A stretch of DNA of 60,656 nt, taken from positions 1 to 60,656 of the IMG/VR virus record IMGVR_UViG_3300044699_000035; one strand, given 5' to 3'. The DNA is from a virus. Taxonomy: Duplodnaviria > Caudoviricetes. The notes below the pieces were generated by a model. That model ran no database searches. It was given only the letters and a program-made list of their open reading frames with translations, and was not told where the DNA came from. Below, piece after piece: positions 1-60,656 of the stretch. The translations under genes were made by a program, and so were the position numbers. Position 1 is the stretch's first letter. Each line of letters begins with the position of its first letter.

Positions 1-897
1 AGTGGCCGAGAGCGGGTAGGGAGCATGACCCTACGGTGTACGCATCGTTACGTAGCTGATACGGGATTGGTATTGGCGCGTGCCAATCAACTGGGCCTGA
101 TCCTGTGGTAACACATGCAATTCGTAAGATCGCGCCGTGCAGTTTGCGCGAATGTCGGGTGGAGTACTTTCATGGCCTACGCATATGTCAGGCACCTCGC
201 CAGGTGCGGCGCCTGACGTATTCCGCGTCTGCGTGATGGCGATCAAAGTACTTGGGCAGGCGTGGCATCCCGGGTCAGGATGCCCATACACGGCAGCGTG
301 TGGCTGTACGCGACGAGGGCGACGTTGTGGTTGATGAAGCCGACACCTATACCGATAATCGTCACGATTCCACCCCGAGCTCACGCAGACGTTGGCCGGT
401 ACATGCACTGGCCTACGTCAGTTGACTGCGCACTTTGGATATGGCAGGCGACGGCAATCGGACCGTATTGTTGCCAGGCCCAAACAAGTGGAGCCCCAGC
501 TACTGGCTAGTACTGCGGCGTGGTCTTTCAGGACGGCCATGCGGGTACGATGCACCAGAGATCCTGACCGAGCAGAGAATTCCCGCAGGCTTACATGCCG
601 AACGGCAGAAGCGAAGGTACTGTCGTAAGAAGTTAACGCCTTGGGCAAGCGATATCAAAGACTTCGCGACCATGGACACGACCCAGTGGGACGTCGTCGT
701 TCGCCCCCTACTGGATGGGCTCGGAGAAGTTGGTGCTGGAGGAACTGGACAACCCCGAGTTCAGCTTGCAGGTATACGGGGCGTTGCAACAGCTGCACAC
801 CGAGAACAACTGTTGGAAAGGAGTGCTTATCGCATTTACAAAAAGTGTACGAATACGAAGTCAAACGGAAGAACTAATCACTGAAAGGAATAGCATC

Positions 898-2012
898 ATG
901 AGCGACGACGCAAGTGTCATGAGTTTCGAAGCAACCGTAGCTGCTGCAGTCCGTGCCTTCAAGTCGGGCATGGGCAAGAAGTTGCGTGCAGTATTCATCG
1001 ACGGGCCACCGGCGTGGGCAAGAACGCGACCGCATCGTACATCGCGCAAGGGTGGGGTTGAAGCACATCTTCATGCTGAAGATGGCGCACCACGAGGTAC
1101 CCGACATTGCCGGTGTGCCGGTGCCGAAGGACGAGACGCAGCGCACGCACTACTACCCAGCGCCGACATGCTGCCCCCGCAGGAGCCGAACGAACCGTAC
1201 CTCATGTGGTTCACGACGAGGCGACGGACTGCAACTGGGCCAGCAGAATCTCATGTGCCAGATGGTGCACGAGAACCGGAATTCACAACTACATCTTTCA
1301 CCCGAACACCTGTCACTTGCTCTTCCGCAACAGGGTGCAGGACCGCAGCGGTGCGAACCGATCGTCACCAAGCTGGGCAATCGATGCGCGCACTACACCA
1401 TGCAGCCCACGTGGACGAGTTTGTTCAGTACGGTGCCCGTCACGGTGGAACCGACGTTGCGTGCGTTCATCAAGATGCGCGGCGAGGAGCGGATCAATCC
1501 GTCGGACAACAAGGCCAAACGCAACCGACGGACTTCAACTCGTTCGACCCGACCGACCCGGCACAGATGGCCAAGCCTCAGTTCGCGAGCTCGCGCAGCT
1601 ACGAGTTCGTTCAGCGACTACCTGAAACTACGTCGATGAGCACGAGCCCGGGCTGGACAGCGGCACGTTGTCGAGCGAGATCGCGGGCATGGTGGGTACG
1701 CCGGTGGCACTGCGATCTCCGGCTTCCGCACGTGGCGGTGACCATGCCTGACCCCGACGCCATCCTCGCAGGTAAGCGGGTTGCGTTCCCGTCCAAGCAA
1801 GAGGTGATGTGGGCGTTGAGTCTGACGCTGGCATCGAAGGTCAAGAAGGAGAACGTGAAGCACATGCATGCGTACCTGGGTCAGGGTCCGCACGAGTTCC
1901 TGGCCCTGGCTGCACGCATCGCCTTCGATACAAGGGTGGCAGCGCTGGCCGGCAACGACTTCAACGCCATGATCGGGGACCCGAAATCAAGGCGATGTTC
2001 AGCGCAACGTAA
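898..2012 (+). CDS. MoxR-like AAA+ ATPase (frameshifted in this consensus)
   Basis: RBS GAAAGGA before ATG 898. Reassembled across frames: VFIDGPPG-VGK (Walker A), EVPDIAGVP, a DE-containing Walker B region, NRVQDRSGANR and KLGNRCAHY; ends KAMFSAT*. Confidence 0.8.
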
Positions 2013-2029
2013 GAGTGCGCTTGTTAGCG

Positions 2030-2047
2030 AGTGCTAACTTTAGCACT
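2030..2047. promoter_or_regulatory. Palindromic operator-like site, copy 1 of 5
   Basis: AGTGCTAA-CT-TTAGCACT, intergenic, overlapping TATAAC and just upstream of RBS GGAG/ATG 2064. Confidence 0.7.
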
Positions 2048-2063
2048 ATAACCTGGAGAAATC

Positions 2064-2900
2064 ATGAACCGTTAAAGAATCAAGGTGCAAGACAAGGCAA
2101 ACCATCGTCGTACTGAACTGCGCGTTCAGCTGGGTACCGTCACCGACAAGGAGATCACCGATAAACCACGCAAGCGAAGGGAGCGACGAGGGGTTCACTG
2201 CGCGTACGTAAGACTCTGCTCCCGCAGGCATCGGTGTCTTCTCGAAGCCGTGGGCCATCACCGGGGAGTTCTATCGGTGGCACTCTCGCAAGACGTACTC
2301 GAGCCCGATCGAAGGGCAGCGGATCATGCCGGTCGCGTTCTACATGGACTACATGCAGCAGTTCGGGAAGCGAAGGCTGCGGGCCGGGCAGCCCTTGCCG
2401 CGCTTATGGATGGGTATGTGGGTGCAGTAGAGCAGGCGAAGCATTACTCGGTGCATCGTTCAAGGCCGACGACTACCCGCCAGTCGAGGAGCTTGCGCAC
2501 TACCTCATAGTTCGACGTGCGCTTCTGCCTGTGCCTGCCGGTGACCACATCATGAAACGCACTAGGTGCGGGCGTGGCTGCTGAGTGGACGCCTACGTGG
2601 CCGAGATCATGCAAGCTGCAGCCAACGATGCGAAGGAACTCTGCGCAAGGCAGTCGCACGCATGGCCGATCGTTGAGCAAGAAGGACGGGAAGATCTACG
2701 ACAGCATGACCGACTACATCAACGAACAGGCGAAGGATACGCCGCTCATCGCAGGGCTGGCCGACGACCCCGAACTCAAGGTCATGATCATGAAGTGAAG
2801 GACACCCTGGCAGGGTACGACGCCGACACGTTCAGGGATACAAGGGTGCGCGCACTCCAGGTGGCGCTGCGGCGATGGATATTCTCAGAGATGGGGGATG
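2064..2900 (+). CDS. DUF3150-like phage protein (frameshifted)
   Basis: Fragments LGTVTDKEITD, FKADDYPPVEEL and KDGKIYDSM..LADDPEL; lies between the AAA and VWA genes, a common phage arrangement. Confidence 0.55.
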
Positions 2901-3384
2901 AAGAACGTTTACTACATCGCCGCCAACAAGTAGAGGATGTGGGCATCGCACCGCACCGAGAAAGCAGCTGCGCGCTGCATCCGCACGTAATTCTAGCCAC
3001 GGCAATGGTGCAGGTGTGGCCTATGCCGAAACAACCGACTTAGTAAAGGGCCTAAATGAAAAACGAAACTCAGTAGTGCCAAGCATCGGTCGTGGTCGAG
3101 ATGGACAACGACCAGATGAAGATGTTGACGCGGGTAGCGAAGAAGGATCAAACGCTACCACCTGGGCTGGTGCCATCCGCCAGCTGATCAGCGAAGCCGA
3201 TCGGAGGAACAAGAAATGAAAGACTACTCGCACTGCCCCGGCTACCCGGGCGGCACGTTCTCATCGCCTGCACCATCGGACTACTGCGCCGACATGCCAG
3301 TGCATGCAGTGGCCAGAAACCATCTTCACTATGGTTAGTGCTGCTCGCAGTGGCAGTCCTAGTTCTCATTCGTAGGAGAAGTCA

Positions 3385-4580
3385 GTGCAACTAGACCAAG
3401 ATGCAAACTGCGAAGGGCAAGCTGGCCTTGCACGCTGGCTTCTGGCTGGCACTGGCGTCGAACTGCAGTGGGGGTGACATGAAGGTGACTGCCCCGGCGG
3501 TGTGGCTGCGACCAACGGGCGCAAGGTGTTCTACAACTCCGACGTGCTGAACGAGTGGCCGATGGGTGACGTCGTGTTCGTGGCCCTGCACGAGATCATG
3601 CACAACATGCTGTGCCACCTCGTTCGCTTCGGTGATCGGGACAAGCAGATCGCAGGCATCGCCATGGATATCGTGGGCAACAACATCCTGCGCAAGATGT
3701 GTGGCGAACTGCCGAACCTGAAGATGACTGTGCCCGCATCGGCATGTCTGCCGAACTGTTCAACGTGCCACCTGACCTGACGTTCGAGGAGACGTACAAC
3801 CTGCTGATAAAGAACGCGGAGAAGATCGGCGGCGGCATGGGCAACGGGTCAGCCGCGGGTCCTGGCTCAGGCTTCGACGCACACGAGCCGATGGCCGCGA
3901 GGATGGCAAGCCGCTGACCAGCGCGCAGAAGGAAGCGGTGGAGAAGGAGTGGAAGGTAGCCGTGCAGGCGGCAGCGCATATGGCGCGCAGCATGGGCAAG
4001 ATGCCCGGGTTCATGGAGGAATTCATCGGCGAGTTGATCAGCCGAAGATCGACTGGCGTGCACAGCTGCGCCACTGCATGGCCAAGGTTACCCACGATGA
4101 ATCTTCTTACAGAAGATTTAACCGGCGTCATCTGTCACGGGGCCATGTACCTGCCGGGGCGGTACAACGAGCGCATCGAGAGCATCGCTTACTTCTGTGA
4201 TACCTCTGGCTCATAAGCTCAGAGGAATTTCGCGCAGCCAAGGGTGCGATGGTCGACATACTCGAGGAGTTGAAGCCGACCAAGATCTTCTTCGGCCAAT
4301 GCGACACGCGACTGCATGACGTAGTGGAGCTCACGCCCGACGATCTCCCGCTACCCGCACTCACGGTCAAGGGGCGTGGGGGCACGGATATGGAGGAAGC
4401 GTTCGAGTGGGCGTGCCAGAACGAGGACGAGATCGAAGCGTTCATCCTGCAGACGGATGGATATGTGCCTGCCCTCGACCGGCGCTGCACCCGAAGGTAC
4501 CGGTGATCATCATCTGCACGACGGATGCCGTGCTGCCCGCTGGCTGGGACTTCACGAACGTGGTGCGAGTGGTGTTGTGA
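3385..4580 (+). CDS. HExxH metallopeptidase plus VWA domain protein (DUF2201-like), frameshifted
   Basis: ATNGRKVFYN, ALHEIMHNMLCHLVR (HExxH), CDTSGS (MIDAS DxSxS), GRGGTD and QTDGY. Confidence 0.85.
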
Positions 4581-5950
4581 AACGCACCGCTAGGAAGAAG
4601 GCGTATGTGCAGGGTCTTTCGTGGGCTGGCAGTTACGCGAACGAGTTTACCTTAACGGCCACCGTGTACACCAGCATCGACGAGCCGCTGCGCCCTAGCG
4701 CGTAAGAAGATGGAGCACGTTAGCATGGGCCCTGCGGGTGTACTTCAGCGAGAAGTACGGTAAGGGCGTGATGCTGGCGACCTATCGCACTAGTGATACG
4801 TGGAACTCCTGTAGCGGATAGGTCGTACTTCGATGAGGCATGGCCGATCTTCGAGTCCTATGTGAGGATGTTATGAAAGGCGCGGACTACAAAGCGGTAC
4901 GCCTATCGGATGGCGACAAACGGTGGCAACGGACGTACTGCCATGGGGTGGGAGCGTGGCAGTGAAGACGATGAAGTACAAGAAGGCCAACGTCGACATA
5001 CCGATGTACCTGTGGGTAGACCAGGGCCCTGGGTGAAGTCGGCTTGCAACGGAAAGAAGCCTAACCGTGCGACCAAGCAAGTCATTCGCCGTGGTACCCT
5101 CGGTACCCTGTGGGAAACGTTCATTGAACTACGCGAGGATGTTGTGAAGATGTTCATAGATTACGCAGCACAGAACCGAAAAGGTAGGACGCTGTGGTTC
5201 ATGCGCGGACCCATCAGCAGCAATTACGTGGAGACAGACGCGCGCGAAGTCATGTTTCCGCCGGAGACCTGGGCGTATGCGCGTGGACTTGGGCCTCATT
5301 CAGCAGAAAGTACCGCACCGTATTTCTTTTCGCCGAAGGCAACGGTGAGTTTACCGAAGGAACGCCGTGGGAAATGCAAGTCAGCACCGGGGACAATCCG
5401 CGCGCGAACAAGCGTGGGAAACGTTCATGAACTACGCGAGGATGTTGTGATCGTGTATGGGAACTCGAGTTCTGCATGCCCGCCCGCAACTGGAAGTGCA
5501 GCATAGACAAACAATACACTCAACGCTCTTAACCCAACATGACTCGAACGTACGCGACTGGTTGTGGCAACGCTTGGCCCCTGGCAGAGAGCAGGCGATT
5601 ACTTCTCCCTGCTGATGACGCCGGATGGCAAGACCTTGCGAGTAAGCCACATCGCCAACGAGTTCGATGGGATGTTCAACCCCACTGTAGCTACTGCAGC
5701 GTCTCGCAAAAGAAATGTACGACCAGATCGAACCGTACCTTTACATGATCCGCACTAAGGACACAGCATGAATATTTTACTGCGAGTTGATCTGACGCGA
5801 TCCGACAGTTTCGCATTGACCGCTTGCGAACGTCAGCATCTCGCCACAGCCCCAGCACCATGCCGAGAGATGGATTCAAGCCTATAGGTTTGTAGTGAAT
5901 ATCCGAATGCTACGAGTTCTACAGTCTTACTCTGAACTGGAGCAATCTCA

Positions 5951-6208
5951 ATGAAGCGACTATGGTGCGCGCTGATCACGCGCGGTGATGGTGGGTGGTG
6001 GAAGATGAACACTAGTGAAGGGGACCCTCCGATAGAGCGATCGTTCCTCTACCGGTTCAACGTGCTGCTCGAACAGCTGCATCGTTTAATGGAGAACACG
6101 ATGATGCATCGGATAGTCCACGGTCACCATCAGGTGACTCGCGTAAAGATTGAAGTGGTGGGGCCGACGATCATAGAGAAGAAGTGGCCGAAGCGAAGCG
6201 AGTGCTAA
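5951..6208 (+). CDS. Hypothetical protein, 85 aa
   Basis: Intact ORF with RBS GGAG; its stop codon lies inside operator copy 2. Confidence 0.55.
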   Translation: MKRLWCALITRGDGGWWKMNTSEGDPPIERSFLYRFNVLLEQLHRLMENTMMHRIVHGHHQVTRVKIEVVGPTIIEKKWPKRSEC

Positions 6209-6217
6209 CTCAGCACT
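6201..6217. promoter_or_regulatory. Palindromic operator-like site, copy 2
   Basis: AGTGCTAA-C-TCAGCACT at the start of an intergenic gap. Confidence 0.65.
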
Positions 6218-7147
6218 GCATCCCGCTGGGAACCGTTCGGTTTCTTTCCTGATGGCACCCGTTGTGCATACCTTGGAGAGGGTGATGAAGGCAGCGTTGT
6301 CGATCGTTAGGACAAGCGGTATGATACGTTCGACGTGTGGGTAGATCTAGGCGGACCCGCCGCAAGGTCCTCCGCTGGAGACAGTTGTCCACGATAATCA
6401 CCTTGTGCTTCCGCGACCATTACGCAGTGGCATCTGTACCTGCTGCTGAAGCACGAGCGCACCGATAGTGGGCATTCTGTTGTGCAGCTATGCCAGAACT
6501 AGGCGATGCATACAACGACCCGGGCAACCAGCTTAAGTACATAGGCGTCCTACCAAAGGACGACGTTCTCGAAACTCTTCTTACGTACTTACCGATGCTA
6601 TGAGATACGCGTGGATGGACAACACCCTTAGCGGTGGCACGTACCAATCGCTATATGATATTACGATCAACGACATACGCCCACTGCCGGGGACGCTGGT
6701 CGTCTTGCGGTTCAACAAGAAGGTCTTAGCGGATAAATACTACGTCGGCATCGGCGATGACTACAGCCGTGAGCCGTACAGAAACCACGACATAATCGCT
6801 AGGGGCACATGGGACGAATGCTACCCCCGTGTTCAAGTTCGCTTGTGCTATAGGAAGGACTGGTGCTGCCATGAGATATGTACTGACGAAGGGACGGTTC
6901 CTGTATCGCGACGATGACAAGAAGTACAACGGCGAATGCCTAGCGAAGATACCGCCGGTGCCCATTCAGGGCGAGTGCCAAGTCTAGTGCAAGACTCTGG
7001 TAGGTGGGTAGCATCGGGCAACGATTTCAACTGTGAAAAGAACGAGCCGTACGACTAGCAATGGCTGGTACGTGGATACCTGCTACCCCATATTCAAGTT
7101 CGCATGTGGGTTGCAAGGACTGGTGCTGCCATGATGGTGAACAACTA

Positions 7148-9040
7148 ATGACCCCTATGAACCTACCTATAATCCCCATCGACTCGAGACGTACTACGAC
7201 ACTGAGTACAGCCTCAGCAAGATCACCACTGAGGGAGACATTCGTTCCCCAAGTTTCGAGTCATCGGCCGTCAGCATCTGGAAGCCGGGTACACCCCGTG
7301 CCGTGTAGGTACACCGACCCGTTCGAGATCCGCCCATCGCATGCTGCGATCGACTGGTCCAAGCAGTGCGATGCTGGCACACAACAACTACTCGACGTGC
7401 CATCGCAGCGTGGATCTACAACTGCTACCCCGCTATGTACCTGGCTCGATGTGCATGGCGCACCGCACTACGGGGTTTTCGACCGGCGTTCAGCCTTGCC
7501 AAGCTGCTCGAAACCTCGCAGCTGGGGAAGAAGGGCGACGAGGTGGTGCGTGCGATTGGGAAGCGACAGAAAGACTTTACACCCGTAGAGCTCGCGCAGT
7601 ACGGGGTGTATTGCTGCGGTGACAACCACGGGTGCATGAACCTGTTCAACTGGCTGCTGCCCCGCACCCCGGCGAAGGAGCTTCGCCCTCATCGACGAGG
7701 CGATCCGGTGCTTCACCGACCCGCGGCTCGGCCTAAACAAGGAGATACTAAGAGAGCACTATGAGGGAGTAGTTGCTCGGAAGCAGGCGAACTATATCTG
7801 GGCGTCGAACCTTCTCGGCTGCACTGAGGAGGAAGTGAAAGATACCATCATGTCCAACGACAAGATGGCGGCAGGCGTTGGTCGAGCTCGGGGTCGACCC
7901 GCCGATGAAGATCTCCAAGACCACGAACAAGCTGGCCTACGCATTCGCCAAGACCGACGACGCGTTCGTCGCCCTGCAGGAACACGAGAACGAAGCGGTG
8001 CAGATGCTGGTGACGTGCAGGCTAGGGGGCAAGTCCACGCTTGTCGGAGACCAGGGCGGCACGCCTGCTAGGCGTGGCCGATCGCGGCACCCTGCCGGTG
8101 TTCCTGAAATACTACGCTGCGCACCCCGGCCGGTAAGGTGGAGGGGACTCGCTCAACCTGCCAGAACCTGCCGCGCTCGGGGCCGATCAAGGATTCGATG
8201 GAAGCCCCGCCCCAGCACGTCATCGTGGAGGGCGACGAGGCGCAGATCGAGCCCCGGATACTGGCGTTCATCGCCGGCCAGGAGGATGTGGTGCATGCGT
8301 TCCGTGAGTGGGATGCCTGGTCGCGGACCCTGACGTGTACTGCTACACCGCATCGGGGTTCCTCGGGCGTACCATCACGAAGGCTGAGAACCCCAACGAG
8401 CGGCAGCTGGGGAAGGTAATCCGGATTGCGCTGGGCTACGGCATGGGGATCGACCGGTTCATCATCACGGCGAAGGGTCCGGACTACAAGGTGAACCTCA
8501 CGCTGGCTACCGCCACCGCAGCGCACAAGTGGTACAAGGACAATAGCCTAGCGATCACGCAGTTCTGGAAGAATTGCAACACCGCTCTTAAGAGACTTCT
8601 CGCAGGAGAAGAGTATACATTCGGGCGTGACGGGTGTATCGTCGTGAAGGCTGACGGGATACACCTCCCGTCGGGGCGGGTGCTGCGCTACCACGGGCTT
8701 ACGCAGGGAGAGAACGACGAGTACGGCAGGCCCACGTACTGGTATCAGAACCGACGCAAGTGGGTGAAGATCCATGGTGCCAAGGTGACGGAGAACATCT
8801 GCCAGTCGTTGGCAGGTTCGGTCGTTAACGATGCATGGCTACGACTCAGAGGCACACCTCTGAAGATCGTGCTGCAGGTACACGACTCGTTGGCAGGTGT
8901 GGTGCATGAAGATCAAGCGGAGGATGCGGTGGGCTGGATGCGTGAGGCGCTGGTGGCACCCGGTGAAGTGGCTCCCCGGGTTGCCGGTGAACTGCGAGGT
9001 CGGGTACCACCGTAGCTACGGGCAGATCGTAAAATCATGA
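7148..9040 (+). CDS. DNA polymerase family A with 3'-5' exonuclease domain (frameshifted)
   Basis: N-terminal IDxETYYD exonuclease motif; motif A GDEAQIEPRILA; motif B RQLGKVIRIALGYGMG; ENICQSLA; motif C VHDS. Confidence 0.92.
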
Positions 9041-9345
9041 TAAGCGGTGTACGGTTAACTGGATACAAGGAGCCACGCGATTTGCTCTTGGCAGTAAAGC
9101 AGTAGGCGGCAAGATGTGCGCGAATGTATTCGATCTAGCCGAAGAGTGCAGGGAGTTTATAGTGCCTCCTGGGGGTACACAATTTGCATTACAGCGTCTA
9201 CGAACTTGACACGTCGCAATATGCCCAGCACGACGGTTCTGGTTGTCGCAGTGCCTATTCGGTAGATCCAAAGTACGGCAAATTCTTTCTCTCCAAGTTT
9301 GGCATCATATACACAGAGATTTACCCCGATCGTGGTAGTTTCAAC

Positions 9346-10044
9346 ATGAAAGATCTTCGATGGTTGTTAAGCCAATCTCCTGGTCCTTCTCGAAACTCGA
9401 GCAGTACCGCAACTGCCCGAAGCAATACCACGAGGAGGGGGGTAACGTGTCCTCAAGAACTTCACGAGGAATACACCGACGAGCGGAAGTGGGGCGACCG
9501 TGTGCACAAGTCTCTTGCTGACTACCTCAGCAAAGGTACTCCCCTTCCGAAGGCATGGACCGTGTGGCAGGAGATCGCCGACCAGTTCCGTGCGTTGAAG
9601 GGTACGCTGTACGTAGAGAATCAATTCGCCATCGACGCGCAGTTCCATCCCTGCAACTGGAAGGATTGGGACAACGCGTGGCTGCGCGGCATCGTCGATG
9701 CATTGTGGGTAGACGGCACGGTAGCAAAGGCGATCGACTGGAAGACGGGAAAGAAGAAACCGAACTCCGATCAGCTTGCGCTGTTCGCACTGCTGGTGTT
9801 CTTCCACTTCCCTGAAGTGCAGACGGTGCGCACGATGTTCGTGTGGTTGAAGACTGCGCAGAAAGACCGGGAAGATTTCACGCGCGAGGATATACCCAAG
9901 CTGTGGGCGTTGTTCACCAACGATCTGCAGCGATTGAAGAACAGCATGGAAACGGATACGTGGATACCACGCACGTCAGGCTTGTGCAGCAAGTGGTGTC
10001 CGTGGTGACCTGGTCAGTACAACGGCAAGCGGAGGAATTGGTAA
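9346..10044 (+). CDS. PD-(D/E)XK RecB/Cas4-like exonuclease
   Basis: SWSFSKLEQYRNCPKQY, WGDRVH, ENQFAID, LRGIVDAL, IDWKTGK, QLALF and C-terminal LCSKWCP. Confidence 0.88.
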
Positions 10045-10530
10045 TGGCCAAGCTGGTGATACTCACTCTGGAATATCGTGAAGCGAAAGCTCTCGCAGCA
10101 AAACTCAACGGACAACCGGTGAACGCAAATGAAGAAGCGTACAAGGAAGGGTACCGCAAGCTCATGCAGGGATTGGTCACGGCAAATCCCTTGGAACAGC
10201 GTAAAGGCCGAGCCCAAAGCTTAGTTTGGGTAAGAAGGATTTCACCATGGAAGGCTGGTTCACAGTTCCCCGCTGGTGTAAGCGCGGTGCACTTGAGCAT
10301 GGCAGGCGGAGGGGGTGGTGGCGCTGCTTCTTATGGTGCCGGTGGAGGAGGTGCAGCTGCCACATGTCACCGTCACGCTACCCCCGCATCTGGCCCTCAA
10401 GCGGTCGCAGGCCTCATCGCATTCATGCCGCGCACACCCATCCTACCCCGATGAGATGCAGTGCTACCTCGCACTACTCGACGTACGTTACTCCCGCGCA
10501 TGGCGGCAAGCTGCCGCAACCAGTTCGTAA
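10044..10530 (+). CDS. Hypothetical protein with a Gly-rich adhesin-like fragment (frameshifted)
   Basis: MAKLVILTLEYREAK..., then GKKDFTMEGWFTV-PAGVSAVHLSMAGGGGGG. Confidence 0.4.
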
Positions 10531-10564
10531 CAACTATCAAACGTGCTCTTAAAGGAGAATGACA

Positions 10565-11418
10565 ATGATCAAAGAATGGCTACGCAAGGTTGTCGGATGC
10601 CCCGATCCCGATACCGCCAGAACCGCCTGACCCCTAACCGTAAGCTGCTCTACGCCTACTACGGGGCCGACTCCGCGCAGATCACCTCAACGTACCAGCA
10701 CGTCAACCTCGTGCACATCGGCGCGTGGGGTGATTGGGAATCGCTACAGGGGCGCATCAACCTGATCAACGACATCGTTGCCATGGCGCAGCAAGCCAAG
10801 GGTGCCAACCTCCCGGTCATGCTGACGATGGACTTCTGCTTGTTCGAGCAGACCAACCCGCGTGTCCCACTGCCGGGAGAAGTATCGCGTACCTACATGG
10901 ATACGTTCTTCACCCGCCTGCGCAACGAGAACCTACTCGACACCGTGGTCGCGTTCTACGTCATCGACGAACCCAACATCCATGAAGTCGCCGTGTCGAA
11001 CCAGGACATGATCAACACCAACAACTGGCTGCGTGCGGTGGCGGGGTTCTATTGGGACCCGACGAAGCCGCTGCCCCTGGCCGTTATCTACGGTGCGGGA
11101 GGGGGCAACTCGATCAACAACCTGCCCGGTATCTCGACCTTCGACTGGTGTGGGATCGACAACTACGGCAGCAACATCTTCAGCAACGGACAGTACAACA
11201 CGCTCCTCTCACAGATGCGCCTCGAACAGCAGACGATCTACGTCCCCGGCGGGGCCAACCCATGGCGGGAAGATCCGATGCCGTACTACACTCGTGCGTT
11301 GCAAGACCCTCGCGTTGTGATGATCATGCCGTTCATCTGGATCACGCCGGATGGCATTGCCGGCAACGGCATGGCACCGCAGTACGAGGCCGTTGGTTCT
11401 CTGATCGTAAACCCATAG
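10565..11418 (+). CDS. Putative TIM-barrel glycoside hydrolase-like protein
   Basis: RBS AAGGAG; Pro-rich N-terminal linker; VVAFYVIDEPN (clan GH-A-like acid/base) and FDWCGIDNY. Confidence 0.55.
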
Positions 11419-11428
11419 GAGCACATCA

Positions 11429-11948
11429 ATGCAGTTCTTCCCAGCAAATCTGCCGTACCCGAAGTGGCCCAACGTATCCGGCATCTTCACCCTGATGATC
11501 ACGGCCGAACAAACGGGGGATTGGAAACCCGTCGAAGGCGTACTTCAAAGACCCGGCCAACAACCAGAACATCAAGGATGCGATCGGTGCAGGCAACATG
11601 TGGTACAACGCATTCAATCCGAACCCGAACGTGTACCCGACGACGCCGGCCAGCCTTGGCATGAACTGAAACGCTGCCTTGGTTCCCGTCGCCGAACGAG
11701 CAAGTCAACTCAACGGTGATCACCGTTGACGGGCGGCAAGGTGTCAGCATCAGCGAGCTCCGGCGGCATTCCGATGTGGATCTCGTTCGATCCCCACGTT
11801 TCCGAACGATGCCCGGCGGTGGACGTCGTACGGTGCGGGCAGCACCGGGTACCTCTACCCTTCCAAAGGACAGACGGTGTACTCGAAGCAAACGGGCGGC
11901 GACATCAGCGGCGTTCCCGATATCCACATGTCCGTGGAATCGCTGTAA
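11429..11948 (+). CDS. Hypothetical protein (frameshifted)
   Basis: RBS AGGAG; MQFFPANLPYPKWPNVSG...; ends just before a terminator. Confidence 0.5.
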
Positions 11949-11958
11949 CCTTTTCGGT

Positions 11959-11983
11959 GGGGGCGCAAGCCCCCTTTTTATTT
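11959..11983 (+). terminator. Rho-independent terminator
   Basis: GGGGGC-GCAA-GCCCCC followed by TTTTTATTT. Confidence 0.8.
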
Positions 11984-11992
11984 GGAGCAATC

Positions 11993-12280
11993 ATGGCGCA
12001 GACTTGGCTCGACAAGCCACGCGGTAACTGGTGGACGAAGGAAGCTGTGGGGTCCGTGACCCAGGCGAACGTAAGCAAGGGAGTCGAAGTCGACGGGGTT
12101 ACGCAGATGATGATCGCTGCGTACAAGCAATGGGCGGATCTGGAAGTGCTGATCAACGCGATCGACGAGGACTTCACTGTGGATCATGAAGTGATGGCCA
12201 AGATCAAAGACCGGCATTCGAAGTACAAACTTAAGATCGACCAAGCCGCAGCATGGCGGGCTGGTGTAAGTGGCGGAGTC
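11993..12280 (+). CDS. Hypothetical protein, in frame with VRR-NUC in this consensus
   Basis: RBS GGAG; MAQTWLDKPRGNWW... Confidence 0.55.
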
Positions 12281-12577
12281 ATGACACCGGAAGGGGAGTT
12301 GAAGAAAGAAATAAAAGAAGAACTAAACTGGTGGACCCCTCTCTGGTACTACATGCCGGTGTCGTGTGGCTTCGGTAAACAGGGCATTCCCGATTTCATC
12401 ATCTGCGCTAACGGCCGGTTCCTCTCCATCGAAACGAAGGACAAGGGGAAGAAAAGAACTCCACTACAAAATTTACAGAACACCGAAATAACCTTGGCTC
12501 AGGGTATTGCTCTACTGATATTCCCTGAGGAAATCGAAAACGTTCGTAGCTATCTCGGATGTGCGGGTGTACACAAC
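12281..12577 (+). CDS. VRR-NUC domain nuclease
   Basis: MTPEGELKKEIK..YYMPV..GFGKQGIPDFIICANGRFLSIETK..TPLQ; has its own GGAG RBS. Confidence 0.85.
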
Positions 12578-14135
12578 GTGCAACTACTTCCAAATAACAA
12601 ACTAGCAATACGGGTGCGGGACCCGAACGTGATCCTCACGCTGATCCCTCACGCCACGCTGCACAAAGACAACGTACTTACGATGCCGCATCGGCTCGAG
12701 GAGACGAAGGTCCTGCGTAACCTGGGCATCAAGGTGCCCGCTCCGATCATCAGCAACTACGACTGGCCGCGAGACACGCGGCAGATACCGCAGCCGTTCC
12801 ACCATCAGATCGAAACCGCGGCGTTCATGACCATGAACCGCAAGTGCTTCGTGCTGCTGGACATGGGGCTGGGGAAAACGATCGCATCGCTGTGGGCCGC
12901 GGACTGGCTGATGAAACAGGGCATCATCAGGAAGGTGCTGATCCTGTCCACGCTCTCCACCCTCGACATAACGTGGCAGCGCGAGCTCTTCCGCAATCTC
13001 ATGCACCGCAAGTCGATGGTGGTGCACGGCACCAAGCATCAACGCATGTGCGCTTTGACTGAAGACGTCGACTTCTTCATCATGAACCATCACGGCATGC
13101 TGGTGATGGGCGACGAGTTGCCGGCGCGCAACGACATTGATCTCGTGATCCTCGACGAAGCGTCGATGGTCCGCAACTCGCAGACCAAGATCTACAAGGC
13201 GTTGAAGAAGTACCTACGCCCTGATCAGTGGCTGTGGCTGCTCACCGGCCGTCCGTGTCCTGGCGGTCCCGTCGATGCATGGGCACTGGCGCAGTTGGTG
13301 TCGCCTGATCGTGTGCCCAAGTTCTTCACCCGGTGGAAGGACGAGACGATGCGCAAGGTGTCCATGTTCAAGTGGGTGCCGCGGGAAGGATCAACGCAAC
13401 GTATGCACGACGCGATGCAACCAGCGATCCGCTTCGCCAAGAAGGACTTGCCTCGATCTGCCGCCGGTCACGTACCTCGATCGCGCGTCGCCCATGTCGG
13501 ATACGCAGCAGGCGTACTACAACATGATGAAGTCGCAGATGGTGATCTACGCGCAGGAGCACCAGATAACCTCGGTCAACGCGGCGATCCTCCTCGGCAA
13601 ACTGCTGCAGATCTGTGCCGGGGCGGTGAAGACGGACGCGGGGGAGTACATCGGGCTCGACATGGCTCCGCGTCTGAACGTCCTCGACGAGTGCATGGAG
13701 CAGGCGCAGGCCAAGGTCATCGTCGTTGTGCCGTACACCGGAGCGCTGCGCCTTGTAGCCGAACACGTTCGCAAGACCTACAGCTGCGAGATAATCGACG
13801 GTAATGTGAACCGCGGTAAGCGCAAGGAAATCTTCACGGCGTTCGTGGATCACGCGCACCCACAAGCTATTGTGGCTCACCCCAAGGTGATATCCCATGG
13901 GTTGAATCTGACCCAGGCGGATCTCATCGTTTGGTTTTCTCCAGTACACTCGCTCGACATGTATGAGCAGGCGAACGAGCGCATGGCCCGTCCTGGGCAG
14001 AAGCTGGAAACCAACATCGTCCACATCGGAGGATGCCCGCTTGAGTGGGGTGTATACAAAGTGCTGCGCACCCGCGGTGCAGCACAGGAAGAATTGCTTG
14101 AGATGTTCAGGCAAGAGTTGCAATTAAGTCCGTAG
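12578..14135 (+). CDS. SNF2-family SF2 helicase (one frameshift near 13450)
   Basis: LDMGLGKT, LVILDEAS, LLTGRP, HGLNLTQAD and YEQANERMARPGQ. Confidence 0.92.
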
Positions 14136-14174
14136 TAGTTTATAGTCGTAGTAACTAGCACAGGAGGTGGGGCC

Positions 14175-14579
14175 ATGGAAATCAACACCATGGAAGAAGC
14201 CGCTTTGGCTTATCGCAAGATCGAAGAGAAGCTGGAAGCGGAGCAAGCTGCGTTCGAAGCAAAGACCGCGAAGCACAAGCAAGCAATGGAACAGCTGACA
14301 GTGGTCATGACCGCCATGCTGAACCGTGCCGGTGTCGCATCGATGAACATCCCTGGTGTAGCTGAGATCAAGCTGGTGCCGAAGCGTACCTTCGGCTGCA
14401 GTGACTGGGATGCGTTCATGACTTGGTTGGTGGAGCAGAACATGCCGGAGCTCCTGCAGAAACGTATTCATGAAGCGAACATGCAGCACGTCGTGGACAC
14501 GCACGGTGGTGGGAACTTCCTCCCCCCGGGCGTGAAAGTACACACCGTCAACACCCTGAAGGTCCTGAAAGGAAAATGA
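14175..14579 (+). CDS. Conserved phage replication-module protein, 134 aa
   Basis: Intact ORF, RBS AGGAGG; coiled N-terminus, DWDAF..ELLQKRI..LPPGV. Confidence 0.75.
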   Translation: MEINTMEEAALAYRKIEEKLEAEQAAFEAKTAKHKQAMEQLTVVMTAMLNRAGVASMNIPGVAEIKLVPKRTFGCSDWDAFMTWLVEQNMPELLQKRIHEANMQHVVDTHGGGNFLPPGVKVHTVNTLKVLKGK

Positions 14580-14580
14580 T

Positions 14581-15691
14581 ATGACCACCGCAATCGCAAT
14601 CTTCGAGCAACCGACTACCGTACCGGCGTACCTGAAGGAGAGCCCCGTTGCCAAGACGCTGGCGACACAGATGGAAGGTGGGCTTGCCGGCCGATCGATC
14701 AACCGCATTTCTCTTCGAAATGGAAAGTTTCGGTTCAACATCAAGGGTGTCGAAGTCGGCGTGCAGCAAGGCGACAATCTCGACGTCGTGATCATCGCCG
14801 CCAACCCGGCTGTGTCGCGGATCTACTACGCAGGTGCGTACGACGCACAGGCGGAAGGTACTCGTCCCGACTGCTACTCGAGGAACGGTGAAACGCCCGA
14901 AGCTGACTCGCCCAACCGGCAAGCCGACAAGTGCGCGCTGTGTCCGCAGAACGCAGTCAACTCCTCGCGTAGTGGCCAGGGCAAGGCGTGCGCGTACAAG
15001 AAGCGCGTCATCGTGGTCGACCCGACGAACATCATGGGTACTGCGTTCGCCATGGATATCGCCGCGATGGGGCTCTTCGGCGAAGACGACAAGGCCAACC
15101 GCAAGTTCAATCTGAAGTCGTACATCGAAGCGCTCAAGGCCAACGGGTTCATCATCCCGGCCGTCGTCACGCGCATGACGTTCGACGACGAGGAGTCGGT
15201 GCCCAAGCTCCTGTTCACCCCGATGCGCGCCCTCACTGCGGAGGAGTGGGCCCATGTCGAACAGCGCGCGGTCGACCCGGTGATCAAGGAAATGCTGGAT
15301 GAGGTGCAGAACGAGGATGCGCAAGTGCCCAAGCAACAAGGCACTACCGCCGCCCTACCGCAAGCCACCGCACCAGCACCGCAACAGACGGCTCCGCAGC
15401 CCACGGCACAGCCGGTCCCGGCTGCGCCCGCCCAGCACACCCCCGCTCCCCCGCGCGCACGTCGGGGACGCCCGCCTGCGGCCGACACGCCGCCTGTCGC
15501 AGCACCGCAGCCGACGGCGGCTCCGCCTGCGGCGGCTACCGGCTGCCCCAGCCTGCCGTGCTACTCGGGCTTCGCGTTTCACGGCTCCGGCCACGGCTGC
15601 ACCGCCGCCTGCGGCACCGCCCGCTGCAGCCACCGCGGCTCCCGCTCCTGGCGGGGGGTTCACGATCGATCTCGACAACTTCGATCTGTGA
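14581..15691 (+). CDS. Putative single-stranded DNA-binding protein
   Basis: RISLRNGKFR, LDVVII, PDCYS..CALCPQN..GKAC; Pro/Ala linker and acidic-aromatic tail FTIDLDNFDL* after a frameshift. Confidence 0.65.
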
Positions 15692-15697
15692 TGCACC

Positions 15698-15991
15698 ATG
15701 ACCACCAACGACGAGGACTTCGATGACATCGAAGTAAGTGAGCCGATGCGCGGGGTGCCACTGCCCCGTGCCGGCGGGTTCCTCGGACGTTTGCGGCCCA
15801 AGCTTGAGCAGTTGACGGTGGGAATGGTGCTCGAACTAAAGAACGTGACGGCGAAGCAAGAGAAATACCTCCGGCAGAAATTGCCGGAGGTAGGTCGTTC
15901 AATGGACATGCGGTACTCGATTCGCGTGGCCACGAACTACCGCGCTCCCGCAGCTGGGAAACGCACCTTGCACGTTCATCGCGTTGAATAG
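15698..15991 (+). CDS. Small basic hypothetical protein, possibly DNA-binding
   Basis: Intact 97 aa ORF. Confidence 0.6.
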   Translation: MTTNDEDFDDIEVSEPMRGVPLPRAGGFLGRLRPKLEQLTVGMVLELKNVTAKQEKYLRQKLPEVGRSMDMRYSIRVATNYRAPAAGKRTLHVHRVE

Positions 15992-16032
15992 TATCGTGCC
16001 CCCTTACCCACCCAATTTGCTGAGGACTTACG

Positions 16033-18847
16033 GTGCAGCCGACCGAGACGTTTCTTTCGCTTGTGCTGCCAACACATGGAACGCGCGTGCTATGCGAGCT
16101 CACCGATAAAGGTGTACGCAATCATACGTACGTAGAGGGAACTAGCTACACCGAAATCGCTGCTGATGCCCTGGCCATGGACGCCAAAGGGCACACCGTG
16201 TACATGGCACTAGGAGGTTTCGAGCATGAGACGGTGGCCCGCTTCAAGGGGCGCACGGCTGACAACGCGCGGTGGTTCCGTTCTCTCTGGCTCGACATCG
16301 ATGTTGGCGACGATAAGGATTACAAGACTCTCCGAGAGGCAACCGATGCATTCACGAAGTTCGTAAACGAAGTAGGGCTACCAGCACCGACGATGGTGCA
16401 CAGCGGCTACGGGTGGCATGTGTACTGGCCGCTGGTCGAAGATCTACACATCGACGACTGGCGTCCCGCCGCAGCAGGGCTGAAAGCTCTAGCTCTCGCG
16501 CGTGGCTTGCGCATCGACGCGACGGCAACGGCTGACGCTGCACGTATCCTGCGCCCCGTCGGAACGCACAACTACAAGCAAGCGCAGCCCAAGGAAGTAC
16601 GCGCGATCAAGATCAGTGAAGCGGTAGCGTTCGAAGTCTGAAGTCGCTGGTCCCTGCGGTACCTGCCGTCATCGTCGGGCACGCTGCCTAAGGCGAACGG
16701 CACCCACGTACCGGCAGCAGCGTTTGGCCTAGGTTCTGTCGACGTCTCACGACCCAGCGACTTCAGCGCACGGAAGATAATCAAGGGGTGCCAGCAATTC
16801 AAGTGGGCATCGGAGAACCAAGCCAAGGTGCAGGAGCCGATGTGGCGCGCGATGATCGGCACGCTCAAGCTGACCGACGAACCGGGGATCATCCACGAGT
16901 TCTCCAACCAGTATCCCGGATACACCCCGGCAGAGACAGAAGCGAAGGCATCGAACTGGGGCGGCGTAGGCGTCACCTGTTCGGTCCTAGAATCGTATCG
17001 CGCGGAGGGATGCGTCGGGTGCCCGCGCCGTGGGCTGATCAAGTCGCCTGCGTGGTTCGGTGCGCAGAACCAAGAGCTCCCGCCGGCCAAGATCGACGAA
17101 GCCACTGGTATGCCGGAGCACTGGCTGGTACTGCAGGACTCCCTGCACATCCGGTCCGATGACGGGCCGCAGCTTCTATACAACGGCATCATCGAGTTCG
17201 GTCAGCCGTTCAAGGAGCGGGACATGGTAGGTGGGAAGAACGACATTCAATACCTGCCGCTGATCGCGCGTACCGCACACGATCGACACGAGCTATTCCT
17301 GCACCTGGGTATGCACGCCTCGCTGCAGGAGTTGAAGAAAGCATTCTCAACAGTCGGCATCATCCCTGAAGTGCGTCAGGAGAAAGAGTTCTTCAACGGT
17401 ATGCGCGCATGGATACAGCAGATCACCGACGGCTCGACGTCAGTCAAGCCCGTTCGCCAGATGGGGTGGCAGTCGCACGAGTCCAGTGATACTGAAGCTG
17501 GCTTCGTTCTCGGCACCACGCTCTACACCCCAGGGAAGATGCAGCAAGTACGCATCGACGTCGCCGCGGAGAAGCACTCAAGGACATATGCGCCCACACG
17601 GTTCGCTGCTGCAGTGGCAGCGGGCGATCAACATGTACAACCGGCCGGAGTACGCGCGCTATGCACTCATGTCGTGGCTTATGTTCGGTGCTCCTCTGGC
17701 TCGGCTATTGGGCACTGGTATGCCTATCGCTCATTTTAATTCTCAAGGGAGTGGGCACGGAAAAACTGGTACCCAAGATCTTCTCCTATCTGGGGCTGGT
17801 AACCCTCGCGATCCTAATGGCCGCTGGACCGGTAACACTACTATTATTTCCATTTATGCGTACCTGACCGCGATGAACGGCAACGTGGCGATCCTCGATG
17901 AGACGTCAGCCATACCCCCGGAGACGCTGGGTAAGCTGATGTTCGAAGCCACGCTGGGGAGTGGGCGCAAGGCCATGCAAGGTGCGAGCGGGCAGACTCG
18001 AGATCTACCGCCGATCACCGGGATACTGTGTACCTCCGGCAACGTGTCGTTGCAGCAGCTGGCGCAGACCATGAAGGGCAACAGTGAGGCCCAGGTCGCT
18101 CGCGTGTTCGAGTTCAACGTGGTGCGCCCCGCCTTGTCGAAGGAGCAGCGCTACGCTGACGCCAAGATCTTCGAACTGGTCTACGACAACTACGGCCATG
18201 CAATGCCGGCGTACATCCAGTACGTGGTCGATCACCAGCGAGAGCTCAAGATACTCCTAGCCCATGTAGAGCAGAAGCTGGTGCAGCGGTTCGGCATGGA
18301 GAACGAGGAGCGGTTCTGGCGATCGCTTCTTACCGTGTGCATTGCCGGCGCGCTGACTGCGAACCAGCTGGGGCTGATCGACCATGACATTAACCGTCTG
18401 CTGCCCGCCGCGTACGATCACTTTTTCTACCAACGCAACGCTCTGAGCGACGAGGTGCACGGTAACCACTCGCTGTATCAGTTCGTGCAGGATAACCAGT
18501 CGTCGGTGCTGGTGGTCGACACCGATACACCTACGCAGTCGGGGCAGCTTAAGCTGGTCACCGGGCTACGCCTTCCTGCAACCCATGTCAACGTGCGTAT
18601 GCGATACGTGACCGACACGGCGGAGCTCTGGGTTGACCGTAAGTTCTTAAGGGCGTACTGTTCGGAGAAGAACCTGGACTTCCGCCTGCTCATCGCTGAC
18701 GCACAGCGGGAGGGCTGGCTTATTACGGATCAGGAGCGTAGGGATCTCGCCGCGTTCACCAAGCTAGGCACTCCGGCACGGGTCATCTGCTGTGCGTTCA
18801 ACATGAACAAAGCGAAGGACGTTGTTAACTTGATCAAGGGGCGATGA
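16033..18847 (+). CDS. Primase-polymerase / DUF927 helicase fusion (frameshifts near 16640 and 17590)
   Basis: LWLDIDVG, HSGYGWHVYW, ARILRPVGTHN; CxxC CVGCP; QMGW; GSGHGKT, AILDET and ARVFE. Confidence 0.85.
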
Positions 18848-19104
18848 TGTCGGCGAATAGTCACCAAATAAAAGGCAGTCACTACAACAAGTACGCCCTG
18901 CAGCCGTGGGATTTGTACGATGTGTGGAACATGAACCCTTTCGCCGCGCAGATCCTGAACTACATCGTGCGGTACCGGGACAAAGATGGCGTGTGGGATC
19001 TCAAGAAGGCGCGGCACTTCCTCGACAAGTGGATCGAAGTGGAAGAAGCGAAGCTGCGGCATGACCCAGCGATACCGACATTGACTGACGAGGTTAAACC
19101 ATGA
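18844..19104 (+). CDS. DUF3310 (SaV / T7 gp1.7-like) protein
   Basis: QIKGSHY..QPWD..NYIVRYRDKDGVWDLKKARHFL. Confidence 0.85.
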   Translation: MMSANSHQIKGSHYNKYALQPWDLYDVWNMNPFAAQILNYIVRYRDKDGVWDLKKARHFLDKWIEVEEAKLRHDPAIPTLTDEVKP

Positions 19105-21095
19105 AAGTCGTATTCGATTCCAGCAGAGAAGTAGTAACCCTCGAAGACACCGCGGTTGTAACTCCGCCTCCGCCGCCTCCGCCTCCGCCGCCTCCGGTGT
19201 CGGCTATGCCGGTGGTCACCATCGAGCCAATGAACTCGACCATGATCGTCGCACTGAACGGTTGGTGCGGCACGAATGGGAACTACGAGCGCTTCCAGAA
19301 ATTCGATCCGTGGAATTCCGCGCCGGTCAAGATGCCGTTCGGTTGCAAGGGTGCCGCGGCGACACGCATGCTCAAGGGCCCCACGTACACCCTACGCATC
19401 TACGAGATGCCCGCGAACGTGGAGGTGCGGACCGCGACCAAAACGCTGCTGACGGCGGTCCAGTCCTCGTCGTTCGACGTCGACCTCACCGGGCTGAAGA
19501 AGGGCTGGTACCGTGCACGCATCGACTGCCCAGTGCCGGAAACTTCACCGTCCTGGTTCATCTGGGTCCGCGGGAGCGCGGCCGATCCGATGCCAACCAT
19601 GATGCCCGTGGTCGCGGGGTCGTACGAGCTACTGCATTCTCCTCAACCGGGGAAGTGGGCGATGGTGCCGGCGGAGTTCAACCCGACGATCAAACCGCTA
19701 CCGCCGCGTGCGCATGTACCCTGGCCGGGAAACGTCACGCCGTCCATGCTCTATCGCGAGTACAAGGTTCCATACAAAGGTGATGACGACATCCATCGTC
19801 CGCGCTATACGGAGGGCGTGCTCAACACGTTCAACAGTCAGAGCTACGCGTACTTCAACCTTATCGCCGAGCTCCCCACTGTGGTACTGCGCGATGGTCC
19901 GCGTGGCGTAGGTACCGTTGGTTTCGCGACGCACATCCAGACCGGGCGCAACCAGCACGACTATTTCCTGCAGCCGTGGCGTTTATGCCGACTCGATGCA
20001 GACGGCACGATCACCACGCTTGTCGGCTGGAAGCATGACGACCAAGGCAACCTCGTACTCGTCGGCGACTGGAGCGGAGTTATCGGTAAGAAGGGCATGT
20101 GGGAAGCGTGGGGTGGATGCTGGGACCCTGACTCACTGGCGCTAGACCCCACCGCTCCGCCGATCGGAGGTGAGCAACCGCATCTAGGTATAGGACCGGT
20201 GTATTACATCGCCGATACCCGCAACAATCGCATCCTCAAACTACAGTTCGGCGCGACAACCCACGCACCGCCGATCGTCACTGAATTCATCACCAACATC
20301 CTCGACCCGTTCGACGTGCAGTGCTCGCCCAACGCAAACGGTGGCGACCTGTTCGTCAGCGAGCGAATGAGCAACCGCATTGCGGTGTACGACAAGAACA
20401 CCGGTGCCTTCAAGCGTGTGCTTGCACAAGGCTTGCCTCTGGCCACCGTTAACATTAACCGCATGATAGTGCGCTCAGGAACGGATGCAGCGATACAAGC
20501 GCAGCCGTGTGTATGTCCTGAAGGGTTGTCGTTGCAGGACGGCAAGCTCCAATTCGGCAGTTGGGCGATGCGCCAGATTTACGAACTCGACGCCATCACC
20601 GGAGCGCGCCTGCGCGTTGTGGGCACGCCGGCCACCGACTCGAACACCCGTTTCTTCAAGATCGCGCAGTCGGATGGCACGACCCTCCCACGCGGCACGA
20701 CGTTCGTTGTTGGTTGGAGCGCAGTCACCAATGGCGCTCCCCAAGCGTTCCTGCCTAGCGGCCAATCCGTGATGGTCCAGAATTTGTTTGCTGGCGACAA
20801 GATCCCATCACAGGGGCGCGGCGGTTATTACGAAGCGCTGGGCTATCCGGCCAGCGTGGGGTGTGGCAATGGGCGGGTACTGTACTCCGGATCTGCGGAG
20901 GGCATCGCGCAACTCACGCTTGCACAACCGACTGATCCAGTCATCGACTACGCGAAGTACCTGCGCGGGCGCTGGGAATATCCGACACGGGGCTTGCACC
21001 TAACCCACGGGTTCCACCACTTCCCGTACTGGGGCGTGCCACCTGCCACCGGTATCTCGGCAGATATCGACTACTACATCGCGGTGAATTACTAG
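19101..21095 (+). CDS. NHL / beta-propeller-like protein with poly-Pro linker, 664 aa
   Basis: Intact ORF; poly-Pro near the N-terminus; YIADTRNNRILKL, PFDV..LFVSERMSNRIAVYD and PEGLSL. Confidence 0.7.
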   Translation: MKVVFDSSREVVTLEDTAVVTPPPPPPPPPPPVSAMPVVTIEPMNSTMIVALNGWCGTNGNYERFQKFDPWNSAPVKMPFGCKGAAATRMLKGPTYTLRIYEMPANVEVRTATKTLLTAVQSSSFDVDLTGLKKGWYRARIDCPVPETSPSWFIWVRGSAADPMPTMMPVVAGSYELLHSPQPGKWAMVPAEFNPTIKPLPPRAHVPWPGNVTPSMLYREYKVPYKGDDDIHRPRYTEGVLNTFNSQSYAYFNLIAELPTVVLRDGPRGVGTVGFATHIQTGRNQHDYFLQPWRLCRLDADGTITTLVGWKHDDQGNLVLVGDWSGVIGKKGMWEAWGGCWDPDSLALDPTAPPIGGEQPHLGIGPVYYIADTRNNRILKLQFGATTHAPPIVTEFITNILDPFDVQCSPNANGGDLFVSERMSNRIAVYDKNTGAFKRVLAQGLPLATVNINRMIVRSGTDAAIQAQPCVCPEGLSLQDGKLQFGSWAMRQIYELDAITGARLRVVGTPATDSNTRFFKIAQSDGTTLPRGTTFVVGWSAVTNGAPQAFLPSGQSVMVQNLFAGDKIPSQGRGGYYEALGYPASVGCGNGRVLYSGSAEGIAQLTLAQPTDPVIDYAKYLRGRWEYPTRGLHLTHGFHHFPYWGVPPATGISADIDYYIAVNY

Positions 21096-21103
21096 GAGCT
21101 ACG

Positions 21104-21331
21104 ATGATCGATACCGCTACCCCCGTACCAGAGGAGATAGATCACAACGCGTTCGAGGCGTGGGCTCGCATGAAGGGGCTAAGTCTCCTCGAAGGCCGGT
21201 GTGCTGCGGAGGGCAGGTATCAATCTGCCAACACGCATTACGCATGGTTAGCATGGCGCGCAAGTGCCTGCACATTTCGCCATCCTGCCGGAGTATCCAG
21301 CGTGTCAACAGAGCCGCCTGCCGAGGAATAG
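21104..21331 (+). CDS. Hypothetical protein
   Basis: RBS AGGAG; AFEAWAR..GRYQSANTHYAWLAWRAS, a common small phage protein motif. Confidence 0.65.
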   Translation: MIDTATPVPEEIDHNAFEAWARMKGLSLLEGRCAAEGRYQSANTHYAWLAWRASACTFRHPAGVSSVSTEPPAEE

Positions 21332-21467
21332 CGTGGACCGTCTTTGGTACTGGATTCAACTGGCAATCTGGCCGCTCATTCGAGACACAGACTGCTACTA
21401 CTGTATCTTCCTTAGAGGTGTAGCAGTCGGTACGGTCGTAACGTGTATAATCACAGGAGCGATACTA

Positions 21468-21817
21468 TGGATACGGGCTTAGATGTAGACAAGATCAACA
21501 AGACCGCGCCGCCGGTCGAAGAACATTCCGACGAAGAGCAGCGGCAGGTGTCGGGGCTGTACGAGGCGATGTGGAAACTGTTCGACGGTGTGGACCATGT
21601 AGTCGTGGCGAAAGCATGCGGGGTATTCATGGTCACGCTGATGCATGTGAGTGAGAAGTGGGGGCACATCATTCCCGGGTTCATGAATCAAATGACCATG
21701 GGTGCTAACTTAGCACTGAACCATCACAAACCAAAAGGAAATGACAATGGCGAAGAAGGCGGCGGTACCGAAGAAGCGCAAGGGGACGATCGAGGTGTGG
21801 AAGTCAAAGAAGGATAG
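21468..21817 (+). CDS. Hypothetical protein
   Basis: RBS AGGAG; MDTGLDVDKINK... Confidence 0.55.
21701..21717. promoter_or_regulatory. Palindromic operator-like site, copy 3 (intragenic)
   Basis: GGTGCTAA-C-TTAGCACT about 25 bp upstream of the DUF1508 gene start. Confidence 0.6.
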
Positions 21818-21968
21818 GAAGTTCTACTTCCACCTGCGTTCGTCCAACGGGCGTATCGTGCTCCCCGCTGGCCAAGGTTACAGCCGGCGCGTGGATCTGA
21901 TCACCACCCTGCAGCATGTGTGCGACATCTTCACCGATCGTCGCTTCATTATTCAGGAGGCAGCGTGA
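21741..21968 (+). CDS. DUF1508 (YegP-like) protein
   Basis: IEVWKSKKDRKFYFHLRSSNGRIV..GQGYSRR. Confidence 0.75.
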   Translation: MTMAKKAAVPKKRKGTIEVWKSKKDRKFYFHLRSSNGRIVLPAGQGYSRRVDLITTLQHVCDIFTDRRFIIQEAA

Positions 21969-22101
21969 CTCCCTCAGAAGCGTATGAAAAGCTATGCAAG
22001 GAAATCAATGCCGCTACTCAAGACAAGCAACCGTATGTAGTGTTGCCTCTGGACGTAGCTAAAGCCCTTGAAGATGTAGTCGGCGGTGACTTGGAGAACA
22101 C

Positions 22102-23163
22102 ATGATCGAAATCGTAGCTGCGATGATCGTCCGCAACGAAGCCCCGGTGCTGCGTCGCTGCTTCGACTCGTTGAGGAAGGCAGGCATCAGCAAGATCATC
22201 GTCAATGACAACGGGTCTACCGACGACACGCCGAAGATCCTCGAGGAGTACGGGGTCATTCAAGTGCCGGGGCCATGGGTTGACTTCGCAACCAACCGTA
22301 ACCTAGTTCTCGGCGTGGCGCGTAGGTGGGGAGACTACGTGCTGTGCGGCATTGACGCTGACGAAGAACTGATCACGCCGGATGGCTGGGGGTGGCCTGC
22401 GCTCAACGCTGATTTGTACTCGATCTACGTACGCAACGGGAACCTGCTATACCCGCGCCATGCGTTGATCAACTCGCTGACGGGTGCGTCGTGGCAGTAC
22501 GTGATCCACGAGATCTTGATGCTGGAAGATCCCAATGCAAACGTTCCAGCGGTACCAGGACCGCACATCCTAGTACACAAAGACGGGCATCGGGCGACCG
22601 ATCCGCACGTACAACAGCGAGATCTCAACGTGCTGCTCAAGGCATGCATGGATTACCCCGAAGAGCCGCGCTACGTGTTCTACACGGCGCAGACGTTCAA
22701 GGATCTGAACTTCCTTGAGAGCGCCGCTCATTACTACCGCAAGCGCATCGACATGGGTGGGTACTACCAAGAGCGCTGGTATTCACAGTACATGCTAGGG
22801 CGCATTGAAGACTGGTGCGACCGCAACCCAATCTCTGAATACCTCAAGGCGTACGACATGAACGTAGGCCGCGTCGAACCCCTGTATCATGCCGCTGACT
22901 GGCTGCGTCGTAACCACCAGCCACGCGCTGCGTATGCCCTGGTGTCGGGGTTCCGTAAGCACATGCTGCCAGGACTGTTCGTCGAGTCCGATGTCTACGA
23001 ATGGCGCTTGCTGGATCTCATCGCATCGTGCGCATGGTGGGCTGACGAGAAAGCCGCCGGGGCTGCAGCTTCACAGGCGCTGTCGATGCGGCAGTTCCCC
23101 GAAGAACACCGGGTACGCATCGAAGCCAACGCAAAGCTATACGAGAATCTCTGGCCGAAGTAG
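22102..23163 (+). CDS. Glycosyltransferase family 2 with TPR repeats
   Basis: MIVRNEAPVLRRCFDS, DNGSTDDT, WVDFATNRN, IDADE (DxD), YVIHE; TPR-like PRYVFYTAQT..AAHYYRKR. Confidence 0.92.
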   Translation: MIEIVAAMIVRNEAPVLRRCFDSLRKAGISKIIVNDNGSTDDTPKILEEYGVIQVPGPWVDFATNRNLVLGVARRWGDYVLCGIDADEELITPDGWGWPALNADLYSIYVRNGNLLYPRHALINSLTGASWQYVIHEILMLEDPNANVPAVPGPHILVHKDGHRATDPHVQQRDLNVLLKACMDYPEEPRYVFYTAQTFKDLNFLESAAHYYRKRIDMGGYYQERWYSQYMLGRIEDWCDRNPISEYLKAYDMNVGRVEPLYHAADWLRRNHQPRAAYALVSGFRKHMLPGLFVESDVYEWRLLDLIASCAWWADEKAAGAAASQALSMRQFPEEHRVRIEANAKLYENLWPK

Positions 23164-23255
23164 TCGCCCCGCAGGCGCGCTCGGGTCCCCCTCCACGGGG
23201 GTTCATGATTGGGTATCCAGGGGGGCGTACCTTAAGCGCGCCAAGCCCCCCACTC

Positions 23256-23916
23256 TCACGCCGACATGAACACGATCCACGTATTCTCAACGTGGAATAG
23301 CGGCCAGCCCTGCTCCTGCTTCTCGTCCAGCACCGACTTGACGTCCACCGTTCCCAGCGTGTGGTAGTCGTGCCAGATAATCAATCCACCCTTACGCACC
23401 ACCTGCAACGACAGCATCGTGTCGGCCAGCACACCCGATCGCGAGTGGTCCCCGTCGATGAACGCAGCGTCACAGATCGGAAGATCCGTAGGGTGCACGT
23501 ACGCGGAGCCCTGCGGGTGCAACAGCAGCTGGAAGCGCGGTCCATCATCACCAACTCCCCCGGCCGATCCGGCACCTCGCCGCGCTGAACTTCCTTCGGC
23601 GTGACGAACCCTTGCGGTACATCGATGCCCACGTAGCGCTCGATCCCTGGAACGTATTCCAAGATCGCCTGTGCGGTACGCCCGACGTTCACTCCCGAAC
23701 TCCAGCACTGCCTTCGGCTTCACCGTGGAGATCAACCCGCACAGCACTTCGAGCTCGCCTGGGTTCATGAACCGCCGCGGCCGGTTGGTCCAGTCGATCA
23801 CCGGCATCGGGATCGCACGCTGCGGCACCCTGGGTGATAAGCGGCGTGAGCGCCTGGGAGACACCAGCTGCGACCTTCCTGCGTTCCACCGGGCGGTGGT
23901 TCATCCTCATCGGCAT
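23256..23916 (-). CDS. Class I SAM-dependent methyltransferase (Methyltransf_24-like), frameshifted
   Basis: KPKAVLEFG-NVGRT, YVGID, DAAFIDGDHS and GGLIIWHDY. Confidence 0.85.
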
Positions 23917-24871
23917 AGCATTTCCTTCAGGGTGTGAACGACGAAGCCCTCGTCGGGGGGTGTGCACGACTCGAATATCAATGGTCGATCTTCCAGTTCG
24001 TTCCATGGGGTGACCGGGATGTCGAACTCTTCGCACGCGGTAGCGCGCGTGTCGATCGCCACCATGCGTACTTTGCATCCTACGGATGCAGCTGGGATCG
24101 CCGCGTGCAGCCGGTACGCTAGAACATGGTCGCACCTGCTGTACAGCCGGAGCAGGGAGTGCGCGTCGTTGATCAGCCTGACGTCGGCAAACCCCTCGCC
24201 GCGCGCCCACAGGTAGTCGTCCCAGGTCGAAGCAATCAGCCGTGTGGGCAGGTGCCGGTTCATCCGGTTGCGGATCTCGACCAGCACCTCCCGGGCACGC
24301 GCACGGTTCCACATCCCCACCAGCATGATCGCGTCGTACTTCCGCTGCAAGTTCCCGACCGGCATCTCCTCCCGCGCCCAATAGCTCGAGCAAGGCAGTT
24401 GCTTGCAGTCGGCGTTGGCCAGCCCATAGACCGCCGTCATCAGGTTGTCGCGGGTGATGCGCGCGTGGATCGCCTTGGCGTATTTCAGGTACTCCACGTT
24501 GCGTGGCTTCTCCGCTATCGCCTGCGCCATGACCGCCACCGACGGCTCCCCCAGGCTGTACGCTGACCCAGCCCACCCGTCGATCACGGCGCACGCCGGC
24601 CGCTTGCAGGGCCATCAGGCGCAGCCAGATCCCCCCTTCCCACCACGCATCGTCAGACAGGGTGAACCGCGGGTTGCCGCATATGATCGCAACGTCGCAG
24701 GTGGCTGCAGCGGCCCAGTGCACGGCGTTGTCCTGCATCATGTCGACCGTGATGAACTCAGCCTCAGCGACCGCCTTGCGCACCAGCGCCTTGATCCCGG
24801 CGGTGATCATGTACCAGCCAGGGTTGGAATCCGGACCCCAGGGTCAACGGGGTAATCAGGGCAACTCGCAA
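23907..24871 (-). CDS. Polysaccharide pyruvyl transferase family protein (frameshifted)
   Basis: N-terminal NPG..MITAG, ITRDNL and LYSRCDHVLAYRLHAAIPAASVG. Confidence 0.75.
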
Positions 24872-25830
24872 TGCTCCTCCACGAAGGTAAGGGCGCGGTT
24901 GATGGCGAGCGGCACGTTGATCGCCTTCTTGTGTGCGTGCCGGTGATCGAAGCAGTTGCAAGGCTCGATCGGGTCGATCCCCAGCGTAGGTGCGAACTTG
25001 GCCCCGTCCTTGATCGTCATCGAACTCTCGTGCCCACCGAACACGGTGATGCTGGGCGTGCCCACCGCCTGCGCCAGGAGCGGCGCGAAGCCTGGGGAGG
25101 AGAACACGAGATCAGCGTAACCAAACAGCGCAGCCATTTCCTCGAACGTGAGCTCACCGTGGTGGAGCTCGACGTCAGCGATGATCGGAACGCCAGAGAT
25201 CCACTCCTTGTCCGGTACTAAGTCAGCAACAGATACCACGAAGAAGTCTTTCCGCAACGAATACAGTATGTCGTAGTACGCCCGCGCGTCGGGGTTCCGG
25301 CCGCGGCACCCTTCCCACTCCGTACGCTCAACGAGAGGCCGGTACACCATGATCGGCTTGGTGGTGAAGAAACGATCGATGCGATGATCGGCGAGCCGCA
25401 GCCAGGGCTCCGGCACCGGCAGTCGGAAGTCCGCAGTCGCCATATCACAGCCGGCGTTGTGCACCATGGCCGCGAAGATCGACCCGTACCGGCGCACGTC
25501 GGCCCCGGTGTACCACACGCGGATCTCCATCGGGGTCCAGGGCAACGCGGTGGCGGTGTAGCGCGCAGCTTCCCGCAAGGCGTTCTTAGCCTGCGTGCGC
25601 AGCGCCGTGGCCTTGGGCACGAGATGCAGGCGCTCGCCTACTAGGTCGTGGTACACCGACGGCCAGGGTGTCTCCAGATACACCGGCTTGCGCTCCATCA
25701 GCTGACGCACGATGGCTCTCTGATGAATATTGTCGCCCAGCCCGTGCATGCCGTGCACCGAGATCGCCTCAGCCTTGGGCAACGGCTTCGCTCCACGGTG
25801 AATCGGCCGGTGCCTCACATCAATAGGCAT
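24856..25830 (-). CDS. GT-B glycosyltransferase, GT9 (heptosyltransferase-like)
   Basis: GMHGLGDNI and LTFEEMAALFGYADLVFSSPGFAPLLAQAVGTPSITVFGG. Confidence 0.82.
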   Translation of the reverse strand: MPIDVRHRPIHRGAKPLPKAEAISVHGMHGLGDNIHQRAIVRQLMERKPVYLETPWPSVYHDLVGERLHLVPKATALRTQAKNALREAARYTATALPWTPMEIRVWYTGADVRRYGSIFAAMVHNAGCDMATADFRLPVPEPWLRLADHRIDRFFTTKPIMVYRPLVERTEWEGCRGRNPDARAYYDILYSLRKDFFVVSVADLVPDKEWISGVPIIADVELHHGELTFEEMAALFGYADLVFSSPGFAPLLAQAVGTPSITVFGGHESSMTIKDGAKFAPTLGIDPIEPCNCFDHRHAHKKAINVPLAINRALTFVEEHCELP

Positions 25831-25834
25831 GACT

Positions 25835-26494
25835 CTAGATCTCCCGTTCGAAACACGTCAGCGCTGTTGACGTAGTGCAGTTGATCACCCGCACGCCCTC
25901 GCTGGCGAGCTCCGGTGCCATGCTGTTCATGGCGTTGATCCAGTATGGGAAGTTGCGCACCGGGTTCAGCGGTGCCGGGTGCTCACCATGCCAATGCGCC
26001 ATACCGTCGGTGTCCTGCATATCGTAGCCGACTAGCAGCACTAACTTGGCCCCGAACAGGTAGGCGAGGTTCAGGAGCACATGGCCACTATTGCCCCCGG
26101 AGAACACGAGATTCGGCGCACGCGAAAGCCCAGGCTCGTCACTATGTCGTACATGATGGAGTCCATAGCGGTGGGCGAACCAGCGATCCTGGGTCCAGCA
26201 CTCCCCGTGGAATCCATGAACGACGTTAGCGTGATGTACCTGCCACCAGGAACAATCACCAGCGTACAAGATATCGGCATCGGGAAGTCGCTCCCAGGAG
26301 TTGTTGGCCACCATCAGCTTCCAGCCAAAGGTCATGCGCTGCATCGACCGAAGCATCTTCGCTTGCTCGATACTGAAGCTGGGGCCGCTGGCCACGCAGA
26401 TGATGCGCGTCCAGTCACGATGAATCGGCGTTGCGGGAATCCCCTTCGGCGGGCCCCCACGACCCTTTGGTCTGCGGCGAAGCAGGACCATTAC
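25835..26494 (-). CDS. MAF/DUF115-like (sialyltransferase-like) glycosyltransferase
   Basis: IICVASGPSF, MVANNSW, ADILYAGD and GGNSGHVLLNLAYLFGAKLVLLVGYDM..HWH. Confidence 0.75.
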   Translation of the reverse strand, partial: VMVLLRRRPKGRGGPPKGIPATPIHRDWTRIICVASGPSFSIEQAKMLRSMQRMTFGWKLMVANNSWERLPDADILYAGDCSWWQVHHANVVHGFHGECWTQDRWFAHRYGLHHVRHSDEPGLSRAPNLVFSGGNSGHVLLNLAYLFGAKLVLLVGYDMQDTDGMAHWHGEHPAPLNPVRNFPYWINAMNSMAPELASEGVRVINCTTSTALTCFEREI

Positions 26495-26781
26495 TTGGTA
26501 CACTGCAGCAGCACGGCTTCCAACCTACGTAGGTACGCCTCGCGCTCGCGCGCATTGATCGAAGCAGCCGCGGCCAACTGCGCGGTGCTCGCTTTGCCTG
26601 TGTCGATCGTAACTAGTGCGGGTGCAGCCGGCAAATCCGCGACGGTGATGCACGGCTTGGCGACAACCTTCTCAACCGTAATGACCTTCGGCGGTTCACT
26701 TACTTGGAGTCGTGGCTGCTCCGGCACCGACTGACACGCCATCACGAAGAAGGGTACGCAGAATATTGTCAGCTTCTTCAC
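26491..26781 (-). CDS. o-spanin (Rz1-like lipoprotein)
   Basis: Signal peptide with lipobox VMA-C; overlaps the 3' end of the i-spanin in another frame. Confidence 0.8.
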   Translation of the reverse strand: MKKLTIFCVPFFVMACQSVPEQPRLQVSEPPKVITVEKVVAKPCITVADLPAAPALVTIDTGKASTAQLAAAASINAREREAYLRRLEAVLLQCTK

Positions 26782-27214
26782 AGTCTTTCTCCGTCAGCGG
26801 TGGTCCGTTCACGATGTCCTGCAGACGCTTGATCTCGGCCCGGTTGCGAGTGTTCGTTGCCTGCTCGCGGATCACCTGGGCCATGGCGGCGCGAGCCTTG
26901 TTCTGTGCGGTGATGGCGTCGGCTTCGAACTGCGAGATCGACGCTGCCTGCTCCTTCACCTGCCCTGCCAGCCGATCGTTCTCAGCTTTAAACGTAACGT
27001 TGATTGCGACGGCTTTCGCAGTATCGGCTTGTGCGTCCTTCACGTCCTGCTGCAACTTGGCCACCTGTGGCTTGTAGACGACTTCCGCCGCGACGTAGCC
27101 GTCCTTCCAGATCGAATGGTGTATGTACCACACCGCACCTACGACCAAGCCCAGGAGCGCTGCGATGATAGCTACCTTGATCCAGATACCCAGTCCCGTG
27201 AACCAGCCTAGCAT
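26696..27214 (-). CDS. i-spanin (Rz-like)
   Basis: N-terminal transmembrane segment followed by a long coiled coil; downstream of the endolysin. Confidence 0.8.
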   Translation of the reverse strand: MLGWFTGLGIWIKVAIIAALLGLVVGAVWYIHHSIWKDGYVAAEVVYKPQVAKLQQDVKDAQADTAKAVAINVTFKAENDRLAGQVKEQAASISQFEADAITAQNKARAAMAQVIREQATNTRNRAEIKRLQDIVNGPPLTEKDCEEADNILRTLLRDGVSVGAGAATTPSK

Positions 27215-27847
27215 GACGTAATCCCCAGCCATCAGTGCGATAACGATACTCAAGAGTATTGAGAATGCGATCAGGGTAGCCGCGATTCTCTTTGAAGTTC
27301 GCCGCGCTGCGCCCACTGTTGAACCTCTCTACATTATCGAACCACCTCGTTACGTCCGCTCCGTTCACCTTGGCTAGCTGTACATCCTTCTGCAACCAGC
27401 CTAACCCTCCGTTGTAGCTAGATAGCACAAACGCCATACGTTCGCAATGGTTGAACGAGGGGGGTACCCGGTCGTAGAGCCACTTGTTGTACTCGACCAG
27501 CGCCCTTATCGCCCAGGTGGGGTTATTCGGTTGATTGTCCTGCAGCGCCTTGTACGTCCCGCTGATCCAGCCCGCGGTCGACGGCATGAACTGAGCAAGG
27601 CCAGCTGCACCACCGGGGAGGTGGCGTCAGCACGCCAGCCTGACTCTTGGTGGATCTGGGCAGCGAATGTAGAAATGGGGGCATCGAGCCCCCATACCAT
27701 GCGTGCATTGCGCACGAGCTCTCGCTTGTACTTACCCGCATCAGGCGGGATTTGCCCCTGCGCAGGGAACGCGACGAACATCCACGATATCAGAGCTACG
27801 ACACACCATAACGCGAGTCGTAGAGCTTGGGTGGTACGGTAGTTCAC
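27208..27847 (-). CDS. Endolysin, lytic transglycosylase (SLT) with N-terminal hydrophobic signal (frameshifted)
   Basis: AAQIHQESGW, GLAQFMPSTA and SYNGGLGW..ENRGYP. Confidence 0.9.
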
Positions 27848-28153
27848 GCAGCAAGGGCGAACGCAATCATGCCGCCGACGATGTACCCCATGCGACGATT
27901 CTTCGCTGCGTCCTGTAGCGTCTTTGTCGCGAGCTCGTCAACGTGTCCTTCGGCCCAGACGTGTGCCCAGAATCCGAGGATCGCCCCAGCAGTCAACAAA
28001 AGAACTTTGTATAGCGTGACGGGTACCTGTTGTGGAGACACTGAGTAGATAACCCAGGTCAGGGCCGATCGTCATGATCCACGCCGGCCACAGTCGGAAC
28101 AGCTTGCCGAACCACCTGAGTACATCATTAAACGACGGAACGTATTTACCCAT
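27844..28153 (-). CDS. Holin, Holin_2-3 family (frameshifted)
   Basis: SPQQVPVTLYKVLLLTAGAILGFW..RRMGYIVGGMIAFALAA. Confidence 0.8.
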
Positions 28154-28437
28154 TAGTCCGATCCTTTCGGCTCCAGCTTCACGACCCGAAGCTCGATCGC
28201 GTGTTGCTCATCCTTGACCATGCGATGCACTTCCGATAGCGACACCCCGAACTTGTGAAACTCGTTCTCAAGCTTCGCTTCCAGCTGCGCCATCCGCGCT
28301 TCGAGATGTTCCGCCTTGTTGTAGTTCTTGATTACGATCCAGGTAACAACGGACACCAGCACCCCTCCGCACAGAAGAAATGCAGAGATGAAAACCTTAA
28401 GCAGGTACAGGGTAGTCTCGAGATCCAAGATCATCAC
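28153..28437 (-). CDS. Membrane protein, transmembrane segment plus coiled coil
   Basis: Intact 94 aa ORF in the lysis operon. Confidence 0.7.
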   Translation of the reverse strand: MMILDLETTLYLLKVFISAFLLCGGVLVSVVTWIVIKNYNKAEHLEARMAQLEAKLENEFHKFGVSLSEVHRMVKDEQHAIELRVVKLEPKGSD

Positions 28438-28782
28438 TCACTGACGAAAGAAAGCTACTACGACTGCTACAGCTGAAACAGCAACGCTGAGGATACTAAA
28501 CAACAGCGCCCGATTGTCCTTACCCCCGCTATCCACCCCATCCCGTCGATCCATGCGTGCAGATAATGCCACGATCATCGCCGTTAACGCATCAAACCGG
28601 GCAGTCGCTTCAGTGCGCAGCATCATGATCTTCGTAGAATCAGACAGCGCGGCACGAAACTCGTTTACAGTCTCGAACCGCTTGTTCGTTTGCTCTTTGA
28701 ATTCGGTAACGGCGAGTTGATCCGTTGCCCGTAAGTCAAGGATGTATTGTCTTAACGACTCAACGTTCCATATAGTAGACAT
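28438..28782 (-). CDS. Membrane protein with C-terminal transmembrane segment
   Basis: Intact 114 aa ORF; NKRFETVNEFRAALSD. Confidence 0.7.
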   Translation of the reverse strand: MSTIWNVESLRQYILDLRATDQLAVTEFKEQTNKRFETVNEFRAALSDSTKIMMLRTEATARFDALTAMIVALSARMDRRDGVDSGGKDNRALLFSILSVAVSAVAVVVAFFRQ

Positions 28783-28860
28783 GATGGGTGGCCCCGGGCA
28801 TCAGCAGGAAGGTATCAGGTGGGGATGACCGCCTTGCACTAGCCGAGCCGGGGCCATTGA

Positions 28861-28983
28861 TCACTTTTTCTTCTTGGCCTTCTTCTTCATCATCGCCATC
28901 TTGTCGTCGCCCTTGGGGTACGCCTTCTTCCCCATCGGGGCCTTGCCCTTGTCGCCCATCGCAAACGGGTTCTTGCCAGCCAT
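28861..28983 (-). CDS. Small Lys-rich protein
   Basis: RBS AAGGAG; MAGKNPFAMGDK...KKKAKKKK. Confidence 0.6.
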   Translation of the reverse strand: MAGKNPFAMGDKGKAPMGKKAYPKGDDKMAMMKKKAKKKK

Positions 28984-28984
28984 G

Positions 28985-39899
<10,915 letters not shown>

Positions 39900-39900
<1 letters not shown>

Positions 39901-41944
39901 AGCGGGCCTGACTCTTCGGGAGATCACACCCGCGTTAATCAGCATCTCCAGGGTAACACGATCGCTGCTTCCAACCGTCCTGGTTTCACCCCTACCCCAC
40001 TACCACGCATCCCGTTAGAGATCTCGATGTTACGCCTCTCACCGGCATCGAGCCTCCCGACCGGATCTTCTGATCGTTCGTCACGGTCCACCGCGGGAAT
40101 TTTCAGCCGGCCGCTGCAACATCAGTCTCCCTCCCTCAGAGCCTGCATAACTGGTAGGCAATGTGCACCTTCCTGCATGTCCGCTGCCCCCTGCACTCGA
40201 CCGTCCACGCCGTACGCTGCCCAACGCACCGGTCCTCGCCGGAACGGGTCTCGCAGTTCCGTTCCATCTCGCACCGCTCCGAAACAGCACGTCCTATTAC
40301 ACGCCCCCTCGAGTTTATCGCACACGACATACCGCGCCATCCCCGCATCGTGGCCACTACCCTTCGCCGCTGCAAAACGCGACGAGCGATACGGGAACAC
40401 CGGAACATGCTTCGGACCGCCCACTGATACTCCTCGTAGGGTCGTTGCCCCTTGTCCCACTCATTACAACGTCGAGACGGTGGAGGCTGGGACCCGCGTG
40501 TAGTGCAGTCGAAAACATCCGGTTGCCGCACGAAGACCGCCGTCCGCGTTACAAACGGAATTCGTAACGAGGAGTGCCCTTTTCAGATCGAACCTGTCGC
40601 TCGATCATTGATGTCGGGCATGAATCCCGAGCCGTTCTCGTTTGCTTAGGATCGGACGGTCTGCCGGTCACCACGAAAAAAACAAAAGGCCCAATAAAAG
40701 TAGTACCCTCCCCATCGATACACAGTGCCATGCATCGTCACCGTGGCTTCCACCAGCGCCCAGTCATCCTCGCCTCATCAAGTCCTGGTGATGATCTGCA
40801 AGCCGCCCGAAACCTACAAACCCCAGCCCCGTCTCTGCACGCGTAGTAACACGCCCACGATCACCAGTCGAGATCGATTGCTATCGACCACGCTGGGGTA
40901 GGCATCCGGGGCACTCCGCTCCAACAGACAGATTCGTTGGGTCCATGCCGTCGACCTGATACGATCGCTACCCAGTCGTGAAACACCACGATCGTAGATC
41001 CCGAACGTGCCGAGCCCGACCTTACAGGATAGTCGAAACGTCGTGGACATAACTCCGGTGGCCACGCATGCGCGTTGATTACGGCACGGAGAAGCCGACG
41101 TTGTTTCCCCAGAACCCTCGCGAGGAAGCCACCTTCGGGCGTACCCACCAAGCCCTGCATACGAGCCGGTCAGGCGGATACCAGTGCTGCGACTGTAGCT
41201 GCTCGTTGTCCTGAATCTCCTCGTTTCGTCGCTTCATCGGACCCACACTCCTACGAACGGCCGGCCAGTCTGCGTCGCATCGAAGCTTGAATGGGCCCCC
41301 CATCGCCTGCGGTAAATCCGTACACGCGTAACCGTTCGGCGGACGGGGAAGCGGATGCGGAGTTAGTCCACCACCGCAAGCCTCGCCATCTGCAACGCTT
41401 GATCAGGATCTGACGGCGCGAGGTCGGTACGCTCTCCTCACCGAAAGCGGTGACCCACGTAAAAACCTTAGGTACGAAAATTACCGCGGGCGAGCGCAGG
41501 GGGGAGGTCGTGGTGATGATGGGCGCGTGCGTCCGTTCGGTACCACCCCAAGAGCGAAAAGGCCGAACGTTGGCGGTTTGGCGCTTCCGACCGCGCGAAT
41601 CGGATTGCTGGATTCCCCTTCGGGCACCCCGTCGCCCGCTGTAGTTAGAGGCGGACCCAGCTCGACCGACGCCATTCGGCGTGAACCCCGATCACCACAT
41701 CGGACGTCCGTCTTCACATGCCCAGCCACGCTCCTCGATATTGAAAGATCGTACGCACAGGCGCGGATCACACGGCCATTCGATCGGTCAGCGCGCGGCC
41801 GGATGCGAAAACGCCGCTACCTCACCCGACCACAGCTTTGTCGGACATACTGAGAGATCTGCGCAGCCGCGAGCGGCAAAAGCCGCGGGGGATACCCGCG
41901 GCGCACATGCCCACCTCTGTTCTGGATTGCGGATGACTAGGCAT
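39900..41944 (-). CDS. Probable tail tubular B / DNA stabilisation protein (heavily garbled)
   Basis: Start reassembles to GM-APRVSPRLLPLAAAQIS, an N-terminus typical of this class; the end is uncertain. Confidence 0.5.
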
Positions 41945-43066
41945 TAGGGCCCGGCACCCCCGCTTCCACAACGTGGAACTCTGTGCTACTCCCCTGCACG
42001 ATGTGCGCATCGGCCCACGGGCCCGCGCCTACAGCGCCCACGAGTAGATCTGGATTGCCGCCGATATGTACGGTGCCCGCCGGCCACTGGTTTTGCACTC
42101 CGGTCGACGCCGGACAGCGTGATGTTCGGCTGGAAGTTCCTGGTCGACCGGAGCCGCGTTGCCGTACAAACGCTCGCGTCGTAGCTGTTCGAAATCACGA
42201 GCTCGAGCACCGCTTCAGGCACCGGATCGCTGCCGAAGTTGACCACCACCGAAACTATCACCTCCATCGCTGCGTCCTGCAGCAGCGTCGTGCGCGGTTG
42301 CCCGCCCTGGTCGATGACTTCGAGGATGGTGTTCGCAGGCACGCGTTCGGGTAGGTGCGGTACCGGTTCGTCATGTTGATGACGCCGAGCTCCACCTGAT
42401 TCTCCGACGGGAGGATGTACAATCTCACCATCGCGCCGCGCACCCAGAACTCATCGGTACTGCCCTGACCCGAGATGCGCATCCACGCCGACCCATCCCA
42501 GTACCACAGTGCCGCCGTGTCGGTGTCGACATAGAACGCGACGTTCCCGTTCGGCGTCCCCGACGGATCTCCCGAGCCAGAGAGCAGCCCCTGGTTGATG
42601 TTGCCGAGCTCGATCCAGCTGGTGCCGTTCCAGTACCAGATGCGATGCTGCAGGTACCACACTGCATAGATCACGTTGGCCGTGTGGAGCCTGCGCCGGT
42701 ACGTCGTCGACCTGGATCGTGTTCGGCGGGATCACCGACGAATCGAACAAGCTGATGAACGTCTGCGTGACGAGCGCCTGCACCTGGGCGTTGTTCCAGG
42801 CAACCTTGACGCACGCGCCCGCGGGAACGACTTCGCCGTGGTGAAGTCCTGGCCACGCTCCACGGTGATCGTGTCGTTCACGATGATGCCGGTGTTTGTG
42901 AACTTGACGATCTCGACCAGAGTTACGTCCTCGATCGTGAGGTACACGTAGTTCCGGTGCCGATGTTGAAATACGCACCGCCGCCCAGAGCGAGCGGGAG
43001 AGACGTGCTCGACGGGGTGATCGGCGCGCGGAGGGTGGTACGCGCAAAATTCGGAACGACCAGCAT
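41944..43066 (-). CDS. Tail fibre-like structural protein (frameshifted)
   Basis: VYLTIED..EIVK..TVERGQDFTTAKSFPAG; repeated WYWNGTSW / WYWDGSAW. Confidence 0.65.
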
Positions 43067-43133
43067 GTCCGTCTCCTAGATTGAACCCACGATATCGTCG
43101 CCCGCGATATGGAACGCTGGCGTGCAGCTAAGA

Positions 43134-43760
43134 TTACAGTTCCCGGTTCAGGCGGTACCACCGGGTCAATGACTCGAAGTACGGTGGTGCTAACCCGCAC
43201 TCCGTTGCAGGCGGGGTCTGTCTCACACGCCAAGCCGCCCACCACACCCTACCCACCGTGTCCAGCATCGAGCACTCACCACGACCGCAGTCCTCTAGCG
43301 TGTACTCGTTGTAGCAGCCGTCCGCAACATCTCGCACTTCGGGATGCGGAACAGGATCGAGATAGCAATACTTGCAGTCACGAACACATCGCCTACGTAC
43401 AGCCCGGGGCACTGCGCAGTGAACGTCGAATCCCAGTAGAAGCCGACGAATCCGGTAGCCGTACGCTGGAACGCGTTGTAGCCACGCGATCAGGTTGTTG
43501 CACCCACGCAAGCGGATCTCGATGTAAATCTCCACCCGCGCCGGATCGATCTGGTGCCGTCCTGCGGGCTGGCCAGCAACCGAATGAACGTCTTCGATTA
43601 CGGCCGGCGTGATCGTGATGTAATCGCAATCCGCATAGCGCCTGCGCATCGGAACGCACGGGCCGCAGTTCGACACGCACCACGCCGCGTCCAGATTGCC
43701 AGGACCCGGATACAACGGCGGGGGGATGAAGCAGTTCGTACCGCAGTTCTCGCCGCTCAA
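43134..43760 (-). CDS. Cys-rich structural hypothetical protein
   Basis: MSGENCGTNC..WCVSNCGPC..DCKYC..DCGRGEC; the 3' end is uncertain. Confidence 0.5.
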   Translation of the reverse strand: MSGENCGTNCFIPPPLYPGPGNLDAAWCVSNCGPCVPMRRRYADCDYITITPAVIEDVHSVAGQPAGRHQIDPARVEIYIEIRLRGCNNLIAWLQRVPAYGYRIRRLLLGFDVHCAVPRAVRRRCVRDCKYCYLDPVPHPEVRDVADGCYNEYTLEDCGRGECSMLDTVGRVWWAAWRVRQTPPATECGLAPPYFESLTRWYRLNREL

Positions 43761-44362
43761 AAGTAGGCCCCCTCATCAGGATCGGTCCTGTGGTGTGCTC
43801 CATCACGCGCTTATTCTTCGCTCGCGTAACACCGATTTGGTACTGCAGACTCAGCTGCCGGCCGAGCCCGATGTTCGTGTAGTCCTGCTTCGGCTGCATC
43901 AACAGGCGCGACGCTGCGCCGTCAGCGATCGTGTCGGAATACTCTTCGTACAGAATGTCGGGGAACTCGCAGCAAGACTGCAGCGGTGCCAGCCACATCG
44001 ACACCTTGCACCACGATGGGCACGTCGGGTACGGCGCAGGCGCGAGCATGAGCGTCTTGGCGTTAGGCACCGATACCGAGAACGGCCCGCACGCACACGT
44101 CCAGCTACCCTGCGTCGCGATGAACTTGCGCCCCTGCACGTCGACCAGCTGACGCACACGACGCGCGTCTGCTCAGGTGCCAGGAGCGGGTAATCGGCTA
44201 CCCCGTACTGGAGTTCGAATTCCTGCTCGTACTGCCAGACGCCACCACGCTCGCACAGATCGATGATCGTGCGGCGAATGGCATCCTCAGCAACGGCATT
44301 GCCGGCTTGGTATGGCCCTCGTACTGGGTCTCGCCAACGAACTCAGACAGTAGACGCGCCAC
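43757..44362 (-). CDS. Head-tail adaptor / tail tubular A-like protein (frameshifted)
   Basis: AEDAIRRTIIDLCERGGVW and FPDILYEEYSDTIADGAASRLLMQP. Confidence 0.7.
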
Positions 44363-45041
44363 TTACAGTCTCCCGGGAACTAGCTGCTACTGGCACCGCG
44401 TTCTTATCACGCGGAGGTACCCGAGGAACTGCATGAATGCTGCTGTAGTGCGCTTGCGGACCGAGCTTGGGAGTCCGACGACTCCGTATCCTTGGCGAAC
44501 GCACGATACAGCACCCAGTCTTTCAACGCTTCCTGGTACATCTCCGGCGTCGTGTTGGCCTCACCACTGCGTCCGTCAATGCGGTAGTCGGACGGGGGGC
44601 CAGCTGTACGAGCGCCATGACTGCCGCCGTGGGTGAGCTCTCCGGCGCAGCAGGATCTACGAAGAAAGACGAATCGCTCTCGGGGTGTATGGTATAGGAC
44701 CGCACCACATACCTACCAATCACGCGTGCCTGCGCATGATGGCTGTCCAAGTGCACGGGCCGCGGTAAACGATCCTTGACTAATGGAATCGCCAGGGGAG
44801 CCGTCGGAATTGAGGTTGTAGAGAATATCGATGAGATGCGAATACTCCTGCGGAACCGTCTGCACCACACCAGCAGCCAGCCCCAGCGGGACGTAGCTGT
44901 AATACAGTGTGGGCTTAAGCGCCGCGATCTGCGCGATGGCCCCAGTCAAGTAGACAAGCAACTCCGACTCGGCCACCGAACGTACTCCGGATCAGCCAAC
45001 TCGAAGTTGCATGCCGCTACGACGGTGCCGGCGAGTAGCAT
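44363..45041 (-). CDS. Phage adaptor protein, DUF6682-like (frameshifted)
   Basis: ELADPEYVRW-ESELLVYLTGAIAQIAALKP..LAAGVVQTVP. Confidence 0.7.
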
Positions 45042-45044
45042 CGC

Positions 45045-45370
45045 TTACGCCTGCGGGAGCCCTGACACTTCGGGTACCGCTGCGTCCTTGGCGTGTTCAG
45101 CTTCCGCCGCCGCGAATTCCTGCGGACTCATGTTGGTGAGCTCGTTCAGCGTCACGCCCCAACGCTTGGACAGTTCCAGCCGTTCATCCGGTGACATGGT
45201 GATCGGCGAACGCAACAGCACCGGCTTGTCTGCCATCTTGTGCGTCGACGGATCGGGCTTCGCGCAGAACTGCAGCTGCCCCGACTTCACCATCTCGTCG
45301 AGGTACGCGTTGTACGGGTACACCATCTGCCGTCGGTCACATACTTGCCAACATCCGATTGCGGTTGCAT
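45045..45370 (-). CDS. Hypothetical head-module protein
   Basis: RBS GGAGG; MVYPYNAYLDEMVK... Confidence 0.55.
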
Positions 45371-45383
45371 GCCCACCCCTCCT

Positions 45384-45413
45384 AAAAAGACGGCGGAAGC
45401 TCGCGCCCCCGCC
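45384..45413 (-). terminator. Rho-independent terminator after the capsid genes
   Basis: Minus strand CGGCGG...CCGCCG followed by TCTTTTT. Confidence 0.65.
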
Positions 45414-45435
45414 GGTTAAAGCACACCACGGGAGA

Positions 45436-46069
45436 TTACGCGTTACCGTTGAAATCGTACGAACCCCAGTCGACGACTCCGCCTGCGCGATCACAAACAG
45501 ACCGCCCAGGTTGCCGCCGTCCGCGGCCGAAGTACCCGGCACCGCCGTGACTTCGAACGCGATCATCGACGTCTCCAGCAGGTTCGCAGTGGCCGCAGCA
45601 CCTGAGCGCTGAAGAAGATGCCTTCGTCCGCACCGATCGCATTGACCGCCAGCGGCGAGTTGGTACCCGCAGTCAGCGCAATGGTCGACGTCGGCGGCGT
45701 GTTGACGCACACGTCCTGCCGGCGGCAGATCGTCATGACGAGCCCGGTGACCGGGATCACGACTTGTGCTTCGACGTACTCGAGTCGGCTGTACGGCGTA
45801 ATGACGATGAGGTTGATGAAGTCTCCCACCTCGACGTCGACACCGGTTGCCAACAGCGCTTGGTACCAGTCGTAATCCTTCTGGTCCACGACGCTATCGA
45901 TGCCGCCATCCGGGGTACGGGGGCGGAAGTCCAGCTGGCGCGTCACCGCATACGACCGGCGACGTTGGTGGTCAGCATAGCCAGTGATCACGCAAGGAGA
46001 GTTCTGCGGGACGATCCGGTTGTTGCTGTTGCCTGCGAGCCCACCCATGAACAGGTTGTACTCAGCCAT
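45436..46069 (-). CDS. Putative capsid decoration / minor capsid protein (frameshifted)
   Basis: Directly after the major capsid gene and before the terminator; RBS AAAGGA. Confidence 0.6.
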
Positions 46070-46099
46070 GATGCATTCCTTTCCTGATGAGGGGGTGGG

Positions 46100-47049
46100 T
46101 TAGGCGAACGTCGCGTACAGGCCCGCAAGCCCTTCCGCCTGGATGACCTTGGAACCGTACACGGTCATGCCCTGGAGGTAGATGTCCCACGAATCCTTGT
46201 CGTTGTCGATGATGCGCGTCTCCTCGATTTGCATCGCGAAGGCCGTTGCACCACGCCAACCGGCAACAACTTCGTACACCGTGTCGCCGCCGTCGACCGT
46301 GCTGAACACGTTGTGCGAGATGTACACATCGAACCCGGCGATCTTGGCGGGGATCTTCCCGTTCAGAACCGCATTCGATGCGACTTCGCAGCACGCGCCA
46401 GCCAGCCCTGCATTGGCCGACAGCATCGGCGAATTCAGCAGGATCGGCAGCGCCACGTCGGGCAGCACGATGAACAGATCTTCCATCGGCAGGCACTGCT
46501 CGCGCAGCACGCCGGCTACCTGGGTGAGCACCTGCCAGATGTTGGCAGCGGTGATGTCGACCGGTGCGCCGACTGCGCCGAGATTGTACGAGTGCGTACG
46601 AACGCCGGCCGTCGTGCCCTTGTTCTGCGGGTCCGCTTCGACGTACATCTGGGCCAGGAGTTCCTGGTCGATGGCTTCGCCGATGTTGTACGACGCGGAC
46701 TTCAGAAGCGACGTCTGCCACGCATCCCAGTTGCAGATCTGCTTGACGTCGATCTTCGAGATCTTGACCGAGAACTCGAGCTCGCGGTCGACGACCATCG
46801 TGACCGGACACGTATCGATCGTGTCGTGCTTGATCGTGCTGTCCTTCTGCCCGCGACGGATACGAACCCGCGGCGAACGGAAGAAGGTGATCTGGTCACC
46901 GCACTTGTTGAGTTCACCACTGTATTCCGTGGTGGTGACGTCCGCGTACGTTGACGAGCAGTAGAACTGCTCGACCAACTTCGACGAGAACATCGGAGGG
47001 ATCAGTGATCCCGAATACTGGGGATACCCAGCAGCTGCGGGACGGCCAT
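46100..47049 (-). CDS. Major capsid protein (HK97 fold, P22-coat-like)
   Basis: LIPPMFSSKLVEQFY..TTEYSGEL..GDQI, KIAGFDVYISHN and GMTVYGSKVI; follows the scaffold; one indel near the start. Confidence 0.9.
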
Positions 47050-47067
47050 GTGTAGCTCCTTGAGTGG

Positions 47068-48152
47068 TTACCGGATTTCTGCGTCCATTTCGACATTGCC
47101 CGTGGCATAAGACTCATCCCACGAGCACGAAACGCTTCCCACTCCGGCTTCGGCATCCGCTTCGACGTGAACTTCCGAAGGTTCGCCAGATACTCGGATG
47201 CCTTGATCTTGGGGGCACCGGGTTTTTCGGGGGGAGCGTCTGCGCCGGTCTTTCCAGGGACCGCCAGAGAATCCACGTGGGTGCTACCTTTCGGTCGTCG
47301 TAGAACGCACCGATCAGCGTCCGAATCGAAGCTGCGTCCGAGAGCCCGCGATAGTGGTTAAGCAAACGCCCGATGGTGTAGCCCTTCCCCGTATCCTTCG
47401 CGAGGTAGGCTTGCCAGTCGGAAGTCTTCTTCACCGTCTCGAAATCTGGAAAGTACGGATGAACTTCCGTCCGCAAAAACTCCATCTCCCGAGCCTGCAT
47501 CGCATGCGCTGTCGTGACTTCCGCTGCGCTCTGCAGCGGGGGCAACTTCTTCTTCCAGCACCTTCACTCGGCCTAGCGCCTTCTCCAACACTGCCAACCG
47601 TTCCACCACAGGATTGAGAACCTGCGATAGAAGCGACTTCGAAATGCGACGCACGTAGTCTTCGGTGTCCGGATCGAACTTCTCTTTCATCGCTGGCGAA
47701 ATATCCGCGTCCTTCAGCGACTCAAGAACCTTCGACACCCCTTCCGATCCTTGCTTGTCGGCAAGTTCAGCGATCTGCGCCTTCTGCGCATCCAGCTGCT
47801 CCTGTTGTTCCGTAAGCTTGTTTTCCAAGAACGTGCGGTTCTGGTTGACAACTTCGAGTTGGCGCTTGGTGTTTTCCGCTTCAGCCGCAGCCGCCGACGC
47901 CCGCCCGTTCGCTGTAGATAGCGCCTCTTCCAGCTGACGAATACGCCCTGCATCGGGTGCAGGCTCCGCCGGAATCGGTTGTACGGTGGGCGCTGGGGTC
48001 GCAGGTGCAGGCGACGGAGTAGGCGTAATCGCTTGAGGCGACTCCACCTGAACCGCTACGGGAGCGCCACTATTCGGATCGATACCCCGAGCCGTTAGTT
48101 CGGCCGCTTCGCGGTCGCGTCGTTGCAGTGCTGCAGAGGGGACACCAGCCAT
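47068..48152 (-). CDS. Capsid scaffolding protein (frameshifted)
   Basis: Pro-rich N-terminus, coiled coil, FPDFETVKKTSDWQAYL; immediately upstream of the capsid gene. Confidence 0.75.
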
Positions 48153-48202
48153 TTGAATTCTCTCCTGTCTGGGGCCTCAAGGGAGCCCAGATATCGAATG
48201 GA

Positions 48203-48386
48203 TTACGGTTTCCATAGCTTTAAGAGCGCACCAAGAATCTGCGACCGGCCTTGTGCGACCCGAAGCATGACTGCATCGGGTTGCGCTTCCAGCTGGTCAC
48301 GAGTGTGTTCATGCGCCTCTCTCAGATATGCCACAAACAGCTGCCCTCTGGCCGCGACGCGAGGCGTTGCATTGCCTCACGTTCAT
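48203..48386 (-). CDS. Small conserved head-module protein
   Basis: FVAYLREAHE..LRVAQGRSQILGALLKLW. Confidence 0.55.
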
Positions 48387-48401
48387 CAGCAGTCGGAGCT
48401 C

Positions 48402-48563
48402 TCACTTACGTCCGCAACAGGTGCTGGACGGAGCCGGCCGGGGCGCTGCGCCCTGGGGCTTAGGCACCGACAGCTTGCCAAGGGGCCGACTCGTCTTAGC
48501 GACGGTAGGCTTCGGCAACATGTGCGGAGGGGAGGTACCGCCACCAAATGCCATGGGAATCAT
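48402..48563 (-). CDS. Small Pro-rich protein ending TCCGRK
   Basis: RBS AAGGAG; open 53-codon frame. Confidence 0.5.
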   Translation of the reverse strand: MIPMAFGGGTSPPHMLPKPTVAKTSRPLGKLSVPKPQGAAPRPAPSSTCCGRK

Positions 48564-48626
48564 CTCCTTAGAACGCCCCTGCGACGGCTGGAGCCGCGCC
48601 CATCATGGGCAAGCAGTTCGAAGTTG

Positions 48627-49387
48627 TCAAGCAATCCATTCCACCAGCAAGTATCCAGGGGCTCCGTCGCCACCAAGAGTGAGGATGTACGAATGGGTCG
48701 CGCCCGCCCCACCGCCACCTGCGCCGTACGCTGTGATAAGCGCTGAATATCCAGGGATGTGCGGTCCCCCGCCTGCGTGGTTACCCCCGGCACCGCCCAT
48801 CCCGTAAGGCGACGATGCACCACTGCCGCCCCCGAACACGCCGCCGTTAGGAGCAGACCCCCAGCCGTTGATCGCAGGCGCGCCCACACCCGGGGGGCCA
48901 GCGTCGAGGACTGTGCCGCCACCGCCCGCCCCACCGCCGATGCGGTAGCCAGATCCGAAGAACCCGCGCGCCCCTGACGTTTTCTCGCCAACGCGAGGCG
49001 CACCGAACGCCCCACCACCGTAGCCGCTCATCGGTTGCGAAGTGACAGAACTCAGCGCACCCCTCCGCCGCCACGGATGATGAACGAGCCGAACAACGTA
49101 TCGCCACCATTAGCACCCGGCGCGAGAGGCACCGATCCTGCGTTGTTTCCTCCAGCACCACCTATGCCTACAACCACGGTGATCGCCGCCAACGGCGTGA
49201 CCTTGAACGGCTGTCGATGCACGAACTCACCAGAGCCGCCACCAGAGTTACCCTTTGCCTGGGTTGCTCTGTGGTGGAGCCGAACCACCGCCGCCCCCAC
49301 CAATCCCGTGAGCATCACCAACGACACCCCCGCCGGAACGACGAACACTCCGTTGGCGGTGAACGCTTGGGATTGAGTAGTCGGCAT
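48627..49387 (-). CDS. Glycine-rich domain adhesin-like protein (frameshifted)
   Basis: FTANGVFVVPAGVS..GGGSGEF..GGDGAPGYLLVEWIA. Confidence 0.7.
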
Positions 49388-50444
49388 TTACGCGACCCAC
49401 ATGATCAGCACGTACCCCGGCGCACCAACACCACCCGCGTTGGTCGATCCCCGACAGCCCGCCTGCGCCGCCACCACCCGAGCCGTACGCCACCGCAGCG
49501 CCACCAGCACTGCCGCCGTTACCACCGACACCACCAGGTACCATAGATCGTGCTCGAGCCGCCGCCACCGCCGCCCTGGCTGCTGACCGCCACACCACCG
49601 GCAGCGCCTGTGTACGCGCCGCTACCAGCCCCGCGCGCCCCCGCACCGATCGTCGTAGCGCCGGCACCACCCGCACCACCACCGAAGTAGCAGTTGCTCT
49701 CCGCTGTGCCGATCGCGCCAGCACCGACCCCACCGATACCGCCAGCCACGCCGCCACCGTTGCCGCCGAACGATGTCGAACCGACACCACCCAAGCCACC
49801 GTTAGCGATCACGTACCCAGCGACCGAACTGAAGCCCGCCTGTCGCACCAGTCGCCGTGCCGCCACCAGCTGGCGCTCCTGCACCGCCGACACCAACGAC
49901 AACTGGAACCTGCGGACAGGGGCGTTACAAAGATCGGGAACGACGCGATGAACTCACCTGCTCCACCACCTCCGCCACCGGCCGCGCCGGCACGCGTTCC
50001 ACCGCCGCCACCTGCACCGATCGCCGTAATCCAGATCGCCGATACGCCAGCAGGAACATTGAACGTGCCGCTCGACAGAAATTCTTGCCCGCGCAATATG
50101 CCGTTACCCGCGGCAGCGGTACCCGTTGCACCGGTTGGCCCTGTCGGTCCAGTAGGACCCGTTGGACCCGTTGGACCCGTTGGACCCGTCGCGCCTGCGC
50201 CAGGACCGGTGGGACCGGTTGGACCCGTTGGACCCGTAGCACCTGCGCCAGGACCGGTGGGGCCCGTTGGTCCGGTTGCACCCGTACCCGCAGGGCCAGT
50301 TGGCCCCGTAGGACCTGTCGGCCCAGTAGCTCCAGTGGCACCGTTACCGACAGCCCCAGTGGGTTGCACGCAGCATTCTTGACACTGCCCGCAGCCACCA
50401 CAGGACGGAGTTGGGCACGACGATCGATGGGTAGTAACCATCAC
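49388..50444 (-). CDS. Collagen-like fibre with Cys-rich N-terminus and Gly-rich C-terminal domain (frameshifted)
   Basis: [16 protein letters not shown]; (GPT/GAT)n; [27 protein letters not shown]. Confidence 0.75.
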
Positions 50445-50448
50445 ATCC

Positions 50449-52269
<1,821 letters not shown>

Positions 52270-52279
52270 TTGGCTGTGC

Positions 52280-52976
52280 TCAGAAGTTGGGGAATGCAGT
52301 AGTCGGAACAGGAATCGTCGCGCCAGTGAAACCGCGTCCACTACCGACGGTAAGACGGAAATCGTCGTAGTGGCCAGGAGCAGGACCAGTACCGAAAGAT
52401 CCTTGCCCCAAACGCAATGGCATCCCTATGTACGTCGTTCCATCGGTGTAATTCGAACCAACTTGCGCTGCGGTCCCGCCACCGAGAGTGCCCCTGTACA
52501 TCCGCGTGGTCCCGCTTACACGAGCGACCGCGATGTACTGCCATGCTGCTGCCGTCATCACTGACCCCGTGATTCGATCCGCGGAACTCACGTAATAGCG
52601 CAGCGATGTTCCGTTCGCGTAGATCGCCGGATACGCACCTTCAGAAGCGGGACGCCCGTCGAAGTAAACCTGTGATCCAGTGTTGTTCGTCGGACGGACC
52701 CATAGCTCGATCACGAAATCATTACTGCCAATGGCGTAGTTTGCATTGCTTGGCGCATTGACATTGTTGTTGCTGGGAACGCTGACGCTCGCAGTCCCAA
52801 ATGCTTTTTCCGACGTGGATAGAACGGAAGCCCCACTAGGACCAAAGGCATTCGCGCCGATAGTTTGCGGAAACGAGTTGCTGCCATTCGCTCCATCAAA
52901 GTGCGTCAGGTGCTTGACGAACGAGATGAAGGGTCCGAACGCCCAATCATCAACAGCGCTGCATGAGGAGCCGCCA

Positions 52977-52977
<1 letters not shown>
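52280..52977 (-). CDS. LamG / ConA-like lectin domain adhesin
   Basis: Start [12 protein letters not shown] (indel follows); [30 protein letters not shown] and GHYDDFRLT. Confidence 0.8.
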
Positions 52978-54251
<1,274 letters not shown>

Positions 54252-56448
54252 TTACGCTCTCCCGTTATTCAACTGCTGGACCACCGGACCTGCCGCCCCA
54301 CTGCGACCATCTGGCATCGGTACGAGCCCGGTGCCTTGCCCCGGAGCCTGCGGAACTTGCGCAACTTGCCCTGGTCCCTGGGGCGGGGGTGGTGCACCTA
54401 GCGCGGGCGGAACCCCAGGGCCTTCACCGCCCGGTGGTAATGCTCCCGGTGGAAGTCCGCCGCCGGCGGCTTCCATCAGTTGCTCTTCAAGCTTCGGATC
54501 GGGAATGATGTCGTCGATCGGCAGATCGGAAGACTTCATCACTTCACGAAGCAACGTCGCGATACCCGACTTCGGGATGATCCCAGTCGGAATAAACGGT
54601 GCCAATACCTGCAACGTCTCCAGTCGTTTGCCGGCCGCAGTCTCACGCGCCAGCACCGACGTCGGCCCACGAGCCTGCACCTGCGCGTCAACCTTGATCG
54701 CAGGATCTGGGTCATACATCATGTTGTAGTTGTAGAACGCCGAGATCAGGGGCTCCAGCACATCCTGCTCGATGTTCACGATCACCTGCTTGATCCCCTT
54801 CGCCGCGTTGCCCATCAGCATCGCGAGCCCGCCTACCGTCTTGCCTGCACCGGTTACCGCGGGATTGCCGTACGCGTACGCGGGAATCCCCGTCGCGTCG
54901 TCGCACTTCTTGATCTCTTCGTTGATCAGGGACTCGAGCTCGCCTGCGTGGAGATCGATGTTGTGGAAGTGGTAGGCCGGCTTGTCGCTGCCTAGAAGAC
55001 TGGGCTCCACCACCTTGATCATCGCCGGAAGAATCTCCTCCGGAGCCTGCTGCCCACCGAGACGAGACTGATCAACTTCAGCGAACGGTCCTGACGCAAG
55101 GCCCATGTTCCGGCGCAGTGCGCGATACGCGCTGTTGATGATCTGCTGGTTCGGTCTCATCAGCATCGGCACCGAGCGCCCCACCATGGAGCCGGGGACC
55201 TTCTCGTACGACGTCACGTAGTACGGGCGCTGCTTCATCGGATCGGGGTTGAGCACCGCGCGCACACAGATCCCGCCGATCACCCACAAGTCCGCTTCGT
55301 ACATCGCCTGCGGATCGTCGACCTTTAGCCCCCATCCCTGCAGCAAGTCGCCACGCACGCCGCCCCAGAAATTCAGCGTGTCGATCGTGTCGCCCGTGGT
55401 GAGCGTCAGCATCGTCTGCCACTCCAGCTGCTCGCGCTGGGTCGTGGTCTGGGTCAACTCCTGGTGGCCGTTGATGTAAAAGTCTAGCGCTTCTTTCAGC
55501 TTCTTGTCGTTGAAGTTCGGCATCCCCTTGCAGTCCACCAACGCCTGCCGGGACATGTGCATGACTTCGACGAGGTAACCCTCCTGCGGGCTCACCGACC
55601 AGGGAGCGAAGTAGTAATCGAACGGAGATACCCGCTCCACGTTCAACGTAGCTTCCGACGTCGCGATCGGCGTGCCGCCGTCCCACTTCAACCGCCGTTG
55701 TTTCTTCACTACCGGTGCCTTCAGCACCGCGTACGGGTACACCATGAGATCGGAGATGAACGACTGCAGCACCGGGATGAACTTGCAGTCGACCAACTGA
55801 TCGTCGATCTTGCGCTGCATCTTGTCCGTGCCCTGCTTCGCTTGGTCCATCAGCGCGCGGTAGGCAATGTCCCCAAGCTCGCCGATCCGCTGCCGGAGCG
55901 CCGCCTCGTCGAGGGGTGCGCCGAACTTCTGAATTTCCTTCTTCACCTGCTCAACCACCATGTCCTTCACCATCTGCGGGACGTTGGGGATTGGGGTCGG
56001 GAGCCAGGGACCAGACGCGATCCCCACTTGCTGTGAGGATGTCGGTCAGCCACGCTTCACCCGCTCGACACTTGGTCGCGGTAACCCCGAAGAAGGTCAG
56101 GATCGTGTTGTTCTGCATCGCCGCGAGCTCGCCCGGGTCGTACTCGTTCCGGCGTTGGCGCAGGCATTGCAACAGCAGGTTGTCGATCACGGTGCGCGAA
56201 TTCATCGCCTGCACGAAGCAGGAGCGCGCGTACGCGCCCAGGGCGCAGATCGTTTGTTCAGACCCGGCTGATGTCGGCGTAGTGCCGCCGGGGTCGAGTG
56301 TGCCCTTATTGGACCCGGCGGGTGTCGCCGTGACCGGCACGTTCATTGGCAGGTTCGATCCGGGGGTAACGCCCCCCTTCTGCGCCGGAGTGCCTTGCGC
56401 ACCTCCGCCTATCACCTGCCCGTTAAATCCGCTGCCGACGAGCGCCAT
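54252..56448 (-). CDS. Portal protein (frameshift near 56020)
   Basis: Follows terminase; TATKCRAGEAWL, ERVSPFDYY, RPYYVTSYEKVPGS and KTVGGLAMLMGNAAKGIKQV. Confidence 0.9.
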
Positions 56449-56497
56449 GAACTCTCCTTGTGCCCCCACCGGCAGCGCACCATATCACGCGGTTCAA

Positions 56498-58029
56498 TCA
56501 AAAGGAAGTGCCGTTCGACCCTCCAGAAGCAACAGTAGTGAGTCCAGAGAAGAAGTTAGTATGTTTGACGCCAAGGGCGAGGTACTGCAGCGCGTCGTGC
56601 GGGTGCGAGAACATGTTCTTCTCCGGGGTACGCCCGATACTGCCCGGTGGTGGCGATCTTCCCGTAGCGGTAGCCCGCGATTGAACCCCTCGCGCAGCAC
56701 CTTGCAGTGGGGTGAGAGGATGAACCCCTTCCGGCGCATCAGGAAGCTCGCCACAGCGTCCCTACGCGGTATCCAGTCGTTGGTCCGCGCCGGCCGGCAG
56801 GCGATCCCCGCCGCACCCACCATCATGAACGGCGTGCGCTTGTCGAGCGGCTGCGCCCTACCCCGGCCGGGTCACCGAACCCTTCCAGCTTGCAGCCCCG
56901 GTAGCGCTCGTCTCAGGAGCGGGCGCAGGTACGACTCGATGAACTCGTCGAGCGCGGTGTCGATCCCCGGGAAGAGCTCGTCGACGATGTTGAGCGACCC
57001 AGTGCGCGAAATCTGGCCGAAGACAGCCGCAGGGTTGAGCCCCCAGTCGAAGCCGATGATCACCGGTAGGTACTTGTCGGGGACCAGGGGGGCCTGCGCC
57101 ATGTGCTCCTTGTCGCTCCACTCGCTCGAGTACACCGCGCGCCCCGCGGTGGACTGTCCGTACTCCCCTTCGATGAATACCTTGATCCACTCGTCGGTCT
57201 TGCCGGGGATCTGCACCAGCCAATACCGGAAGCCCTCTTCCAGATTCTCGACGTTCTCCGCGTCGGGGTTCCCCACCCACTGCATCTCCCCCGGCGCGCC
57301 AGGAGAGCCATCGGGGTGCACCGTCACCGGGATCTTGATCAACGCCGCGGGTTGCCGGAACAGCTTGTAACCTTCGAGGGCTTCACGTTCAAAGAGCGTG
57401 TACAGCCAGTGGTCGTCGGGCACCGGGTTGTAGTCCATCACCACACCGGACCAGTTGAACCCGCCGCGATCCTTCGACGGGTAGCGCCCGCGCCGCTGAA
57501 TCGCAAACTCCAGCACTTCCTTCTGCAGTTCCGACGCCTCGTTCAGCCACACGCCCGTGAGTTCCAACGATCGCATCTTCCCCAGGTCCTGCGTGCGGTC
57601 GAGGGCCAGGAACAGAATTTCGAGATCCAGGTATGTGCCGTCGGGAAGCAACGTCTTCATCTTCGCGATCGGCGGGTAGTTCTCGTTGATGTGCGCGATC
57701 GACGACGGCATCCAGTGCATCATCGTTTTGATCGTGGTGGTCTTGAGCTCGTTGTACGTGTTGCGTATCGCGAGCCACCGCGACGTGCGCACGCCCTTGT
57801 ACACGGTCTGCCGGAACGACCGCAACACGATCTCCATCGCGGCCATGCTGGACTTGCCTGAGCCCACTGGGCCCATCACCGCACGTACCAGGGAGTCGTC
57901 GTTGTGAAACTTGAGCGCGGTTGTCGTCGGGTTGTAAACGACGATGTTCTCGTCGTCGCCCACCTGCGCTATGTACTGCGCATCGGCAACGCTATTCACT
58001 GAAGACTTCCGCAGGAAGTCCGAAGGCAC
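56498..58029 (-). CDS. terL: Terminase large subunit (frameshifted C-terminus)
   Basis: MGPVGSGKSS, SLELTGVWLNEA, MDYNP, IIGFDWGLNPA and SHPHDALQY. Confidence 0.95.
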
Positions 58030-58534
58030 CTACGGCGGAAGGGGGCGCTATCGACACAAGAGCCTCGTTGGAAGCCCCAGCTGGCAAGCTGTCGCCACCA
58101 CCCCCTCCCACCAAGGTCATTGATTGTACCGGCAGTCCCGCGCCGAACTGGAAAATCACCTGCGGTCCCCGCTGGCCCCCATCAACGCCGCGCGCTGCAG
58201 GCTTCTCCTTCACCCGCGCCATCTCAGCCACGAACTTGATCAGGTCGACACGCGTGCCTACACCTGTGGCCTCGGTCCTTCATGATCTTGATCACTTCGG
58301 CGATCTGGTCCTCCGGCCAGAGACTTCATGCGGTAGATGTACCCCGCATCAGCGCCTAAGTCGCGCATCTCGTCCAGCACCAGCTGCATCTCACGCTTAA
58401 CCCCTGGCTCTGCTCGAGCGCCTTGTACTGCTCCGGGGTCAGGCCCCACTCTTTGAGGAGCGTGGCGTCGTCGGAAAGACCGCAGGCAAGCTCTCTGCAG
58501 AACTTGCCCAGGGTCACCGTCGTGAGTTGAGGCA
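57992..58534 (-). CDS. Probable terminase small subunit (frameshifted)
   Basis: Directly upstream of terL; helical protein ending QVIFQFG. Confidence 0.6.
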
Positions 58535-58536
58535 TG

Positions 58537-58773
58537 TTACGGAGTAGGCGTGGGTGCCGGCGGCGTCGCCTTGGCTTCCAGTGTCGCAGCGCCGGTTTCC
58601 AGACGCGTGGTGATGGCGTCGATCTCGGGCTGCTGATCCGGCGGCGGTACGGGAAGGTTGGTGATCGCGAGCTCGATGCGCGCGGTTGCTGCTTGAAGCT
58701 TGGTCAGTCGGCCATGATGCGTTCCTTGAGATTCGGAGATGGTTTGGATTTGCCGACCAGATTGGTGCAGCAA
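58537..58773 (-). CDS. Hypothetical protein
   Basis: LTKLQAATARIE..EIDAITTRLE. Confidence 0.45.
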   Translation of the reverse strand: MLHQSGRQIQTISESQGTHHGRLTKLQAATARIELAITNLPVPPPDQQPEIDAITTRLETGAATLEAKATPPAPTPTP

Positions 58774-58812
58774 GTGGATGATACGCGGTCGTTGAACCCC
58801 ACCCGAACATTT

Positions 58813-58974
58813 CTACCTCCCCCGGCCGCTGCGCCGTACGACAGCAGGCTTGCGGCGATCAGCCTTGTTGAACTCCTTGGCTACCCTTACGGGTATCCCA
58901 ACTTTCCTGGCAAAGCCAGGATTGTGCGCAGCCGCGGCCATGGTGCGGGCTTGCTTCGGAGATTTAGAGGGCAT
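58813..58974 (-). CDS. Small conserved basic phage protein
   Basis: RBS AAGGAG; MPSKSPKQARTMAAAAHNPGFARKVGIP..AKEFNKAD. Confidence 0.7.
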   Translation of the reverse strand: MPSKSPKQARTMAAAAHNPGFARKVGIPVRVAKEFNKADRRKPAVVRRSGRGR

Positions 58975-59290
58975 CGACGGGCTCCTTGATCGCCGCATTC
59001 ACCGCGCCGTGAAGTTGTCGCTGTACTGGGGGCCATCCCGCACCAGCGTCTCAGCTTGCTTTACCAGCCACGCTGCTATCTCGCGCGGCCACGGGGGCTC
59101 ATCTTGCCTGCCTCACGAATGGTGAGGTGTGCGTACGTCCGTACGTTGCCTTTACCGCCAGTGACGCTTGCTTGGCTTTTTCCATCCACCATGACTTGTC
59201 CCCGCTGACGGTCTAGGTTCTCGGTACAGGTTTGGCGCGGCACTGTACAACGGACCACGCCAAGGTTTTTCGACGTCGCGGCATGTGCCC

Positions 59291-59473
59291 TTAACGCCAG
59301 CTGATCACCGGCATCCCCGGCACGCCGAACAGCAGGGAGAGGCAGACGAAGAGAGCGACGATGCCGACGATCGCGCGGGCGATCATGTGCGTCGGGGTGG
59401 GAAGAGCGGGATCACGTAGTACACGACAACGGCGAAGACGACGAACCAAATCAGGAGGTAAGCAGTAGGCCCA
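59291..59473 (-). CDS. Small two-transmembrane protein (frameshifted)
   Basis: LPTPTHMIARAIVGIVALFVCLSLLFG. Confidence 0.5.
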   Translation of the reverse strand, partial: WAYCLPPDLVRRLRRCRVLRDPALPTPTHMIARAIVGIVALFVCLSLLFGVPGMPVISWR

Positions 59474-59715
59474 CGGTGGGCTCCTAGGGGATTGAGACGC
59501 TTGGCTTGTAACTGGGGAGGATGGGAAAGTCAAGTGGGGAGTTCAGGTACAGGAAGTATGAGGAGTATGGTCGACGGCTTGGGGCGGGGGAGTTACGAAC
59601 GGTTCCCTGTTTTATGGGTACCCTTGGTTTCGCCGCGCTCGAAAGTCGGGTCTACCCCCGCCACCCTGGCCCCCTCCTCCCTCCTCGCCCTCTCCCCGCC
59701 CCGTCGCCCCGTCCC

Positions 59716-59742
59716 GGTGCTAACTTAGCACTATGCTATAAT
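59716..59742 (+). promoter_or_regulatory. Operator copy 4 abutting an extended -10 promoter
   Basis: GGTGCTAA-C-TTAGCACT followed by A-TG-C-TATAAT, upstream of RBS AGGAG/ATG 59787. Confidence 0.75.
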
Positions 59743-59786
59743 TTTGTTGTGTGCAATTCCCGCACACAGTCAACTAGGAGCAAGAC

Positions 59787-60329
59787 ATGAAAGCGACTAA
59801 CAAGGTTAAGGCAGTTCCCGCCGCACTGAAGAAGGCTGGCATCGCTCACCCCACGACGCCACAGATGGTTTCGTTCTGTGTCGCGTGCTTCTCCGACGTT
59901 ATGAGCGCAAGCGCTACGCTCGAAAACGCGAAGGCTCTGTGGGACGCGGCGCGCGTGTCTCCTGCGCATCGAGCTCGCCCGCGCGTACAAGGTGATCGCG
60001 CACGGAAAGGCTTGGGATTCGTTCAAGGCTGACCTACGCGCCGCGCTCGTCAACGCCCGCGTGTGCGAAACCCTGAAGGATGCGGGGCGACTGGTGAACA
60101 ACGCTCTTATCGCCCTGTCAATTACCGGCCAACGGAGCCAAGAAAGGCGGGAAGAAAGCGCCGCAAAGAGAAGGTCGCGGGCACCGAGCGCAACGTGACC
60201 ACGGAAGCCCCTAGCATCATCGTTGCCGCGCTCGCGTACATCAGCAAGGCGCAAGAGAAGCACGCGGGCGATGGCGAAGTCACCGAGATGCTGGGCGAGA
60301 TCGCAGCCATACTGGGCGCGGGCAAGTAG
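59787..60329 (+). CDS. Early hypothetical protein (frameshifted)
   Basis: Has promoter, RBS and downstream terminator; three overlapping ORF fragments. Confidence 0.6.
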
Positions 60330-60341
60330 CAGACCCCCGCC

Positions 60342-60370
60342 AGCCCCGCCGCAGTCAGGCGGGGCTTTTT
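60342..60370 (+). terminator. Rho-independent terminator
   Basis: GCCCCGCC-GCAGTCA-GGCGGGGC followed by TTTTT. Confidence 0.85.
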
Positions 60371-60472
60371 CCACGCCCAAAATTTGTGCGGTGCAATGCC
60401 GCACGGAACTTCAACATTATGGGCTGGCACGCGCGCACAAACTTCCATATTAAAAATTCCCCGCAGAATCAT

Positions 60473-60489
60473 AGTGCTAGGTTAGCACT
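60473..60489. promoter_or_regulatory. Palindromic operator-like site, copy 5
   Basis: AGTGCTAG-G-TTAGCACT upstream of an AT-rich tract. Confidence 0.65.
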
Positions 60490-60656
60490 GACGCGAAGCG
60501 GTAGCTGATGGCTAACGGCATGGCACGCTGGACTGCATGGGGTGGCGTTAGAATCTAAAGGCTTTATTATATTATTCTATTTAAAGATAATATATATATA
60601 AGCAGCTGTTTAGAAATATTACCCTCACGCGAGGGATTTTTTCGGCGACGCGTAAA

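Follow-up and report, generated by a model that had tools for sequence, protein, structure and literature searches.

Mycobacteriophages Che8, Corndog and Myrna were said by Freeman et al. in 2023 to glycosylate their virion proteins, reportedly with phage glycosyltransferases, in some cases an O-methyltransferase, and sugar donors taken from the host. A bacterial enzyme acting on a collagen-like spore glycoprotein provides a second point of comparison. The account of C. difficile SgtA (PMC7157674) describes a 358-aa protein whose GT-A domain spans residues 1-260 and whose TPR part spans 262-358, places its gene next to bclA3, and reports that in vitro it attaches beta-O-GlcNAc to Thr in the GPT repeats of BclA3.

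Here we analyse an island of five enzyme genes in a soil podovirus, within a window that comprises the whole 60,656-nucleotide stretch of viral DNA studied. With a probability of roughly one half, we read the island as two co-located glycosylation systems. In one of these, an enzyme of the GT2-TPR family probably sugar-coats the fibres of the phage.

Results

The island described in the earlier note is present with all five genes, about where that note had placed them (Table 1). Their layout is also as it described: the late minus strand runs from the endolysin through the i- and o-spanins to four cassette genes at the end of the operon, on which the GT2-TPR gene converges. The latter shares its strand with replication genes, and some 27 kb separate it from the window's fibre genes. 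Endolysin orthologues were found in the nearest relative, G001 (portal 76% identical; 94% complete), where a 332-aa ORF aligns to the window in two frames, and in L160, where PF01464 is matched at 1.8e-14. As the earlier note had it, no sugar-nucleotide synthesis family was found among the ORFs covered by our non-exhaustive scan. The host likely belongs to the Alphaproteobacteria or other diderm bacteria.

Table 1. Positions of the island, lysis and fibre genes in the window
Feature	Position	Strand	Remarks
GT2+TPR glycosyltransferase, SgtA/GmaR-like	22102-23163	+	353 aa; Pfam PF00535, phrog_13126
SAM-dependent methyltransferase (Methyltransf_24)	23256-23864	-	PF13578; two frame breaks
Polysaccharide pyruvyl transferase-like gene	23907-24810	-	PF04230; one frame break
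GT9-like GT-B glycosyltransferase	24856-25830	-	phrog_6804, AF2/Foldseek
DUF115/MptE-like enzyme, Maf/CstII-like fold	25835-26503	-	phrog_4603, AF2/Foldseek
o-spanin, lipobox FFVMAC	26491-26781	-	ORF; overlaps i-spanin
i-spanin	26696-27316	-	ORF; spanin pair 26491-27316 directly upstream of island
SLT-type endolysin	27219-27931	-	frame-broken near 27611-27617
Collagen-like fibre gene 1	49809-50444	-	21 triplets, 17 with Thr at Y
Collagen fibre/spike gene 2, 630 aa	50449-52341	-	20 triplets, 12 with Thr at Y
Third collagen-like fibre	52280-54046	-	53024-54046: 43 triplets, 36 with Thr at Y

The GT2-TPR protein consists of an N-terminal GT2 (GT-A) domain, which scored 42.2 bits against PF00535 (cut-off 23.3; E 1e-10), and a C-terminal TPR-like helical domain. 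A single-sequence search of the PDB returned GmaR (4e-9) and also the SunS family. With a family profile of 39 homologues these matches rose to 1e-22 for GmaR and 2e-17 for SunS, and consensus TPR proteins were matched at 3e-15 over positions 175-290. The DxD motif is D85-A-D87 (D85, A86 and D87 invariant in A3). By analogy, the protein is predicted to be a cytoplasmic protein O-glycosylase of the SgtA/GmaR type.

Three fibres with Thr-rich collagen exist in the window, as the earlier note had claimed; its description of them as made almost entirely of Gly-X-Thr (GXT) was overstated, because the collagen segments form only part of each protein. Thr stands at Y in 65 of the 84 collagen triplets (21 + 20 + 43), and the third fibre holds a further 9 GPT triplets in a different reading frame. 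Past a frame break, fibre gene 1 runs on into a Gly-rich domain; its G001 orthologue is a 359-aa protein with a Gly_rich_2 domain. Fibre 2 combines an N-terminal domain, collagen triplets and a pectate-lyase-like beta-helix, and it shares 53% identity with its G001 orthologue, in which PF12708, PF01391 and PF13229 were recognised. A 239-aa ORF at 52280-52999, which gave baseplate/virion-protein PHROG matches, may be the C-terminal part of the third fibre.

Runs of (GXT)≥4 occurred in 48 of 160 loci of GT2-TPR homologues, compared to 2 of 98 control phage loci covering 1.45 Mb (Fisher odds ratio 20.6, p 2.5e-9), and clustering of the 160 loci at 70% identity left 38 of 115 clusters with the motif. 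The median distance from motif to GT2-TPR gene was 1157 nt, with 38 of the 48 loci at 3 kb or less. When Ser or Pro took the place of Thr at Y in the same test, none of the 160 loci scored. Thr made up 69% of Y positions in collagen-like runs near GT2-TPR, and in control runs it was outside the six commonest Y residues. The reverse test, starting from (GXT)6 loci, found a GT2-TPR homologue in 8 of 80 and a Maf-like, GT9-like, pyruvyl-transferase or Methyltransf_24 homologue near none of them. About 70% of GT2-TPR loci had no GXT run within the flank examined. These results show that the GT2-TPR family is specifically associated with GXT collagen genes.

Together with the biochemical precedent of SgtA and BclA3 and with a GT2-TPR domain gene inside the fibre cluster of G001, they give good support to a link between this enzyme and the Thr-rich collagen fibres, and we think it likely that the enzyme acts on the fibres themselves. 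The TPR domain would hold the Gly-X-Thr stalks of the three virion fibres while these are still unfolded or being assembled, and the GT-A domain would then place the first sugar on their Thr residues. If SgtA is a guide, this sugar might be a HexNAc or a hexose from a host UDP-sugar.

As to the families named in the earlier note, the GT2, Methyltransf_24 and pyruvyl transferase assignments were borne out above Pfam cut-offs, whereas the GT9-like and Maf-like proteins passed no Pfam score and are placed by fold. The methyltransferase matched PF13578 at its C-terminus only (34 bits, cut-off 26.3; 6e-8). The pyruvyl transferase matched PF04230 (29.4 bits, cut-off 25.3; 1e-6) and, weakly, CsaB TIGR03609; a search of 50,697 phage records returned no homologue of it. 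The GT9-like protein had no Pfam or NCBIfam GT9 match at sequence level and matched phrog_6804 at 2.4e-35. For its AF2 model (pLDDT 93.8), Foldseek placed GT9 3tov first (1.7e-9), followed by TibC 4rap, WaaF 1psw and WaaC, with E values of 1.7e-9 to 1e-5 and TMq 0.44-0.62 at an identity of only 12-14%. An N-terminal G-x-G-D motif (G30, G32, D33) is invariant in the family, and of its 618 homologues JGI labels some as heptosyltransferase, while one is a fusion with PF13578.

The Maf-like protein matched phrog_4603 at 9.4e-39 and scored 18.7 against PF01973, below the cut-off of 34.6. Foldseek matched its AF2 model (pLDDT 93.3) to MptE HPPK 8sd5, CstII 1ro8 and Maf 5mu5 (E ~1e-4, TMq 0.48-0.60), equally close to a kinase (MptE HPPK) and to sialyltransferases, and the modelled fold would fit transferase or kinase chemistry alike. 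Conserved in the family is an N-terminal A-S-G-P-S motif (A38, S39, G40, P41, S42), which may resemble the CMP-binding motif of CstII. Direct protein glycosylators stand among the fold relatives of both enzymes: TibC for the GT9-like and Maf for the Maf-like protein.

Some phages glycosylate DNA bases, and a 2026 NAR paper deals with glycosylated 5-hydroxycytosine, so the five enzymes might glycosylate or otherwise hypermodify phage DNA. We give this reading hardly any weight: the enzymes related in fold glycosylate proteins or LPS, the ORFs scanned held no base-hydroxymethylase or similar family, and DNA modification gives no reason why GT2-TPR should be associated with GXT collagen.

Two genes of the island are frame-broken, a feature absent from the earlier note. 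Compensating breaks near 23694 and 23538 interrupt the methyltransferase gene, with motif I in another frame (three-frame reading), and one break near 24588 splits about 74 N-terminal residues of the pyruvyl transferase from a 226-aa C-terminal part. With two of five genes broken, the island could be read as decaying or inactive cargo in the source genome. However, both methyltransferase breaks vanish in independent metagenome contigs, which come from three runs: X1, X2 and X4 have one base fewer at 23693-23697, and X1 and X2 an extra G behind 23538. The G001 orthologues are intact, both methyltransferase (PF13578 at 8.7e-12) and pyruvyl transferase (316 aa). Relative to G001, at least 12 genes of the contig are frame-broken, including helicase, primase-like, endolysin, portal, terminase and tail genes, a pattern that points to assembly errors. 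The break near 24588 lies outside the coverage of the independent contigs, and the pyruvyl transferase gene could therefore really be broken. Decay of the island as a whole is very improbable.

The Maf-like, GT9-like and methyltransferase genes make up a cassette of their own that is widespread among phages, present with or without the pyruvyl transferase in at least 98 phage loci. Partners in 98 GT9-like loci were Maf-like (78), Methyltransf_24 (79), Methyltransf_23 (10) and pyruvyl transferase (3). The cassette neighbours portal genes in 44 loci, major head protein genes in 34 (two to four genes upstream) and terminase genes in 23, with small head-tail protein genes downstream. Phage D3 has orf7, orf12 and orf13 in the interval between its major head gene and its tail genes. 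Four of 26 whole cassette records carry a provirus label, and the named bacterial hosts shown are all diderm.

Co-occurrence with GXT fibres, which the earlier note had raised for the whole island, holds for GT2-TPR and fails for the other four genes. GXT runs lay in the flanks of only 2 of the 98 cassette loci, and the GXT pattern occurred in only 1 of the 26 whole records (0 of 4 among those at least 90% complete). Outside the source clade, GT2-TPR adjoined the cassette in 0 of 98 loci, and the cassette was present in 1 of 160 GT2-TPR loci. These distributions argue against a single pathway in which all five enzymes build one pyruvylated, methylated O-glycan on the collagen fibres. Of that proposal, the link of GT2-TPR to the fibres stands and the GXT association of the cassette does not.

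Within the clade, some evidence favours one pathway. The five genes are adjacent in the window, and a four-gene version recurs in L160, in the order endolysin, spanins, Maf-like, GT9-like and Methyltransf_23 with GT2-TPR convergent. Eleven close GT2-TPR homologues have longest contigs equal in size to those of GT9-like or Maf-like homologues. In G001, a 905-aa protein fuses Methyltransf_23, GT2, TPR and a further C-terminal domain, and its gene lies between collagen fibre genes. The G001 cassette itself is about 27 kb from this fusion, following syntenic spanins (47-51% identical to those of the window) in the order pyruvyl transferase, Maf-like, GT9-like, methyltransferase. Because the four genes show no GXT association, a single five-enzyme pathway is no more than possible in the source clade, and overall we consider it rather unlikely.

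Discussion

What the cassette modifies can be weighed from its fold relatives and its position. GT9 enzymes are classically LPS-core heptosyltransferases (compare WaaC and WaaF above), CsaB-type pyruvyl transferases act on cell-wall polymers, and in temperate phages (D3 and the provirus records) the cassette occupies typical moron sites. Together with the diderm hosts, this would suit modification of the LPS core or another surface glycan of the host envelope, blocking superinfection or keeping progeny from adhering to debris, with only GT2-TPR, if any, acting on phage proteins. Against this, the cassette genes come last in the late operon, after the lysis genes, which leaves little time to remodel exported LPS; no membrane or flippase component is apparent among the five proteins; TibC and Maf, which glycosylate proteins in the cytoplasm, rank among their nearest neighbours in fold; and the Maf-like ORF010 of PAJU2 is a 'structural protein' in its depositors' annotation. 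We regard an envelope target as unlikely.

We therefore return to two co-located systems. The cassette would be expressed late, the pyruvyl transferase apparently having been inserted after the GT9-like gene in the source phage, and its most likely role would be to decorate virion proteins. A site between structural genes is also typical of prophage-expressed morons, which counts against a virion role, and we put action of the four genes on a virion protein or its glycan at even odds. That they act on the same fibre glycan as GT2-TPR we think less likely than not. In the clade with back-to-back GT2-TPR, the cassette may lengthen the fibre glycan by one or more sugars and furnish it with an O-methyl group and a pyruvate ketal as caps. 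Which acceptors and donors are involved, how the steps are ordered and whether the virion bears any glycan are matters of inference.

Compared to known systems, the Maf-like protein shares its fold with Maf flagellin nonulosonic-acid transferases, the sialyltransferase CstII (GT42) and the archaeal MptE kinase; it has only 222 aa, lacks flanking Maf domains and falls below the PF01973 cut-off. The GT9-like protein comes closest in structure to TibC/Aah autotransporter heptosyltransferases and the LPS heptosyltransferases WaaC/WaaF (GT9), but without a Pfam/NCBIfam GT9 match and at 12-14% identity the likeness is one of fold, and ADP-heptose is at most a candidate donor. The mycobacteriophage systems serve Actinobacteria hosts rather than the likely Alphaproteobacteria or other diderms, use other enzyme families and modify capsid and tail-tube C-termini, whereas collagen-like fibres are the proposed acceptors here. 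Among proteins of solved structure, those closest in sequence to the GT2 domain are Listeria GmaR, a flagellin O-GlcNAc transferase, and the SunS-family peptide S-glycosyltransferases. Like it, they are GT-A enzymes, acting on protein or peptide acceptors, but these are flagellin and lantipeptide-like peptides, and only the N-terminal ~215 positions align, at low identity. SgtA differs in that GT2-TPR is phage-encoded, has virion fibres as presumed substrate and is not adjacent to the fibre genes in the window. The two architectures, compared by description, share the same GT-A and TPR order at 353 aa (GT2-TPR) and 358 aa, and both enzymes are paired genetically with a collagen-like protein that contains Gly-Pro-Thr repeats.

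Organisation of the island and its phage

The window is a complete, linear IMG/VR virus record of 60,656 bases with an estimated completeness of 81%, and its phage looks like a virulent podovirus. As the earlier note had proposed, five genes are grouped in an island, and all five are present (table). The layout it described was also confirmed: an endolysin, overlapping spanins and four late-strand genes (the cassette, which elsewhere mostly lacks the pyruvyl transferase), on which the GT2-TPR gene converges. A scan of 20900-28900 for terminators and promoters gave no excess of sites over shuffled sequence; the gap between the converging GT2-TPR and late-strand genes contained none. Megablast searches with the island matched none of 50,697 phage records. 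Among these deposited genomes, a GT2-TPR homologue occurs in only 6 records and a pyruvyl-transferase homologue in none, making the island's gene combination unusual among known phages.

Coordinates of gene blocks and island genes, with the matches that identify them
Feature	Position	Strand	Matches
Replication genes (DNA polymerase pieces, exonuclease, helicase, primase-like)	~0.7-23 kb	+	
Terminase, portal, three collagen-like fibres, major head, very large protein, then lysis genes	~58-23 kb	-	
Very large protein, in pieces, just upstream of lysis genes	28985-35100	-	phrog_2206; weak virion-RNA-polymerase match, 6e-10
GT2-TPR, 353 aa	22102-23163	+	PF00535, 42.2 bits (cut-off 23.3), residues 8-89; phrog_13126
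Methyltransferase	23256-23864	-	PF13578, 34 bits (cut-off 26.3)
Pyruvyl transferase	23907-24810	-	PF04230, C-terminal piece, 29.4 bits (cut-off 25.3), marginal
GT9-like, 324 aa	24856-25830	-	AF2 model pLDDT 93.8; GT9 enzymes best structural matches
Maf-like, 222 aa	25835-26503	-	phrog_4603, 9e-39; AF2 model pLDDT 93.3

The deposited phages nearest by portal are Rhizobium phage RHph_TM3_14A (32% identity), HMO-2011-type phages and CRP roseophages. Parts of 22000-27900 are 95-99+% identical to contigs from soil or rhizosphere runs of four separate studies (X1-X4). Mesorhizobium and Bradyrhizobium genomes contain GT9-like homologues, and both observations hint at a host among soil Rhizobiales. 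Seven IMG/VR contigs have portals 73-80% identical to that of the window, and collagen-like genes come after the portal wherever their sequence continues. G001, the nearest relative, alone among these seven covers the island (55,304 bases, 94% complete). A short way upstream of where the GT2-TPR operon ends, the window also encodes a 664-aa protein (19101-21095, +) with an 11-residue poly-Pro run near its N-terminus and NHL-repeat-like sequence. An Atlas feature search scored it 0.87 to NHL clusters, a lead only; it has no Pfam or PHROG match and no G001 counterpart.

Frame breaks in the record

Compared with the intact ORFs of G001, the window carries frame shifts inside at least 12 genes, including those for the helicase, primase-like protein, pyruvyl transferase, endolysin, the very large protein (intact in G001, at 2628 aa), several tail proteins, portal and terminase. 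Examples lie at 13447/13449, 17535/17585, 24588, 27611-27617, 31402-31819, 40-45 kb, 55978-56000 and 56625-56912. Two of the breaks, which compensate each other, fall in the methyltransferase, and one, near 24588, in the pyruvyl transferase. As an independent check, Logan contigs of the four soil or rhizosphere runs were placed on 22000-27900; their coverage takes in both methyltransferase breaks and leaves out those of the pyruvyl transferase and endolysin. Contigs of X1, X2 and X4 have one base fewer at 23693-23697, and those of X1 and X2 an extra G behind 23538, differences that coincide exactly with the two methyltransferase breaks. Because frame shifts occur genome-wide and these contigs mend the methyltransferase, the breaks are best read as assembly errors of the record, and such indels make its ORF-based annotation unreliable.

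Families and folds of the five enzymes

Profile searches bore out the proposed families for the GT2 domain, the methyltransferase (PF13578) and the pyruvyl transferase (PF04230), but the GT9-like and Maf-like proteins miss their sequence models. Motif I of the methyltransferase falls in a second frame in the window and is in frame in the independent contigs; the orthologue in G001 matches the whole PF13578 profile at 46.3 bits. The intact G001 pyruvyl transferase is again marginal (25.9 bits against 25.3, profile positions 20-279).

Among solved structures, the sequences nearest to the GT2-TPR enzyme are those of Listeria GmaR and of S-glycosyltransferases of the SunS family. In a family profile of 39 homologues, the N-terminal 215 positions (4-215) match these at 1e-22 and 2e-17, respectively. 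Positions 175-290 match consensus TPR proteins (3e-15) and also the TPR domain of OGT. At family-profile level, a GT-A domain is thus followed by TPRs in one polypeptide of ~350 aa. D85, A86 and D87 are invariant in the 39 homologues and form a DxD, the metal/nucleotide-sugar motif of GT-A enzymes. In the window protein alone Pfam detects no TPR; the precomputed TPR domain PF13431 is present in 18 of 53 homologues.

At sequence level, the GT9-like protein matches nothing in Pfam (including PF01075, the GT9 model), NCBIfam or PDB. Its AF2 model places it in the GT9 fold: the Foldseek top 10 for this GT-B structure comprise 3tov, TibC (4rap/4rb4) and WaaF (1psw), with probability 1.00 and TMq 0.53-0.62, and the model also matches WaaC. 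TibC is a protein heptosyltransferase and has an iron-binding Cys cluster. The GT9-like family carries a near-invariant C-x-C (C291, C293), then a consensus H-x-H-x-C near the C-terminus (residues 291-300), and from this sequence pattern the residues could form a metal site reminiscent of the TibC cluster.

The Maf-like protein scored 18.7 bits against PF01973, under the 34.6 cut-off; the precomputed domain is present in 44 of 120 homologues among the matches listed. Its fold similarity is moderate, to the archaeal MptE kinase HPPK (8sd5), CstII (1ro8) and Maf (5mu5), with E 1.4-1.7e-4 and TMq 0.48-0.60. Among the matches listed, those bacterial hosts that are named are diderms, and three records bear the label Tetraselmis viridis virus. 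From the predicted folds and these diderm hosts we infer that the GT9-like and Maf-like enzymes may use LPS-core donors, ADP-heptose and CMP-ulosonic acid.

GT2-TPR genes are associated with Thr-type collagen genes

The late strand encodes three ORFs with collagen-like segments of 21, 20 and 43 triplets, in which Thr occupies the Y position of 17, 12 and 36; nine more GPT triplets lie in a shifted frame. The earlier note had described three fibres made almost entirely of Gly-X-Thr (GXT). Three Thr-rich collagen segments do exist, but that description was overstated because the remainder of each fibre protein is non-collagen, with a pectate-lyase-like beta-helix in the 630-aa protein and, in orthologues of the other two, a Gly_rich_2 domain.

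Searching viral contigs with the window GT2-TPR protein alone, or with its homologue P0256, returned no loci, and scanning genome contigs with alignment A4 gave generic N-terminal GT2 matches only, mostly in Acidimicrobiia MAGs. With the GT2-TPR family alignment as query, 160 loci were obtained, 80 from metagenomes and 80 viral. Runs of (G-X-T)>=4 are present in 48 of these 160 loci (38 of 115 clusters at 70% identity), at a median of 1157 nt from the GT2-TPR gene; the distance stays within 1 kb in 19 of them and within 3 kb in 38. The same test with other Y residues gave 0 for Ser or Pro, 1 for Ala and 6 each for Val and Gln. Against control loci, with 2 of 98, the odds ratio is 20.6 (p 2.5e-9), an approximate effect size since the controls are unmatched for taxon and locus length. 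Collagen-like runs as such occur in 20 of 97 control loci, with Asp, Pro, Gln, Ala, Lys or Arg at Y, whereas Thr takes 69% of Y positions in those near GT2-TPR. In the reverse test, 8 of 80 loci chosen by (GXT)6 contain a GT2-TPR homologue and none contains cassette genes.

The GT2-TPR family includes giant-virus MAG contigs. Very long unbroken GXT arrays, of up to 68 triplets per run, lie ~2-3 kb from GT2-TPR homologues at several loci (L269 12991-15312, L319/L059, L227 14201-14893, L196 12658-12936), giant-virus MAG contigs included. At a provirus-like locus beside terminase genes (L240 8055-13274), GT2-TPR sits between two collagen-like proteins. It is flanked there by a duplicated pair, each consisting of an IPTL-CTERM protein and a signal-peptide collagen-like protein with GAT/GPT repeats, so the Thr-collagen partner can be a secreted protein of bacterial type. 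Together with the giant-virus members, this locus argues that the partner is Thr-type collagen in general and not phage fibres alone.

In the window itself the GT2-TPR gene is not adjacent to the fibre genes, which lie ~27 kb away. G001 has no convergent GT2-TPR gene; it carries a GT2-TPR domain inside the fibre cluster, in a 905-aa ORF between collagen fibre genes and on their strand (L030 10652-13369, +). This ORF comprises Methyltransf_23 (60-202), GT2 (234-362), TPR-like repeats and a C-terminal domain of ~300 aa. No family could be assigned to the last: hhalign against the GT9-like family gave a probability of 21%, a PDB search no match, and NCBIfam only a 40-residue match to heptosyltransferase I (E 6e-4). 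A stand-alone copy of it, 36% identical, occurs directly before GT2-TPR at another locus (L260).

The proposed link between GT2-TPR and the fibres thus gains strong support from co-occurrence. We put at roughly 70% the probability that Thr in the GXT stalks of the three fibres is the O-glycosylation target of this enzyme.

The cassette is a separate structural-region module

The GT9-like protein, followed by its alignment, served as query to retrieve 98 viral loci (1.45 Mb, duplicates kept). Maf-like genes are present in 78, Methyltransf_24 in 79 and Methyltransf_23 in a further 10; 3 have a pyruvyl transferase, which there, like that of the window, immediately follows the GT9-like gene, and none has GT2-TPR. 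The earlier note expected the island as a whole to co-occur with GXT fibres, an expectation that fails for the cassette: (G-X-T)>=4 runs occur in only 2 of the 98 loci, and when the first 26 loci were extended to their whole records the (GXT)4 DNA pattern turned up in 1 of 26, with none among the 4 records at least 90% complete. The neighbours are portal (44 loci), major head (34, 2-4 genes upstream) and terminase (23), with small head-tail proteins downstream. Phage D3 places orf7, orf12 and orf13 between its major head and tail genes, ORF010-012 hold the equivalent position in PAJU2, and PMG1 has the cassette too. These counts and neighbours indicate a widespread phage module of structural regions, untied to GXT collagen.

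Two Maf-like homologues are annotated 'structural protein', the term used by the depositors of PAJU2 for ORF010 (AP009624.1 7780-8349) and found also in Klebsiella jumbo phage Eowyn (LR881104.1 2351-2866); if these labels rest on virion proteomics, the Maf-like enzyme itself may be packaged. At 8 loci an ORF of ~85 aa lies between the major head and Maf-like genes (for example L027 5788-6057, L355 9300-9557 and L356 7322-7576). Its C-terminal tail is Ser/Ala/Pro/Thr-rich and Lys/Arg-ended, and its product is a candidate for the cassette's acceptor or for a decoration protein. Major head proteins beside the cassette have C-termini with no clear Ser/Thr-rich acceptor tail.

In G001 the order is endolysin, spanins, intact 316-aa pyruvyl transferase, Maf-like, GT9-like and intact methyltransferase. 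A 6.4-kb metagenome contig (L160) carries an SLT endolysin, spanins, Maf-like, GT9-like, Methyltransf_23 and a convergent GT2-TPR gene, 42% identical to ours, and so reproduces the window architecture minus the pyruvyl transferase. For 11 close GT2-TPR homologues the 'longest contig' is the same size as for GT9-like or Maf-like homologues, which suggests that these are the same contigs; longest contigs of close GT2-TPR homologues measure 21362, 31383, 62049 and 63841.

The main rival to virion modification is that the cassette modifies the host envelope, for which GT9 and CsaB enzymes offer precedents and which would suit its moron-like position in temperate phages. In the window, its place as the last genes of the late operon of a seemingly virulent podovirus disfavours envelope modification. 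Action on virion proteins or their glycans is the likeliest role of the four-gene cassette, at about even odds. In this clade it may extend the fibre glycan and cap it by way of the methyltransferase and pyruvyl transferase, which is less likely than not. Of the interpretation first proposed, a single five-enzyme fibre-glycan pathway, the pairing of GT2-TPR with the fibres is strongly supported and the treatment of the island as a unit is not.

Implications and comparison with known systems

A broader reading, which we consider rather unlikely as a whole, is that phages infecting diderm bacteria carry two previously undescribed virion-glycosylation toolkits, both present in this soil phage. 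In the first, an SgtA-like GT2-TPR would be the dedicated partner of GXT collagens across phages, giant-virus MAGs and bacteria, and GXT fibres would be mucin-like, O-glycosylated bottle-brushes. In the second, the capsid-side cassette (Maf-like, GT9-like and methyltransferase) of D3, PAJU2, PMG1 and hundreds of uncultured phages would glycosylate virion proteins with LPS-core sugar donors common to all diderm hosts, ADP-heptose and a CMP-activated ulosonic acid for example, so that no sugar-synthesis genes would be needed. The soil phage would join both toolkits and add the pyruvyl transferase.

BclA of Bacillus is glycosylated, and virion glycosylation occurs in mycobacteriophages, where it alters antibody recognition; to our knowledge, these are the only phages in which experiments have demonstrated that enzymes encoded by the phage glycosylate the virion. 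If Thr-collagen fibres of phages and giant viruses are routinely O-glycosylated by an SgtA-like enzyme, this bears on fibre stability and host recognition, on immune recognition of therapeutic phages and on the annotation of hundreds of 'hypothetical' genes. Some well-studied Pseudomonas phages (D3, PAJU2 and PMG1) carry the cassette of Maf-like, GT9-like and methyltransferase genes, so its function is directly testable. A limited literature search returned no paper about a D3-type cassette or about glycosylated collagen-like fibres of phages.

The closest known system is C. difficile SgtA. As described in PMC7157674, SgtA is a 358-aa protein with GT-A at 1-260 and TPR at 262-358, is encoded immediately upstream of bclA3, and in vitro adds beta-O-GlcNAc onto Thr of the BclA3 GPT repeats. 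Judged by architecture, the window GT2-TPR is alike in size, domain order and kind of genetic partner, whereas sgtA adjoins bclA3 and the window gene lies ~27 kb from its fibre genes. The pairing of GT2-TPR with GXT amounts to a straightforward rule of two genes, open to in vitro checks on peptides like those made for SgtA. The systems of the window are variations on known protein-glycosylation systems, and their predictions are clear, cheap and experimentally checkable.
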